Source: an uncultured Verrucomicrobiota bacterium
GTDB lineage: Bacteria > Verrucomicrobiota > Verrucomicrobiia > Opitutales > Seribacteraceae
Length of the DNA stretch: 64,000 nucleotides
Assembly (NCBI GenBank): GCA_902615835.1
Contig: CACMQL010000002.1
Location: 7,952-71,951, forward strand
Direction of reading: 5' to 3'
Part shown: positions 1 through 64,000 of the stretch, piece after piece
Position numbering within the stretch: the first letter of the stretch is position 1
Layout of the letters: each line of letters opens with the position of its first letter
The notes under the pieces: generated by a model
Databases searched by the model: none
What the model saw: only the letters and a program-made list of their open reading frames with translations
What the model was told of the DNA's origin: nothing
Made by a program: the position numbers and the translations under genes

Positions 1-383
1 CCGACACAGGCCGTATTGTAGCCCTGCTTCTTTAGAAAGGTTGCAACCGTGGTTCTATCCGATGCGATCAAAGGCCCGGCTGCTCCATCTAACACGCCCC
101 CTTTAAGACGAGTGCGCCAAGAGTAGCGACCCGTGAGTATGCCGTAGCGGGTTGGCGTGCAGACTGAGGAATTGGTGTGAGCATCCGAAAAACGCATGCC
201 TCCTTCCGCCAGCCGATCCAAAAAAGGCGTCGGGAACTTACAGTTTGGATTATTGGCCGCCACATCCCCATAGCCCATGTCATCTGCAAGGATGTAAATG
301 ATATTCGGTTGCTCAGAACCCGACAGGAAAAAGGAATAGGGGATTAGCCACAAGCCGACTATCATATATAGGTATGGATTCAT
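1..383 (-). CDS. Arylsulfatase (S1, Cys-type), N-terminal part; runs off the left edge of the window
   Basis: Hand translation from ATG at 383: MNPYLYMIVGLWLIPYSFFLSGSEQPNIIYILADDMGYGD...SSVCTPTRYGILTGRYSWR. It contains a signal-like N-terminus, the PNI..ADD motif and CxPxR. Not in the ORF track because it has no stop in the window. Confidence 0.9.
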   Translation of the reverse strand, partial: MNPYLYMIVGLWLIPYSFFLSGSEQPNIIYILADDMGYGDVAANNPNCKFPTPFLDRLAEGGMRFSDAHTNSSVCTPTRYGILTGRYSWRTRLKGGVLDGAAGPLIASDRTTVATFLKKQGYNTACV

Positions 384-450
384 GAAGTGCAGTCCTTTTT
401 AATCATATCTTAATCCTGTTTCACAACTTGGTGTCATCTAGAAAGTACAA

Positions 451-2217
451 TTACTTCCCCAAGTATTCTACAGTAACGAAATAGGCAATCCCGTCCTTAC
501 CATCACCCAGCAGGGCGGTATCCAGATCCGCATCCCCCACCTTCAAATTCATAAGGAAGGTCGCCCGCGTATCTTCAGGCATCACCACTTTTTCTCGAGT
601 CTTGCCGGCAATTGAAATACGAACCTTTCGAATAATATGATCCTTCTTGAATTTCCTGCCACCAATACTCATAGACATATTTGTGTAGAGCGGATAGCGG
701 GAAAGCGTGAACTTATATTTACCGTCGCGAGCAATTCGTACCTTGTAGGGACCATGTGCCTGCATTAAGTCGCGTGGAGCACTCTGCCTGAATGGTTGCC
801 CTCCATTTGACTCCGGGGTCCAGTACATATCTTGCCCTGTTATCTCTATCGCAGGCGATCCAACCCCACCCAGAACAAACCTTACCGGTTCCTGAACCAG
901 TTTTTTTCCTCGTGCGTGATAAGCCTGAAACGCTTTTTCCATACGCTGCACTACTTCAGGATACTCCACAGCAACGTCATTCTCCTGCATACGGTCTTTC
1001 TCTATGTCATAGAGCTGACCTTCTCCGAGCATACGCCAGTTTTTCCAAATCACGCAGAGGTACTTGTCTCGGTCATCGAGCTTCTTGGCGTTGAAATAAT
1101 AGAAGAACACCATGCGCTCATCGTTTTCAGCATCGAATGGATTCGCTAGGTAAGGCTTAAAGGAACGACCTTCAATCTTAATGTCGTCCGGCACTTTGAA
1201 TCCGCAAAGATCAAGCAAGGTTGGATAAACATCCAGTACTGAAATAATTGTTCCATTGTCACTGCTCTTTAAGCCCCCCGGCCAACGGAGGAAACAAAAT
1301 ACGCGATGTCCGCCTTCTTCCCTTGAACCCTTTTTGCCACGCATCCCTTTGAACCAAGGCTTTTCAGTCTGCGATATTGCGGCACCCTGGGTACCGTCGT
1401 CCGTGGTGAAAAGAATGATGGTATTTTGGTCCAGGCCTTCCTGTTTCAGAAAAGCTGACAGGCGGCCAACATTTTCATCCAGATTGTCAACCATACCATA
1501 AAAGACAGCCAGCTTTTCATTCACACCATTTGCTAGGTGGTGTTTTGTATAGTGATCGGAAACCTTCAGAGGCAGGTGGGTTACATTCGGTGCGAGATAG
1601 ACAAAGAATGGTTTATCTTTGACTCCTTTTATGTAGCGCATTGTTTCATTAAAAAAAATATCCGTACAGTAACCATCATACTTTTTGGGTATACCGTTGT
1701 GATAGTAGGTATCGTCAAAATAATCATTCCCCCAATAATCTGCGATCTGACTAATTGCTCCGCAGCGCAAACCAACCACCTCATCAAACCCCTGATCCTG
1801 TGGTCTCATCGGCCAGGCGTCGCCGAGATGCCATTTTCCAAAATGTCCGGTTTCATAACCGTTTGCCTTGAATGCTTCTGCGATTGTCAAATTATCCGCC
1901 CGCATCAATGTACGTCCCAAACTCGTCCGCCAAGCTCCTGTCTGTTCGGCATACTTGCCGGTCATTAAGGCAGCACGCGAAGCGGTGCACATCGGCATCT
2001 GGTGGAAGTTCGTCAAGCGAACCGCCTCACTCGCCATCTTATCCATATGCGGAGTCCTTACATGCGGATTACCCTCGTAGCCGACATTGTTTCCTTGGTC
2101 GTCCGTCATGATCACAATTACATTGGGCCTTGATGTGTCCTTCGACGGTAACAGATGCGACGCCGCAAGTGCATTGACAGATAAAATCAAAGCAAGTGCA
2201 GAGAGTTGAGTTTTCAT
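451..2217 (-). CDS. Secreted arylsulfatase (S1) with C-terminal extension
   Basis: Signal peptide, RPNVIVIMTDDQG, CTASRAALMTG, GKWHLG, TDDG, RGKKG..EGGHRV. Confidence 0.92.
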   Translation of the reverse strand: MKTQLSALALILSVNALAASHLLPSKDTSRPNVIVIMTDDQGNNVGYEGNPHVRTPHMDKMASEAVRLTNFHQMPMCTASRAALMTGKYAEQTGAWRTSLGRTLMRADNLTIAEAFKANGYETGHFGKWHLGDAWPMRPQDQGFDEVVGLRCGAISQIADYWGNDYFDDTYYHNGIPKKYDGYCTDIFFNETMRYIKGVKDKPFFVYLAPNVTHLPLKVSDHYTKHHLANGVNEKLAVFYGMVDNLDENVGRLSAFLKQEGLDQNTIILFTTDDGTQGAAISQTEKPWFKGMRGKKGSREEGGHRVFCFLRWPGGLKSSDNGTIISVLDVYPTLLDLCGFKVPDDIKIEGRSFKPYLANPFDAENDERMVFFYYFNAKKLDDRDKYLCVIWKNWRMLGEGQLYDIEKDRMQENDVAVEYPEVVQRMEKAFQAYHARGKKLVQEPVRFVLGGVGSPAIEITGQDMYWTPESNGGQPFRQSAPRDLMQAHGPYKVRIARDGKYKFTLSRYPLYTNMSMSIGGRKFKKDHIIRKVRISIAGKTREKVVMPEDTRATFLMNLKVGDADLDTALLGDGKDGIAYFVTVEYLGK

Positions 2218-2307
2218 ATTGAATCAATCATTACTCATTCTTGTTTCTCGGGGCCTTAGAACCGCCTTGGAGAATGCTTAACTTAGAAAAGTACGATTAA
2301 ACTTTTC

Positions 2308-2943
2308 TTAGAGGGACTTTACCTTGATGTTCTTTACCAGAACCGTGCTGCCTGGGTCATGGGCTTGCAGACCGATCGTTCCTTTTGAAAGTCTGCGGGT
2401 TCCCTTGGCATCCTTGCTTTCATTGTAGACCACCACGGTTTTGCCGTCCACTTTGGTTTCAACGCGTTTTCCTTTTACGATGATTTCGTAATGGAACCAT
2501 TCATTGTCCTTGGCTGGTGCTTCGAGATTCTTTTTTACAATGTATACGCTGCCTGTTTTGACGGGATCCTTTTGGGTTTGATTGATCTGTGCCTCATGTC
2601 CGACTGGCCAGCCCCTGTCCTGATATTGGGTGTGGAAAAAGATTCCTCCGTTTGACCCCGGTTTGGTCATCACATCAGCCTTGAAATGAAAATCTGTCAT
2701 GTCCTTGCCCTTACCGGTGTAATAGACCATCGATGGTTTGCCGTGACACTTGATCGCACCGTCCTTGACGGAAATACTCTGCGGATTCCATTTATCGATT
2801 TTCCAATTGTTTAGGTTCTTCCCGTTAAACAAAAGTTTCCAACCATCCGCTTTTTCGGATTTGGATAGGGCATTGTCAGATGCCGATAGTACGGTAGGTA
2901 ATGAGAAAAGGACTAGGAGAAGAGAAGGGATTAATTTTTTCAT
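2308..2943 (-). CDS. DUF1080 / 3-keto-disaccharide hydrolase family protein
   Basis: GWKLLFNGKNL, NGGIFF, HEAQI, GTIGLQAHD. ATG 2943 chosen because it gives a signal peptide (MKKLIPSLLL). Confidence 0.88.
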   Translation of the reverse strand: MKKLIPSLLLVLFSLPTVLSASDNALSKSEKADGWKLLFNGKNLNNWKIDKWNPQSISVKDGAIKCHGKPSMVYYTGKGKDMTDFHFKADVMTKPGSNGGIFFHTQYQDRGWPVGHEAQINQTQKDPVKTGSVYIVKKNLEAPAKDNEWFHYEIIVKGKRVETKVDGKTVVVYNESKDAKGTRRLSKGTIGLQAHDPGSTVLVKNIKVKSL

Positions 2944-3123
2944 TCGAAAACGGATATTGAAAGGTTTAGGGAAAAGCAATCGCCCAGTTGAGCTTATCGT
3001 CTTTTAAAAAAAGAGATCGGGCGGGAGTATCGAATAGCCACCGGGCAAAAGAAGTTTTAAATTATCCAATTTAACCATAGCCGTTTCCTCTTTCCGCATT
3101 TTCAAACCCTCATCAATTATTGG

Positions 3124-3879
3124 ATGAAACTAATAACTCTACTGACATTCTTACTAACTGCTTCTGCCATAGCCGAGACCGAGAAAGACAAACCTGTTCA
3201 TCTCTTTGTCCTATCCGGTCAATCCAATATGCAGGGCATGGATCCAGAGACCGGGTTCATGCCGGAGGCAAAGAAACTTTTTAAGGATGAAAAGGTTGTT
3301 TACATCAAGGTGGCAAAAGGTGGTCAGCCCATATGCAGGTGGCTCGAAGAATGGCAGGATATAGCGAGAAAGAATGGACTCGGTGAAAAGGATATAAAAA
3401 GGATTCATAAGGATGGTGCGGTCGAGTTTTATCAACCGATTCTGGATCAGTATAAGGAGATGTTGAAGAAACATCCTAAGTTCAATTCCGTTACATTTTG
3501 CTGGATGCAGGGAGAGCGCGATGCCAACGGCGGCGGACAGCCTGCCTACAAAGATTCCTTAAAGCTTTTGATTTCAAAGCTACGCCGGGATCTGAACCGC
3601 CCGGACATGAACATTGTCATCGGCCGCCTGAGCGATGCTGGTCAAAAGAAACCGAGTTGGGGGGCAATGCGAAAGATCCAGATGGAAATTGTCGATGAAG
3701 ATCCTAGTGGTGCCTGGGTCGATGTGGATGATCTTAATGATCGAGAAAAGGATGGGAAGGTCAGCAACGCAGTTCACTACAACAGGCCGGAAGGTTACAT
3801 CATTCTCGGGCAGCGTTTTGCTCGGCAGGGCTATGCGCTTATCAAGGGAGAAAAGCCCGCAGAAGACGGCAGACCGTAG
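3124..3879 (+). CDS. SASA / CE6-like SGNH carbohydrate (sialate O-acetyl) esterase
   Basis: LSGQSNMQG, WMQGERDA, late His (AVHY), signal peptide. Confidence 0.85.
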   Translation: MKLITLLTFLLTASAIAETEKDKPVHLFVLSGQSNMQGMDPETGFMPEAKKLFKDEKVVYIKVAKGGQPICRWLEEWQDIARKNGLGEKDIKRIHKDGAVEFYQPILDQYKEMLKKHPKFNSVTFCWMQGERDANGGGQPAYKDSLKLLISKLRRDLNRPDMNIVIGRLSDAGQKKPSWGAMRKIQMEIVDEDPSGAWVDVDDLNDREKDGKVSNAVHYNRPEGYIILGQRFARQGYALIKGEKPAEDGRP

Positions 3880-3930
3880 TCCAGTTTTACCTCCAAGGTT
3901 TCAGCCGGTAGATTCTACGAACTTCCTCCT

Positions 3931-5541
3931 ATGAATAAATTATTCTCTATTGTCACTTATTGCTTGGTTGCCATGGTCATCAGTTTCGCGACATCACTCC
4001 AGGCAGCTCCCAATAAGACAGATCCTCGTTGGAAAGTTTCGTCGACCAAGGATTGGCAGGGATTCATTTCTAAGTCAAAAGGGGTCAAGGTCGCAGATGG
4101 ACATGCCATCGCACAGAAGCGAGAGGTATCCTTCACCAGTAAGTTGAAAAAATTCGCTAAGCCGGCCAAGTTGCAGGACATCGTGCTTAAGCAAAGTGTC
4201 GAATGGATGAACTGGAAACCGTATTCCATATACAATCTCAATATGAGGAATGCACCGGTCTTGATCAGTCATGGTCCCAATGATCATTGGGCTGTCGCTC
4301 AGTACCGATCAGCCGAGCAAATCGTAGAATGGCATCAAAAAAAGGTTGAAGAGGCCAAGAACAGAAAAAGGAAGCCACCTCCGCCTCTCGGCTTCACTCT
4401 TGATGGGTTCGAACCGGAAGAAGTAAGCCTTGAGGGGTATGACGAGAAACTAGTGACTACACCTTTTCCCAATCAATATCGCCCAGCCGAAACCAAGGCA
4501 GACGTCACTGCTCGCCCCTACCAACGAGCCTGGAAAAGTGGTTACCATGCGTGGCACAGTCGGGACATGATCAACTGGGTGCATTACGGTCCCACGGCCA
4601 TGGCTCCGACCGTGACCACGGCGGAATACAAAGACGGTAAAACCTATTTCTATTACGACCGCCCCAATGACCGGGATCCACATCTCATCATCGACAGCGA
4701 CTTGCGGGATGGTGTGCCTGGCGAAGACAAAGGTCTAGCATTCGACGCACCCTGGGGTGGTTCGGATGTGGGCGTGATTCGTGATTTGGCGGGAAAATTT
4801 CATATGATTTCGGAAAATTGGCAACCAATCAATGCTTCCAAGCGTTCGTGGGACTCACCCTTGGCCAGTCATATGGTGAGTGACGACGGAATAGGAAACT
4901 TCAAAATCCTCGAACCTGCGGTGGACTATCGAACCAATCCAACGGGCAGGACGGCCACCTTTGAGCATCCCCATTGGAACGATGAGGAGAAAGTGGTGAC
5001 CTATGAAATCCATGAGCCCGAACAGGATGCCTTCGGGGACTGGGCCGCCATTGCCATCGGCGGACAGTATTACCTTGTGGGCGACTACGATCCATCCGGT
5101 GTACATGATCGTAGTGGCATGAGCGTCGCGCTCTTTACTTCAGAAGATATCAATAAACCATTTCGTTTCTATGGGCATATTGGCTCCGGTCATCCCGACC
5201 CCGACGTCATGTTTGCGGATGGTAAATTTTATTTGATCACTCAGACCGCCACTGATTTCGTTAGCGATGGTCCCTGGGTCGGTATGGCCAAAGTAAGGGC
5301 AGGAGTCGATAAGGATGGCGACGGCAAGATCGATCAATGGTCAAAATGGCAGGATGCTAAAGAAACCTATTCAATAACGAAAGGCTTCTCAAAACAGGTT
5401 GATCGTAAGCCCGCAAAAGTCTCCTTTTCCGATTTGCCGGCAGGCAAAGGTTTTCAGGTTGAGATGAAATTACTCGCAGGCGAAGACGACACAGTACTTC
5501 CCAAGATCGATCAACTGATCGCAACCTTTGATTCGCCGTAG
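3931..5541 (+). CDS. Secreted protein, probable five-bladed beta-propeller glycoside hydrolase-like fold
   Basis: Signal peptide; blade-like repeats SRDMINWVHYGP, GSDVGVIRD..GKFHM, GHPDPDVMFADGKFYLI. Confidence 0.55.
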   Translation: MNKLFSIVTYCLVAMVISFATSLQAAPNKTDPRWKVSSTKDWQGFISKSKGVKVADGHAIAQKREVSFTSKLKKFAKPAKLQDIVLKQSVEWMNWKPYSIYNLNMRNAPVLISHGPNDHWAVAQYRSAEQIVEWHQKKVEEAKNRKRKPPPPLGFTLDGFEPEEVSLEGYDEKLVTTPFPNQYRPAETKADVTARPYQRAWKSGYHAWHSRDMINWVHYGPTAMAPTVTTAEYKDGKTYFYYDRPNDRDPHLIIDSDLRDGVPGEDKGLAFDAPWGGSDVGVIRDLAGKFHMISENWQPINASKRSWDSPLASHMVSDDGIGNFKILEPAVDYRTNPTGRTATFEHPHWNDEEKVVTYEIHEPEQDAFGDWAAIAIGGQYYLVGDYDPSGVHDRSGMSVALFTSEDINKPFRFYGHIGSGHPDPDVMFADGKFYLITQTATDFVSDGPWVGMAKVRAGVDKDGDGKIDQWSKWQDAKETYSITKGFSKQVDRKPAKVSFSDLPAGKGFQVEMKLLAGEDDTVLPKIDQLIATFDSP

Positions 5542-5644
5542 AGATTATCTTTTTGAATAGAACCATCAAAAGAACAAACCTCGAAATGAGCGTGAATACA
5601 TCGCTTTTTTGGAAACAATTTCACTCTTCGAATCATTATTAAGT

Positions 5645-7066
5645 ATGCAAAAAACGATTACTAGTTCTCTTAGGTCAACAATTTGGAATTTCACAAAAGC
5701 GTGTGCGAGTATTTGCGTTATCATGGCAGTGATGACAACCGTCATAGGAGCTGAGGCAAAAGCTTTAAAAGGTTCCAAGCCAAACATCATCGTGATTATG
5801 CCGGATGATTCCAGTTATGGGAATCATTCCTGTTTCGGTAATCCGGTCATAAAGACCCCAAATATCGATACCCTTAAAGAACAAAGTTTGCTGTTAACGC
5901 AGTATCATTCCAGTGCAAGGTGCTCTCCCAGTCGTGCTAAACTCCTGAGCGGTCGCCATGAATTTATGAGTGGTGTTACCCATACCATCCAAGGGCGCGA
6001 GCGCTTGAGCTTGGATACGATCACTCTGCCACAAGCCCTCAAAACTGCCGGGTATGCCACGGGTATTTTTGGCAAGTGGCACAATGGTAAAGAAGGGCCT
6101 TACCGTCCCGAGAATCGCGGGTTCGATGTTAGCTGGGTTTACGAAAAGGGCTCAAGAATGAAAGCCACTATTTCTCAAAATGGAAACCCGAAGAGAATGG
6201 ATGGCACTTATCCCACTGATTTATTTTTTAATAAAGCAACAGAATGGATGAATGTTCAACGTCAGACAAAGAAACCCTTCTTCGTTTATCTTCCACCAAA
6301 ATCACCCCACGGCCCTTACAAAGCCGATTCGAGTGATATGCCGAATGAAGATTATAAAAAATTTCTTGGGTCCCATCCGGAATTGACAGTACAGGTTGCG
6401 AAGATCTATTGGGAGGTTGAATACATCGACAAACGTATCGGCGAGATGATTCAACAACTCGAAGAATGGGGAATCGCTGACAACACTTTATTCATCTTCA
6501 TTGGAAGTGACAATGGCGCATCGGGAACCACGAAAATTTATAATGCCGGGATGAATGGTCAAAAGGGTCACCCGTACCAGGGGGGTACTCGTGTACCTGC
6601 ATTCTTCAGATGGCCGAGAGGCGGTATTGAGGGTGGTTTAGAAAGCACAACACTGATAAGTCAAATGGACATCATGCCTACTCTGCTGGAAATTACCGGT
6701 ACTCCTATGACTGATCAGCTTAAGCAACAAATAGAGGGTCGCAGCCTTATTCCTATACTTAAGAACCCTGCGACTGATTGGGAGGACGACCGGCATTTGG
6801 TGCACCATGTGGGTGCCTGGGCAAGGGGGCAGGCCGCCCGATCGAAACACGCCAGAGTCTCCATCCAGAACAAACGATTCACTTTGGTGAATAACAAAAA
6901 AGGGGAGGAGCTTTTCGACCTCAAGAACGATCCCGGCGAAACGACAAATGTGATCGATGAATATCCCGAAGTAGTGGCTCAACTGCGTGCAGTATACGAT
7001 AAATGGTGGATCAAGGTTCAGCCGAGGCTGGTGAACGAAGATGCCTACCAGTCGTCTGTTGAGTAG
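5645..7066 (+). CDS. Arylsulfatase (S1, Cys-type)
   Basis: KPNIIVIMPDD, CSPSRAKLLSG, GKWHNG, SDNG, GGTRVP, ELFDL..DPGE. Start uncertain (5609, 5645 or 5723). Confidence 0.9.
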   Translation: MQKTITSSLRSTIWNFTKACASICVIMAVMTTVIGAEAKALKGSKPNIIVIMPDDSSYGNHSCFGNPVIKTPNIDTLKEQSLLLTQYHSSARCSPSRAKLLSGRHEFMSGVTHTIQGRERLSLDTITLPQALKTAGYATGIFGKWHNGKEGPYRPENRGFDVSWVYEKGSRMKATISQNGNPKRMDGTYPTDLFFNKATEWMNVQRQTKKPFFVYLPPKSPHGPYKADSSDMPNEDYKKFLGSHPELTVQVAKIYWEVEYIDKRIGEMIQQLEEWGIADNTLFIFIGSDNGASGTTKIYNAGMNGQKGHPYQGGTRVPAFFRWPRGGIEGGLESTTLISQMDIMPTLLEITGTPMTDQLKQQIEGRSLIPILKNPATDWEDDRHLVHHVGAWARGQAARSKHARVSIQNKRFTLVNNKKGEELFDLKNDPGETTNVIDEYPEVVAQLRAVYDKWWIKVQPRLVNEDAYQSSVE

Positions 7067-7121
7067 TTTGGGGCCTGAAAAGATGGAAATTTTTGTAAAA
7101 CCCCAATAAGATTTTTCCGTC

Positions 7122-7994
7122 ATGATATTTAAATCACTCTTTCTTTCCTTCTTTGCATGTGCTCTCTCTTTTCTGCATGGAGAAAAACCACATGCGGTAT
7201 TTGTGGTGGGTACTCATCATTATTCCCCCCAGAAATCTATGCCGATGCTTGCATCCGAAATCGAGCGTCTCGGTTTGAAGATAACCGTAATTAACCCGGA
7301 CTGGGATCCTGAAAAAGACGAGAGGGGATTGCCGGGTTTGGAAGCATTGAAAAAAGCAGACCTAGCCATTTTCTATACCCGGTTTTTAAAAATTGATGAT
7401 CAACAACTCGTTCATATTACCGATTACCTTAAGTCAGGAAAGCCGGTGGTGGGTTTTCGGACGAGCACGCACGGGTTTAATTATCCGGATGAACATCCCA
7501 ATCAAAAGTGGAACGATGGGTTTGGCCGGGATGCTCTTGGTTCACCCTACCTCATTCATCTCAGTGGTCCCACTCGACTGAAAGTGGAGCAGGGGAGGAA
7601 CAAACACCCGGTTTTCACCGGTGTTCAAGCTGATGAAAATTGGGAATCCCGGGGTACGCTCTATCTGACCAAACCGGAAAAAGGAACCACCCCTCTTTTA
7701 TGGGGTACTGGGCACCCGAGGGACAAAAAAGCTGCAGTACGAACCAACCGATTTGGTACGCATCATCTTGAGCCGGAAATGACCGATGTGGTGGCATGGA
7801 CATGGACGAACAAATGGGGAGGCAGAACTTTTTCAACTTCCCTCGGCCATCTTAATGATTTTGGGGATCCCAATTCGGTAAGATTGATAATCAACGGGAT
7901 TTTTTGGGCGGCTGATCAGAAAGTTCCGAGTGCGGATACAAAGATCAATACTTTCGAAATTACATCTTCAAAGAAAAAGAAAAAATCAAAGTAA
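7122..7994 (+). CDS. ThuA-like (class I glutamine amidotransferase-like) secreted protein
   Basis: GLEALKKADL, GFRTSTHGF, VAWT..GGRTFSTSLGH. Confidence 0.75.
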   Translation: MIFKSLFLSFFACALSFLHGEKPHAVFVVGTHHYSPQKSMPMLASEIERLGLKITVINPDWDPEKDERGLPGLEALKKADLAIFYTRFLKIDDQQLVHITDYLKSGKPVVGFRTSTHGFNYPDEHPNQKWNDGFGRDALGSPYLIHLSGPTRLKVEQGRNKHPVFTGVQADENWESRGTLYLTKPEKGTTPLLWGTGHPRDKKAAVRTNRFGTHHLEPEMTDVVAWTWTNKWGGRTFSTSLGHLNDFGDPNSVRLIINGIFWAADQKVPSADTKINTFEITSSKKKKKSK

Positions 7995-8062
7995 TGTAAA
8001 CTTCTGAACTGCGTCTCTTCGGGTGACCTCAGAACATGAGCTTACATTTACAACATATTAAG

Positions 8063-8578
8063 TCATTGGCTCAGGCTCGCTTCCACCATTTTTTTGGTGG
8101 CAACTATGTTTGCCTCCACTGCCTTTTTGGGCCCGGTGATTTTAATAAATACAGCACCACCTTCCCCTTCGATAATTGCGGCCAGTAATCCGTATCCGGG
8201 GTTCGGAGTTTTTGGACCGAAAGGACGCCCGCTTAGAAAGGTGCCATGTGCCTGAGCGTAAGTAACCCGTGTTTTGTTAATGGTAACTGTATCCACTTTT
8301 TTGTCCTGTGGATCTTCAAACTGTTTCATCCATCGATCCACATTGGCCTGAATTCCACCTGTGTTTCCGGACCCAAAGTGGTAAAAGACAACCTCTGCTT
8401 GTTTCCCGGAAGGGCTGTTCGCACTGAATTGTGCTTTTCGCATATTGTTGGAAGGTTTGGATGATTCCCAGTTTCCGGGGGATTCAAAATTGATGCCTGC
8501 TACGGTAAATTTTTCAGCAAAGGCGAAAGATGAAAGGAAGCAAAAAGTAAAAGTTAGCTTAAAAGATAAGGATTTCAT
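8063..8578 (-). CDS. Conserved secreted hypothetical protein
   Basis: Signal peptide MKSLSFK..AFA; GG..ANVDRWMKQF motif that I recall from PVC-group hypotheticals. Confidence 0.7.
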   Translation of the reverse strand: MKSLSFKLTFTFCFLSSFAFAEKFTVAGINFESPGNWESSKPSNNMRKAQFSANSPSGKQAEVVFYHFGSGNTGGIQANVDRWMKQFEDPQDKKVDTVTINKTRVTYAQAHGTFLSGRPFGPKTPNPGYGLLAAIIEGEGGAVFIKITGPKKAVEANIVATKKMVEASLSQ

Positions 8579-8631
8579 AACTATCGAATTTGTATTTCTG
8601 AGAATTTGAGTCAACGGATAATCGGTAAGAG

Positions 8632-9861
8632 TTAAGATTTTACCGAAATATGAAGGAGCTGGCTGAAGGTTCTGAAGTAGATTCCACGGGGCGAAAAGGC
8701 AGGAGTGTTATGAGCGGGATCGTTTAATATCGATTGACCGAGTTGGGTAAGACCTTCGCGGTTTGCCCTGATGGTGATTACTTTTCCCTCCGTGGAGACC
8801 AAAAAAATCAGCCTTCCACTACGCACGGGGGAGGCAAAGAAATTGCCATCCATTCTTTCTCTCCACAAGGTTTCGCCATTCTGCAAATCAATCGCAGTGG
8901 CAATCCCTCCGTCCGAAAGTGAGAATACAAAGTCTTCGATCACCAAGCTTGTGGGGACATAGGGGGCATTCCGGGTGATAGTGTGCTTGATCGTCGCATC
9001 ATCCGTGCTGCTCGGGGGTGGTTTGATAATAAGGAAGCGACTCCCCCGCCCTCCTGATCCACAGGAGGCAAAAAAATGGCCGCCAGCGAAGTAGGGGGAG
9101 GAAACGCTTCGTTTGTCGAGAGTGCCTGGGCCTGTCTCCCAGACCACCTTGCCCCTTTTTATATCCACTGCATAACATCCATGGGATTGTGAATTGGAAA
9201 CCACCCAGGTTTTCCCTTGTTTTGATTCGTAAATGGTGGGGGTGGATGATGAAGGCTTGGAACCAATGCGGTTTATTTTCCAAATTGTTTTTCCCGTTTG
9301 CCGATTAAGGGCGTAAAGGGCTGAGTCGGACTCATGGTCATGGGTCACAAAAACACGATCTTTATAAACGATTGGGGAAAATCCGCTGCCATGCTGCGTT
9401 TCATAGGCTCCAAAGTTTCGCCTCCATATGATTTGACCTAGGTGGTTGAAACAGACAAGGTCATTCGATTGTTTGGTTGTCCAGGAAACGAAAAGAAAAT
9501 CCTGATCAACTGCGGGAGTGGAAGACGCATAGCTGTTAAATTTGTGATAAGGGTAGGGGGTGAAATTAAATTCTTTTTGCCAGATAATTTTACCGGTCTC
9601 CGCATTCAGACAGAGGACAAACTGTCTGGCTTCACTGGGGGATGCACAAGTGGTAAAAATTTTCTCTCCCCAAACCACCGGGGATGAATGTCCACTCCCC
9701 GGCAATGTAGTTTTCCAGGCTTTGTCGTCGTCCTTCCATGCGAAAGGTAATTTTAGGGGTGGGTATTCCCCGTTTCCGTTGGTTCCACGAAACCGATTCC
9801 AATTCTGGGCTTCCAAAGAGTTGCCAATTAAGGCTAGAATAAAAAGAATCAGACTCTTCAC
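8632..9861 (-). CDS. PQQ-binding-like beta-propeller repeat protein (BamB-like)
   Basis: NWNRFRGTNG, GHSSPVVWG, repeated TG..IW blades. Confidence 0.85.
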   Translation of the reverse strand: MKSLILFILALIGNSLEAQNWNRFRGTNGNGEYPPLKLPFAWKDDDKAWKTTLPGSGHSSPVVWGEKIFTTCASPSEARQFVLCLNAETGKIIWQKEFNFTPYPYHKFNSYASSTPAVDQDFLFVSWTTKQSNDLVCFNHLGQIIWRRNFGAYETQHGSGFSPIVYKDRVFVTHDHESDSALYALNRQTGKTIWKINRIGSKPSSSTPTIYESKQGKTWVVSNSQSHGCYAVDIKRGKVVWETGPGTLDKRSVSSPYFAGGHFFASCGSGGRGSRFLIIKPPPSSTDDATIKHTITRNAPYVPTSLVIEDFVFSLSDGGIATAIDLQNGETLWRERMDGNFFASPVRSGRLIFLVSTEGKVITIRANREGLTQLGQSILNDPAHNTPAFSPRGIYFRTFSQLLHISVKS

Positions 9862-10589
9862 CCGGGCTTTCTAAAGACCATAAAATGTTGCTGTGGTAGC
9901 ATGGTTAGGGTTTTTTCCCATTTGAATCCGGCGACTTGCATTTCCAGTTTTGCCTGTTTTTCTGACATCTTATGGAGGAGTTTAATTGGCACACTTGGGT
10001 CCTCCATGCGATATTCAATCAAGATTAGTTTTCCTCCTGGCTTGAGGGAGTTAAGGATCGAGGTGGCCATTTCCAGGGGGTGGGAAAATTCATGATATGC
10101 GTCCACAATCAAGGCGGCATCAATACTGTTGGTGGGTAACTTGGTTTGGGTAATAGTGCTCTGGACGGGTTCCATGTTTGTAACTTTCAACTGAGCCATT
10201 TTTGCCCGCACCATACCAACCATTTGGGGGGAAATATCGACCGCAAATACTTTTCCTTCTGGCACTAGCTTGGCCATACGAAAGCTAAAATAGCCTGATC
10301 CTGCCCCAATATCGGCGATTTTATCGGTTGGTTTAAGGTCTAATCCCTTGACAAGCAGGTCTGTTCTTTCTTCCTGTTCGCGTTTCGGGCGTTCCAGCCA
10401 AGAAGCGCCCAAATGTCCCATAACTTTCGAAATTTCGCGACCCATGTAAAATTTACCAATTCCATCCCGTGTGGCTGTTCCGATCGTGTAGTGGCTCTTC
10501 TTTTCCTCGGCTTCTAATGGAAATGCCGAGAGAAATGATAAGGTTATTATCCCCCAAACGAAAAGGGTAATGAATTGAGCAATTTTCAT
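9858..10589 (-). CDS. Class I SAM-dependent methyltransferase with N-terminal signal/TM segment
   Basis: IADIGAGSGYF motif I, VDAYHEF, LKPGG; 4-bp overlap with the next gene. Confidence 0.88.
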   Translation of the reverse strand: MKIAQFITLFVWGIITLSFLSAFPLEAEEKKSHYTIGTATRDGIGKFYMGREISKVMGHLGASWLERPKREQEERTDLLVKGLDLKPTDKIADIGAGSGYFSFRMAKLVPEGKVFAVDISPQMVGMVRAKMAQLKVTNMEPVQSTITQTKLPTNSIDAALIVDAYHEFSHPLEMATSILNSLKPGGKLILIEYRMEDPSVPIKLLHKMSEKQAKLEMQVAGFKWEKTLTMLPQQHFMVFRKPG

Positions 10590-10673
10590 CCTTCGTTTCT
10601 TTTCTGAAAAACCCGACGAGGCAAATCAATATTGAATCTCCTAGGATGAAGAGATAGTAAAGGAGTTTCTAGT

Positions 10674-11543
10674 ATGAAAGTTATCAGAGCCAAAAGTGCC
10701 GGATTTTGCTGGGGAGTGGAACGGGCAATTCAAGTTGCCCGGGAAGAGTCAAAGGGTGGAAGTCGCACCGTTTACACGGATGGACCACTTATTCATAACC
10801 GTCAAATGATGGATGCTCTAAGCAAAGACGATATTCAGGAAGTGGGGGATTATCAGAGTAAAAATGAAATTAATCTCCAGGATACCGATAACAAGGAATC
10901 CGTCGTGGTGGTCCGGGCACATGGGATTTCTCCCCAACGGAGGGATTATTTGAAAGGTCTGGGCTTACCTTTTCGGGACGGGACTTGTCCGGATGTGGGC
11001 ATCATTGCCGGAAAAGTAAAATCTCATGCGGAGAAGGGCTACCAGATAGTTATTTTTGGCGATCCCGAGCATCCAGAGGTAATTGGTCTAATGGGATATA
11101 CCGATGGAAAAGCTCATGTGATCATGAACGAAAAAGATATCTCTAGCCTACCAGATTTAGGAGACAAGGTAGCCATGGTGTCTCAATCAACTATGTTTAC
11201 TCACGAGTTTAAACTCCTAAGCGGTTTACTTGCTGAAAAATATCCAGAAATGCTCATTTTTGATACTATTTGTGGAGCCACCAAAGAGAGACAGTCAGAT
11301 TTAGTGGAACTTGTAGAGGAAGGGGCGGATGCAATCGTGGTAATTGGTGGAAAACACTCTGCGAATACCCGAAAATTGGCCAAACTGGCCGCATCCCATG
11401 ACCGTCCTACTTTTCACATTGAAACTGCCGAAGACCTTGTAAGGACAGATTTTGACAGTGTTAAGTCCGTCGGGGTAACAGCCGGCGCCTCCACCCCGGA
11501 ATTTATCATCCGTCAGGTCTGCCAACGCCTCGAGGAATTTTAA
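10674..11543 (+). CDS. ispH: 4-hydroxy-3-methylbut-2-enyl diphosphate reductase
   Basis: AGFCWGVERA, RAHG, TCP, HPEV, TICGATKERQ, SANT, GVTAGASTP. Confidence 0.96.
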   Translation: MKVIRAKSAGFCWGVERAIQVAREESKGGSRTVYTDGPLIHNRQMMDALSKDDIQEVGDYQSKNEINLQDTDNKESVVVVRAHGISPQRRDYLKGLGLPFRDGTCPDVGIIAGKVKSHAEKGYQIVIFGDPEHPEVIGLMGYTDGKAHVIMNEKDISSLPDLGDKVAMVSQSTMFTHEFKLLSGLLAEKYPEMLIFDTICGATKERQSDLVELVEEGADAIVVIGGKHSANTRKLAKLAASHDRPTFHIETAEDLVRTDFDSVKSVGVTAGASTPEFIIRQVCQRLEEF

Positions 11544-11549
11544 TCACCC

Positions 11550-12977
11550 ATGGAAAAATTTGAAATACCTAATATTTTAGCTGACCGTTATGCCTCGTTC
11601 TCAATGGTTTCCCTCTGGTCACCCACAGGAAAAGTAATCTTGGAGCGGGAATTCTGGATCGCGGTGATGAAAGCCCAGAAAGAACTCGGGATCAAAATAG
11701 AAAAAAAAGCCATTGATCAATCGGAGAAAATCAAAGGTCTGGTAAATCTCGATTCCATTCGTGAACGGGAAATTGTGACCAAGCACGATGTCAAAGCTCG
11801 CTTGGAAGAATTTGCCCATCTGTCAGGTCATCAGCACGCCCACAAAGGAATGACGAGCCGGGATCTAACTGAGAATGTGGAGCAATTACAAACCCACCGT
11901 GCGTTGAGCCTGGTCCTTGAAAAGTCGGTTGCCTGTCTGATTGCCTTAGGGGAAAAAGCCCAAACTTTTAAAGAGCTCGCCATGACTGCCCGTTCCCACA
12001 ATGTGCCCGCTCAATTGACTACGCTGGGAAAAAGAATGGCCAACTGGGGCGAAGAATTGGGACACACCATGGAAAATCTTTCTCGTCTCTGTGCAACTTA
12101 TCCGTATCGGGGTATTAAGGGTGCGGTTGGCACAAGGCTCGATCAGCTCACTTTGCTGGGCAGTGCTAAAAAAGCCGAGCAGCTTGACCAAAAAGTGATG
12201 CATCATCTGGGTGCCACTTCCAAGTGGGAAAATGTGGGCCAGGTTTATCCTCGAAGTTTAGACTTCGAAGTGGTTGCTTTATTGGTACGGCTGGCATCGG
12301 CTCCTTCCAGTTTTGCGAAGACCGTCCGAATCATGGCGGGTCACGAGTTACTCAGCGAAGGATTTGCCAAAGGGCAGACCGGATCCTCTGCGATGCCACA
12401 TAAAATGAACAGCAGAAGCTGTGAGAGAATTAACGGATTTCATGCGATTTTAAATGGTTACCTGACCATGGCTTCGCAGCTGGCAGGAGATCAATGGAAC
12501 GAGGGAGATGTTTCTTGCTCCGTGGTCCGGCGGGTGATGTTGCCGGATGCTTTTTTTGCTATTGATGGATTGCTGGACACTTTTTTCACCATTCTTCACC
12601 AAATGGAGATATTTCCCTCCGTAATTGGTGCAGAAAGAAAAAAATACCTGCCTTTCCTGCTCACCACCACCGTAATGATGGAAGCGGTCAAGACGGGAGC
12701 CGGACGGGAAGATGCACATGCCTCGATCAAGGAGCACGCGTTGGCCACTGTTCGTGACTTGCGGAAAGGGAAAATTTCTGAAAATGATCTTGTTCAAAGA
12801 CTCGCCAAAGACAAAAGAATAGGACTTAAGATCACGGATCTCCGTAAAATCATCAAGCAGGGTGAAGTATCTGTGGGAGATGCGCACTCACAGGTTGAAC
12901 ATTTTCTTAAACGGGTCAAATCCTGGTCCGTTCGTTATCCGGATGCCCAAAAATACAGCCCTTCTGCTATCCTCTAA
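11550..12977 (+). CDS. purB: Adenylosuccinate lyase
   Basis: KHDV, HKGMTSRD, GSSAMPHKMN signature. Confidence 0.95.
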   Translation: MEKFEIPNILADRYASFSMVSLWSPTGKVILEREFWIAVMKAQKELGIKIEKKAIDQSEKIKGLVNLDSIREREIVTKHDVKARLEEFAHLSGHQHAHKGMTSRDLTENVEQLQTHRALSLVLEKSVACLIALGEKAQTFKELAMTARSHNVPAQLTTLGKRMANWGEELGHTMENLSRLCATYPYRGIKGAVGTRLDQLTLLGSAKKAEQLDQKVMHHLGATSKWENVGQVYPRSLDFEVVALLVRLASAPSSFAKTVRIMAGHELLSEGFAKGQTGSSAMPHKMNSRSCERINGFHAILNGYLTMASQLAGDQWNEGDVSCSVVRRVMLPDAFFAIDGLLDTFFTILHQMEIFPSVIGAERKKYLPFLLTTTVMMEAVKTGAGREDAHASIKEHALATVRDLRKGKISENDLVQRLAKDKRIGLKITDLRKIIKQGEVSVGDAHSQVEHFLKRVKSWSVRYPDAQKYSPSAIL

Positions 12978-13090
12978 GCAAGGAATTGGGCACGGGTATC
13001 CATTCCGATCATGGTAATTTTTGCGATTGCCAATTCGCCATTTTGAATGTGAGTTAATCCTTTGATCATTTTTTACTTCATAACTTCATC

Positions 13091-14353
13091 ATGGCAGAGG
13101 AATTAATAGGAAATTGTTTGGTAGCCCAATCGGGTGGGCCAACCGCCGTTATTAACGCGAGTGTGGCTGGGGTCGTCTCAGAAGCACTGAATCATCCCTG
13201 TATCGAAGAGGTATATGGAGGTATGAATGGCGTTCTGGGTATTCTTAAAGAAGACATTATGGATTTGGCTGAGGAATCTCAGCAAAATGTTCGCGGATTA
13301 CGCTACACGCCTGCCTCGGCCTTGGGAACCTGTCGTTTCAAATTGAAGCATGACCGGGAATATGAGCGAATTCTTGAAGTATTTGAAGCTCATAATATTC
13401 GCTACTTTTTCTATTGCGGTGGCAATGACTCACAGGATACCGCCGATAAAATATCCAAACTCGCCCAGTCCAAAAACTATTCTTTGCGTGTGATTGGGGT
13501 CCCGAAAACCATTGATAATGATTTAGTAACCACCGATCACTGCCCGGGGTATGGAAGCGTGGTAAAATATGTATCCACCATTGTGCGTGAAACCGCATTG
13601 GATCACGAGGCCATGGGTCAGCATGACCTAGTCTCAATCATTGAAGTCATGGGCCGTAATGCCGGATGGATTGCGGCGGGAACCACCCTTGCCAAAAGAA
13701 AGGAGAATCCTAATGATGCTCCCCATTTAATCTATCTTCCGGAACTGCCTTTTTCCAAAGAGAGATTTCTGGACGATGTCCAACGAGTCCTTAAAGTGAA
13801 CCGCTATTGCTTGGTGGTGGTCGGAGAGGGATTAATTGACAAGGATGGGAATTATGTTGCAAATAGCACCAATAGTCAGGATGCATTTGGTCATCAGCAA
13901 TTGGGAGGCATTGGAGATTTCCTCGCAAATTACATTGAAAGTAACCTTGCCGTAAAAGCCCGTTCATCCAAGCTGGGAACTGGTCAGCGGGCGGCTACCC
14001 ATTGTTCATCCCAGACTGATAATGATGAGGCTTTTATGGCAGGACAAGCGGCAGTCAAAGCGGCGATAGAGGGTGAAACGGACAAGATGGTCATACTGGT
14101 TCGTGCGGAGGGAGATACTTATGAATGTGAAACCGGCCTGGCTCCACTCTCTGAAATCGCGAATGGTGTCAAAGAAATCCCTGCTGATTGGATTTCTGAA
14201 GATGGAGTAAGCATGACCGCAAAATTTATCAAATATTGCCAACCTTTGCTGCATGGAGAAGTTCAGGTTCCTTATGAAAATGGATTACCTGCCTATGTCA
14301 GGCTTTCGAAACGCCGCATTCGCAAAGTTTTGGATCCTTTTTCTTTTGAATAA
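13091..14353 (+). CDS. pfp: 6-phosphofructokinase, probably PPi-dependent
   Basis: QSGGPT, GGNDS (Asp at the phosphoryl-donor position), PKTIDND, EVMGRNAGW. Confidence 0.88.
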   Translation: MAEELIGNCLVAQSGGPTAVINASVAGVVSEALNHPCIEEVYGGMNGVLGILKEDIMDLAEESQQNVRGLRYTPASALGTCRFKLKHDREYERILEVFEAHNIRYFFYCGGNDSQDTADKISKLAQSKNYSLRVIGVPKTIDNDLVTTDHCPGYGSVVKYVSTIVRETALDHEAMGQHDLVSIIEVMGRNAGWIAAGTTLAKRKENPNDAPHLIYLPELPFSKERFLDDVQRVLKVNRYCLVVVGEGLIDKDGNYVANSTNSQDAFGHQQLGGIGDFLANYIESNLAVKARSSKLGTGQRAATHCSSQTDNDEAFMAGQAAVKAAIEGETDKMVILVRAEGDTYECETGLAPLSEIANGVKEIPADWISEDGVSMTAKFIKYCQPLLHGEVQVPYENGLPAYVRLSKRRIRKVLDPFSFE

Positions 14354-14383
14354 TATCTGAGTAAAATTTTTTGAATTACAGTC

Positions 14384-15892
14384 CTAGCATTTAAGTAAAG
14401 CCGAGGCTATTTTTTGTTTGATCTCTTCGGTGCTTTCAAGACCGATTGATAATCGCAGAAGCTCCGGAGATAACCCTGCTTTGCTCAGCGTTTTTCGTCC
14501 GGATGCTTTTCCAATAAGTTGATAATGTGCAAGATAGATGTAGGGGCAGCAGAGTGAAAATTCAGTCCCAAAGCTGGGACTCTTCAACATGTCTAGGTTG
14601 TCGTAAAAATCCTTGAAATTTCCATCGATTTCGAAGCTTACGACACAACCGGGTTTATGGCACCCGGCGATCCTCTCGTAGTTTGCTCCGGTACTTTGCT
14701 GATAAGCCCAAAATACTTTCTTTATTTTGGGGTGCGACTCAAGAAAATTCACCACTTCTTCCTGTGACTGGTTCGTCCGATCGATAAAGTTGTTGTAAAA
14801 GGGAATTTGCTCCGCCATTCGTTCGATATCCCTTGAAAAAGGCTTGTTCAAATATTCTTCGGCTTTTTGCTTTATTTCCAGACCAATGAGAGAATTTTTC
14901 GGGAAAACTGCACTACCCATCATCACATCTCCTTCCCAATTTGCATACTTGGTTAAGCTATTGATAACGACATCCGCATATCTTGAAACTTTGGCGTTTT
15001 TGGGCGAAGCCATGGTTGGATCGGCTATCAGTATCGAATCATGACGGATGGTCAAGTCACGCAATTTCTCCAGATTGCAGGAGTGGAGTAGGGGATTACT
15101 GGGGAATTCCGTCACCACCCCTGCAATGTTACTGCCATGAGCAAGAAAAATTTCCTCCAGGGTCTCATATTCTTCAGGTGTATGAAGATCAATGATCTGT
15201 TCACGGGGTGCTCGGAGCAAGTTCATGATTTCAAGGGTGTCGAGATAGAGCCAGCCGATTCTTATCCAGATTTTCTTTTGCTTAATTCTCGATATTTCAA
15301 GGGCGGAACGAAAAACGGAAGTGAAGGCGTTGGCACCCGATGAGGCTATGATCACATCATCGGCATCAATTTGAGGTCCATGTGCTTTGGAAATGACATT
15401 TTTTATCTCTCTTTCAGCATGCAAGTTCGGAGTGATTGCCTCGGACATGACCGTTAGTCCAAGTGATTCAAGAATTTTTTCTGCATGGCGAGATGAGAGA
15501 CCGCATCCCGCATGCTGGAAGAATTTATGCAACTGCGAACTCTCTTCGGAATCGGGTTCTAACCCAGCAATAAGATAGTCTTCAACTTCTTCCGTACTGG
15601 CATCAGTGATCCTCAGAGTTTTGCTGGCAAAATCCCAGTCACGGGTTTTCGGGAAAAAGAATAAATCCTTGTTGTGCAGGGAAGGTGTTTGATTCCAAAA
15701 GTCTGCAAGCTGCTTAATTTTACGATGTCTTACAAAACGGGGATAACCGGAAGTCAGTCTTTGTAGAGTATCCGGTCTTTTTTCCTCATACCCAACGACA
15801 TCCTCTAATGTCGGCAAACTTACACAAACTGCGTGTTCTTTATTGGGGACTGGCGTGCCTAGCGGGAAATGACCGAGTCCGCTTACCTTCAC
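14384..15892 (-). CDS. PLP-dependent Cys/Met metabolism enzyme, long cystathionine gamma-synthase-like form
   Basis: GYPRF, SSGANA, EFPSNPLL, SLTKY, PSFGTEFSL..PY, LLRLSIGLE. Confidence 0.82.
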   Translation of the reverse strand: MKVSGLGHFPLGTPVPNKEHAVCVSLPTLEDVVGYEEKRPDTLQRLTSGYPRFVRHRKIKQLADFWNQTPSLHNKDLFFFPKTRDWDFASKTLRITDASTEEVEDYLIAGLEPDSEESSQLHKFFQHAGCGLSSRHAEKILESLGLTVMSEAITPNLHAEREIKNVISKAHGPQIDADDVIIASSGANAFTSVFRSALEISRIKQKKIWIRIGWLYLDTLEIMNLLRAPREQIIDLHTPEEYETLEEIFLAHGSNIAGVVTEFPSNPLLHSCNLEKLRDLTIRHDSILIADPTMASPKNAKVSRYADVVINSLTKYANWEGDVMMGSAVFPKNSLIGLEIKQKAEEYLNKPFSRDIERMAEQIPFYNNFIDRTNQSQEEVVNFLESHPKIKKVFWAYQQSTGANYERIAGCHKPGCVVSFEIDGNFKDFYDNLDMLKSPSFGTEFSLCCPYIYLAHYQLIGKASGRKTLSKAGLSPELLRLSIGLESTEEIKQKIASALLKC

Positions 15893-17151
15893 GTCACGAC
15901 TTCGTTTTCAATTAGTTGTTCGAAGGTTTGCCTCTTTCTCATTAATGATAAATTACCTTCCTGCTTTTTGATTATTTCAGCTGCCTCGGGAAAGGAATTG
16001 TAGTTTTTGGTAGTCATGGAAGAACAATATGCCCCAACGCTGTCAATCACGCAAAAATCATTAATCTCGCCCCGGACCAGGGGGCGGGGTGCCAGAGTCT
16101 CCGGATCTCCAGGGGCAGGGGTGAGCAGATCGCCGGATTCACAGCAATGACCCACAACCACTTGCTCTGCTTCTTCCCGCTCGGAAAGTTCTTCCGGATC
16201 GGGAACGATGTGGATCGGATGCTGTGCTCCGTAAAGGCTCGGTCTGAGGACTTCGGTCATGCCGGCATCCAATTTTAAAAAGCGATAGCCGCCTTCACCG
16301 GTCTGGGTGACATCCTGAACCGAGGTGACCAGACTGCAGGCATGGGCAACCAGAAAAGTACCGGGTTCCACTTCAAGTTTTAGTTTGCGCCCGGTCTCAG
16401 CCGCAAATTCTTCAATGATGGATTTAACGGACTGCCCGATTTCCTGCAGATCGGTGGCCATTTCATTGGGCATTCGGGCAACCTTAAACCCTCCTCCCAA
16501 GTTGAGCGTGTGTACCGTCGGAAAAGCACGCACAAGATCAAGACTCATGCCCGCGACTTTTTTCCAGACTTCAGGATCCGAACCCGATCCGATGTGAGTG
16601 TGAATCCGTTCCACTTCCAGACCAAGCTGGTGGCAAAGATCCTTTGCCTTTGCCAGATCGTCCTTCCATATCCCAAAACTGCTGGAAGGTCCTCCCACAT
16701 TTGTGCGGTTGGTACCACCGGAACCCGTGCCTGGGTTGAAGCGCAGACCCACGGGTTCACCAATTTTCCAACTGCCCAGTCTTTGGATTTGACTAAGCGA
16801 ACAAAGATTAATTTTCACCCCATCCTGAGCCCAGTAGCGGAAGTCATCCGCTAATTCCTGAGTGCTTAGCGAAATGGATTCAGTCCCGAACCCTGCCCGC
16901 ACTGCTCTTTCCACCTCAAAGATGGAACTTGCGTCTATTCCTAGTCCTTCTTCGTTGAAAATACGCAGAATGGCCGCGGTGGGGGCTGCTTTCATTGCAT
17001 ACCGGGCAAAAAGGCCAAACGCATGGGGGAAGGTTTTCAATTCTTGAGCCTTCTGGCGCAGTGTGATTTCATCATAAACATAGCTAGGGGTGCCAAACTC
17101 CATCCGGATTTGCTCAAGATTTTCGTAGGTTAAGAATTTCAGGTCGCTCAT
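15889..17151 (-). CDS. lysA: Diaminopimelate decarboxylase
   Basis: GTPSYVYD, YAMKA, HTHIGS, LNLGGG, EPG, CESGD, GAY. Confidence 0.93.
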   Translation of the reverse strand: MSDLKFLTYENLEQIRMEFGTPSYVYDEITLRQKAQELKTFPHAFGLFARYAMKAAPTAAILRIFNEEGLGIDASSIFEVERAVRAGFGTESISLSTQELADDFRYWAQDGVKINLCSLSQIQRLGSWKIGEPVGLRFNPGTGSGGTNRTNVGGPSSSFGIWKDDLAKAKDLCHQLGLEVERIHTHIGSGSDPEVWKKVAGMSLDLVRAFPTVHTLNLGGGFKVARMPNEMATDLQEIGQSVKSIIEEFAAETGRKLKLEVEPGTFLVAHACSLVTSVQDVTQTGEGGYRFLKLDAGMTEVLRPSLYGAQHPIHIVPDPEELSEREEAEQVVVGHCCESGDLLTPAPGDPETLAPRPLVRGEINDFCVIDSVGAYCSSMTTKNYNSFPEAAEIIKKQEGNLSLMRKRQTFEQLIENEVVT

Positions 17152-17213
17152 GAGAAGGTCTGACAATAAAGAGTCTGTCCATGGAGGCAAGCTTTCGGGG
17201 TTTATTGAATTTG

Positions 17214-17684
17214 TTACTCTTTGCCTAAAATCAAAAACTCCAGCTGGATACCATCCTTGTTCATTATCTTCCGGGAGATTTGTTTTTTAAAGGTGTTATG
17301 CCAGTCCGGAAAATACACATCACCGTCGAATGTGCGGTCAATGCGGGTTAAGTAGAGCCTGTCGGCCAAGGGGAAGGCTTCCTGGTAAATTGCCTCGCCC
17401 CCGCAAATCCAGATGGGCTTTTGGGTAGCCAAAGAGAGGGCCTGTTTCATGCTGTGGGCAGTTTTTGCGTGCGGAAAACGGTAACCCCGATCCCTGGTCA
17501 ATGCGATTAGTTCCCTGCCTTCGGCATAGGTTTCAAATTCCTGGTAACAGATTTTCCCCATTATCATTGCCCCCCCTGCGGTCGTTCTCAGGAAATAATC
17601 CCAGTCCTCCTGAATCGACCACGGAAGTTTACCGTTCTTTCCGATCACACGGTTTCGGTCGCAGGCTACGATCAGATTGATCAT
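17214..17684 (-). CDS. folA: Dihydrofolate reductase
   Basis: LIVACDRNRVIGKNGKLPW, IMGK, WICGG..IY, LYLTRI..GDVYFP. Confidence 0.93.
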   Translation of the reverse strand: MINLIVACDRNRVIGKNGKLPWSIQEDWDYFLRTTAGGAMIMGKICYQEFETYAEGRELIALTRDRGYRFPHAKTAHSMKQALSLATQKPIWICGGEAIYQEAFPLADRLYLTRIDRTFDGDVYFPDWHNTFKKQISRKIMNKDGIQLEFLILGKE

Positions 17685-17769
17685 CGGCTCGGGGCGTGAC
17701 AGGTAAAATCGCAATAAGTTTTCATCGTATTATCTGAAAACTTAAGTATGAAAGGAAAAAGGTGGATAA

Positions 17770-20268
17770 ATGCAAATGAACTCCAATCAGTTTGGTCAAA
17801 CGCTCGCACTGCCGGATTCCTGGCAACGAAAGGCTTTGAATTTTCTTCGTGAAGGAAAGGATGTCGTCCTGCATGCACCGACCGGGGCAGGGAAAACTTT
17901 TGTTTTTGAGCAACTGATTGAATCGGGATGGAAAGGAAAAGCCGTGTACACTGTGCCCACCCGGGCCTTGGCCAATGACAAGTTTCGGGATTGGAAGGAG
18001 CAGGGCTGGGATGTGGGGCTGATCACCGGAGATATAAGATTCCAGCCGCAGGCATCGATTGTAGTGGCCACCCTTGAGACTCAGCGGGGCAGTATTGCCA
18101 GGGGAGTGAGTCCGGATTTATTTGTAGTTGATGAATACCAACTACTGGGAGATCAGAGAAGGGGACCCGGTTATGAGGTGACCATTGCCCTGACTCCAAT
18201 CCGTACCCGACTCCTGTTAATGAGTGGGAGTGTCGCCAATCCGTTGGAGGTGGCGGACTGGTTACGGGGAATCGGGAGACAGGTTGAACTTGTTTCCGAA
18301 GGGAAAAGACCCGTTCCATTGGATGAAGTGTTTGCGGAAACTTTGCTCCGGCGTCCTTTCCGGGGAAGGAAGATTCGCGGACACTGGCCAAAGTTGGTGG
18401 CCGGTGCCTTGAATGCCAATCTTGGACCTTTGCTTATTTTTGCTCCCAGAAGGGCCGTTGCCGAAGACCTGGCCAGGCAACTGGCGACAGAGCTTCCTCC
18501 GGTAGAAACCCTGGAGTTGAGCCGGGAGCAAAAAAAAGTTGCCGGTAAAGAGTTGCAAGGTTTGCTAAAGCGTCGGGTTGCTTACCATCACAGTGGTCTA
18601 GATTACACGAAAAGAGCTGGTGTGATTGAACCGCTTGCCAAGGCGGGACAGCTTCAGGTGGTGGTCGCAACCACCGGTCTAGGGGCGGGGGTCAATTTTT
18701 CAATGCGTTCCGTTCTGGTCACCGACAGGGAATATCGGATCGATGATGAATTTGGACTTCTGCGGGCAGATGAACTTTTGCAAATGTTCGGTCGGGCAGG
18801 AAGAAGGGGGATGGATGACCGAGGCTATGTGATCGTGGCGCCCCGCCAAGCCCGAATGAGTGAGGCCCGGCCATTGAAACTGCATCGTTCCAAAACCCTT
18901 GACTGGGCCGCCCTGATTCGTGCCATGACCACTGCAGTCCGGCAAAACAAAAATCCCATTGAAGCCGCCCGCTGGCTGGCTGTGCGACTTTTTTCGGAGG
19001 AGCGGGTGCAGCTGGGCCTTGATTTAGCCTTGGGCGAGATTCCCCAGAAGGAAGAAGAGATTCACGATGAGAATATCGGAGAACGCGATGAAGTCGTTGA
19101 GATGCGAAATTCGGTGGGATTATGGGAGCGACGCAGCGGGCAGAGTAAGAGCAAGCTGACCAACGCCCTGGTCTTGTCGAAGGGGGAATGGGTCAATCCA
19201 CTGACTCTTCCTGAAACGCTGGATAAAGTTCAGGTTGGCAATCCCTGTCGTTTTGGTTCGAAAAGGGAAAAGGTGTACGGTCGCGAGCTGTCACTGGGTA
19301 TGTATCAGGACGAAGAATCGGGGAAACCGCCTAAAATCCTTTTGATCAAGTCATTCAGGAAACGTTTACGGGAGGTCACCGCAGAGGAAAATCCTAAAAT
19401 AAAAAAGAAATTCTCCAGGAAAGTTTGGCGACGCCAGGGGTTGGAAAAGGTATTTCGGGATTTTCTTCCTCTGGTCTCCAAGGGGGGAGAGCTGGTTGAG
19501 TTTGTGGATCGGGGAAAAGTACTCCGTGCACGTCTTACCTACGAGAATGCACTTGTCTTGGGCTGGAAAGATGCCCGGGGCAAGGTTCTGCTCAACCCGC
19601 CAATGCGGCGGGTGAAAAGAGTTTATGATTCTCCTTTTCGTAGCCAGGAAAAAGCGGCATCCAAGGACTTAAATAACCTTAGCCCCTCTGAAATTTGGTA
19701 TGAACTTGGTCTGATCAACCAGGATGCCCATCCGACCTTACGAGGCGAAATTTTTAGTTTTTTCTCAAGAGGAGAAGGACTGGCCATCGCGGCAGCTATT
19801 GAGGATGAAAAATATCCGCTCGAAGAACTGATTATTGACCTAGCTAACTTGCGTGCGGGGCATCGTTTTCGTGGTTATGCATCGAGTGAATCAAGATTGG
19901 CCATGCTGTGCCGTGAAACCTACGGTCTTCGTGACTGCCAAGGTTACCTTAAAGCGGGGTTGCCTGAAGAGTATGGTGAAGGTGCGATGGAAGTATTACA
20001 AAACCGCAAGAAATTTCTCCATGAATTGGAAGGAGCCTCTGATCTTCATAGCGGGGATATTGAGCGAGTGGAAATCGAGTGGAAAAGCCTGCTTTCCCTG
20101 GTTGCCTTTGCCCCGCCCCTAAAGGTAGCGAGATGGCAGGAACTTCAGGTGTTGGCGAGGGAAGTGGTCGGAGAAACCCATGCCGTGGATCATCTCCCTG
20201 AGCTGCCCGAACTTCTTACCCGGCAAAGGGAAAGGTTTGAAAGTGTCGGAACTGGGGCTATTGCCTAG
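17770..20268 (+). CDS. SF2 Ski2-like DEAD/DEAH-box helicase
   Basis: APTGAGKT, PTRALAN, DEYQ, MSGS, HHSGL, QMFGRAGRRG. Confidence 0.9.
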   Translation: MQMNSNQFGQTLALPDSWQRKALNFLREGKDVVLHAPTGAGKTFVFEQLIESGWKGKAVYTVPTRALANDKFRDWKEQGWDVGLITGDIRFQPQASIVVATLETQRGSIARGVSPDLFVVDEYQLLGDQRRGPGYEVTIALTPIRTRLLLMSGSVANPLEVADWLRGIGRQVELVSEGKRPVPLDEVFAETLLRRPFRGRKIRGHWPKLVAGALNANLGPLLIFAPRRAVAEDLARQLATELPPVETLELSREQKKVAGKELQGLLKRRVAYHHSGLDYTKRAGVIEPLAKAGQLQVVVATTGLGAGVNFSMRSVLVTDREYRIDDEFGLLRADELLQMFGRAGRRGMDDRGYVIVAPRQARMSEARPLKLHRSKTLDWAALIRAMTTAVRQNKNPIEAARWLAVRLFSEERVQLGLDLALGEIPQKEEEIHDENIGERDEVVEMRNSVGLWERRSGQSKSKLTNALVLSKGEWVNPLTLPETLDKVQVGNPCRFGSKREKVYGRELSLGMYQDEESGKPPKILLIKSFRKRLREVTAEENPKIKKKFSRKVWRRQGLEKVFRDFLPLVSKGGELVEFVDRGKVLRARLTYENALVLGWKDARGKVLLNPPMRRVKRVYDSPFRSQEKAASKDLNNLSPSEIWYELGLINQDAHPTLRGEIFSFFSRGEGLAIAAAIEDEKYPLEELIIDLANLRAGHRFRGYASSESRLAMLCRETYGLRDCQGYLKAGLPEEYGEGAMEVLQNRKKFLHELEGASDLHSGDIERVEIEWKSLLSLVAFAPPLKVARWQELQVLAREVVGETHAVDHLPELPELLTRQRERFESVGTGAIA

Positions 20269-21839
20269 TTGGGCATGTCCCTGCCAAGTTCATAACAGGC
20301 AATCCCCTTTTCATTTCGGACCAGAAGCTTGGTTCCCACAAGACCAGGAGAAGTACATTTCAGGGCATTTAATTTGAACTTCTGTTCTTCACTCAGTTTT
20401 TCCGGTTCGGCTTTCACCGATATCAGGAAGGATCCATTGATTTCATAAGCCAGCACTTTTCCGCCGGCCAGAATGGGCGAGGAGATGTCATGCTTGGCGG
20501 GCACATTGCGGAGGACCTTACCGCTTTGCAGATCAATGCAAAGTCGCATGCCTGCTCCAAAAAGAATTGCTTTCTTTTCAAACACCAGCGGGCTTGAATC
20601 CGTCCGTCTGGTCAGTTTGGGAAATCTCCATTTTTCAGAAATTCCATCCAAGTTGGCATGAAAGCAAATTAGACCAACTTCTTCTTTTTTCCCGTGAACC
20701 ACGAGATGATTGCCAGAAGTTACTGGAGTGGATGCCCCTCCACCCGGGCCTTCCCATAAAGTCTTGCCGGTTTCTGGATTAACACAGAAGACAGTTTTGG
20801 ATGAATTACAAACGATTGAATTTTGCCAATCATTAAGCCACAGCACAGGGGAAGCTGTTTTTCCGCGGATCGATGTATTTTCCCAGACCTGGTTTCCTGA
20901 CATAGCATCGAAAGCCTGGAGAGTATTTGCCAACACCACAACTTTTCCTTCTGTGAAAAGCGGAGAACTGGCCACCGCCTCAGTTCCCAGTGAAGATTCC
21001 CAGACTAGTTTTCCATTTTCCGCAAGCACGCAAAACAAGCGGTTTCCACCCACGGCAAATATTTTTTGCCCGGCGAGACAGGGGGTGGAGGAAGAAGATC
21101 TCCCGGAAGGTACTCCCGATAAACTTGTTTTCCAAATTTGTTTTCCAGTCCGAAGATCCAAGGCCAAAAGAACATCGTCTGCCATTCTTCTGGTCGGAGG
21201 GACTTCCTGACTGATTTTCTCACGGATCTCTTCCGGGAAATCCTGTTTCCCAAGCCATTGATCCAAGGCGTTCTGCGTGGGGAAGACGCGGTCCCTGATG
21301 GTGAATATTCGGTCGATGACCCAAAGGGGAATGGCAAGTTTTCCTTGTTTGAAACGGGATGCGATCAGAGAGCCCTGTGTCATTTTTTGTTTCCGGTCCA
21401 AATGATCCGCAATCCATTGGGCAATCCATTCGTCAAGTTTGGACCCCCTCAGCCTGGGGCTGAGGGCAAGGCGGTCTTGTTCCGCTTTTTCCCTTAGCTC
21501 TTTGGGTAAGTTGACATTTCGAAGGCCTAATTTTCGCAATACTAAAGAATCGAGAATCCTCTCCTCGGAGGGTTCATTTCGATGCCAGACAACCGACAAG
21601 TAGGCTCTTTTCCCATCAGAGATTACACTTCCAAATCCACCGTCATCCCGACTTGGAATTTCGATACTTTCCCAAATCTTTTTGGGGAGAGTTTCTTCAA
21701 TGTTCTCAAGTAGATTAACGCCGGGGATGCCCTGACCGTCCCGGTTTGGACCCCGCCACTGGGGCCATGAATTGAGGTCCGCAAGCAGAAATGGAGTTAT
21801 GCTCAAAAGAAAACAGATAGATACAAATAATTTTTGCAT
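20265..21839 (-). CDS. PQQ-binding-like beta-propeller protein with an internal insertion
   Basis: WPQWRGPNRDG, SSTP/SSP blades; signal peptide from ATG 21839. Confidence 0.82.
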   Translation of the reverse strand: MQKLFVSICFLLSITPFLLADLNSWPQWRGPNRDGQGIPGVNLLENIEETLPKKIWESIEIPSRDDGGFGSVISDGKRAYLSVVWHRNEPSEERILDSLVLRKLGLRNVNLPKELREKAEQDRLALSPRLRGSKLDEWIAQWIADHLDRKQKMTQGSLIASRFKQGKLAIPLWVIDRIFTIRDRVFPTQNALDQWLGKQDFPEEIREKISQEVPPTRRMADDVLLALDLRTGKQIWKTSLSGVPSGRSSSSTPCLAGQKIFAVGGNRLFCVLAENGKLVWESSLGTEAVASSPLFTEGKVVVLANTLQAFDAMSGNQVWENTSIRGKTASPVLWLNDWQNSIVCNSSKTVFCVNPETGKTLWEGPGGGASTPVTSGNHLVVHGKKEEVGLICFHANLDGISEKWRFPKLTRRTDSSPLVFEKKAILFGAGMRLCIDLQSGKVLRNVPAKHDISSPILAGGKVLAYEINGSFLISVKAEPEKLSEEQKFKLNALKCTSPGLVGTKLLVRNEKGIACYELGRDMPN

Positions 21840-22018
21840 TTGTTCTTTTGACAAGATCATTAGTCCGACCGCAAGGTCAACTATTCGCAAATTATGATTT
21901 TTCCCTACCAAGAACGCATTCACCCCAAGTTCCTTCGCAAACATTTTCTAAAGTCGCCCAGAGCTTGTTCACTGGGTTTAGCCTGGTATCGCATTGTAAT
22001 CGAGGATTGGGGATATCG

Positions 22019-22219
22019 CTATTTTTGCTCTGCGTTGGCTTGTTCAAGGGGAAGTTTTTTCATGTCTGTTCCCAAAAAGTTGATTGAGACTGATAAGTTT
22101 CTGCTATCGACGATCATTTCAATTAGATTCTGATCAAGCATGGTTGGATCAATGGCGGTTTGAATATGAAATCTTCGGGGGCGAGGTTGCCTGTCGGGAA
22201 GCATGGGGTTGTATGTCAT
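22019..22219 (-). CDS. Small hypothetical ORF or gene remnant
   Basis: 66-aa ORF whose reading frame stays open ~110 nt upstream without a start; no motif. Confidence 0.25.
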   Translation of the reverse strand: MTYNPMLPDRQPRPRRFHIQTAIDPTMLDQNLIEMIVDSRNLSVSINFLGTDMKKLPLEQANAEQK

Positions 22220-22607
22220 TCCTTTAGAATTAGTTTTATCCAGAGTGCGGATGACATCATCCGGATGTAGTTGTTCAATCTCCCGTAGTATTTGATGAAA
22301 CCTTTTTCTTTGGTTACTGCTGACCCAAGGCTACCCATTTGACTAAGTCCAAAGAGATTCCCTCATGGGCATGCCTGAGCACTTGCTCACCTAGTTCAAT
22401 TTTACCTTGGGGCCTATGTTTATGGGTCTCGATTTGAAAAATGGAATCATCCTTGACTGCCGGTTGGTTCAGGTCTGATTGATCGCTGACTTTCATTACG
22501 AATGGAGAGAGTATTCAGGTCGGACCAAATTCTCCGATCCTTTGGAGGCGACAGAACTGTGGGCATTTTCAATTTTTCTGAACTATCAGTGGGGAAAGTC
22601 GGTTCAC

Positions 22608-25331
22608 TTACTGTAATGCTTCGAGAGCTTCCTTGATCTCTTTCAGTTTATGCTGATTGTCGGACAATTGCTTTTTGGCCCCGTTCACCACTTGCTCAGG
22701 TGCTTTGTCCACGAAAGAAGAATTCCTCAGTTTCGCTTCAATGCCCCGGATGATCCCTTCTAGGGTTGTGACCTCCTTATGGAGTCTTGTCCTTTCCGAT
22801 TTAATATCCACTCCCGTGCTGAGATCGAGGAAAAAGCTGCCTAACGGGGTCACGCAGGCAGGCAAGCCGGAGGGAGTGGAATCCGCCTTTTTAAGGGCCG
22901 AGGCTCCGGCCATGGTCAGAATCGAAGCTTGCCTGTCTTTGATCGAAGCTTCATCTTTCGGATTCGTCATATAGAAAAATTCAACCTGTCGATTATTGGA
23001 AAGATTTCTTTCCGCTTTCAACGCCCTTAGGTGAGTAATCAGTTCGCGGGTCCTGCTTACTTCATCCAAGCTTTTGGGATCTAATTCAAAACCCTGCTTC
23101 CTGAGCGTGTTTATCAAGTCCGCACCTTTACCTGGAGAAAATCCCTGTATGCTTTGTCCATTGGCGAACCCAAGAACAAACCAAAGCTCTTCGGTGATAA
23201 AGGGAGTAAAGGGGTGCAGAAGTAGCAAGATTTGACGCAGGCAAATGTCCTGAATCGCTAAACAGGTTTCCTTGTCTTCCCCATTAGACATTCTGGGTTT
23301 TGAAACTTCAATATACCAGTCGCAGAAGTCAGTCCAGAAAAAGTGGTAGATGACATGGAGTACGGAATTAAATTCATAAGCCTCGTAGAGCCGATCCACA
23401 TCATTCAAGGTTTCGGCTAGCCTTAGAAGGATGGCCTGGTCGTCTCTGGTAATTTGTTCGCTCTGTATACGCAGGAGAATCAATTCAATGATCGAGTTGT
23501 CTTGTGGGGTGCCGGACATTTGACGGAATCGGCATACATTCCACAATTTATTACAGAAATTACGGCCTTGCTCAATCCGCTCCTCGGAGAAACGGATGTC
23601 CTGACCCTTGGGGGCAATGCTCATGATTCCATGTCGTAAGCCGTCTGCTCCATACTTGGCAATTAATTCGAGAGGATCAGGCGAGTTACCCAAGGATTTA
23701 GACATTTTACGACCATCAGAATCCCGAATAATACCAGTGAAATAGACTTCCTTGAAAGGAACCCGCTTGGCTATTTCTGCTTCTGTAAGTTTGATGTCCT
23801 TCTTCTTCTCTATTCCTTTAAATTCCAGTCCGGCCATAATCATCCGGGCCACCCAAAAGAAAATAATATCCGGGCCTGTAACCAGGGCGGAGGTAGGATA
23901 AAAATAGTCGAAGCCTTTGGTTTCCATGGCTTCTTCATCAGGCCAACCTAGAGTCGCTAATGGCCATAACCATGAAGATGCCCATGTGTCGAGTACATCT
24001 TCGTCCTGTTTCCAATTATGAATATCTTTGGGGGGCTTATTGCCCACATACCAATTGGCAGGATCTGACCGGACTCCTCCTTTCCGATACCAGACGGGGA
24101 TACGGTGTCCCCACCACAACTGGCGACTGATGCACCAGTCCTGAATATTTTCAAGCCAATGCAGATAAGTTTTTTCCCAGCGTTTGGGGAAGAAGGAAAT
24201 ATGACCATCCTTGACTGCTCGTTTCGCCTCCTCGATTCTCGGGTATTTGAGGAACCACTGCTCGGATAATCTTGGCTCGATCGGTACATCCGCTCTTTCC
24301 GAAAACCCAACATTGTTTTCATAAGGTTCGCTTTCGATCAGCAATCCTTCTTCGTCTAAATTTTTAACCATGATCCTGCGGGCGGCAAAGCGCTCCATGC
24401 CTCTGTAGTTGTGCCCAGCGTGTTCATTCAGGGTGCCATCCGCATTGAGGATTTCGATGATCGGTAAGTCATGCCGCTTCGCAATTTCAAAATCTAATTT
24501 ATCATGGGCAGGAGTTATTTTTAAAACCCCTGTACCAAAATCACGCTGTACCGCCTCGTCTGCCACAATCGGAAGGGCTTTCGGATTGATCGGTCTCAGT
24601 ACATGTTTGCCCTTAAGATTTTTCCAGCGTGGATCTTCCGGGTGTATGGCTAAGGCTACATCTCCAACGATCGTTTCGGGTCGAGTCGTCGAAACTTCAA
24701 CATAGGCACCAGGAGTTTCTAGAATATTATATCGAACTTTGTAAAGAAAGCTCTTCTGTGGCTTCATGATTACCTCTTCATCGGAGAGTGCTGTCAAACC
24801 GGCCGGGCACCAATTCACCATTCTCTGTCCACGGTATACATATCCTCGCTTGTACAATTTAACGAATGCATCGATGACCGCTTCGGAATAATCATCATCC
24901 AAAGTATGCACATTTCGTTTCCAATCACAGGAACAGCCCAGTTTCTGTAATTGTTTAAGGATGATTCCTCCATGTTTATCCCGCCAGAGTGCAGCATGTT
25001 CTAGGAAATTAGCCCGACCCAGTTCTTGCCTCGATTTACCTTCCTTAAGCAGTGCCTGTTCCACCTTGGTCTGGGTTGCAATACCAGCATGATCAGTCCC
25101 CGGTAACCAAAGGACGGACTTGCCTTCCTGCCTGGCCCGCCGGGCCAGGATGTCCTGAATGGTGTTGTTAAGCACATGGCCCATGGTCAACACTCCGGTG
25201 ACATTCGGAGGCGGAATTACAATGGAGTAGGAATCCTTGCTCTGGTCGATTTTTCCAGAGAAGCATCTTTCTTTTAACCATTTTTGATAAAGCCGGTCCT
25301 CGACTTCTTGGGGGGAATATGCTTTTTCCAT
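22608..25331 (-). CDS. valS: Valine--tRNA ligase
   Basis: PPPNVTG.LTMGH, GTDHAGIATQ, WCISRQLWWGHRIP, KMSKS, C-terminal coiled coil. Confidence 0.97.
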   Translation of the reverse strand: MEKAYSPQEVEDRLYQKWLKERCFSGKIDQSKDSYSIVIPPPNVTGVLTMGHVLNNTIQDILARRARQEGKSVLWLPGTDHAGIATQTKVEQALLKEGKSRQELGRANFLEHAALWRDKHGGIILKQLQKLGCSCDWKRNVHTLDDDYSEAVIDAFVKLYKRGYVYRGQRMVNWCPAGLTALSDEEVIMKPQKSFLYKVRYNILETPGAYVEVSTTRPETIVGDVALAIHPEDPRWKNLKGKHVLRPINPKALPIVADEAVQRDFGTGVLKITPAHDKLDFEIAKRHDLPIIEILNADGTLNEHAGHNYRGMERFAARRIMVKNLDEEGLLIESEPYENNVGFSERADVPIEPRLSEQWFLKYPRIEEAKRAVKDGHISFFPKRWEKTYLHWLENIQDWCISRQLWWGHRIPVWYRKGGVRSDPANWYVGNKPPKDIHNWKQDEDVLDTWASSWLWPLATLGWPDEEAMETKGFDYFYPTSALVTGPDIIFFWVARMIMAGLEFKGIEKKKDIKLTEAEIAKRVPFKEVYFTGIIRDSDGRKMSKSLGNSPDPLELIAKYGADGLRHGIMSIAPKGQDIRFSEERIEQGRNFCNKLWNVCRFRQMSGTPQDNSIIELILLRIQSEQITRDDQAILLRLAETLNDVDRLYEAYEFNSVLHVIYHFFWTDFCDWYIEVSKPRMSNGEDKETCLAIQDICLRQILLLLHPFTPFITEELWFVLGFANGQSIQGFSPGKGADLINTLRKQGFELDPKSLDEVSRTRELITHLRALKAERNLSNNRQVEFFYMTNPKDEASIKDRQASILTMAGASALKKADSTPSGLPACVTPLGSFFLDLSTGVDIKSERTRLHKEVTTLEGIIRGIEAKLRNSSFVDKAPEQVVNGAKKQLSDNQHKLKEIKEALEALQ

Positions 25332-25348
25332 AGGGGTTGGGGTTTTTA

Positions 25349-26086
25349 TTAGCGCATTCTCTTGGGATGGCGAGAAAAAGCTCGGGAATGTCCGCCTTGG
25401 AATAGTTTGACTCCGCTTTTCTTGAACAATGGGGTCAGGAGGAACCCCCCGGCAAAGCCACCCAGATGAGCTGCAATTGCCACCCCACCGGCGTTTTTCA
25501 TCGATTCCGGAAAAAGTAAAAACTGCTCAACCAACCAAATTCCGAGCACGAGATAGGCGGGTACCATCACGGTTCCGATCAGAATGAAAACCCAGTAAAA
25601 AACCCGGATGTTGGCTCTGGGGTATAGCAGTAAATATCCACCTATGACTCCAGATATTGCTCCTGATGCCCCCACCATGGGAACCTGGGAACCAGGGTTC
25701 AAAAACGCCTGTGCCAGAGCAGCCAGCAATCCGCATCCAAGATAAAAAACCAGGTAGCGAAATTTCCCCATCGCATCCTCCAGGTTGTCTCCGTACAGAT
25801 AGAGGAAAAGCATATTCCCAAGCAAATGGGCAATTCCACCATGGCTGAACATGGAAGTTATGACCGAATACCATTCCCATGCGATTCCCTCCATGGAAGG
25901 ATAAAAAAATTGGCCGAAGAAGGTAGCTGGAATAAAGCCAAAATTTGAAAAATAGGCCATTTGTTCTTTTGGACCCAACGGCAATTGCAAAGTGAAAAAG
26001 ACCCACAGGTTGGTTAAAATAAACAACCAATTTACCAACGGAAAAGAACGGGTCGGGTTGTCATCCCTGTAAGGAAGAAAAAACAT
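25349..26086 (-). CDS. Rhomboid intramembrane serine protease
   Basis: HLLGNMLFL, GASGA, AHLGG. Confidence 0.93.
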   Translation of the reverse strand: MFFLPYRDDNPTRSFPLVNWLFILTNLWVFFTLQLPLGPKEQMAYFSNFGFIPATFFGQFFYPSMEGIAWEWYSVITSMFSHGGIAHLLGNMLFLYLYGDNLEDAMGKFRYLVFYLGCGLLAALAQAFLNPGSQVPMVGASGAISGVIGGYLLLYPRANIRVFYWVFILIGTVMVPAYLVLGIWLVEQFLLFPESMKNAGGVAIAAHLGGFAGGFLLTPLFKKSGVKLFQGGHSRAFSRHPKRMR

Positions 26087-26113
26087 GATGCCTCCTTAGT
26101 AAGGCGTAAATAA

Positions 26114-26434
26114 TTGTCGGGCAAGCGGACAAATGAATTGCCATGCACAAAGGCTCGAAATACTTATATTTTGATTAGTTGGACACCTTCATCTTTAGGG
26201 ATTTTTCGAACAGATTCAGGGATAACCCTGTCTTTTGGACCCAATACTTATTTTATCGATGCAGAAGATCCCTTCCACAATATTGCCTGTAAGGCTCTCG
26301 AAGTAGAAGATTATATTCCTCTGTATGTTGAAATTGCCAAGCGGGAAGGGGTGGGGCCTGAATTTCGAAATAGGCTTCTCGATATGATTGCAATGGCAAA
26401 GGGGGAGAGTTTCGACCCTACGGATTCAAAATAG
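26114..26434 (+). CDS. Hypothetical protein (true start probably downstream, e.g. TTG ~26171)
   Basis: Only sizeable ORF in the gap; protein-like composition. Confidence 0.5.
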   Translation: MSGKRTNELPCTKARNTYILISWTPSSLGIFRTDSGITLSFGPNTYFIDAEDPFHNIACKALEVEDYIPLYVEIAKREGVGPEFRNRLLDMIAMAKGESFDPTDSK

Positions 26435-26539
26435 CTCTTGCAGTTCCAAGTACAAAGAAAAAGGTGTAAATAAATTTAGGATTTAAGTTATTATTTTAAA
26501 GTTTTTTACTTTCAAAAGTAAAAAAATTATAACTTATTT

Positions 26540-27442
26540 ATGGTTATGTGTAACGTTATTTCCTATGTCAAAGTTCTGCAAAAACCTGTTTTCCTCCTGC
26601 AGACGAGTATGCTCACCCTTTTTCTTCTAGGTTGTGGGGATGATCAATGGAACTTGGAAGTTCTCAATAAAACCAATCCGTTGCATCCATATCGTATCCA
26701 AAAGATTGACCTGAATGGTTCCGTGTCCATGGAAATGATCTGGGCTTCGGCCGGTTCTTTCATCATGGGTAGCCCAGAAACAGAGAAAGGAAGACAGACT
26801 GGGCGAGAAGAAGAGCATGAAGTGGTTTTGAAGAAAGGATTTTTCCTCGGTAAATACGAGGTTACGCAACTTCAGTATCTTGCGGTGATGCAGGGCGGTA
26901 AGGCAAAGATTAATGAAAACCCCAGCCAATTTACCGGGTCCGACCTTCCGGTTGAAAAAGTTTCATGGATCGATGCTCAACTTTTTATTAAACGGCTAAA
27001 TCACTATGCTTCAAAGTTGAAAATGTTGCCTTTCGGCTGGCAATTTTCTCTTCCCACGGAATCAGAGTGGGAATATGCCTGCCGGGCGGGAACCAAGACT
27101 ACCTATTCATGGGGCAACACTATCAGGGAAACTGACACAAATTGGGCTTCTCCTAATGGTACAAGACAAACCCGTAAAGTAGGATCGTATGATCCAAATC
27201 CATGGGGATTTTACGATATGCACGGAAATGTCCGCGAGTGGGTCAATGATTGGTATGCGGAAGAGTATCCTCTGGGCAGAGCAGAGGACCCACAAGGACC
27301 GGAAGAGGGTGCCTATCGGGTTGCAAGAGGTGGTTCCTGGAATGATACCCCCTCCTTTCTTCGTTCAGCAGACAGACAAAACGGTAGTCCAGACGCCCGG
27401 TATCACGCTCTCGGCTTTCGGGTTTGTTTAAAAAAGGGATAG
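26540..27442 (+). CDS. FGE-sulfatase (SUMF1) domain protein, probable lipoprotein, lacking catalytic cysteines
   Basis: FIMGSP, YEVTQ, PVEKVSW, LPTESEWEYACRAG, NPWGFYDMHGNVREW, RGGSW, GFRV; lipobox LLGC. Confidence 0.88.
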   Translation: MVMCNVISYVKVLQKPVFLLQTSMLTLFLLGCGDDQWNLEVLNKTNPLHPYRIQKIDLNGSVSMEMIWASAGSFIMGSPETEKGRQTGREEEHEVVLKKGFFLGKYEVTQLQYLAVMQGGKAKINENPSQFTGSDLPVEKVSWIDAQLFIKRLNHYASKLKMLPFGWQFSLPTESEWEYACRAGTKTTYSWGNTIRETDTNWASPNGTRQTRKVGSYDPNPWGFYDMHGNVREWVNDWYAEEYPLGRAEDPQGPEEGAYRVARGGSWNDTPSFLRSADRQNGSPDARYHALGFRVCLKKG

Positions 27443-27475
27443 TTTTGGCTTTGACTCTTCCGGGGAAGCTTTTCT

Positions 27476-27910
27476 TTAGATGTCAATGACATCATCGTCT
27501 GGTCTTGGCTTGGAACCAGCTTGAAAACCGGCACTCGTAGAAGTGAAGCCTTTGGGAAAACGGACTTTGAACTGCCTGGCCAGTGATTTGCGGATTCCGG
27601 GTACCATCATGGCAAAGCCAAAAATATCCGTGAGGATCCCGGGTGTGAGCAGAACCAACCCACCCACTAGAATCATCGCCCCCTCCGCCAGTTCCTGGGT
27701 CGGGGCCCGCCCCTGCCTCAGCTCGTTTTGAATCCTGGCAAGAGTGGAAAGTCCCTGCTGACGGGCTAGAGTTGCTCCAATTATGCCGGTTAAGACGATT
27801 AATCCAATGGTTGGCATCGGACCGATACGGGCTCCCAGCATGATTAGCAAATAAAGCTCGATCATGGGGAGAAAAACAAATAGCAGTAGCAACCGTCCGA
27901 ACATAACCAC
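27476..27910 (-). CDS. fxsA: FxsA family membrane protein
   Basis: LP.IELYLL, ARQQG, GGLVLLTPGILTD, C-terminal DVID. Confidence 0.9.
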   Translation of the reverse strand: MVMFGRLLLLFVFLPMIELYLLIMLGARIGPMPTIGLIVLTGIIGATLARQQGLSTLARIQNELRQGRAPTQELAEGAMILVGGLVLLTPGILTDIFGFAMMVPGIRKSLARQFKVRFPKGFTSTSAGFQAGSKPRPDDDVIDI

Positions 27911-27959
27911 CTTTTATGCAGAATGGTGGGGACTGTCAATGGATTGAGGATATTTCAAT

Positions 27960-30104
27960 CTATTCTTGAATCCATCTCCATGACTTTAAATCCGGATCAA
28001 ATTCATGCCACTTCCGATTTCCCCCCTTCCATCCGAGCCACTTGGATTCACTTTGGTAATATTCCCAAGATGCCGAGTTGTAATCAAAAGCATAGGGCCA
28101 TCCGTGATATTTCCAACCTACCTTTGCTTTGGTTGGTAGTGTTTCCCAACTGGAATTGCTTCCGGAACTTTGCCAGCGGTAAGTTTGAATTGGATCGGTT
28201 GCGAGATAATGCCACTGATCATCCATTGCTGAGTAGACCCATTTTTCCAGATGATAATGCCATCCCTCGTCCAAAAAAACCTTGGCCTCTTCCGCTTTTG
28301 CCAGGGCAGCCCTCGCGTTAATGATTCCTCCGCTCAGAACTTTTTCGGACAACCCTTCGACCTGACGAACCGTGGCCAGAAGGATTTGACGAAGTTGCTT
28401 GGTGGAGATTTCCGGACGGTGGGAGAGAACCATGGCGGCAACTCCTGAAACCACTGGAGCGGCAAAGGAGGTGCCGCTGACAAAGGCATACTGCTCACTT
28501 CCTTGCTCAAAGGAGGATACCCCTGAGATTTCTAGGTCATCAAGGTATACCCCGTCCGCCGTTCTAAAGCTGTCAGTCACCAGACGAAACCTCAGACGGA
28601 TCGATTGCCCGTCAAACGAGGACAGGTCAAATTGATAAAGAGATCCCCCCCGTTTACTCCTGCCGTAGACTTGTCCAACCGGGGTCCAGGATTCTGTTCC
28701 AGCCGAAGTGACTTCTATCCAAAGTGTATCATACGAAAAGAATAAAAAACTACTCGCCAGATCATGGTAGATTCGAATTTTCAGGGTGGTGCCCTTGGTG
28801 CCGGAAAGATCAATCGTTGGGCTCTGAAGCGAGGAATTTAAGTTGTTTCCATAGTCGGCAAGATATCCGAATTCATCATAAGCACTGTCAGTGAGCCAAC
28901 GGTTGCCATTCTGATCGGTGAGTCTTTCCCAAGTTGATCCAAGACCGGTGGTGGAAAATTGCCATCCGGATAAATCGCCCTCAAAGTTTTCTGCCTGCAG
29001 GGTTTTTCTGGAAAGGTCAGGAGTGAGCATGTTGACCCCCGGTGCAGCCAAGTCCACGGTTCTTTTCCCGAAGTTGGAAAAAATTGCGAGTTCATCGTAT
29101 TCATCCGTCGCCGCCACGGACAAAATTACATTTCCCAAATAACTTGCGGGATAAAAGGGAGTGATTTCTAGATCGTCACCCTTGCCATCCATTCCTCCGT
29201 TTCCAGCTGCACAGACCATAAGTACATCAAAATTTTCTTCCAAATTGTAAAGCGCATCTTGGATGGGAATCGAAAAGGCACTTCCCTTGCCCAGACTGAG
29301 ATTGATGATTCGGACTCCTCCTAAAATAGAATAACCCAGAGCGGACAGAATGCGGTCGTCGGTTGCACCCCCACCGTATTCATTAAACACCCTCATGGGT
29401 AGAATGACCGCATTGGGAGCAACCCCTGAAATGCCGATCCCATTCTCGGCATGGGCAGCCAAAATTCCGGCAACTTGGGTCCCGTGTCCATTAAGATCCG
29501 AAGGATCATTGTCATTGCCGATAAAGTCCCACCCGTGGGTATCATCAATGTAACCAAGTCCGTCATCATCCACTCCCGAAGTACCGTTCATTTCGGTCGG
29601 CATGTAAGAACGTCGGTCTTTAAGTTCTGGATGGTCAGCGGATATACCCGTGTCAATTACCGAGACTACCACCCGTTGCTGACGTGGGTTGTAATCATCG
29701 ACCGCATCGATCCATCCAATGTCAGAACCTGTTTTTGTCTGCCTGAAATTCACCGGATTACCCTTGTTTTCAAGATACCATTGTTCAGCGAGTCTGGGTT
29801 CATTGGTGTCGATTTTTTGCGTGTCCTGAATATGATTATAATCAGCAAAAAGGACGGCTTCTTCCCGTCTTAAAAGAGAAATGATTTTCCCGATTGGCAA
29901 ACTTGAATTACTTTCGTACAGGGATGCACGGGTGAGAATGAAATCCTTAATTTTTTTGAGTTTATATTTGTGGATTATTTTCATTCGCTCTTCCCTTGGT
30001 AGCTCGGGCTTGAAGCATACAAAGCATTGATTTATGACCACTTCCGCGAAAGCGATTCTCGACACAAGAATGATGATGAAAAGATGCTTGATGAAGAGAA
30101 TCAA
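27960..30104 (-). CDS. Secreted S8 (subtilisin-like) serine peptidase with an inserted beta-sandwich domain
   Basis: VIDTG (Asp), HGTQVAG (His), AAGN, SGTSFAAP (Ser). Confidence 0.92.
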   Translation of the reverse strand: MILFIKHLFIIILVSRIAFAEVVINQCFVCFKPELPREERMKIIHKYKLKKIKDFILTRASLYESNSSLPIGKIISLLRREEAVLFADYNHIQDTQKIDTNEPRLAEQWYLENKGNPVNFRQTKTGSDIGWIDAVDDYNPRQQRVVVSVIDTGISADHPELKDRRSYMPTEMNGTSGVDDDGLGYIDDTHGWDFIGNDNDPSDLNGHGTQVAGILAAHAENGIGISGVAPNAVILPMRVFNEYGGGATDDRILSALGYSILGGVRIINLSLGKGSAFSIPIQDALYNLEENFDVLMVCAAGNGGMDGKGDDLEITPFYPASYLGNVILSVAATDEYDELAIFSNFGKRTVDLAAPGVNMLTPDLSRKTLQAENFEGDLSGWQFSTTGLGSTWERLTDQNGNRWLTDSAYDEFGYLADYGNNLNSSLQSPTIDLSGTKGTTLKIRIYHDLASSFLFFSYDTLWIEVTSAGTESWTPVGQVYGRSKRGGSLYQFDLSSFDGQSIRLRFRLVTDSFRTADGVYLDDLEISGVSSFEQGSEQYAFVSGTSFAAPVVSGVAAMVLSHRPEISTKQLRQILLATVRQVEGLSEKVLSGGIINARAALAKAEEAKVFLDEGWHYHLEKWVYSAMDDQWHYLATDPIQTYRWQSSGSNSSWETLPTKAKVGWKYHGWPYAFDYNSASWEYYQSESKWLGWKGGNRKWHEFDPDLKSWRWIQE

Positions 30105-30174
30105 GTTTTTATGGGGATTTAAGAGGTGACCTGAAATAAAAAAAAACTTATTCTATGACTTCCTTATTCTCAAT

Positions 30175-30921
30175 ATGCATAAACTAGTTTTACTTCGTCA
30201 CGGCGAAAGCCAATGGAATCTCGAAAACCGCTTCACCGGATGGCACGATGTCAACCTGACCGAACAGGGCGAGAAGGAGGGCAGGGAAGCCGGTCGCCTT
30301 CTCAAAGCAGAAGGATTTGAGTTCGATGTTGCCTACACATCGGTCCTTACCCGTGCCATCCGCACTCTTTGGCTTGCGCTTACGGAGATGGATCAGGTAT
30401 GGATACCAGTTCATCGCGAGTGGCGCCTCAATGAGAGACACTATGGTGCTCTCCAGGGATTAAACAAGGCGGAAACCGCAGAGAAGCATGGGGATGAACA
30501 GGTGTTGGTCTGGCGCCGGAGCTATGACATACCCCCGCCTTCGATGTCTAAGGAGGATCAGGGTTATGCCGGAAAGGACCGCCGGTATGCGAATCTGGAT
30601 GAGGCCCACATTCCCGTGACCGAGTGTCTTAAGGATACCGTTGCCCGTTTTCTTCCCCTTTGGGAAGAGACCATTGCACCCCAGATTAAGGCTGGAAAAA
30701 ATGTGCTGATTGCGGCACATGGAAATTCTCTCCGGGCCTTGATTAAATATTTGGACGGCGTTTCCGAAGAGGAGATAATTGGAATGAATGTTCCAACCGG
30801 AATGCCCTTGGTTTATGATCTGAATGAGAATCTTACTCCAACCAATCGCCAGTACCTCGGCGATCCCGAAAAAGTGGCCAAGGCCATGGAGGCGGTTGCG
30901 AACCAAGGTAAGGCAAAATAA
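30175..30921 (+). CDS. gpmA: 2,3-bisphosphoglycerate-dependent phosphoglycerate mutase
   Basis: [24 protein letters not shown]. Confidence 0.97.
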
Positions 30922-30973
30922 GCGGGCTCTTGATCCTGAATTTGCCATCCTCTCTTATTTTCAGTAATCTTTC

Positions 30974-31930
30974 ATGATGAATACCCCCTCAGACAAATCA
31001 AAAAAATTAAAGAGAGAGTACGATTCGTCCTTTATGGTGACCCCGGAGTATCGCAAATCACTTCCCGATATTCAGAATTCAGGTTCGGAGGGAATGGAAG
31101 GTTCTCATGTGCCCATCCTTCAAGTCGGAATTTCTGGTTTTCGCCTGCCCCTACGGTTTGTGGGTCCCGATGGAGAATCCTTAAATATTGAAACCAAGAT
31201 GACCGGTACGGTAAGCCTGGATGCCGACAAAAGGGGCATCAATATGTCCCGTATCATCCGGATATTCTACGAGTATAAAGACGAGGTCTTTTCCCCCGAG
31301 ATTCTCGGCAAAATACTTCGTCATTATAAAAAACAATTGGATTCCCAGGAGGCTAGGCTGAAAGCTGATTTCTCCTACCCTATGATCCAGCAGAGCCTCC
31401 GCAGCGGTCTCGAAGGATATCAATACTATGGATGCAGTTTTGAGGGACTGATCGACCGTGCTGACCGGGTGCGTAAAATCATCCATTTTGATTTCGTTTA
31501 TTCTTCCGCCTGTCCGTGTGCTTCGGAATTGTCTGAGCATGCTCGGGAGGTCCGTAATCTACTGGCGATTCCCCATTCCCAGCGCAGTAAAGCCCGGGTC
31601 AGCGTGGAGGTGCATCCTAATCGTGAGCTTTCCCTTCTCGAACTTCGTGATATGTGCATCCATGCACTTAATACCGAGACTCAGGTCATGGTTCGCCGTG
31701 AGGATGAGCAGGCGTTTGCGGAAATGAACGGGGCTAAGGTGAAATTTGTGGAGGATGCCGCCCGCCTGATCTACGAGCAACTGGAGGATGATGTACGGAT
31801 ATTTGACTTCCGCGTGATATGTTCCCATTTCGAGTCCTTGCACTCTCACGATGCGGTGGCGGTTCTTTGTCGGGGAGTGGATGGTGGATTCCGTGCCGAG
31901 TACGAGGACTTCGGAAATCTCGTTGATTAA
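30974..31930 (+). CDS. folE2: GTP cyclohydrolase IB (Zn-independent type)
   Basis: [41 protein letters not shown]. Confidence 0.93.
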
Positions 31931-31974
31931 TTTTTTGTTCCCGCCAAGGGGGGGCCTAGGTGGTCGAAGGTAAT

Positions 31975-33123
31975 ATGTCCGGCCCTCTCATTTTTACGGT
32001 TGAAAAATCCAGATCATGGATAAGGCAGAACGCGAATCGAATTAATAACCTAGTATCTTGTTCTCATTGGCAAAACCCATATTTTTCATCCGCTTGGTTA
32101 CACGCCTGGTGGGAGCGCTTGGAAGGAGAAAAATCCCCTGTTCTATTGACCGTGCAAAAAGAAAATGGAGAACTTGTTGGGTTTTGGCCATTTGTCGAAA
32201 GGAAAGGGATCTTAAAATCCAAAGGGATATGGCCTTATATTTTTGACGAGGCCAACTATTTCCATCCTCTCGCAATAAGGGAGGCGATTCCCTTGCTTGT
32301 GGAGGGACTAAGGAACTTGCTGAGGAAATATACCTTTGCCTGGGTTCCCTTGATGAGATTTGAATTCTGGGAAGAATTTATCGAAAGTAAAGTTGTCAAA
32401 GGCAACTTACTCCACATTGCCCGCATCCCGAGGCAGACTTTTCTGATTGAGCCAACCCTGGAAAAATTTGATGAATTTTGGTGCCAAAAGTTGGGAACCA
32501 AGTCCCGTAAATCCTTTCGCTATGATCAACGGGCCCTCGCTGGACAGGGCGATTTGGCCTTTGAATGCTGGGAAACTTTTGAGGATGTTCGGGCCATGAT
32601 GCCTGCCACTTGCGTGATTGAAGTGGAATCCAAGAAAGGCAGGGAGGCTGCCGGGCTTTACACGGTCCGGGGTAAGCGTGCCTTTTTCTTCGAATTGCTT
32701 CCTGAACTGGCCAAAACAGGAATGGTCCGGTTATCCATTTTGCGTCTCAATGAAGAAGCGATTGCCTGGCAGTTGGATCTTCTCGGAAGCAATTATCTGG
32801 CGATACATCACTTATCTTTTAGTGAAAAATGGAAAAAGTACTCGCCGGGCCGGCAATTGCTGAGACACAACCTCGAAAGAGCTTGGAACGAGGGACGAAT
32901 CATAGATTTTCTTCCTCTTCGCTTTGATTATAAAGAGAAATTCTCGACAGTGAAAGAACCGGTGCGGGAACTTCACTGGTTCAAACGAAGTATTCGCGGA
33001 TGGATTGCCTTTCGTTTGATTCGCTGGAACATGAAAGTTCGGAAAAAAATGAGGAAACGGAACAATCATACCCCAAGCTCGGATAATCCGGTGAGTAAGG
33101 CATTGCGGGGAGAAACCTTATGA
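31975..33123 (+). CDS. GNAT-family (CelD/BcsL-like) protein
   Basis: PYFS.AWL..W, LVGFWP, KYSPG..L, DF..DYK.F pattern. Confidence 0.75.
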   Translation: MSGPLIFTVEKSRSWIRQNANRINNLVSCSHWQNPYFSSAWLHAWWERLEGEKSPVLLTVQKENGELVGFWPFVERKGILKSKGIWPYIFDEANYFHPLAIREAIPLLVEGLRNLLRKYTFAWVPLMRFEFWEEFIESKVVKGNLLHIARIPRQTFLIEPTLEKFDEFWCQKLGTKSRKSFRYDQRALAGQGDLAFECWETFEDVRAMMPATCVIEVESKKGREAAGLYTVRGKRAFFFELLPELAKTGMVRLSILRLNEEAIAWQLDLLGSNYLAIHHLSFSEKWKKYSPGRQLLRHNLERAWNEGRIIDFLPLRFDYKEKFSTVKEPVRELHWFKRSIRGWIAFRLIRWNMKVRKKMRKRNNHTPSSDNPVSKALRGETL

Positions 33124-33167
33124 TTCTGGCTTTGCGGTTTCGGGGCAAGCCTGTATGCTAGAATCCT

Positions 33168-33815
33168 ATGAGTTCGATAACCGATGACCTTCATGCCATG
33201 CGTGAACATTATGACCAGCCCCCGCTGAGGAGAGGAGACCTGAATTCCTGTCCGTTTACTCAGTTTTCCAACTGGTTGGAGGCCGCAGTGAAGGCAAAAG
33301 TCTATGATCCGAATGCCTGTAGCCTGGCTACCGTTGATGGCGATGGACATCCCGTCTCCCGGGCTGTCCTGCTTAAGGCCTTGGAAAATCAACAGTTCGT
33401 TTTTTACACCAACTACAATAGCCGAAAGGCCACTCATTTGTCTCAAAACGGTTACGCTTGCATGCATTTTCCATGGTTTTCTTTGCAACGACAGGTCATT
33501 ATAACCGGCAAGGTCGAAAAAATAGAGACCGAACGAGCGCAGGAATATTTCGCCTCTCGTCCCCTTGAAAGCCGTCTCGGAGCCTGGGCGTCCGATCAAA
33601 GTAAGATGATCGATTCCCGGGAGTCGCTCGAACGGTCCTATCTCGAAATGCAGGAAAGATTTGGGGAAAATCCTCCGAAACCCCCTCACTGGGGAGGGTA
33701 TGCCCTGGTTGCGGATACCATAGAATTTTGGCAGGGAGGACCCGGCCGCTTGCATGATCGATTTATTTACCAAGAGGTAAATGGCCAGTGGTCTATCCAA
33801 CGACTTAATCCATGA
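33168..33815 (+). CDS. pdxH: Pyridoxine/pyridoxamine 5'-phosphate oxidase
   Basis: R.VLLK, FYTNYNSRK, RQV, SRP..S, EFWQG..RLHDR. Confidence 0.96.
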   Translation: MSSITDDLHAMREHYDQPPLRRGDLNSCPFTQFSNWLEAAVKAKVYDPNACSLATVDGDGHPVSRAVLLKALENQQFVFYTNYNSRKATHLSQNGYACMHFPWFSLQRQVIITGKVEKIETERAQEYFASRPLESRLGAWASDQSKMIDSRESLERSYLEMQERFGENPPKPPHWGGYALVADTIEFWQGGPGRLHDRFIYQEVNGQWSIQRLNP

Positions 33816-34000
33816 GCGAGCAAAAATCCAAAACGCTCGACGAAGACTTGGATGATTTGCTCTCGATGCGCGGCAAACCATTTGCGGACTGGAAAGAGGA
33901 GAGGAAATATTTACGTGAAAAATGGGGAATGCAAGGCAGGCAAATTGAAGTGGATCCACCAGAATCCGATCATAATGAGAAGGAGGAAAAGAAAAAATGA
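33812..34000 (+). CDS. Small charged hypothetical protein
   Basis: 62 aa, overlaps both pdxH and menB by 4 bp (ATGA), consistent with translational coupling. Confidence 0.6.
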
Positions 34001-34824
34001 ATTGGGAAAACTTCGGGGAATTTGAAGATATTCATTACCACAAGGGAGATGGTGTGGCCAAAGTCACCATAAACCGTCCGCACAAAAGAAACGCCTTTCG
34101 TCCAAAGACCGTAAGTGAAATGTATGAAGCTTTCCTGGACGCACGGGAGGATCCTAAGATCGGAGTGGTTTTGCTTACGGGTGCCGGTCCTCATACCGAT
34201 GGAAAATATGCCTTCTGTTCAGGTGGGGATCAGAGCGTACGGGGTGACGCTGGTTATGTGGACGATGGAGGAGTTCCCCGTCTCAATGTGCTCGATTTAC
34301 AAAAACTGATCCGGAGTATGCCCAAAGTGGTGATCGCCTTGGTTGCCGGATATGCCATTGGGGGCGGTCATGTATTACATGTGGTTTGTGATCTTACCAT
34401 TGCAGCGGATAATGCCGTCTTTGGTCAGACTGGTCCCAAGGTTGGAAGTTTTGATGGCGGATTTGGTTCCAGTTACTTGGCCCGGATTGTGGGACAAAAA
34501 AAGGCCCGTGAAATCTGGTATCTTTGTCGTCAGTACAAGGCCGACGAAGCCCTCAGCATGGGTTTGGTTAACAAGGTGGTTCCGGTGGAGCAACTGGAAG
34601 CGGAGGGTCTGCGATGGGCGAGTGAAGTGATGGAAAAAAGTCCGCTGGCCATCCGTTGCCTGAAATCCGCATTCAATGCCGAGCTTGATGGGCAGTCCGG
34701 GATTCAGGAACTCGCCGGCAATGCCACTCTTCTCTATTATTTATCTGAAGAAGGCTCCGAGGGAAAAAAAGCTTTCCTTGAAAAGAGAAAGCCCGAATTT
34801 AACAAATATCCCTGGCTTCCCTGA
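33997..34824 (+). CDS. menB: 1,4-dihydroxy-2-naphthoyl-CoA synthase
   Basis: [37 protein letters not shown]. Confidence 0.96.
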
Positions 34825-34840
34825 TCCTCTGTCCCGTCTT

Positions 34841-36175
34841 CTACCTGCGGTTTGCAGAGAACGCGACCCGTTTCCCTCGATTAGCCAGATTGGGCATCCC
34901 CAATTGGTAGGCGATTTGTCCGGATACAAGGGTCAGATCGATTCGGTTCGAAAAAACATTATACAAAAAGGGCGACCATCCGCATTTGGAAAAAAGTTGG
35001 GAATTCTGAACGGAAGTTTCTTCTGCGGGATTGACGACTACGAGATCCGCCCAGTAGCCTTCCCGTAGAAAGCCCCGGTCTTCCACCTGAAATAAACGGG
35101 CCGGGGCATGGCAGGCCCGCTCCACAATCAATTCAGGCGAGAAGCAATTCTGCCGGCACATTTCCAGCATTAGAAGTAGGGAATGCTGAATCAAAGGCAG
35201 ACCGGATGGTGCATTGAAATAGGTTTCCTGTTTCTCCTCCCAGGTGTGCGGGGCATGATCGGTGGCGAGAATCGAAATTCTACCATCCACCACTGCCCGA
35301 CGGATCGCATCCCGATCGCTCTCTTTTTTGATCGCCGGGTTGCATTTGATTTGCGAGCCGAGGGTCTTATAATTGCTCTCTTCAAACCATAGGTGGTGGA
35401 CACAAGCTTCCGCGGTTATTCGATCATGACCGGATTCAAAAAGGTCGAGTTCCTCCTCGGTGGTGATGTGCAGGACATGGAGTTTGGCGTTCTCTCTTCT
35501 GGCAAGTTCCACTGCCATGGATGAGGATTTAATACAGGCTTCACGCGAGCGGATATTTCCATGTTCAGAAAAAGGAACTTCGTCACCATATTTATTTCGG
35601 GCCTGCTCTTCGTTGGTCAGAATCATCGGGGTGTCTTCGCAATGGGTCGCGATAATGGTGGGGGCATTACGGAAAATTCCTTCCAGTACCGTTTCTTCAT
35701 CGACCAGCAGGTTTCCGGTCGATGATCCCATAAATACTTTGACGCCCGCGATCTTTGCCGGATCGGCCGACTTTACCGCTTCGAGATTCTCATTACTTGC
35801 ACCGAGAAAAAACCCATAATTGGCCAAGGAGTTTTGCCTCGCAATTGTGCACTTTTCCTCGATTCGCTCCATGTTTAGCGTCGGTGGGGAGACATTCGGC
35901 ATTTCAAAATAGGTGGTCACTCCTCCGGCCACCGCTGCCTGTGATTCGGTATGAATGCAGGCTTTATGGGTGTGTCCGGGTTCACGAAAGTGCACCTGGT
36001 CATCAATTAAACCCGGCAGGACCCATTTCCCTTCCGCTTCAATTATTTTACAGGATGAGGGTGCCTGCAAATGGGAGCCAATGGATTCAATACGCCCGTT
36101 ACGAATCAGAATATCTTCGTGGGTCCGGGTGCCTTCATTGATGAGGGTGCCCCCGGTAATCAGAAGCTCGGACAT
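34841..36175 (-). CDS. pyrC: Dihydroorotase
   Basis: DDQVHFREPG, KVFMGSSTG, HCED, KCNP, TDHAPH. Confidence 0.92.
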   Translation of the reverse strand: MSELLITGGTLINEGTRTHEDILIRNGRIESIGSHLQAPSSCKIIEAEGKWVLPGLIDDQVHFREPGHTHKACIHTESQAAVAGGVTTYFEMPNVSPPTLNMERIEEKCTIARQNSLANYGFFLGASNENLEAVKSADPAKIAGVKVFMGSSTGNLLVDEETVLEGIFRNAPTIIATHCEDTPMILTNEEQARNKYGDEVPFSEHGNIRSREACIKSSSMAVELARRENAKLHVLHITTEEELDLFESGHDRITAEACVHHLWFEESNYKTLGSQIKCNPAIKKESDRDAIRRAVVDGRISILATDHAPHTWEEKQETYFNAPSGLPLIQHSLLLMLEMCRQNCFSPELIVERACHAPARLFQVEDRGFLREGYWADLVVVNPAEETSVQNSQLFSKCGWSPFLYNVFSNRIDLTLVSGQIAYQLGMPNLANRGKRVAFSANRR

Positions 36176-36190
36176 AGAAATCCTCCTGGC

Positions 36191-37456
36191 TTATTTAAAC
36201 TGTCCGTTTCCAATAATCTGATATTTATAGGTGCAAAGTTCTTCGAGCCCCATCGGGCCGCGGGCATGTAGACGGTCGGTGGAAATACCGATTTCCGCAC
36301 CCAGTCCAAATTCAAACCCGTCCGTGAAGCGCGTGCTTGCATTCCAGTAGACTGAGGACGCATCCACTTCCTTAAGAAAAGCCTCCGCCCGTTTCTTATT
36401 ATTTGTAATGATCGATTCGCTGTGTCCGCTTCCATATTGATTCACGAAGGAAATCGCCTCTTCCAAGGAATCAACCACCTTGATCGAGAGACGGAGATCA
36501 AGAAACTCCTCCGCAAAATCTTCTTCACTTGCAGACTGTGTCGGGAAGTCCTGCAAAATGGATCCAGCTTTTTCGTCGACCATCAATTCACATCCGCTCT
36601 CCAATAGTTGTCTTGACACCCGTGGCAGAAATTCATCGGCAATGGATGATTCCACGACCAGATTCTCAATCGCATTGCAGACCCCGGGTCTTCCGCATTT
36701 GGAGGAAACCGCAATCTTTTCGGCCATCTCTAGGTCGGCACTGGCATCGACAAATAAATTACAGACTCCCTTGTAATGTTTAATCACGGGTACCCGGCTG
36801 TTTTCAGCCACAAATCGGATCAGGCTTTCCCCTCCCCGGGGTATGATACAATGAACATACTCATCCAATGTCAGTAAATGATTCAGGGCTTCACGCTCGA
36901 TGGTGGGAATTAATTGTACGGCATCATCGGGAAGCGGTGATTCTTCAAGTGCTTCAGCAATGATCGAGACCATCGCCCGGTTCGAGTGCATTGCTTCCTT
37001 GCCTCCGCGTAAAATAGAGACGTTTCCGGATTTCAGGCAAAGCCCCGCACAGTCGATGGTTACATTGGGCCGGGATTCGTAAATGATCCCAATCACCCCG
37101 ATAGGAACCCGCACTTTATTGATTTCCAGTCCGTTGGGGCGTTGTTTTGAGTCCAGCACGGCTCCGGCTGGATCGGGCAGGTCAATCAATTGACGCAAGC
37201 CTTTGACCATCGAATCAATTCTCTCGTGCGTGAGCCGCAAACGATCAACCATGGCTTCGGATAATCCATTCTCGTCGGCCATCGCCAGATCTTTTTCATT
37301 TTCTTCCTTAAGAAGCTTTCGATTCGATTCAATCCCCCGGGCAATGGACTGAAGGGCATCGTTTTTCTCCGCGGTGGTTGCACTGCTAAGGCTCAGGGAT
37401 GCCTTTCGTGCCCGTATTGCTATTTCTTTAATTTCTGAATAAAGGGAATCGCTCAT
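36191..37456 (-). CDS. proA: Glutamate-5-semialdehyde dehydrogenase
   Basis: IYESRPNVT, LRGGKEA, CNAIE, NASTRFTDG..GAEIGIST..HARGPMGL. Confidence 0.96.
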   Translation of the reverse strand: MSDSLYSEIKEIAIRARKASLSLSSATTAEKNDALQSIARGIESNRKLLKEENEKDLAMADENGLSEAMVDRLRLTHERIDSMVKGLRQLIDLPDPAGAVLDSKQRPNGLEINKVRVPIGVIGIIYESRPNVTIDCAGLCLKSGNVSILRGGKEAMHSNRAMVSIIAEALEESPLPDDAVQLIPTIEREALNHLLTLDEYVHCIIPRGGESLIRFVAENSRVPVIKHYKGVCNLFVDASADLEMAEKIAVSSKCGRPGVCNAIENLVVESSIADEFLPRVSRQLLESGCELMVDEKAGSILQDFPTQSASEEDFAEEFLDLRLSIKVVDSLEEAISFVNQYGSGHSESIITNNKKRAEAFLKEVDASSVYWNASTRFTDGFEFGLGAEIGISTDRLHARGPMGLEELCTYKYQIIGNGQFK

Positions 37457-37520
37457 CCTTCCTTTTTAGGTTAAGAGTTGGTTCGGGTGAAGAGTATTCG
37501 CCTAAAAATTTAAAACTTAA

Positions 37521-37551
37521 CAAAAATGCCTCCCGAATGAGGCAATTTTTG
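37521..37551 (-). terminator. Probable intrinsic terminator downstream of the EF-hand gene
   Basis: Hairpin TGCCTC-ccgaat-GAGGCA flanked by A5/T5 tracts. Confidence 0.55.
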
Positions 37552-37572
37552 CAAAAAAATGGGGCTACTTGG

Positions 37573-38034
37573 CTATTTCTCCGCCTTCTTCCCTTTTTTC
37601 CTCTTTTCTTCGGGTTGTCCTCCTCCGCCAGTTTGGGTACGAGCCGTCATCGCTGCTTTCCTTTCTTGGCTATTCAGTTGACCGTCCCCGTCCTTGTCGA
37701 ACTTCTCGATCATCTCAGCCCGGCGGGCTTCCATCGCCTTGCGGGCTGTGGCTCTTTCGTCTTCGCTCAATTTACCATCCCCGTCCTTATCAAATTTTTC
37801 CAGGACCAAAGGAGGGATTCTTCGACCAGCTCCTCGTTCCGCCATTTTTTTACGAAGTTCGGCTTTTTCTTCCTCGTTCAATTTCCCGTCCCCATCCTTA
37901 TCAAATTTCTTCATTACCTCTTGGCGCGACGGCCGGCCTTCACCGGATCCGGGTTTTTTTCCGCCTTTTTCAGGCTTGGCGATCATGCCGGTGGCGAGAG
38001 AAAGAACTGATATCGATAGGAGAACTTTTTTCAT
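37573..38034 (-). CDS. Secreted EF-hand repeat protein (3 x FDKDGDGxL)
   Basis: Signal peptide; three canonical DxDGDG loops, also visible as DNA repeats. Confidence 0.88.
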   Translation of the reverse strand: MKKVLLSISVLSLATGMIAKPEKGGKKPGSGEGRPSRQEVMKKFDKDGDGKLNEEEKAELRKKMAERGAGRRIPPLVLEKFDKDGDGKLSEDERATARKAMEARRAEMIEKFDKDGDGQLNSQERKAAMTARTQTGGGGQPEEKRKKGKKAEK

Positions 38035-38143
38035 TAGGTATTTTGGGTTAAGGGTGAGATCTTACTACTTAAAGCGGAGAGAAATAAAAAAAGTTCCATC
38101 TCTTTTTTCTTGGACATTCAGAAATAAATGACAGTTGTCGTGG

Positions 38144-39550
38144 TCAACTGATTTCCAATCCAAGATATTCTTTGGCATTGGAATAGCAGATTCGCTGGGC
38201 CAAATTTCCGATCAGTTCTCTATCATCCGGTACAAAACCTTCAGCCATCCAATTTCCCAAAAGGTTGCAAAGAATGCGTCGGAAATATTCATGACGGGGG
38301 AAAGACAGAAAAGAGCGTGAATCGGTAAGCATACCCACAAAATGAGAAAGGAGTCCGACATTGGCCAAGGTCTTCATTTGTTCGACCATCCCATCCCGTT
38401 GATCGAGATGCCACCAGCCCGATCCAAACTGCATCTTGCCCGGCAGGTCACGCTGGAAATTTCCCAGCATTGTGGCGATTGAAAAGTTATCCGCCGGGTT
38501 GTTATTATAAACAATGGTTTTGGGTAGGGAATCCTCACGGTCCAGTTTATCCAAAAATTGCCCCATGTTTTCCACTTGGTTCCAGTCACCGATCGAATCC
38601 GTGCCCGCATCCGGTCCAAACTCGGAGAGTAAACGGCTGGAATTATTACGAAGAGGTCCCAGGTGAACCTGCATGGTCCAACCTTTGGCTGAGTAAAGGC
38701 GGCCAAGGAAAAGCATAATGAAACCGGTGAATTTTCGGGTTTCATCCGCCGTGGCATTTTCCTCGTTCAACACCTTGGTGAAAATATTTCGAGCTTCGCT
38801 CTCTGGCGCGAATTTACTGGGAAATGTGGGGAAGCTATGGTCGGACAACCGGCAGCCAATCTCATGGAAATGATTCACCCGTAAGGCGAGAGATTCCAGG
38901 AAATCATTCAGGGTGTTTATTTCCTTGGAGGTTTGTTCGATCAAATTTTCCAACCAGTCAAGAAAGGCCGTAGCGTTACGGATTTCCCAGGCTTTGTCGG
39001 GCCGAAAGGTCGGGTAAACGCCCGCTACGACCGTATCGTCCTGAGCAATCTTTTCATGATCATCCGTGGGGGTAGCCGGATCATCGGTTGTGCATAACGC
39101 TTTGACCTGAAACTTTTCCAGCATTTTACGGGCGGTAAAGGCAGGGTCCGCAAGTTTGGCGTTGGCCAGATCCCAGATTTCCTCAGCCGTTTCAGGCCCA
39201 AGCAGGGTGTCAATTCCGAAACAACGCTTGAGCTCCAGATGTGTCCAGTGGTAAAGGGGATTGCCCAGAGCGTGGGGTAGGGTAGCGGCCCATGCCAAAT
39301 ATTTTTCCTTGGGGTCTCCGTTTCCGGTTACCAGTTCCTCAGGTGTGCCATTTGCCCGCATGGCCCGCCATTTATAATGGTCGGCTTCGAGCCAGGCTTC
39401 CGCGAGGTTTTCAAACCTTCGATCCTTGGCGATCTCGCCGGGCGAAAGATGATTATGGAAATCAAGAATAGGTTCATCCCTGGCATATTCATGATAGAGG
39501 CGTACTGCCCGATCATTGGAAAGAAGAAAGTCCTCATGGATAAAAGACAT
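38144..39550 (-). CDS. uxaC: Glucuronate (uronate) isomerase
   Basis: DFHNH, DHYKWRAMR, GNPLYHWTHLELK, GMLTDSRSFLS.PRHEYFRR. Confidence 0.96.
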   Translation of the reverse strand: MSFIHEDFLLSNDRAVRLYHEYARDEPILDFHNHLSPGEIAKDRRFENLAEAWLEADHYKWRAMRANGTPEELVTGNGDPKEKYLAWAATLPHALGNPLYHWTHLELKRCFGIDTLLGPETAEEIWDLANAKLADPAFTARKMLEKFQVKALCTTDDPATPTDDHEKIAQDDTVVAGVYPTFRPDKAWEIRNATAFLDWLENLIEQTSKEINTLNDFLESLALRVNHFHEIGCRLSDHSFPTFPSKFAPESEARNIFTKVLNEENATADETRKFTGFIMLFLGRLYSAKGWTMQVHLGPLRNNSSRLLSEFGPDAGTDSIGDWNQVENMGQFLDKLDREDSLPKTIVYNNNPADNFSIATMLGNFQRDLPGKMQFGSGWWHLDQRDGMVEQMKTLANVGLLSHFVGMLTDSRSFLSFPRHEYFRRILCNLLGNWMAEGFVPDDRELIGNLAQRICYSNAKEYLGLEIS

Positions 39551-39557
39551 GGCTCAA

Positions 39558-41702
39558 TTAATTAATCTTAATTTTGACCCGCTTAATTTTTCCGTCAAAG
39601 GCAAACTCATTGTTATAGTTACCAACCGTACCACTCTCATCCCGTCCTACCTGCAAGCCATCAGCGGGCATTTCCTTGACCAGACTGCTTACCTTTCCGC
39701 TCCCCAGAGTCCGCTTGGAGGCATACAGTTCCACCTCTCCGGATGTGTGCAGCTTTGCCTGTATATTCATTTCCTTTTCACCGAGCTTCTGGTCAGCGGC
39801 GACCGATTCCACTTTACCATTCAGACGGACAAAGAACCGTAAAACTTTATTTTCTATGGATAACCCCCATCCATGGGCATCCCCACCTTGAGCAACAAGG
39901 ATTCCATTTCCCTGCTTTCCCATCTGAACTTCCACTTCGAACGCCTTCTTAGCGACCATTGGAGCAACTCCCATGGCCAGGTTGGCATCGGGTTTTAGGT
40001 TAAAGACTTTTTTCTTGCTAAAGTTACTCTTCTTGCGATTCCATGGCCAGGGTTTTGCCTTGGCCTCGATGGCCCATGCTTCCCATTGATCCGCCATTTC
40101 TTTGGCCCGTTGTGGATGCTTTTCACTCAGGTCATTGAGTTCAGAACGGTCTTCATTCAAATCATAGAGTTCCCACGCACCATTGGCTCCCTTGGCCACC
40201 AGTTTCCAATTTCCCATCCGGATTGCCCGGTTTCCTTCATGTTCCCAGTAGATCGGATTTTTACGGTTCAGGTTCTTTCCGGAGAAGGCCGGTTTTAGCG
40301 ATACGCCCTGCATGGGTACAATTTTCTGCCCTTTTACCTCTTTGGGATAGTCCGCCTTGGCCAGATCCACACAGGTCGCCATCAAGTCGATCAGGTGAGT
40401 GGCTTGGTGTTCAAATTTTCCCCGTAGTTTTGCCGAGATACCCTTCGGCCAATGGGCCACCAAGGGTGTGCTGATTCCTCCTTCATGGACCCAGTGCTTA
40501 TATTCACGGAAAGGAGTATTGCTCACATTTGCCCAGGCCCTTCCATATCCATGATAGGTGTCGGCTCCGCCGGTCATCACTTCCGTTCCCTGTTTCATCA
40601 CCACGCCGTCCCGGGTGCGTTTGGGGATCATATCCATTTGCAGATCCGTCGCCTTCATTGGTTTTAAAATTTCGGGATCACTGTCCTTGTATTGAATCCC
40701 TTCCTTCCTACCCATCCCTTCTGCGCAACCGCCATTATCGGCAATGAAAATAATTAAGGTATTATCCAGCATCTTTCTTTTTTCGAGGGCTCCGATCACT
40801 TTGCCCAGTCCCTGATCCAACCGGTCCACCATGGCCGCATATGCTTCCATCAGCCGGATTTCCCATTCTTTATTTTTGGCATCCTTCCAAGCTTCTGCAT
40901 CACGGGTAGAAAGTTTCCACTTCGTTTCGATCAGACCCATCTCCAATTGCCTTTGATACCGGGCCTGTCGGATGACTTCCCATCCTTGATCATACCGGCC
41001 CCTGTATTTTTCCATGTCTTCCGGCAGGGCATGCATGGGCCAGTGCGGGGCCGTGTGGGCCACATAGAGAAAGAACGGATCATCCCCCTTATGTTCATTG
41101 ATGAAACGGGTTGCATGGTCATTGATTGCATCGGTGTAGTAAAAAACTTCCGGTTCATATTCTTGATCCGCGTAGGGAGAAATCAAGGTGTTCCCCCGGG
41201 TTAATGAATTGGGATCAAAGAAACTACCCGCTCCATGAATGGTTCCATAAAATCGATCAAACCCTCGCTGCCTGGGCCAATTATGCTGAGAAGACCCCGG
41301 ATGAATCTTGGGAGTCACATGCCATTTTCCCGATAAGTAAGTCGAATATTTGGCGGGCTTCAGAACCTCCGCGATCGTTTGTACATCGGTTCCCAAATCT
41401 CCCTTGTATCCAGGCAGTCCGGTATCATTCATCATATGTCCGATACCCGCCTGATGGGGATAGGTGCCAGTCAGCAGACTGGCCCGTGTTGGGCAGCACC
41501 GGCCGGTGTTGTAGAACTGGGTGAACCGTAATCCGTTCTTTGCCAGACGGTCGAGATTGGGGGTTTCAATCTCGCTACCATAGCAGCCGATATCGGACCA
41601 GCCCATATCATCGGCCATTACGATGATGACATTTGGGCGGCTCTGGCCGATAGCCAGTACGGAGCCAATTAGAAACAGACAAAACAGGGTTTTAATATTC
41701 AT
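39558..41702 (-). CDS. Arylsulfatase with C-terminal LamG/ConA-like domain
   Basis: PNVIIVMADDMG, CCPTRASLLTG, GKWH, DNGG, HEGGI; extra ~150-aa C-terminus (GLQVGRD..F.GKI). Confidence 0.92.
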   Translation of the reverse strand: MNIKTLFCLFLIGSVLAIGQSRPNVIIVMADDMGWSDIGCYGSEIETPNLDRLAKNGLRFTQFYNTGRCCPTRASLLTGTYPHQAGIGHMMNDTGLPGYKGDLGTDVQTIAEVLKPAKYSTYLSGKWHVTPKIHPGSSQHNWPRQRGFDRFYGTIHGAGSFFDPNSLTRGNTLISPYADQEYEPEVFYYTDAINDHATRFINEHKGDDPFFLYVAHTAPHWPMHALPEDMEKYRGRYDQGWEVIRQARYQRQLEMGLIETKWKLSTRDAEAWKDAKNKEWEIRLMEAYAAMVDRLDQGLGKVIGALEKRKMLDNTLIIFIADNGGCAEGMGRKEGIQYKDSDPEILKPMKATDLQMDMIPKRTRDGVVMKQGTEVMTGGADTYHGYGRAWANVSNTPFREYKHWVHEGGISTPLVAHWPKGISAKLRGKFEHQATHLIDLMATCVDLAKADYPKEVKGQKIVPMQGVSLKPAFSGKNLNRKNPIYWEHEGNRAIRMGNWKLVAKGANGAWELYDLNEDRSELNDLSEKHPQRAKEMADQWEAWAIEAKAKPWPWNRKKSNFSKKKVFNLKPDANLAMGVAPMVAKKAFEVEVQMGKQGNGILVAQGGDAHGWGLSIENKVLRFFVRLNGKVESVAADQKLGEKEMNIQAKLHTSGEVELYASKRTLGSGKVSSLVKEMPADGLQVGRDESGTVGNYNNEFAFDGKIKRVKIKIN

Positions 41703-41780
41703 AATATGATAAGGGTGCAAAAGGGCTTTTTGCTTGCTCGAGGGGGGCAAAGTCAATACTTAACAAAGGCTTTGGGGCAC

Positions 41781-41855
41781 GGCGCGGTAGCCAAGTGGTA
41801 AGGCCGGGGACTGCAAATCCTCTATTCGCCGGTTCGATTCCGGCCCGCGCCTCCA
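41781..41855 (+). tRNA. tRNA-Cys (GCA)
   Basis: Acceptor GGCGCGG/CCGCGCC, D arm GCCAAGTGGTAAGGC, anticodon loop CT-GCA-AA, T loop GGTTCGATTCC, discriminator U, encoded CCA. Confidence 0.97.
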
Positions 41856-42021
41856 TTTCCCTACTTATTCTATGTCAGTATTTTGATTCTTTTCTCTTTC
41901 AGCTTACCCACATTGAATTCTCTTTTCTGTTCGTTTGGAAAATTGCCCTCTTTTATTCCGCTCTATTCTTCACCTTTTTTGGCAGTTTACCTATAGCTAT
42001 TTTGAACTGAATGGCCGAGTA

Positions 42022-43386
42022 TTACTTCTTGGGCTTATTTGTTTTTTTCTTCAAGACTTGGCTGGTCACTTCTTTTTCAGGCAACCATTTTTTAAAACGG
42101 CTCAGGTCGGAAATTGCGGCCAGATTTTTCCATTCATAGGGATCCTCGGCGTGATCGTAGTATTCCTCGGATCCGTCGGCATATCGAATATATCGTTCAG
42201 TTGCCGTACGCACCGAATGGTTTCCACGCCCATGAGTGGTGATGGCGGGGTGTTTCCATTTGGCTTTGGGGTTTTGCAGGAGAGTGGAGATGTCGTGGCC
42301 GCTGACATGGTCAGGTTTCTTAATCCCAGTCAGCGAGCATAGGGTGGGGTATATGCTCATGGTGTCGACGGGCTGTCTGCATTTCGTACCGGGCTTGGTA
42401 ACCCCCGGAGCCACCCATATCATCGGAATGCGGGTGGTTTCTTCCCAGAGGGCAAATTTCCGCCAGTGCTGTTTTTCGCCAAGTGACCATCCATGGTCAC
42501 TCCAGAATACGATGATGGTATTCTTGCGGTCAGGACTTTTCTCAAAGGCATCGAGGAGCCTGCCCACATTCATGTCGGTGTAGGCACAGGTGGCAAGGTA
42601 CGACTGGATTGCGGCTTTCCAACGCCCGCTTTTCAAAAACTTGGCATGGTCTGCCTGTGGATTGGCCATTTTAATTCCCGCCGGGGGGATGTCGTCGAGA
42701 TCATTCTCTAGGTGAGGCGGAAGCTTGATTTCATCGAGGGGGAAATCCTCGTAGTATTTGCGTGGAGCCACAAAGGCCAAGTGTGGTTTGTAAAGCCCAC
42801 AGGCGATGAAATAGGGTTTCTTACGCTTCTTGGAAAGTCGTTCCATGCAGTAATCTACCGAATGCCAGTCCACAATATCATCATCCTTTAAATCCGGAAA
42901 AGTTTTTTCTATATGGTACCCGTCGTACTTCTCGACTCCCGGACCATTGCTGGATAACTTACCTTTATTCATGTAATCACTCCACTCCTCTTCGAGAGCA
43001 TCCATTTGATGGTAGATCTTACCGGCTCCGGAAACATAGTATCCGGCTTGTAAAAACTGGGCGGAGAGGCCTTCGCCGGGCTTTTGGTATTTTCGCCATT
43101 CGTGTCCGTTCTTGTAGCACCCGCTTACCCATGGGCGTCGACCGCTCATCAGGGCACAACGCGAAGGTTCGCAGGCAGGCACGGCGGTGTGGGCGTTGGT
43201 GAAGGTGGTGCCCATGGCGGCCAATCGATCGATGTTCGGAGTCTTGGCCTGTGGGTTGCGACCCAGATGACTGACCCAGTGGTTCAGGTCATCAACTGCA
43301 ATGAAGAGGACATTCGGACGATCATCGGCTGAAAGTAAGAGAGTGGAGATTAGCCCTGTAATAAGGATTGGAAAGCGATGGGTCAT
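42022..43386 (-). CDS. Sulfatase (iduronate-2-sulfatase-like S1)
   Basis: PNVLFIAVDDLN, CEPSRCALMSG, GKIYH, KPH, SDHGW..GEK.HW.K. Confidence 0.9.
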   Translation of the reverse strand: MTHRFPILITGLISTLLLSADDRPNVLFIAVDDLNHWVSHLGRNPQAKTPNIDRLAAMGTTFTNAHTAVPACEPSRCALMSGRRPWVSGCYKNGHEWRKYQKPGEGLSAQFLQAGYYVSGAGKIYHQMDALEEEWSDYMNKGKLSSNGPGVEKYDGYHIEKTFPDLKDDDIVDWHSVDYCMERLSKKRKKPYFIACGLYKPHLAFVAPRKYYEDFPLDEIKLPPHLENDLDDIPPAGIKMANPQADHAKFLKSGRWKAAIQSYLATCAYTDMNVGRLLDAFEKSPDRKNTIIVFWSDHGWSLGEKQHWRKFALWEETTRIPMIWVAPGVTKPGTKCRQPVDTMSIYPTLCSLTGIKKPDHVSGHDISTLLQNPKAKWKHPAITTHGRGNHSVRTATERYIRYADGSEEYYDHAEDPYEWKNLAAISDLSRFKKWLPEKEVTSQVLKKKTNKPKK

Positions 43387-43455
43387 GATGAATTTTGTTA
43401 GGAATCATTCGATTGTTCTCTTGTCAGTTTTACTGAATCGAACCATCTTTGAAAG

Positions 43456-44298
43456 ATGTTTTTTAGATACTCATCCATTCTTTTTTTAACGACCCTTTTC
43501 CCCCTGAGTTCATTTGCCAGGGATCAGGTTAGCCCCGATGAAATTCTTGAGTACAAAAATACTCCACAGGGAAAACTTTTTCTCCATACCTATTATCCGG
43601 ATAATTGGAAAAAGACGGATAAGCGACCGGCGGTGGTCTTTTTCTTTGGGGGTGGATGGAATGGGGGATCATACACTCAGTTTTCCCGCCATGCGGATTA
43701 CCTGGCATCCCGTGGAATGGTTGCTTTTGCTGCGGATTATCGGATCAAAAGTAAACATAAGACTGAGCCAAAAGCCTGTGTGAGTGACGGCAAGTCGGCG
43801 GTTCGCTGGATACGTGGAAATTCGGCGAAATTAGGAGTGGATCCAAAAAAGATCATTGCCGGGGGAGGATCCGCCGGTGGCCATGTGGCTGCCACGACGG
43901 CCACGATCCAAGCCTTTGACGAGCCAAGTGATGACCTATCCATTAGTCCTAAACCCCAGGCCCTGTTGCTTTTTAATCCCGTGATCGACAACAGTGAAAA
44001 GGGATACGGATACTCCAGGGTGGAAGCGTACTGGAAAGAGTTTTCCCCGATGCATAATATTAAAAAGGGAATTCCCCCAACCATTTTTATTTGCGGGACG
44101 AAGGATAAACTGATCCCGGTTGACACCGGAGAGCTTTTTAAAAAGAAGATTGAAAAAGTCGGTGGGCGTTGCGATCTCCATTGGTACAAAGATGCAAAAC
44201 ATGGTTTCTTCAATGCGATGTTCAAGGAGACTATGCAAGAGGTGGATAAATTTTTGGTTTCCCTGGGGTATCTCGAGGGACCGTCCACTCTTCAGTGA
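43456..44298 (+). CDS. Secreted alpha/beta-hydrolase (carbohydrate esterase-like)
   Basis: FFGGGW, GGSAGG nucleophile elbow, GTKD, HGFFN. Confidence 0.88.
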   Translation: MFFRYSSILFLTTLFPLSSFARDQVSPDEILEYKNTPQGKLFLHTYYPDNWKKTDKRPAVVFFFGGGWNGGSYTQFSRHADYLASRGMVAFAADYRIKSKHKTEPKACVSDGKSAVRWIRGNSAKLGVDPKKIIAGGGSAGGHVAATTATIQAFDEPSDDLSISPKPQALLLFNPVIDNSEKGYGYSRVEAYWKEFSPMHNIKKGIPPTIFICGTKDKLIPVDTGELFKKKIEKVGGRCDLHWYKDAKHGFFNAMFKETMQEVDKFLVSLGYLEGPSTLQ

Positions 44299-44483
44299 TT
44301 TGATTCCTCAGGGTTCCCGAAGAATGAATCGTATATCTCGGGGGTCATCTCTAATATCGTCCGGATGGTTCGCCTTGGCGGTTGTGAGCGAAGCGAGATT
44401 AGCCCTATCCCAAACCTATGAAGAAAAATTATAAATTAACCACTGGGATTTTCAATGTTGGTTTTAGTATCCGATGGCAAGCC

Positions 44484-46205
44484 TTACTTGGGAAAAGGAT
44501 CGATCCGATTGAGAGCGGCCAAGGTGCTTCCCCGCAATATTCGAACGGTGGAGCTTCCCTCTTCATGCGGAAATAGCCATTGGAATAGATGTTCCGGAAT
44601 GGCTTCCGAGAATTTGAGAGCAGAGACTTCGTCCTGCCATCGAGTCTCTAAAAGCAGGGCAGCTGATCCGTCATCGAATTGCCACAAAGCCCATCGGTCG
44701 CCAGCCCATTGACCGGCAATTGTTCTCGCCACATAGCTTGAGTTCGGTTGGGCAAGCCAGGGAATAAGCCCGCCAATTCCCAAAACATCAGTCAGGTCGG
44801 GAGGTTCATCCATGAACTTCATGGCAAAATCAGCGGGAACGGGATCTCGTGCCCAGAGCGATCCGTTTTCATACCACAAGGGACGTAAGAATTCCATCAT
44901 GGTGGATGGTGGGCGTTGGTAAGCAGGCATTAAGCCCGAAAGAGGACCCGTAGGTCCGACAAGGAAATCAATGAAAAATGGACCCACAAAAGCAGGTAGT
45001 GAATACCATCGGTTTAACAGAGTGGTTTCGGGAAATTTAATCCCAGCCGGTCTGAATTGAGCAGGTGCGGGAATTTTAGGAGAAATACTTTTGGCGGTTG
45101 CGTATCTTCGAATGATTGTTTTCCGGATTCCGGATATCAAAGATTCTCCCGCTCTTCTTGCGTCTTCATTTTTTTCGAATCTCCTTTCTTCCCCTTTTGG
45201 GTTTCCCAAATTGTTTTGAAAGAGGATTGCCTCTGCAATTGCCCCAACCACACTGAGTCGGACAAAGGGATGATTGAAGGGAACTGTTTCCAGTATCAAG
45301 ACGCTCCTACCTAGAGGATCCGATTTGGCGACATGTTGTCCAAGTTCAAAACCTGTGAGTGCATCGAGCCAATCAATGTTTTCGGGGATGAGACCAAGGA
45401 TGGAAAATGCTTGTACCCTGGCTTCTCGAATGGAACTGGGATAGGTGGTTTCCAATTGATCAGTTACATTTTTGGTAAAAATTTCAGTACTTACTTTTTC
45501 AAACCTGATTGAGTAGATTGGTTTTTGATCCATTATTTCGGTTACTTCCCCCAATAGTTCGGTGGGTGTGACTGGGGGAAGGAGAGCGGCACTTTGGCTG
45601 TTGTTATGGCCATTTGGCGTGGCGTGACCAGGAGCCCTCTGGGGTGCTTCGCCGGTATGGGCAATTACTTCAGCATTTTCTATCGAGTAGACGAATCCTT
45701 GTTTCTTTCCTTCGTGAGTACTCTCTGGGCCCGTGATTCGAAAGGTCCCGGTTACCCGCGAAGGTTCCTCAATAAAGGAGTAGTTGGTTTCAGAATCATT
45801 ATTTCCCTGGGTAACAAAGACGACCTGTCGAAGGTTGGGTGGAGTACAAAAGGTGCAGCCGACATAGCTTGGCACCATCATACAACGGCTCATATCTTCC
45901 AGGCTGTCAAAAGGAGCCATGAAGGCAATAAGGCTAACTTTTTTTCCATCCAGTTTTTGTAATTCATCAGGAAAGGAAAGTGACATGTCGATTAGGTCTG
46001 TAGGCCTTGCTTCAGCGAGAAGGGGGAAGTCAATGACTGCAACGGAATCAGGGTAATTTTTAGCATCCAAGATCTCTGCATGTTTCTTGTTATTGGATTC
46101 AAAATTCTCATCTTCTGAAGGTGAAAAATCATCAAGTAAAACAAAGGCCCCCAGACCGGTGAGTAAAAAAGCGAGAAATAAAAACTTGATGGATTTCATT
46201 ATCAT
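44484..46205 (-). CDS. DUF3299 (ZrgD-like) domain fused to a degenerate zincin-like domain
   Basis: N-terminal anchor; LDGKKVSLIAFMAP..MMVPSYVGCTFCTPP..QVVFV (DUF3299-like); C-terminal PPSTMMEFLRP, DVLG, GQWAGDRW. Confidence 0.72.
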   Translation of the reverse strand: MIMKSIKFLFLAFLLTGLGAFVLLDDFSPSEDENFESNNKKHAEILDAKNYPDSVAVIDFPLLAEARPTDLIDMSLSFPDELQKLDGKKVSLIAFMAPFDSLEDMSRCMMVPSYVGCTFCTPPNLRQVVFVTQGNNDSETNYSFIEEPSRVTGTFRITGPESTHEGKKQGFVYSIENAEVIAHTGEAPQRAPGHATPNGHNNSQSAALLPPVTPTELLGEVTEIMDQKPIYSIRFEKVSTEIFTKNVTDQLETTYPSSIREARVQAFSILGLIPENIDWLDALTGFELGQHVAKSDPLGRSVLILETVPFNHPFVRLSVVGAIAEAILFQNNLGNPKGEERRFEKNEDARRAGESLISGIRKTIIRRYATAKSISPKIPAPAQFRPAGIKFPETTLLNRWYSLPAFVGPFFIDFLVGPTGPLSGLMPAYQRPPSTMMEFLRPLWYENGSLWARDPVPADFAMKFMDEPPDLTDVLGIGGLIPWLAQPNSSYVARTIAGQWAGDRWALWQFDDGSAALLLETRWQDEVSALKFSEAIPEHLFQWLFPHEEGSSTVRILRGSTLAALNRIDPFPK

Positions 46206-46221
46206 AAATGATGAAGGGTCT

Positions 46222-47466
46222 TTATTCTGAAAGTTGAAGGTCGTCAATGGGTGTTCTTCGATAAGAAGAAATTGCCGGGAAAGTGGAAGCCAATGCTCCA
46301 CTTAGAGCCATAATCAGAAGTGCGTAAAGTTCATTGCTTGGTATTCGCCAGGGATTGAGGATCAGTCCGGTAGCTTCACGAAAGTAATCAACCGCGATGG
46401 CCATGCCCCCATGCCCAATCAGCAGTCCGAGCAGGATTCCTCCTCCAGTGAGGAGTAAGCCCTCGGAAAAGACAAGGGTAGCCACTTCTCTTCTGTAAGC
46501 ACCCAAACTCCGAAGAATGGCAATGTCTCGACGCCGGCGCTCCGCTGCCTGTTGAAGAGTAATCAATACCGTCAGGCAGGATACGGCTACCACAACTCCA
46601 GCTATGGCCAGGAGTATTTTTTGGACCGGACCCAAAATTCCCTGTTGGAAACGCATGATTTCATTGATTGGGATTGCGGCGATACCATCGGTTCCTTCCC
46701 GTATTTCATCGGCCATCCAAAGGCGAAGCCCAGGAGTCTCAAGTCGTACGAGGATGGCGGTCGTCTCCCTCGTTTTATGATCTGCCATAATCGCGGATCC
46801 CTGAATGGCAGAATGGAGGAGATCTTCCGTTTCATGAATTTCCCAGACTGATTTTAAGGTTCCGAATATGGCTCGGTCTTGGGCGGTGCCGGACGGAGCA
46901 AGGATTCCACTGACCCGGTAAGGGAAGTCGCGATGTACTTCGGCTCCGGCAACCTCGATTAATCCATGGGTGCCAAAGAAGGAATCACCGATTTTCAGTC
47001 CGCTTGCTTGGGCTACCTGGCTTCCTAGGACTACATCAAACCGGTCTTGAAATACATCACCTTCTGCCAGTTCAAAGAATAAATTTCCTTCCCGGTCAGG
47101 CAAATCAAAGAAATGCTTTTCCGTGCCAATAATTCGATAGCCCAAATAATTATCACCGAGCCCGACGGGAGCAGCCCATTCAACCCTCGGGTCACTGCGG
47201 ATTCGTTCATATTCCTTGTAGGGTATATTACCCGTGGGCGAGTCCAGGTGGTAGACGCTGGAGAGCACAAGCTGGAGCGGACTTCCTTTTCCTCCGGCTA
47301 CGAGGTCATAAAGTCCGGCATCTCTCGACAGTGCTTTTTCTGATTCATGTCGTAGGGCGAGTACTGCACAGACCAATGCCACCCCGGTGGAGATTCCAGA
47401 GATCGTTAGCAAGCTGACGAGCCAGCGAAATTTTAGGTATTGCCAAGCCATGAAAAAGAAATTCAT
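46222..47466 (-). CDS. ABC transporter permease, MacB/FtsX type (ZrgC-like)
   Basis: GGKGSPLQLVLSSVYH, LGDNY.GYRIIGT, HG..H, ERRRRDIAILRSLGA. Confidence 0.88.
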   Translation of the reverse strand: MNFFFMAWQYLKFRWLVSLLTISGISTGVALVCAVLALRHESEKALSRDAGLYDLVAGGKGSPLQLVLSSVYHLDSPTGNIPYKEYERIRSDPRVEWAAPVGLGDNYLGYRIIGTEKHFFDLPDREGNLFFELAEGDVFQDRFDVVLGSQVAQASGLKIGDSFFGTHGLIEVAGAEVHRDFPYRVSGILAPSGTAQDRAIFGTLKSVWEIHETEDLLHSAIQGSAIMADHKTRETTAILVRLETPGLRLWMADEIREGTDGIAAIPINEIMRFQQGILGPVQKILLAIAGVVVAVSCLTVLITLQQAAERRRRDIAILRSLGAYRREVATLVFSEGLLLTGGGILLGLLIGHGGMAIAVDYFREATGLILNPWRIPSNELYALLIMALSGALASTFPAISSYRRTPIDDLQLSE

Positions 47467-48164
47467 GACCCTGTAACCTCCTCATCCGCTGTCAGTTCCC
47501 TGGGTTTAATAAGTTCAGAACAATCGAAGTTATTTGGCATCTCCCTTGCGATGGATGGATCATGGGTTACCAAGAGCAGGGTGCGATTATCCTCTTCAGC
47601 TATTCTTTTGAGAAGATGGAAAATCTCGAGTCCTGTCCTCGGGTCAAGAGCACCTGTGGGTTCATCTGCCAGTAAAATGGGTGCATTGCCGACAAGGGCA
47701 CGAGCAATGGCGATGCGTTGCCGCTGTCCAACTGAAAGCTCGTCAGGGCGTGCATGAAGACGATCACCCAATCCCACCCGTTCAAGCACATCGATTGCTC
47801 GTTTTTTTGGATATTTTTGATTACGATCACTGAAGCGTAATCCAATCAAAACATTTTCCAAAGCGGTGAATGGAGAAAGTAGATGGAAGGTTTGAAAAAT
47901 CATACCACAGTGAGTGCCGCGGTGTCGGTCAAGCTGAGCCGGAGATAGTTTCATGAGATTTACCCCATCGACAATAATTTCTCCTTTGTCCGCTATCCGC
48001 AGTCCAGAAACCAGATTGAGCAGGGTGCTTTTTCCACATCCACTTGGCCCGGTTAGGGCAACTATCTCACCTGCCGTTACTTCAAATGCAGGAAGTTGAA
48101 ACTGGACCGATAGCGAGTGATCCGTTTTCCCAAGGTTAAGAGATACCTTGTTAAGTCGGATCAT
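47463..48164 (-). CDS. ABC transporter ATP-binding protein, LolD/MacB type (ZrgB-like)
   Basis: GPSGCGKST, LSVGQRQR, LADEPTGALD, VTHD. Confidence 0.93.
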   Translation of the reverse strand: MIRLNKVSLNLGKTDHSLSVQFQLPAFEVTAGEIVALTGPSGCGKSTLLNLVSGLRIADKGEIIVDGVNLMKLSPAQLDRHRGTHCGMIFQTFHLLSPFTALENVLIGLRFSDRNQKYPKKRAIDVLERVGLGDRLHARPDELSVGQRQRIAIARALVGNAPILLADEPTGALDPRTGLEIFHLLKRIAEEDNRTLLLVTHDPSIAREMPNNFDCSELIKPRELTADEEVTGS

Positions 48165-48172
48165 TATCGTAT

Positions 48173-49003
48173 TTATTCGCCTTCTTCGCGATGAATATGT
48201 GGGCGAAGGACAAACAAACCCGTGGTTGTATTTTCAAAAATAAGTTCTCCTTTTGCGGCAAAGTCCGCTCCCATTAACCAGGTTGCATCGGTTTCTGTTG
48301 CACCTGGAAAAACGAAGTAATTTGTATTTCCTTCCACAATGGTCGAGGCTCCCGACTCATCCTCATTTCGTTCATGATCACGCACTGCAAGGATTACACG
48401 CTTATCGAGTGCAGGGAAATTGAGTGTTAGCACGGTCTTGGATGGCACGAGCCAGGGATCTCCCTCATAACCACCCCTTTTTAGCCAGACTTCCAGGTCT
48501 CCAGCGTCATCATGCAGTTTAATTTCCACGGTTCCGGTTTGTTTCCCGTTATCATCGAATATGGGATATAAAAAGCCACCGTTAGTTCCTTCGTTCGCGT
48601 GAATATGGGGCATGCCTGCAGCTTCAATTAATTTTGCGATCACCGGATGAAGTCCAAGCACTAAGTTTCCCAAAGTCAATTCATCCAAGTCATCATCTTT
48701 GAGGCTGGTTACCAGGTTTTCAAGATCGCCTAGCAGAAGTTCGATCTCCTGGGGATTAGCGGCGTTGGATGGAATCGATTCAGTAGTTACCGCCAAACCG
48801 GCAGCTAGCAATTCGGCGTGTAATTCACGAACTGCACTTAGATCCTTAACTCTGACCAATCCATCAGCCTGAAACGCAAGATTGTCGAACTGGGTAATTT
48901 CGGGCCAGCTAACGGTTTCATTTTCATTTTGAATATCACTGCGCTCGCAGGAAATAATGGTGAGGACGAAACTCAAAGCTAAAAAGAGGGTTGTTTTAGT
49001 CAT
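48173..49003 (-). CDS. His-containing lipoprotein, putative metal-binding component
   Basis: Lipobox IIS-C19; acidic; GLHP, PHIH (twice), KLHDDAGDLE; first gene of the ABC operon. Confidence 0.7.
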   Translation of the reverse strand: MTKTTLFLALSFVLTIISCERSDIQNENETVSWPEITQFDNLAFQADGLVRVKDLSAVRELHAELLAAGLAVTTESIPSNAANPQEIELLLGDLENLVTSLKDDDLDELTLGNLVLGLHPVIAKLIEAAGMPHIHANEGTNGGFLYPIFDDNGKQTGTVEIKLHDDAGDLEVWLKRGGYEGDPWLVPSKTVLTLNFPALDKRVILAVRDHERNEDESGASTIVEGNTNYFVFPGATETDATWLMGADFAAKGELIFENTTTGLFVLRPHIHREEGE

Positions 49004-49018
49004 GTTTGAATAAATTAA

Positions 49019-49042
49019 TTAATGCAAATAACTTGCAATAAG
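49019..49042. promoter_or_regulatory. Palindromic operator, copy 1 (putative Zur/Fur-family box) in the divergent promoter region
   Basis: TTAATGCAAATAACTTGCAATAAG; 22/24 identical to copy 2. Confidence 0.75.
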
Positions 49043-49070
49043 AATTTACACCCTTAATGATGACCGTCAA
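49043..49070 (-). promoter_or_regulatory. Sigma70-like promoter for the ABC operon
   Basis: Minus strand TTGACG-16 nt-TAAATT, directly abutting operator copy 1. Confidence 0.5.
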
Positions 49071-49090
49071 TTGATTAAGATCAACCAGAT

Positions 49091-50296
49091 ATGTATTTCG
49101 CTTCCGACAATGACTTCGTAGAGAGAATAGACACAAACGTGTTGATCGTAGGAGCCGGGCCGGCAGGGATTGGAACAGCTTCCGCATTAAAAGAAGCGGG
49201 TGTGGAGGAGATGTTGGTCGTTGATTCCCGTCAAATCGGTGCCTCTTTTATAAACTGGCCCAAGCAAATGTCTTTGCTCACTCCATCTTTTCACTCCAAC
49301 TCATTTGGTTTCACCGACCTTAATGCGATTGACCCTGAGACATCCCCCGCTGATTTCCTTCGGACTCAGCACCCCACTGGTGAACAATATGCAAAATATT
49401 TACAGGCGGTTGCCAGCTACCATGAACTGGATGTTCGTTGCGGTGTGGAGGTAAGTGCCGTCTGCAAAAAAGATGAAAAATTTATTGTTACCACAAACCA
49501 GTCTGACATCTTTGCTGATATTGTAATCTGGGCGGCAGGTCAGTTTTTTTACCCGAAAGATTCGGTTTTTCCAGGTGCAAACCTAGCCTTACATTCTTCA
49601 AAAGTTGATGACTGGAGCGATCTCCAGGGTGATGAATTTGTGATTATTGGTGGTTATGAGAGCGGGGTGGATGCGGCGTTGAATCTTGTAAACTTGGGGA
49701 AATCTGTCTGCCTGTACACTCGTGGTGAACCCTGGACCTCTGATCACCCGGATCCGTCCCGTTCCCTGAGTCCACGCACCCTTGACCGTCTGAGAGGAAT
49801 TCTGCAGTCTCCCGAGAAAATGAAGAACCTCAATCTCTTTAAAAATGCCGACATCCGAAAGCTGGAAGAAAGTCATGGCTGGTGGACTCTTTATGATCAG
49901 GATGATATACCTTCGGTTTCCCGTACCCGACCGATCCTTGCCAATGGATTTCATTCCGGACTTGGTCTGGTAGCCAGTCTTTTTAAGCATGATGAGAATA
50001 ATCTTCCTGTTTTCAGTGAGGCAGCGGATGAGTCAACCATTACCAAAGGACTTTTTTATTCGGGACCTGCACTCGTTCACCGTAACTCTTTGTTTTGTTT
50101 TATATACAAGTATCGTGCTCGTTTTGGCGTGATTGCCCGCGAGATTGCACTACGACTTGACAAAGAGAATGTGGACGAAAAACTTAAGTCGTACGAAAAG
50201 GCAGGTTTTATGAATACGGATCTTGATTGTTGCACGGAGTGTGAATGTGCCATTAAGCCTGAAGAAGCCGCCCCTGAGCCGGCCGCTTTCTCTTGA
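49091..50296 (+). CDS. FAD/NAD(P)-dependent oxidoreductase (CzcO/FMO-like) with Cys-rich tail
   Basis: IVGAGPAG, WAAG, IGGYESG, ANGF; C-terminal DCCTECEC. Confidence 0.85.
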   Translation: MYFASDNDFVERIDTNVLIVGAGPAGIGTASALKEAGVEEMLVVDSRQIGASFINWPKQMSLLTPSFHSNSFGFTDLNAIDPETSPADFLRTQHPTGEQYAKYLQAVASYHELDVRCGVEVSAVCKKDEKFIVTTNQSDIFADIVIWAAGQFFYPKDSVFPGANLALHSSKVDDWSDLQGDEFVIIGGYESGVDAALNLVNLGKSVCLYTRGEPWTSDHPDPSRSLSPRTLDRLRGILQSPEKMKNLNLFKNADIRKLEESHGWWTLYDQDDIPSVSRTRPILANGFHSGLGLVASLFKHDENNLPVFSEAADESTITKGLFYSGPALVHRNSLFCFIYKYRARFGVIAREIALRLDKENVDEKLKSYEKAGFMNTDLDCCTECECAIKPEEAAPEPAAFS

Positions 50297-51281
50297 TGGT
50301 AAATGCGGTGAATGCCAAGCAACTACTGTTGCCTGCTGGGATAATCACGGGACTCCTCGCGGGAACTTTCTTTCCCATTGTTACTGAATCAATAAGTAAT
50401 CTGGTAAATCCACTTGTTCTGACCTTGTTAGCGTTGCTTTTTTTTGAGATTCGTTTCGATCCGATTTCTAAAATCGCCCGAAATCGCCTTTTCATTTGTC
50501 TGGTATGGTTGAGTAACTTCCTCATAATTCCCTTGTTTGCCTGGGGTTTGTCAGTTTTTTTTTTGCAACGGAACCGGAACTGTATGCAGGTTTGCTGCTT
50601 TATCTTCTCTTCCCCTGCACGGACTGGTTCCTTGCCTTCACCCGGATGGCGAAGGGGGATGTTTCCCTCGGTTCGGTGCTGATCCCCCTTAATTTAGTTA
50701 CCCAACTTTTGTTTTTCCCCCTTTATTTGTCTTTTTTCATCGGCTTGCAGACAGATTTCAACCTATCCGGAGTTTGGGGCACTTTAGGACGGTGGTTTGT
50801 GTTGCCATTGCTGGGTGCCACATTTCTTCGTTTTGTTTTTGCTAAAGTACTTTCACAGGATCGTTTCGCTACCTTGCATAAATTTACTGGTTCCTTGATT
50901 CCATGGGTTCTTGCGGGTTTGGTTTTTTGTATCTTTTCTTGTCATACCCAGCAATTGACCTCTCATCCAAAAGTCTTTCCTCTTGTCCTTCTGGCTGTCT
51001 TTATCTTCTTTGTTTTGACTTGGATACTAGGAGAACTGTTTGCTTGGTGTTTCAAGCTAAAACGCCCTCAGCATGTCTTACTTGCAATGTCCACAACCGC
51101 CCGTAATTCTCCCTTGATGCTAGGTTTGGCTACCGTTGTTCTTCCCGAGCAACCCCTTGTCTATGCCGCACTCATCATTGGTATGCTCGTTGAGTTTCCC
51201 CACCTCGCCTTTCTTACCCATGTATTTCAACGACGAACAAATTTGATCTCAAACTCAGCCCAAAATTCAGCGGTGGTTTAG
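50296..51281 (+). pseudogene. Acr3/BART-superfamily transporter split by a frameshift in a T10 tract
   Basis: ORFs 50293-50682 and 50592-51281 join if T10 (50555-50564) is T11 or T8: NFLIIP...FATEPELYAGLLLYLLFPCTDWFLAFT...ARNSPL...EFP. Confidence 0.8.
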
Positions 51282-51353
51282 GTGTATTTTCCTGTTGTCT
51301 GTTACAGATACGGATCACTCTCATCCGATGTTGTATCATGTTTTTTTCCCAAT

Positions 51354-51380
51354 CCTTATTGCAATTAACTTGCAATAAGG
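51354..51380. promoter_or_regulatory. Palindromic operator, copy 2 (perfect 11-5-11 inverted repeat)
   Basis: CCTTATTGCAA-TTAAC-TTGCAATAAGG, 61 bp upstream of the DsrE-like gene. Confidence 0.8.
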
Positions 51381-51441
51381 AAGAATTCGACTTACTCCGC
51401 AATATTCCAACTATCAACTTCATCCAAATTAATATTAACAC

Positions 51442-51819
51442 ATGAAAATCGCTTATGTATTCAAAACTAGCATGGCTAGTACTTATCAACTCAGTTCCAT
51501 GATATTACCCCAGTTGGAGAATGATTCACACATAGTGGATGTCGTGGGAATGTTCTTTTTTGATGATAATATATTTTGCCTAAAGCAAAATGATTCCGTT
51601 GGGGAAAGATTATCCAAAATTGCCCGGGATCGAGGAATGTTACTGATGGTTTGTGATCAATGTGCGGTCAGAAGGGGATTAGCAGAAGGCACGTTTGAAC
51701 AGTGTGGCAGCGGTGATGTGAAAGCCAAAGGTCTGGTTGAGGGCGTGGTGGCAGGCTGTTTTCCTCAGTTGTACACAGCCCTTGGATCTAATCCACCTGA
51801 TCAGGTAATTACGCTATAA
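51442..51819 (+). CDS. DsrE-related (SaoD-like) protein
   Basis: MKIAYVF, MILPQLE..H..VVGMFFFDDN, MVCDQCA.RRG, GCFP.LY. Confidence 0.78.
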   Translation: MKIAYVFKTSMASTYQLSSMILPQLENDSHIVDVVGMFFFDDNIFCLKQNDSVGERLSKIARDRGMLLMVCDQCAVRRGLAEGTFEQCGSGDVKAKGLVEGVVAGCFPQLYTALGSNPPDQVITL

Positions 51820-51999
51820 ACTTAATGTAATTTTAAGTAAAAGTTTAGACCAAGACAATTTTCAAACAAATTTATATCAAAGGCTTTTCGATTAAGCCAA
51901 TACAATGAATGTTTTCGGGAATCCTTTTTAAAAAAAGCGTCTTTTTTATTGAAGCCAGGATAAAGACCAACGATTATCTTAGCCCTAAAAGTTAATCTT

Positions 52000-52509
52000 A
52001 TGTCAAAACCCGCCCCAATCGAAATTCCCTTTGCTGCTCGCACTTCAGTTGAACAAGTGGAGGAAAGTAACCAATTAGCGCCGAAGTTTGACGAGAATGG
52101 ATGTATACCATGCATTACCACCCATGCTGAAACTGGTGAAGTTTTAATGTTTGCATTCATGAACTCGGAAGCACTTCGACTTTCCATCTCTACCGGACTC
52201 GCTCATTATTGGTCGCGTTCCCGGCAAAAGCTGTGGAAAAAAGGGGAGACATCCGGTATGTATCAACATATTGAACGAATTCTAATCGATGATGACCAGG
52301 ACTGTGTTATTATGGAAGTAAAATTAACTCCGCCCGCAACTGGAGGTAATGAAGCCTCATGCCATGTTGGATATCGTTCCTGTTTCTATCGTTCGATTCC
52401 AGTGAAACCTGAAACGGCGGAGGACCTAAAGCTTGAATTTGTGGAAAACAATAAGTCTTTCGACCCTGATCAGGTATATCCGGGAGTTCCCAATCCCACA
52501 CGCCTTTGA
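52000..52509 (+). CDS. hisI: Phosphoribosyl-AMP cyclohydrolase (variant metal motif)
   Basis: VLMFAFMN, YWSRSRQKLWKKGETSG, DDDQDC, SCHVGYRSCF. Confidence 0.92.
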   Translation: MSKPAPIEIPFAARTSVEQVEESNQLAPKFDENGCIPCITTHAETGEVLMFAFMNSEALRLSISTGLAHYWSRSRQKLWKKGETSGMYQHIERILIDDDQDCVIMEVKLTPPATGGNEASCHVGYRSCFYRSIPVKPETAEDLKLEFVENNKSFDPDQVYPGVPNPTRL

Positions 52510-52523
52510 AAGAGTTCTAATTT

Positions 52524-52967
52524 ATGATGACTCCTGAAGAGCACATCAGAACCGTCCGCCCACTTTTTGAAATGGGCTCGGAGCTTCCCCAGAATCCTGA
52601 GGTAGAACAAGATATTCAGGATCGGAAGGGAGAGGCTAAAAGAGTCACAAAGCGTCTTGCTTCCATATTTGAAGAGCATAAGGACGCTGCCCTGCCATTA
52701 AAAATAAATCTCGGTGGCGAAGATCTCCAATTAGTTATCAGTGCTTTACGAGATCATGCCAGGGGCGGAGTGGGTTCGCCTGTTCCCGGTTCAAGGGATG
52801 AGATACATGGTTATTGTCTTAATCGTCTGTTCGATGAGCTTGTGGAAGAGCCAAGTAATATTCTCTTCACCACCAAAACCGGTCCAGATACGATGCGTTA
52901 TGATGCGATGAATACAGCTTTCTGGATCGAATGCCTTGATTTAATGGAAGATACATTTTGTTCGTAA
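52524..52967 (+). CDS. Hypothetical protein in the hisI-COG0523 operon
   Basis: 147-aa ORF tightly packed between neighbours (14 and 4 bp gaps). Confidence 0.75.
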
Positions 52968-52971
52968 TTGC

Positions 52972-54183
52972 ATGATACAGGCTTTATCGAAACTTCCTGT
53001 TACCGTCCTTTCGGGATTTCTAGGATCAGGCAAGACCACTTTACTGAACCATATTTTGAATAATCGGGATGGAAGGAAAGTGGCGGTTATTGTCAATGAT
53101 ATGTCAGAGGTCAATATTGACGCCAACTTGGTTCGCAATGGAGACGCTTCCCTTTCTCAAACAGAGGAGCAACTGGTAGAAATGTCCAATGGCTGCATTT
53201 GCTGCACTCTACGCGAGGATCTGCTGATTGAGGTAGGTAAGCTTGCAAGACAGAATCGTTTTGATCATCTCGTAATTGAATCTACGGGAGTGTCCGAACC
53301 CATGCCTGTGTCCGAGACTTTTACCTTTGAGGACGAGAACGGATCTTCCTTGGGAGAAGTTGCCGCCATAGACACGATGGTCACTGTGGTGGATGCCCCC
53401 AATTTTCTCGAGGATTTTTCCATAACAGAACAATTGGTGGACCGTGAGCAGGCTGTTGATGAGCAAGATGAGCGAACCATTGTTGATTTGTTGTCAGATC
53501 AGATAGACTTCGCAGATGTTATTCTGGTGAATAAGACTGATCTCATTACATCCGATCAACTGCACCAAGTGCATGGAATGATCCGGGCCCTCAACTCAAA
53601 GGCACTAATTCACGATACAGTTAATGCAGAAGTTCCGATTGAAGAGGTCCTGGGCTCGCGAAAGTTTGACCCTTTGCGAGCGTCCCAACACGATGGATGG
53701 CTTGAATCTTTGGTTGAACACACCCCGGAGACCGAGGAATATGGGATTGGTAATTTCGTCTATGAGCGAAGGATTCCCTTTCATCCTCAACGATTTTTTG
53801 ACTGCCTTCAGCTTGAATGGCCGGGAGTCATTCGATCAAAGGGAATATTCTGGCTTGCCACCCGACTCAAGATGTCAGGAGTCTGGTCACGGGCAGGTTC
53901 GATTTCAAGGCATGAAAGTGGTGGTTATTTCTGGGCGGCACTTCCTCGTAGTTACTGGCCCGAAGACCGCAGTCACATCGAACGGGTATGGAAGCCCGGT
54001 AATGGAGATTGCCGCCAGGAGATCGTCTTGATCGGATGCGATATGGATCAGGAGGCTCTTAGTTCCATGCTTGATGAATGCCTCCTTACAGAGAAGGAGC
54101 TATCAACTGATGAGACCACTTGGCCTCTGCGTTTTAACGACCCTTTTCCCTTGTGGGATGCCGGAGTTGAAGTGGAAAACTGA
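52972..54183 (+). CDS. COG0523 / CobW-family G3E GTPase (ZigA/YciC-like zinc metallochaperone)
   Basis: [45 protein letters not shown], CobW_C domain. Confidence 0.94.
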
Positions 54184-54295
54184 AGGAATCAACCACGCTC
54201 TCGAAAAAGTTTTTGGTCGATTCACTTACTTCTTGCTTAACAATAATCGAAGATTTTTTAGCATGACTAATCAATTCCCTTCAAACTCTTAACTT

Positions 54296-55147
54296 ATGAA
54301 ATTAATCACTCGTTTATTCCTCCTTATCACCCTGTCCTTCCTGACATTTTCCTCCTTGTCTAATGCTAAAATTAAAAGAGTCGTTTTTCTTGCAGACAAA
54401 GGAAAAAATACTGATGTTCACGCTCATGAAAGCGGAAACGCCATCTTGGCCAATGCGCTTGAAGAGAGTGGTCTTGGTTTTGACACCGCCCAATACAAAG
54501 GCTGGCCTGAAGATCCAAAAGCTTTTGATGGGGCCGATTCCGTGGTAATTTTTTGTAATGGTGGCAAGGGACACCTGGTTATGAAGCACCTCGACCAGTT
54601 TGAGAAATTGATCGATTCCGGAGTCGGTTTTGTTTTTATGCACTATGCGGTGGAAGTGCCGATCGGCAGGGCAGGTGTCCTCATGCGTAAAGCCATGGGT
54701 GGATATTTTGAGACCCACTGGTCAGTCAACCCTCACTGGACGGCTGAATTTAAATCCCTCCCCAAACATCCGATTACCCGTGGAGTTAAACCTTTCACCC
54801 AGAAGGATGAGTGGTATTTTCATATGCGTTTTCAGCCTGAAATGATGGGCGTTACACCCATTCTTTCAGCTCATCCACCCAAAGAGACCATGAACCGAAA
54901 GGATGGTCCCCATTCCAATAATCCTCATGTTCGTAAATCCATGGCAGCAGGAGAAATCCAGCATATTGGCTGGGCCTATGAACGCCCAAACGGTAAAGGA
55001 CGTGGTTTTGGCACAACCGGTGGTCATTACCACAACACCTGGGCAAGAGACAATTGGCGTACAACAATACTCAACGCGATCGCTTGGACTGCCGGGGTGG
55101 AAGTGCCCGAAAATGGCGTTCCTTCCATTGCCCAGTTGATTAAGTAA
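54296..55147 (+). CDS. ThuA-like secreted protein
   Basis: H.HESG, HYAVE, HPITRGV, DEWYF, GRGFGTTGGH.H. Confidence 0.8.
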   Translation: MKLITRLFLLITLSFLTFSSLSNAKIKRVVFLADKGKNTDVHAHESGNAILANALEESGLGFDTAQYKGWPEDPKAFDGADSVVIFCNGGKGHLVMKHLDQFEKLIDSGVGFVFMHYAVEVPIGRAGVLMRKAMGGYFETHWSVNPHWTAEFKSLPKHPITRGVKPFTQKDEWYFHMRFQPEMMGVTPILSAHPPKETMNRKDGPHSNNPHVRKSMAAGEIQHIGWAYERPNGKGRGFGTTGGHYHNTWARDNWRTTILNAIAWTAGVEVPENGVPSIAQLIK

Positions 55148-55223
55148 GATCGTTCTTCATGATTACCCGCCAGCCTATCATTTAGGTCGGTTCTAAAACC
55201 CAAAATTAAAGCCAAGGAAAATA

Positions 55224-56135
55224 ATGTTCAAAACTACATTTATACTTTTTACTGCAGTCGCAGCTTACTTTTCTATGTTTTCATCCCTTTCCTATGCGGA
55301 TGATCCCAAAGGTTCTTCGAAGATAAAGCTGCTTTTGATTGACGGACAGAACAACCACGACTGGAAGAGATGTTCTCCGGTTATGATCGATACTCTTAAC
55401 GCTACGGGTCGATTTAGTATCGAGCGGGCAACGGTTGCCAAGGAGGATATTGCAAACTTCAAACCGGATTTCAGCAAGTATGAGGTCATATTATCCAATT
55501 ACAACGGAGAGCCATGGTTGCAGGAGACTCAGGATTCCTTCGTAAAGTATATGAAGAAGGGGGGTAATTTGGTTGTGGTACATGCGGCTGACAATTCATT
55601 TCCCAAGTGGAAAGAGTTCAATGAAATGATCGGACTAGGTGGGTGGAAAGGGCGAAATGAAAAGGATGGTCCATATGTCTATTGGAAAGACGGTAAGATT
55701 GTTCGTGACGAATCCAAGGGCAGGGGAGGTTCTCATGGTCGCCCGTGGGAATACAAGGTTGTTGTGCGTGAAAAGAACCACCCGATTACCCGTGGATTGC
55801 CTACAGAGTTTTTAATGGTGAAGGAGGAGCTATATGATCGCCTTCGTGGACCGGCCAAGAATATGACCGTCCTTGCAACTGCATTTGCTGAAGGCGGTTC
55901 TGAAAGGCATGAGCCCGTTCTTATGACGATCTCTTACGGCAAGGGCCGTGTATTTCATACGGTTATGGGTCACAGTCATACATCCATGGGTGGGGTGGCT
56001 TTTCAGGAGACGCTAATTCGTGGAACGGAATGGGCTGCAACCGGAGAGGTTACCTTTCCTCCCGTTAACAACAAGGTACTACCCGTGAATCGTGCCGCCT
56101 ATCGTAAAGTAGAAGACATCAAGACCCTCAACTGA
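55224..56135 (+). CDS. ThuA-like secreted protein
   Basis: DGQNNHDW, VHAAD, HPITRGLP, ELY, GKGRVFHTVMGH. Confidence 0.82.
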   Translation: MFKTTFILFTAVAAYFSMFSSLSYADDPKGSSKIKLLLIDGQNNHDWKRCSPVMIDTLNATGRFSIERATVAKEDIANFKPDFSKYEVILSNYNGEPWLQETQDSFVKYMKKGGNLVVVHAADNSFPKWKEFNEMIGLGGWKGRNEKDGPYVYWKDGKIVRDESKGRGGSHGRPWEYKVVVREKNHPITRGLPTEFLMVKEELYDRLRGPAKNMTVLATAFAEGGSERHEPVLMTISYGKGRVFHTVMGHSHTSMGGVAFQETLIRGTEWAATGEVTFPPVNNKVLPVNRAAYRKVEDIKTLN

Positions 56136-56247
56136 GCCAATTTCACGGACTATGGATTGATCCAGAAAAGTGTCCTGTTTTAACCCCTCTATCGAGTCTC
56201 AGCCGAATGGCTAAGTAAAGCTAAGGAAAGGAGCGCTTTGCCCTCAA

Positions 56248-58992
56248 TTATCTGACGATCCGGCGGGGTATTTGACCATGCTTATGTGCCCGCATTTCAG
56301 CGAGTATGACCCGGTTTATCAAACGATCCCTTTCATCCTGTCCCTCAACCATTGCCCTCAGAACTTTCCGTTTCAATTCAGGGTTAAAATTTGTAAACAT
56401 AAGTAAAGGGTGAATGCGTACACCTCCAATTCCGTCAACTGGATCAACATTCGAGTGTTTGGCTGCCCGAGGAAGCGGTCGCCATTGGTTGTATTTAGGC
56501 AGCACCATCTCATTGAAGGTGCGAGCTAGTTCTTTCATCCGCTCAGCCGTCATGATGTGCTCATACCGCCCTGACTCGTAATGCATGTAGAAAGACTTCA
56601 TGGTAAAATTCATATGTGCTCGGTCCTCCCCTCTCACCAGCCCTTTGCCGCGAGGAGTATCCGTGTCATAATCTTTGGCTAGCGGATTCACGCAGTTGGG
56701 CTGGTACCCCCAAGCTCGGTACCACTTGTCCGGCTCATTGAGATACTGTCCATCATGACCCGGTGCGAAGAACTGGAAGGTGTTGAACCAGCTTTTGAGA
56801 ATTTTCTCAGCACATGCGTCGATTGACCTTGCAGAGTCATGATCACCGAAGATTTCGGCGGCATGGGCGGCGAATCCAGCGCATGAAGTTGCGGCGACGA
56901 AACGATTGATTCCAGCTCTTTTCTCTTTCGGTATAGGTTTGGGGTTATTTTCCAAGAAGATCTTCTTGGTCTCGTCATTTTTAATCGCTTTATATGACTG
57001 CTCCCATTTTTTAAGCTCATCGAGGTAGCGGTTGTTATCCTTGTGAAACGCGGTGTAATTATCCCAAATGAATTGGGTCTGAAAATTATAAAGCTTATGT
57101 TCTTTGAAGTCAGTATAGTTTAAGGCTAGTTCCGAAATATAGCGTTCAGCCCTTTTCCGATAAGTTGCACCTAGCTTACAGGGATCGCCATCAGGTATGA
57201 TCTCATCCCAGATCTCAGGATGAAGGGAAACGCAATAAGCCGCCAGGGAAGGGGTTATCATTCTTGCATTGGCCGAGTCGGAACTATGAGAGATTTCATT
57301 TCGTACATACTCTTGGCGAGAGTTGAAGTATTGACCTTCCTTGTCCCCTTCGGAATGGAAACCACCCTCCGGAAAAACGCAGAAGTCGTGCAGGTTGAGA
57401 TAGCGCTGATATGATCCGCCGAATCGAACGCCATACTTAGTTCCGTTCACCTCAAATCCGTTGCGCAGAATGATGGCCGGATCTGCGATTCGAAATAGAT
57501 GTTCCAAGACATCTTTGCGTCTCGTAATGAGGAAAATTCTGGCTGGAATGGCCCAATTTGGAAGAGAGAAGATAGGGTCAGCCCTTGTGCCGAAGCCATG
57601 AGGGTTGTAGCCCGCGACATAGTTGGCCATAGCCTTGCATTCGGCAGGAGAAAGTGGTTTTGAAAGATCGGTCGATAAGGCATCAGTAAGAGTCTTTGGA
57701 TCCTTGGTTCGCGTTCCGGGAAAACCTGGAGTGTTAGGCCGTCCGTGCGGATGTCTAGGAGCTGGTGTATAGCTCCGAAGGACAGACAGATGCTCTGGTT
57801 TGATCCATCCTTTTCTAAACTTACTCATGACCGATTTACCACGAGCAAAGAGGCTGAGCTTGGGAGTTTTCCCCAAACCCTTGATTAAGTAGCTTCCTTT
57901 GCGTCCGCAGGCAAACCATTCGATCCGTTCGCCGGTCCGTACTATAAACATTGTTTCTGGTCCGAGTTCCTTGGATACGCGGGCTATGTACATCATGTAA
58001 TCGGGAGTACGAAAGGGATTCATCCCGCTCCCATCATCCCGTTTTTTGTTTCGATTGCCATGGCGCCCCAGTGCGAATAACTGGTCCTGCACAGCAAAAC
58101 CAGCATATGCCCTGGGGTCAAAAATGCGTATTGTCAGGGCAGCAGCCTCTCCATCTGCCAAAGACAAACCTTCTAGATCGTAAAGAGTGTAATCTGCGTT
58201 GTTTTGAGGAATAAATTGAGCTAATTCAGAAGATGGCACTCCCATGTTTTCGATTGAGCCTGCCTCATGGACTGGTTTGAGGAAGCGAAAATCCTCATAG
58301 CCTCTGGTAATGAAATTAGGTTTTCCTTCTGCATCCAAGGTATTAACAATTGGCAAATGTCGAGAAATTGTATCCGCTCCACTTCGATGGATTGAACTAA
58401 CTCGAATGGAAGGGAGATCCAACAGGTTTCTTCCGCGATAGCGTGCGTTTATACCGATCTGTCTTCCAATATGTGGATGATCCTTCTCAATTGGAATGGC
58501 AAAGGTATGCTCGAATAATTCGTCGCTTTGTGCAATGTATTGTGCAGTGCCAAGAGGAAATTGTTGATCCTTTCCAATCGCATACACATCAAGGTAATAT
58601 AAAGCCTCCCCGCCATTACGACTCAGCGAGATGAGTGAAACCTCGTAGTGTTTTCCCTCTTCTATGGTCACTTCGCTTTCAAAGGTCGCATTGAGATAAC
58701 CATCGCTGCTGACCTGCAACAAAGGCATTTTTTTTGAACCCAGCATAAATTTTGCGAAATGGTCAGACTTCCCTTCAATTTCATTGGCAAATTGCCGCGA
58801 ACTACGGAAGCGTTCGAGTACTGGACCGGATGGCATCAGAACGGCTTTTGCATCTTTACGACCGCCAACAGTCCAACCATTGAGTTTTCCTGCCTCTAGA
58901 TCAGTTTTGGCGTAAGATTTTAAAAAGATGAGGGAAAAGCAAAGGAACCAAGCCCACAGGAAATCTCTTTTCCATTGATTTACACCGCACAT
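56248..58992 (-). CDS. Large secreted hypothetical protein
   Basis: 914-aa ORF with hydrophobic N-terminus, beta-rich N-half and helical C-half. Confidence 0.8.
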   Translation of the reverse strand: MCGVNQWKRDFLWAWFLCFSLIFLKSYAKTDLEAGKLNGWTVGGRKDAKAVLMPSGPVLERFRSSRQFANEIEGKSDHFAKFMLGSKKMPLLQVSSDGYLNATFESEVTIEEGKHYEVSLISLSRNGGEALYYLDVYAIGKDQQFPLGTAQYIAQSDELFEHTFAIPIEKDHPHIGRQIGINARYRGRNLLDLPSIRVSSIHRSGADTISRHLPIVNTLDAEGKPNFITRGYEDFRFLKPVHEAGSIENMGVPSSELAQFIPQNNADYTLYDLEGLSLADGEAAALTIRIFDPRAYAGFAVQDQLFALGRHGNRNKKRDDGSGMNPFRTPDYMMYIARVSKELGPETMFIVRTGERIEWFACGRKGSYLIKGLGKTPKLSLFARGKSVMSKFRKGWIKPEHLSVLRSYTPAPRHPHGRPNTPGFPGTRTKDPKTLTDALSTDLSKPLSPAECKAMANYVAGYNPHGFGTRADPIFSLPNWAIPARIFLITRRKDVLEHLFRIADPAIILRNGFEVNGTKYGVRFGGSYQRYLNLHDFCVFPEGGFHSEGDKEGQYFNSRQEYVRNEISHSSDSANARMITPSLAAYCVSLHPEIWDEIIPDGDPCKLGATYRKRAERYISELALNYTDFKEHKLYNFQTQFIWDNYTAFHKDNNRYLDELKKWEQSYKAIKNDETKKIFLENNPKPIPKEKRAGINRFVAATSCAGFAAHAAEIFGDHDSARSIDACAEKILKSWFNTFQFFAPGHDGQYLNEPDKWYRAWGYQPNCVNPLAKDYDTDTPRGKGLVRGEDRAHMNFTMKSFYMHYESGRYEHIMTAERMKELARTFNEMVLPKYNQWRPLPRAAKHSNVDPVDGIGGVRIHPLLMFTNFNPELKRKVLRAMVEGQDERDRLINRVILAEMRAHKHGQIPRRIVR

Positions 58993-59051
58993 GGAGTTGG
59001 GGAAAATCTAATCCTTTCCGACAAGTCTGCGGAGAAGAGTATGCCGATTAT

Positions 59052-59804
59052 TCAGTGAGCCTTTCCAGAGGAAAGTCTTTTCAACTCGACTTTGCGAAAC
59101 TCAACCGGGTGGCTCTCCGATTGCAGGGAGATGGTCCCGCTATCAAGAAGGGTGCCATCGTCTAATTGAGGTTTGGTGTAAGCAAGGACGGTTTTTCCGT
59201 CGATCATGTGCTTAATCGATTTGCTGCCCCGAACCTCAATTTCCACGGTTACCCATTGGTCTCCATGATAAGTTTCACTTTTGCTGCTGAAACAGTGACG
59301 TTTCAAAAGTTTATTATCCATCATCACATCGGTGCCCGGGGTGCATAAATTAGCCGTCGTTCTCTTCCCTTTCCCTTTTCCACCCAGAAATTGGACTTCA
59401 ATGGAATTGGGGAAGTCCTGATCCTTTGTCATGCTTTCAGGGGTTTGTCCGTGAAGCATAACTCCGCTGTTCCGAAATGCCCAGTCTTCCCCACCGGGTG
59501 CCTGCTCTCCTAAAAAACGATACTCGATCCGCAGTAAATAATGTGAAAAGGGCGTTTTGTAAAAGATATGTCCGTAGGTTTTGTTGAAATTCTCATACTT
59601 ATCGTAGGATATATGAATCACGCCGTTCTTGACCGAAAAAGTATCATTGTGGTTTATTCCGACATCATGGCCCCGGATTTTGATAGTCCAGCCTTCTAAA
59701 TCCTTTCCGTTGAAGAGCTGAATCCATTCTTGCTTATGATCATCAGCAAAAAGGCATAACCAAGAAAAAATAAAACTAGTTATAAGAAGTCGTGCTTTTT
59801 TCAT
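59052..59804 (-). CDS. DUF1080 / 3-keto-disaccharide hydrolase family protein
   Basis: WIQLFNGKDLEGW, RNSGVMLH, IEVQ, ISLQSESHP; ATG 59804 gives a signal peptide. Confidence 0.88.
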   Translation of the reverse strand: MKKARLLITSFIFSWLCLFADDHKQEWIQLFNGKDLEGWTIKIRGHDVGINHNDTFSVKNGVIHISYDKYENFNKTYGHIFYKTPFSHYLLRIEYRFLGEQAPGGEDWAFRNSGVMLHGQTPESMTKDQDFPNSIEVQFLGGKGKGKRTTANLCTPGTDVMMDNKLLKRHCFSSKSETYHGDQWVTVEIEVRGSKSIKHMIDGKTVLAYTKPQLDDGTLLDSGTISLQSESHPVEFRKVELKRLSSGKAH

Positions 59805-59820
59805 GATATGAAAACACTGA

Positions 59821-60063
59821 TTAGCAGCAACCGCATCCGCCCCCACTGGATTTCGATTTTGAAAACATTGAAAGTGTGGATTCATCCGCTTCTGTTTCCT
59901 GGCAGGAAATAAGCCGGCGAATAGGGGTGTGTGGAGGGGTTTGTCCCATGTGATGGTTGGCCAAGGAGCATAGTTGCCCTCAGTTGGTAAGAGTTTCTTT
60001 TATACTGTGACTCACAGTAATTGTTTCCCCGTTGGCATCGCAGTGATAGTCGTAAGTTATCAT
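59821..60063 (-). pseudogene. FmdB-like zinc-ribbon small protein with in-frame TGA at codon 28
   Basis: Hand translation: MITYDYHCDANGETITVSHSIKETLTN*GQLCSLANHHMGQTPPHTPIRRLISCQETEADESTLSMFSKSKSSGGGCGCC, then TAA; absent from the ORF track. Confidence 0.72.
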
Positions 60064-60231
60064 AAGTAAATATCGTTTAATTAATAAAAGGTTGGAGGAT
60101 TATGATTTAACACAATTACGGGCTGTTTTGACTAGCAAAAAGTTAAAGAGGAACAAAACTTAGTGCGAGAATTTGTTTGAAGGGAATGATCTGAGAGTAA
60201 GAAAATCAAAGCTCAGAACATTTAAAAAATA

Positions 60232-60978
60232 ATGAAATTACTTCCTCCAATCTATTGCCTTCTTTTCACGCTGTATCCTGTTTTTGCCTCTGAAAATCCA
60301 TCCGATCCAGTAAATAACTTTGAAATCGAAAAACAAAGGCGTTCAGAATTATCCCTGATTGACGACAGGGGTGCATCCAGTTTCAAATCCGAACTTTTTA
60401 AGTCAGGGAAACTGATCTATTTCGATGATTTCAATGGTGCTATAAACAAAGAGTTTTGGGGGCAACCCAAGGGGAAAAAGATTAAGGATGGGATCTTAAC
60501 GGTCGGTCCACTTTTTAAATCCAAGGAGGAGGCGATGAATGCCCTTAAACGGGATCACCACCTGGGTTTGGAACTTGTTGCGCACAATAACCGAATTCCT
60601 AAAAAATTCGTAATGCATTTACGCTATCAGTTTGCCAAGCCTGAGCTTACACCGGGTCGTCCGTCCTTTCAAATCGGTCATCACATGATTAATCTTGGGA
60701 TTGTAAAAGACGGTGGGCATCGCGTGAAACTCCCCGATGGACCCTCCTTCTTTGAGCCTGAATCTGACATGGCATTAAATAAATGGATCGATTTGGTGAT
60801 CGAATACGAATTGGGTAAAATTCGCGTATTGGTGAATGGCCATGGAAATACCTATGAGCATGAAAAGGTGACGATTTTAAACCCCAAGGATAAGCTCGGA
60901 CCTAGATTGACCTTTAAGGGTGGGCCCGAATGCGAAATCCTTTTTGACTATGTAAGACTTTGGGACTGTACTGACTAG
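60232..60978 (+). CDS. Secreted hypothetical protein, possible ConA/LamG-like fold
   Basis: Signal peptide; LIYFDDF, NKWIDLVIE, FDYVRLW. Confidence 0.65.
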   Translation: MKLLPPIYCLLFTLYPVFASENPSDPVNNFEIEKQRRSELSLIDDRGASSFKSELFKSGKLIYFDDFNGAINKEFWGQPKGKKIKDGILTVGPLFKSKEEAMNALKRDHHLGLELVAHNNRIPKKFVMHLRYQFAKPELTPGRPSFQIGHHMINLGIVKDGGHRVKLPDGPSFFEPESDMALNKWIDLVIEYELGKIRVLVNGHGNTYEHEKVTILNPKDKLGPRLTFKGGPECEILFDYVRLWDCTD

Positions 60979-61044
60979 ACCCTCCTTTGCTTAACCTAAG
61001 TTAGATCTTCATAAGGCTTCGAACAGGAGGGCAACTCTTTTAAA

Positions 61045-62613
61045 ATTAAAAATTATACATTCATTGTATTACCACTTTTCGTGGTATTCGGCTTTCTGGC
61101 TTCTGCTGAAGATAAGAAGCCAAATGTTATTCTGATCTACACGGATGATTATGGATACACTGATCTGGGTGTACTAGGCATCGACAAACATGTTGATACC
61201 CCGATTATGGATCAGCTTGCCCGGGGAGGAGCATTAATGACCGCAGGCTATAGCTCGGCCCCGCAGTGTGTGCCCTCACGGGCCGGGTTAATGGTTGGAC
61301 GGGTACAGAATGAGTTTGCCTTTCCACACAATCAAAGCGATGCAGGGGAGGGCAGCGGTCGTATGCCCCGAATTTATCCAAAAGGTACGGATATGGTGGG
61401 CAAACCAGTACTGACCATAGCGGACCGGATGAAAAAACTTGGCTATCTTACCGGCTTCTCCGGCAAGTGGCACTTGGGACCGTCGAACAGTTCAAACCCA
61501 AAGCACGATCCGCGGGCTCGTGGCTTTGACTACTACTGGGTCGGTTCCATGGAAAGCGGATCAACCAATCTTTCGCTCAATGGCAAGTCTGTGGAGCATC
61601 AAAGCAGGAAAGGCTTACCCGCTGGCGTCGCCAATCGAGTGATCCTTCAGGGTAAGTACGGTGAATCTTTTATCGACTTCAGCCAGACTGGAGATAAGCC
61701 GTTCTTTCTTTACCTGCCTCTCTATGCTCCGCACATCCCTCTGATCAAGAAGTCGGATCCTTATTACAAGAAATTTCCCAAGCTCGATTATCCGCATTAT
61801 GATGATTGGAGAGATGACCGCAGAAGGATGGGCTTGGCACTGATCAAATCCATCGACGACGCAGTGGGTGGAGTAATGGCCAAACTTCGTGAGCACGGCC
61901 TTGAAGAGAATACAATGGTTCTCTTCACCAGCGATAACGGTGCCCCAAGTAAAATGGGTAGAGAGGAGCCGGGTCTGCCTGCAGGAGAACCGGGAACAAA
62001 AGGTGGAGTCTGGAATGGATCGAACAATGTACCCATGCGAGGTGAGAAAGGCAGCCTGTTCGAGGGAGGGATACGGGTGCCCATGTTTGCTTACTGGAAA
62101 GGCAAAATTATTCCCGGCACGGTGATTCAAGAGATGGTGACCACGCTTGATCTCACTGCAACAACCCTCAAAGCCGGAGGCGGAGTGATACCTGAAGAGT
62201 TTGACGGCGTGGATTTACTTCCTCGGTTGAGCGGGCAAGTTTCCAAAATTAAAAGGCCGGAACCAATGTTCTGGGAGTTCTGGCACACTCAGGTAGTCCG
62301 TATTGGTGATTGGAAACTTTGGCGGTCCACTGAGCAGGAGATGTTGTTTAATTTAGCCAGCGACCCCTATGAGATAAACAATCGTATTCAATCAGATGCA
62401 AAGGTCGCTGACAGGTTACGAAAGAAACTCGATCAATGGTCTGCTACATTGCCACGGCTGAATCATTCCGATCGGGACGCGAGTGAGGTATTCGCCTGGC
62501 CGCTTGAGGGTGCCCCCGCGGGCACCAAGCCGGACCCACGATATCTTATACCATACCTCGACCCGAAGCCCGCACCATATCCCGCTCCAATAAAAAGAGT
62601 TTCATTGAAGTAA
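61045..62613 (+). CDS. Sulfatase (S1, Cys-type)
   Basis: KPNVILIYTDD, CVPSRAGLM, GKWHLG, SDNG, RGEKGSLFEGGIRVP. Start uncertain: GTG 61081 or ATT 61045. Confidence 0.9.
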   Translation: MKNYTFIVLPLFVVFGFLASAEDKKPNVILIYTDDYGYTDLGVLGIDKHVDTPIMDQLARGGALMTAGYSSAPQCVPSRAGLMVGRVQNEFAFPHNQSDAGEGSGRMPRIYPKGTDMVGKPVLTIADRMKKLGYLTGFSGKWHLGPSNSSNPKHDPRARGFDYYWVGSMESGSTNLSLNGKSVEHQSRKGLPAGVANRVILQGKYGESFIDFSQTGDKPFFLYLPLYAPHIPLIKKSDPYYKKFPKLDYPHYDDWRDDRRRMGLALIKSIDDAVGGVMAKLREHGLEENTMVLFTSDNGAPSKMGREEPGLPAGEPGTKGGVWNGSNNVPMRGEKGSLFEGGIRVPMFAYWKGKIIPGTVIQEMVTTLDLTATTLKAGGGVIPEEFDGVDLLPRLSGQVSKIKRPEPMFWEFWHTQVVRIGDWKLWRSTEQEMLFNLASDPYEINNRIQSDAKVADRLRKKLDQWSATLPRLNHSDRDASEVFAWPLEGAPAGTKPDPRYLIPYLDPKPAPYPAPIKRVSLK

Positions 62614-62769
62614 AAATCAGGAAGGAAAAGTTATTTATGCATGTAAAGGGTATCGGAGTGAGTGAAGGTAAGCGGTGGGATGGTCAATAGGCCTGATTTT
62701 GCTCTATTATGTATTTAATTAAAAGTTGTTATTACTTTAAATTTACCCCTATAAAATCAACACCTTGAT

Positions 62770-64000
62770 ATGAAATCCTTTAATCTTGCAGCCTTCTTTT
62801 TCTTAAGTCTATTCGCGATTCAGATGGTTACAGCTGAAAGCGATAAACCAAACATCCTAATTATTTTCACTGATGATCAGGGTTATGCTGATCTGGGTTG
62901 TTTTGGAAGTAAGGAAAACCAAACACCGGTCCTCGATAAGCTGGCCAAAGAAGGAACCAAATTTACCTCCTTTTATGCCCAGCCGGTTTGCGGGCCATCA
63001 TGTTCGGCTCTGCTGACCGGTCGATATCCCGTCCGTAGTAAAGGGTGGTCGATGCCCGCATCTGAAATCACCTTTGCGGAGATGCTTAAAGAGGTCGGCT
63101 ATCAGACGGCATGTGTAGGGAAATGGGATGTTTCGAACCGAAAGGCGATTGTCGAACGGATGCCCAATGCACAGGGATTTGATTATTATTTCGGGGCCCT
63201 GGGTGCGAACGATAGCGGTAAATCGGTTTTACACAGCAACAATGAGCTGGTGGGCACAACCGATGATATGGCGGGGCTTACCCGACTCTACACCGACAAG
63301 GCGGTTGATTATCTGGTTAATCAGCGTGATTCCCAAAAGCCGTTCCTCCTCTATCTCTCACACACAATGATGCACACCATTATCGATGCATCTCCCAAAT
63401 TTAAGAAAAAAACGGGCGACAACCTTTATCGTGCTGTGGTTGAAGAATTTGATTTTGAAACGGGCCGCCTGCTCGAAACCCTTGAGAAACTTGGTTTAAA
63501 AGAAAATACTTTGGTTATCTTCACCACTGATAACGGTCCCTGGAATCAGCCCAAATATTATGAAAAGAAAAAGGGCATCCCGAGAATTCGATTTTCTGGG
63601 GCGATGCCGGACCCTTGCGTGATGGAAAAGCATCGATTTACGAGGGCGGTATCCGTGTGCCCTGTATTATGCGTTGGCCGGGAAAAATCCCCGAGGGAAA
63701 AACGAATGACGGTCTCATGGCGACGATCGATTTCTTGCCCACCTTTGCCTCGATTACCGGAGCAAAGATTCCCGATGACCGAACTATCGATGGAGTTAAT
63801 CAACTGGATTTTATTTTGGGTAAATCCAAGACAGCCCGTACATCCTTCATTTATAACCCGGGATCTGCATCGGTGCAGACCCGGATCCTCCAAGGGAATG
63901 CTATTCGGGAAGGGGACTGGAAACTGGTCTCTCCATTGAAAGTGGGCTGGTTCCTGGAAGACGCAGGATCGGGTGTGTGGGAGCTGTGCAATTTAAAAGA
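62770..64000 (+). pseudogene. Arylsulfatase with a frameshift and an altered active-site motif; runs off the right edge
   Basis: KPNILIIFTDDQG, CGPSC (not CxPxR). After A5 at 63568-63572 the sulfatase continues in another frame (GHPENSIFWG..GKASIYEGGIRVP..GDWKL). Confidence 0.8.

Follow-up and report, generated by a model that had tools for sequence, protein, structure and literature searches.

Does the ten-gene island at positions 44484-54183 of the stretch of marine Verrucomicrobia DNA analysed here (64,000 nucleotides, the window), which is arranged around two copies of a 23 bp palindrome, form a regulon for zinc scarcity? All ten genes were found at the coordinates given in a first-pass annotation of the sequence, and the divergent arrangement described there was confirmed, with four genes on the minus strand and six on the plus strand (Table 1). 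Comparative genomics supports the zinc reading of the island. Every part of the proposed low-zinc regulon that could be tested here, these being the operator, a COG0523 GTPase with CxCC, a second HisI and a zrg-like gene order, points in its favour. It is quite probable that this accessory genomic island makes up most of the recovered low-zinc regulon of the species, the assembly being 1.8 Mb and 61% complete.

Table 1. Features of the island, with positions in the window
Feature	Position	Strand	Evidence
DUF3299 (ZrgE-type) fusion, exported	44484-46301	-	PF11736 26.6 bits, cut-off 22
MacB/FtsX-type ABC permease (ZrgB position)	46222-47466	-	MacB_PCD 55.1 bits, FtsX 51.8 bits
ABC ATPase, LolD/MacB type (ZrgC position)	47463-48164	-	ABC_tran 114.7 bits; top NCBIfam LolD, DevA
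His-lipoprotein, first gene of ABC operon	48173-49003	-	lipobox IISC
Putative operator 1	49019-49041	.	TTAATGCAA-ATAAC-TTGCAATAA; divergent region between lipoprotein and flavoprotein genes
Promoter-like site, ABC operon	49043-49070	-	TTGACG-16-TAAATT; abuts operator 1; consensus match only
FAD/NAD(P) flavoprotein (Pyr_redox_3)	49091-50296	+	PF13738 300 bits; C-terminal tail DLDCCTECEC
SBF/Acr3-superfamily permease	50293-51281	+	intact orthologue L012:8851-9837, SBF 57.3 bits
Putative operator 2	51356-51378	.	perfect palindrome, 64 bp upstream of dsrE-like start codon
DsrE-like protein (NCBIfam 'SaoD/DsrE family')	51442-51819	+	NF040913 198.4 bits, cut-off 152
Second-copy HisI (phosphoribosyl-AMP cyclohydrolase), IDDDQD type	52000-52509	+	PF01502 96.6 bits
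COG0523-associated protein ('orphan')	52524-52967	+	Verrucomicrobiota-only family
COG0523 GTPase, ZigA type	52972-54183	+	cobW 193.8 bits, CobW_C 69.9 bits; GCICC (CxCC)

Palindromes in the promoter regions

The palindrome TTATTGCAA-N5-TTGCAATAA is present without mismatches as operator 2 and with one mismatch as operator 1, for a chance expectation of approximately 0.1 matches per window. No site in the assembly other than these two has 2 or fewer mismatches, and both are within promoter regions of the island. When the intergenic region is aligned with that of genus relatives G003 and G021, operator 1 stands out as its most conserved block, and the -35 region of the promoter-like site (CGTCAAT) is invariant in the three aligned genomes. 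Operator 2 is kept in G003 and G055.

It had been proposed that every transcription unit starts beside the shared palindrome. This is the case for three promoters, those of the ABC operon, the flavoprotein operon and the dsrE-like gene, which lie by the two palindromes. The hisI, 'orphan' and zigA genes have no palindrome of their own, and this is counted against the zinc reading. There is neither a palindrome nor a conserved block in the 180 bp gap between dsrE and hisI, thus transcription of these three genes either continues from the dsrE promoter or is outside the control of the operator.

The core, TGCAA-N5-TTGCA, differs at two symmetric positions from the E. coli-type Zur core. In a direct comparison of TGCAAT-N3-ATTGCA with TGTTAT-N3-ATAACA, the two agree everywhere except at positions 3-4 and the positions that mirror them, and the palindrome is a variant, at two positions, of the canonical Zur core. 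To our knowledge, the island box is unlike every Zur box in the literature, which is also counted against the zinc reading.

The Zur regulons of Haas et al. 2009 (PMC2770081) are alike in having an odd-centred AT-rich palindrome in promoter regions, although with the core GTTAT-N3-ATAAC. They are alike too in a COG0523 GTPase, a HisI paralogue and a zinc uptake system, and in DUF1826 and TonB receptors, which are in the regulon of related genomes. Not listed there are a DsrE-like protein, a Cys-tailed flavoprotein, an SBF-type permease, a His-lipoprotein and the Verrucomicrobiota COG0523 partner.

The same box in other genomes

An exact TGCAA-N5-TTGCA core was counted 17 times in the dsrE-like loci, 1.3 Mb in all. 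In 11 of 80 such loci, from Verrucomicrobia, Rhodospirillaceae and other Alphaproteobacteria, Pelagibacterales and Marinimicrobia, the box is no more than 160 bp upstream of the dsrE-like gene (background 0.002 per 160 bp), the core being 28-90 bp upstream in other phyla. Two more sites, in Gemmatimonadota and Ignavibacterium, precede a COG0523 gene heading a dsrE-containing cluster. GTTAT-N3-ATAAC is within the same distance in 42 of the 80 loci (background 0.009 per 160 bp), and a Zur-type box of one kind or the other in 53. A COG0523, ZnuA, ZnuB or Fur-family gene is within 6 kb in 28. The dsrE-like gene is behind Zur-type boxes in SAR11 and in other bacteria of several phyla; in SAR11 the orthologous gene and the znuA/znuC promoter beside a Fur-family gene carry the same GTTAT-N3-ATAAC boxes.

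In Rhodospirillaceae and Marinimicrobia, the island core precedes Fur-family genes, the ZrgA operon, COG0523 and DUF1826. For example, a box is upstream of a Fur-family gene that is followed by ZrgA (PF10986, 101 bits) and an ABC ATPase. It is also found between a Fur-family gene and COG0523, and preceding MerC-like and DUF1826 genes. The Fur-family genes behind the box in other phyla appear to be autoregulated.

Within the genus, the strict 21 bp pattern has matches in 19 of 44 genomes and its reversed control has none. The extra sites precede genes for a small Cys/His protein and a TonB-dependent receptor, which diverge from those for a BD-FAE esterase and a PhoD-like phosphatase. One such site is in G055, the nearest relative, where the esterase is a remnant only.

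Genes with relatives in zinc regulons

HisI paralogues are a known class of Zur-regulon member and those under Zur keep their zinc ligands (Haas et al. 2009, PMC2770081). In contrast, the first ligand Cys of the island HisI, aligned with the DCDGD Cys of 1ZPS, is Asp, as it is in the zinc-locus HisI of two Proteobacteria. The suggested HisI paralogue is a true second copy: G003 and G043 hold both the island type and a housekeeping hisI (31-37% identical), and G006 has the housekeeping copy alone.

The GTPase, recognised at the outset by its CxCC motif, scores 587.6 bits on the ZigA model NF038288, slightly short of the equivalog cut-off (600). The match to A. baumannii ZigA is full length (residues 8-393 on model positions 1-390) and includes CxCC, cobW and CobW_C. 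Beside it are hisI2 and the gene for a lineage-specific small protein, unlike in A. baumannii, where the neighbours of zigA are presumably hut genes. The small protein had been called an orphan, which it is not, having 272 homologues, all 'hypothetical' and only in Verrucomicrobiota. In 5 of 6 loci from distant Verrucomicrobiota its gene adjoins a COG0523 gene or is close to one; in G043, which has lost zigA, it is a pseudogene. The best fold match of its AF2 model (pLDDT 82.8) has a Z of 6.0, which is no match.

The ABC operon has the order of Vibrio ZrgABCDE, namely binding protein, ABC ATPase, permease and DUF3299 protein, with a Zur-type box (PMC9817125). In Vibrio, low zinc raises expression of this operon 75-205-fold (PMC9817125). 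The earlier description of the DUF3299 and MacB-type ABC genes as ZrgBCD-like is upheld by this order but needs correction, since DUF3299 is ZrgE, not ZrgD (PMC9817125); DUF2607 (ZrgD) was not seen in the island. Whereas the first Vibrio gene is zrgA, its position is taken here by the His-lipoprotein, which has no Pfam or NCBIfam family and no ZrgA/DUF2796 match even at E up to 10. It has 188 homologues, all unnamed, and six invariant His (H119, H133, H135, H164, H269, H271), and its AF2 model (pLDDT 81.7) is a four-helix bundle with a beta domain, without a specific PDB match.

The DUF3299 protein, whose true start is probably the Met of MIMKS at about 46205, also departs from the Vibrio system in an extra C-terminal zincin-like domain of ~360 aa without HExxH, in agreement with its first description as a pseudo-zincin fusion. 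Among 75 representative relatives of this domain, distant ones match DUF6782 (putative metallopeptidase) and have HExxHALQDQ. In this protein GAIAE stands in place of HExxH, and both His are missing in all DUF3299-fused relatives examined.

Cobalt, nickel and iron are also served by COG0523 proteins and ABC/TonB systems. It is conceivable, though unlikely, that the operator is that of a Fur-family paralogue sensing another metal (Co, Ni, Cu, Fe or Mn) and that the island responds as a regulon to a shortage of this metal. The genome has three genes of the Fur family, without an assigned specificity and all outside the window, and the best Zur candidate, a 138 aa His-rich paralogue on contig C41, is weakly similar to known Zur proteins (36-46 bits); these points are counted against the zinc reading. 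The departure of the box from those described, the presence of CobW and others among the COG0523 families and a weak DUF2946-like protein, of a family presumably belonging to copper contexts, at the TonB receptor locus would likewise suit another metal. However, the GTPase scores 158.9 bits on CobW, far from its ZigA score, and ZrgA and DUF1826 behind the box elsewhere, the boxes shared with znuA/znuC in SAR11 and the documented Zur-regulon membership of HisI paralogues (PMC2770081) argue for zinc.

The flavoprotein, permease and DsrE-like protein

The components that could not be placed in the first-pass annotation stay so, with no Pfam family, PDB relative or fold match to place them. Three of them, the DsrE-like protein, the Cys-tailed flavoprotein and the 'orphan', have zinc-linked contexts that are conserved in other genomes.

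The Cys tail of the flavoprotein, noted from the start, is a conserved CCxxCxC. It is kept in orthologues from zinc loci of Gemmatimonadota, just downstream of the COG0523 gene in the dsrE-containing cluster, and of Spirochaetales, adjoining znuA. S. aureus PDB 3D1C, a flavin-containing putative monooxygenase, matches over its full length (208 bits) and has the same C-terminal CC-x3-C-x-C tail; its PDB title assigns no function, so it gives the fold and no mechanism.

The ATG of the permease gene, at 50296, shares one base with the TGA that ends the flavoprotein gene. A 1 nt deletion in a T-run near 50557 breaks the permease frame in this assembly. The frame is intact in G003, in a SAG contig that is 97% identical and in a contig from a seawater RNA library, the last of these having an extra C after 50556. 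The Acr3-like exporter first proposed is retained as an SBF/Acr3-superfamily permease, but its frame is broken here and it falls short of the ACR3 equivalog (46.5, cut-off 282.8).

The naming of the DsrE-like protein was borne out by NF040913. It scores 24.3 bits on Pfam DsrE and 120.6 bits on SaoD itself, and no sulfur-relay or sao partners were seen near it. Four invariant Cys (C71, C74, C88, C106), one invariant His (H30) and a zinc-gene context in many phyla set it apart from DsrE/TusD and SaoD. It has 50 of 123 positions invariant and 70-87% identity to relatives from other phyla. No paper linking this family to zinc was found in the literature.

A conserved Cys at what we take to be the DsrE/TusD active-site position, the DsrE fold and weak similarity to ArsO (52.9 bits), ACR3 and YpdA (82.9 bits) would be in keeping with a module for the detoxification of arsenic, thiols or sulfur, akin to arsO/acr3 or a sulfur relay, whose place beside zinc genes is incidental. 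This is very improbable. The flavoprotein is far below the cut-offs for ArsO (425) and YpdA/Bdr (339.9 for YpdA), as the permease is for ACR3, and no arsR, arsC, dsr, sox or tus partner was found in Pfam and NCBIfam scans of the island proteins. The operator is common to both units and the Zrg-like operon, and both the flavoprotein and the DsrE-like protein turn up again in unrelated phyla, at znu, zur and COG0523 loci.

A proposed model for regulation by zinc

For the zinc regulon, we infer the identity of the repressor, the response to zinc and all biochemical roles as follows. A Zur-type Fur-family repressor encoded elsewhere, for which the paralogue on contig C41 is a candidate, would bind both operators when zinc-loaded and block the adjacent promoters. 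When zinc is scarce it would leave, and three units would be transcribed. From the first, the Zrg-like ABC system, the His-lipoprotein would capture zinc outside the cytoplasm in place of ZrgA, the MacB-type permease and ATPase would move it, and the DUF3299 protein with its dead zincin domain may be an accessory binding or scaffold component. The flavoprotein and its translationally coupled permease may provide a thiol- or redox-linked transport step. The third unit, the dsrE-like gene probably being read through into hisI2 and the genes for the COG0523-associated protein and ZigA-like GTPase, would serve zinc sparing and re-allocation, through a HisI variant whose metal site is altered, a metallochaperone paired with a protein specific to the lineage, and a Cys4 protein handling metal or thiols.

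Folding of operator 2 into a 12 bp RNA hairpin (-15.4 kcal/mol, z -3.45) and the patchiness of the island could suggest transcribed hairpins (5'-UTR/attenuator) or mobile-element remnants that bind no protein, with the genes not co-regulated, but the chance of this is slightest of all, as such folding is expected of any perfect palindrome, operator 1 has a z of only about -1 on either strand, the sites are in divergent promoter regions, those of Fur-family genes included, the arms are conserved while the spacer varies, Rfam gave no match and no transposase or repeat family was seen.

Occurrence of the island

The island is accessory. Its marker gene was found in 7 of the 44 genomes of the genus and deletions are frequent in the copies, which is counted against the zinc regulon, as is the fact that no znuA was found in the incomplete assembly. 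The palindromes are at the same positions in G003, G021, G045 and G055, while the flanks diverge. Pieces of it are found in seawater RNA-library contigs, indicating presence in such libraries only. The coding DNA of the left half, from the ABC operon to the SBF gene, is ~66% identical to that of G003.

Organization of the island

The island combines a putative Zur box variant shared across phyla with several uncharacterised members, of which the DsrE-like protein with four conserved cysteines (Cys4) is of the widest interest. As a candidate low-zinc regulon it is genuine and has clear limits. All ten genes of the divergent cluster described in the first-pass annotation were recovered. The assembly to which the window belongs (C2:7952-71951) is 1.8 Mb in 91 contigs and 61% complete. 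A contig of AG-891-C06, an 'uncultured Verrucomicrobia bacterium', is 97% identical to the window over 14 kb, which places the source among uncultured marine Verrucomicrobia species.

Genes of the island, as defined by six-frame open reading frames and family scans
Gene product	Window position	Strand
DUF3299 protein with long C-terminal extension	44484-46301	-
MacB/FtsX permease	46222-47466	-
ABC ATPase	47463-48164	-
Lipoprotein without any family	48173-49003	-
Pyr_redox_3 flavoprotein	49091-50296	+
SBF/Acr3-like permease	50293-51281	+
DsrE-like protein	51442-51819	+
HisI	52000-52509	+
Unnamed 147 aa protein ('orphan')	52524-52967	+
COG0523 GTPase (zigA)	52972-54183	+

It had been claimed that every transcription unit starts beside the same palindrome. 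This is true of two promoter regions, but not of the 180 bp between the dsrE-like gene and hisI, which contain no palindrome and no conserved block in an alignment of three genomes. A plus-strand scan of this gap found no terminator-like site, and it is therefore plausible that transcription from the dsrE promoter continues into hisI, the orphan gene, and zigA.

Four seawater RNA libraries, made in separate studies, contain contigs that are 92-99% identical to pieces of the island and of the neighbouring thuA genes. These scattered matches cover the ABC operon, the flavoprotein, the permease, hisI, the 147 aa gene, zigA, and the thuA genes, with contigs spanning the hisI-orphan and orphan-zigA junctions. 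They record presence in RNA libraries only, not transcripts, starts, or regulation. A search of Rfam with positions 43000-57000 gave no match. Wherever a relative possesses the right half of the island, two tandem ThuA-like genes (54296-56135 in the window) are found downstream of zigA, and no operator is seen upstream of them.

A conserved palindrome in two promoter regions

The sequence TTATTGCAA-N5-TTGCAATAA is present with no mismatches at 51356-51378, upstream of the dsrE-like gene, and with one mismatch at 49019-49041, in the divergent promoter region of the lipoprotein and flavoprotein genes. Chance alone would give approximately 0.1 matches per window. The next best site in the whole assembly has three mismatches and is in an unrelated context on contig C78, between methyltransferase-like and membrane-protein genes that were named from sequence reading alone; it was set aside as a chance occurrence rather than a third operator.

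This 23 bp odd-centred palindrome is in the same two positions in four relatives from the genus (G003, G021, G045, and G055). Over the left half of the island, the window's assembly and G003 share only about 66% identity in coding DNA; the longest conserved block in the intergenic alignments is the palindrome. A promoter-like sequence for the ABC operon, TTGACG-16-TAAATT (49070-49043), abuts the site at 49019-49041, and its -35 region is invariant in three genomes. In G045, where the island variant has neither dsrE nor hisI, a copy of the palindrome is about 60 bp upstream of the 147 aa gene. In these respects the palindrome behaves like an operator.

A strict 21 bp version of the box has matches in 19 of the 44 genomes of the genus, and its reversed control has none. 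Apart from the island sites, the same box marks a divergent locus in many of these genomes (L151-L166, and L167 at C34:14226 in G055). On one side of this locus are genes for a small Cys/His protein with a weak DUF2946 match and a TonB-dependent receptor, and on the other are those for a PhoD-like phosphatase and a BD-FAE esterase, of which only a remnant is left in G055. This genome, the nearest relative, carries the locus, which is absent from the incomplete assembly of the window.

Boxes in other genomes and the Zur box

The core of the palindrome, TGCAAT-N3-ATTGCA, is a 7-1-7 odd-centred palindrome. Its departures from TGTTAT-N3-ATAACA are confined to positions 3-4 and the positions that mirror them. 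TGTTAT-N3-ATAACA is the core at the SAR11 znuA/znuC promoter and that of the Zur box in E. coli. Loci retrieved by means of the DsrE-like protein, 1.3 Mb in all, contain 17 occurrences of the exact core TGCAA-N5-TTGCA. In 11 of these loci it is no more than 160 bp upstream of the dsrE-like gene, these being from two Verrucomicrobia, Rhodospirillaceae and other Alphaproteobacteria, a Pelagibacterales MAG, a 'Rickettsiales' MAG, and two Marinimicrobia, with the palindrome arms of the Marinimicrobia sites identical to those in the window. Two further core sites precede a COG0523 gene that heads a dsrE-containing cluster, in a Gemmatimonadota MAG and an Ignavibacterium MAG.

The genomes behind five of those loci were searched for further copies of the box and the flanking genes were scanned. 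In a Rhodospirillaceae SAG (L143) the box is in the divergent promoter of a Fur-family gene, which is followed by genes for a small membrane protein, ZrgA (PF10986, 101 bits), and an ABC ATPase; second in the divergent unit is a MerC-like gene (L143:1124-1597). A Marinimicrobia genome has the box between divergent Fur-family and COG0523 genes and also directly before a MerC-like gene (L145:486-875), while in a third genome it is upstream of a DUF1826 gene. The MerC-like proteins may serve low-zinc regulons as thiol-lined importers of metal. Zur regulons usually comprise autoregulated Fur-family genes, zinc ABC systems, COG0523, DUF1826, and TonB receptors (PMC2770081).

Coupled together, the comparison of the cores, the dsrE-like loci, the zinc genes flanking the box elsewhere, and the genus-wide sites suggest that the palindrome is a variant of the Zur box. 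The idea of a low-zinc regulon under one shared operator gains from the box and from its zinc-gene contexts in other genomes, but hisI, the orphan gene, and zigA have no operator of their own. No 'Zur box' paper on Verrucomicrobia was found in the literature search. The surface ocean is scarce in zinc and little is known of how its dominant uncultured bacteria cope. The island provides a testable regulon and operator for the marine Verrucomicrobia, and the same box can be used to predict low-zinc regulons in Rhodospirillaceae, Marinimicrobia, and other uncultured groups.

Candidate regulator

Three Fur-family genes are present in the assembly, none of which reaches the NCBIfam cut-off for Zur, Fur, or PerR. 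The first, upstream of sufCB, is PerR/Irr-like in look; the second, encoding 123 aa, follows a peptide deformylase gene. The third, on contig C41, encodes 138 aa with a GHGHGHHHH stretch and is the nearest of the three to the Zur proteins of zinc loci, although weakly (36-46 bits). About 85 bp upstream of it is TGCAA-N4-TTGCA (L005:1373-1386), one base short of the operator spacing. The C41 paralogue is the best Zur candidate and the upstream sequence is a lead only. In other genomes, the boxes at Fur-family/ZrgA and Fur-family/COG0523 promoters point to self-control by Zur and to its control of zinc uptake, whereas the C41 gene has only the shorter-spaced sequence.

The DsrE-like protein

The DsrE-like protein scores 198.4 bits against NCBIfam NF040913 (SaoD/DsrE family; cut-off 152). 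A database search returned 4882 relatives, and a scan of one genome per species identified 490 stretches with such a protein. The best 80 of the 490, at 70-100% identity, come from Pelagibacteraceae, SAR116, Rhodospirillaceae, Rhodobacteraceae, Marinimicrobia, Acidimicrobiaceae, Gemmatimonadota, Chloroflexi, Acidobacteria, Thermodesulfobacteriota, Spirochaetales, Ignavibacterium, and Thiohalocapsa. From SAR11 to Verrucomicrobia, Marinimicrobia, Gemmatimonadota, and Chloroflexi the protein is 70-87% identical. Invariant positions number 50 of 123, including Cys 71, 74, 88, and 106 and His30, and the four cysteines and one histidine would fit a metal or redox site.

A COG0523, ZnuA, ZnuB, or Fur-family gene is within 6 kb in 28 of these best 80 loci. 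The 160 bp upstream of the dsrE-like gene contain GTTAT-N3-ATAAC in 42 of the 80 and TGCAA-N5-TTGCA in 11 (backgrounds per 160 bp of 0.009 and 0.002, respectively); the loci are mutually related, such that these counts overstate their independence, yet the pattern still spans several phyla and two box types. Boxes are also present at SAR11 loci with ribose-transport or aldehyde-dehydrogenase neighbours, and at several loci without a box the dsrE-like gene is inside a zur, znu, or COG0523 cluster. The recurrence of the DsrE-like protein behind Zur-type boxes and near zinc genes in several phyla supports its place in a candidate zinc regulon.

In a Thiohalocapsa MAG, a 479 aa open reading frame with Fur-family and MerB (alkylmercury lyase) domains is located between the COG0523 and dsrE-like genes (L081:8473-9912).

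The recurrence of the DsrE-like protein with the Cys-tailed flavoprotein, MerC-like proteins, and the Thiohalocapsa Fur-MerB fusion leads to the speculation that it takes part in thiol-based handling of a thiophilic metal. We propose jointly that TGCAA-N5-TTGCA is a second, cross-phylum Zur specificity class and that the DsrE-like Cys4 protein (NF040913) is an unrecognised core low-zinc effector, with Zur-type boxes upstream of it nearly everywhere that it is found and joined in several lineages by the Cys-tailed flavoprotein, and we consider the chances of this being right or wrong to be evenly balanced. As part of the same proposal, the thiol step may be zinc capture, hand-over to COG0523 clients, or redox release from thiolate sites, and it may be one for which no described Zur regulon accounts. 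This is a very conserved small Cys4 protein, kept behind Zur boxes by SAR11 too, and the literature search found no paper linking DsrE-family proteins to Zur or zinc limitation; for SaoD it returned unrelated acronyms only. If zinc is handled by the DsrE-like protein, the Cys-tailed flavoprotein, and the His-rich lipoprotein, these would be new parts beside uptake systems, COG0523 chaperones, and zinc-free paralogues, and all three would be useful markers of zinc stress in metatranscriptomes.

The flavoprotein and the permease

The match to Pyr_redox_3 spans the whole flavoprotein (300 bits). Against the NCBIfam equivalogs it scores 82.9 for YpdA/Bdr (cut-off 339.9) and 52.9 for ArsO (cut-off 425). 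Its nearest solved relative is S. aureus 3D1C, a 'putative monooxygenase' (208 bits), which has the same C-terminal CC-x3-C-x-C tail. The Cys tail noted in the first-pass annotation is kept in orthologues at 38-43% identity, including those in zinc loci. In a Spirochaetales MAG the flavoprotein gene follows znuA and is divergent from zur-znuC-znuB-X-dsrE, X being a gene of approximately 410 codons that has no name and only a weak porin-like match. In two Gemmatimonadota MAGs it is just downstream of a COG0523 gene, with a dsrE-like gene in the same cluster.

The ATG start of the permease gene overlaps the TGA stop of the flavoprotein gene. An intact orthologue of the permease belongs to the SBF superfamily (57.3 bits). 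The island permease is no ACR3 equivalog, with a score of 46.5 (TIGR00832; cut-off 282.8), and only the superfamily is retained from its description as an Acr3-like exporter. The permease was not found in other zinc loci. In the window the gene is split by a 1 nt deletion in a T-run near 50557 (50550-50570). The extra base is present in a 97% identical SAG contig, in G003, and in one seawater RNA-library contig; the frameshift is therefore an assembly error or a strain-level lesion.

The Zrg-like operon

In V. parahaemolyticus the operon zrgD (DUF2607)-zrgA (DUF2796)-zrgC (ATPase)-zrgB (permease)-zrgE (DUF3299) rises 75-205-fold in low zinc (PMC9817125). The island has the same order of ATPase, permease, and DUF3299 protein behind the position of the binding protein, but the first gene here encodes a lipoprotein with no match to ZrgA (DUF2796, PF10986). 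No island protein matches ZrgD (DUF2607) in Pfam scans. The likeness to a Vibrio ZrgBCD module holds as regards the three components in one operon, although the DUF3299 protein corresponds to ZrgE rather than ZrgD (PMC9817125).

The lipoprotein has no Pfam match at E values up to 10, while the true ZrgA in L143, searched with the same tool, scores 101 bits. By this comparison it is not a ZrgA. Its 188 homologues are all unnamed and from marine metagenomes, and it has a lipobox, six invariant histidines (GLHP, PHIH, KLHDD, RPHIH), and invariant acidic residues, in keeping with its first reading as an unfamiliar His-lipoprotein. The AF2 model (pLDDT 81.7) is a four-helix bundle with a beta domain, and fold searches with the whole model returned generic four-helix bundles only (Z up to 9.9). 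From its operon position and histidine pattern alone, it is predicted to be an extracytoplasmic zinc-binding component. Searches of PDB sequences gave nothing useful for the lipoprotein, the DUF3299 fusion, or the DsrE-like protein.

A phmmer search with the 360 C-terminal residues of the DUF3299 protein gave 75 representative relatives, about a dozen of which share the fused length. Of the 36 that were aligned and scanned, 10 match DUF3299; 4 distant ones carry HExxHALQDQ (HELTHALQDQ) and match DUF6782, which is a putative metallopeptidase family. The window protein reads GAIAE in place of HExxH, which sets it apart from the zincin-like DUF6782 metallopeptidases, and all of the fused relatives lack both histidines of the motif. 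The term pseudo-zincin fusion is apt, the homology depending on these representatives and on the four distant DUF6782 matches among them.

HisI, the orphan, and the GTPase

The HisI domain match is 96.6 bits. The island hisI in G003 and G043 accompanies a housekeeping hisI that is 31-37% identical to it. The 96% complete G006, without the island marker genes searched, has the housekeeping gene only; in the window's assembly the single hisI match is the island copy, and the housekeeping gene is probably unassembled. Aligned to 1ZPS, the island protein reads DDDQD for DCDGD and keeps the cysteines of ACH and SCF, these three cysteines in 1ZPS presumably being the zinc ligands. IDDDQD is also found in HisI encoded near dsrE-like and COG0523 genes in Thiohalocapsa and an alphaproteobacterium (53-56% identical to the island copy). 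If the DCDGD cysteine is a ligand, this subfamily would have an altered metal site. According to Haas et al. (PMC2770081), Zur-regulated HisI paralogues keep the ligands, whereas the island protein has Asp at the DCDGD cysteine.

The 147 aa protein is no longer an orphan, as its family has 272 members, with every source-named taxon in the Verrucomicrobiota. It was found in 6 genomes of a 400-genome Verrucomicrobiota sample, and at 5 of the 6 loci a COG0523 gene adjoins it or is within about 2 kb. In G043 the GTPase gene is deleted and the 147 aa gene has stop codons. In fold searches with its confident AF2 model (pLDDT 82.8) no match exceeded Z 6.0, the Foldseek E values were 0.3 or worse, and the ESM Atlas had no usable match. 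The MarR/SmtB-like matches (probability ≤0.15) are too weak to name the protein as the missing regulator. An apparent orphan-COG0523 fusion in another genome (G167) is probably a frameshift artefact, with the C-terminal part of the orphan in another frame. The protein can be read as a putative lineage-specific partner or client of the GTPase.

The cobW and CobW_C domains of the GTPase and its CxCC motif (GCICC in translation) place it in the zinc subgroup of COG0523. At 587.6 bits it narrowly misses the ZigA equivalog cut-off of 600 (NF038288) and is referred to as ZigA-like.

Distribution and history of the island

Marker genes of the island were found in 7 of the 44 genus genomes; a search with the DsrE-like protein gave 3 of 25. 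G021 (L011, C94:1634-1861) has lost about 1.6 kb, so that its flavoprotein gene (to window 49989) runs into the 3' portion of the dsrE-like gene (from 51601); the permease and the operator at 51356-51378 are gone. In G001 the flavoprotein gene is truncated and continues into thuA, G045 is without dsrE and hisI, and G043 is without zigA. Because of this limited presence and these deletion variants, the island is seen to be accessory and to decay readily.

Co-conservation in relatives, on which the proposal of a shared regulon depends, was checked. Synteny of the whole island is absent outside the genus, but sub-modules are conserved with zinc genes: the Zrg-like operon and flavoprotein, dsrE with COG0523 or znu, the second hisI with COG0523, and the orphan with COG0523.

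Compared with G003, the left half of the island (46511-51214) has approximately 66% DNA identity and the right half, from hisI to thuA (52015-56135), approximately 88%. The two halves may have different histories, through recombination or separate acquisition.
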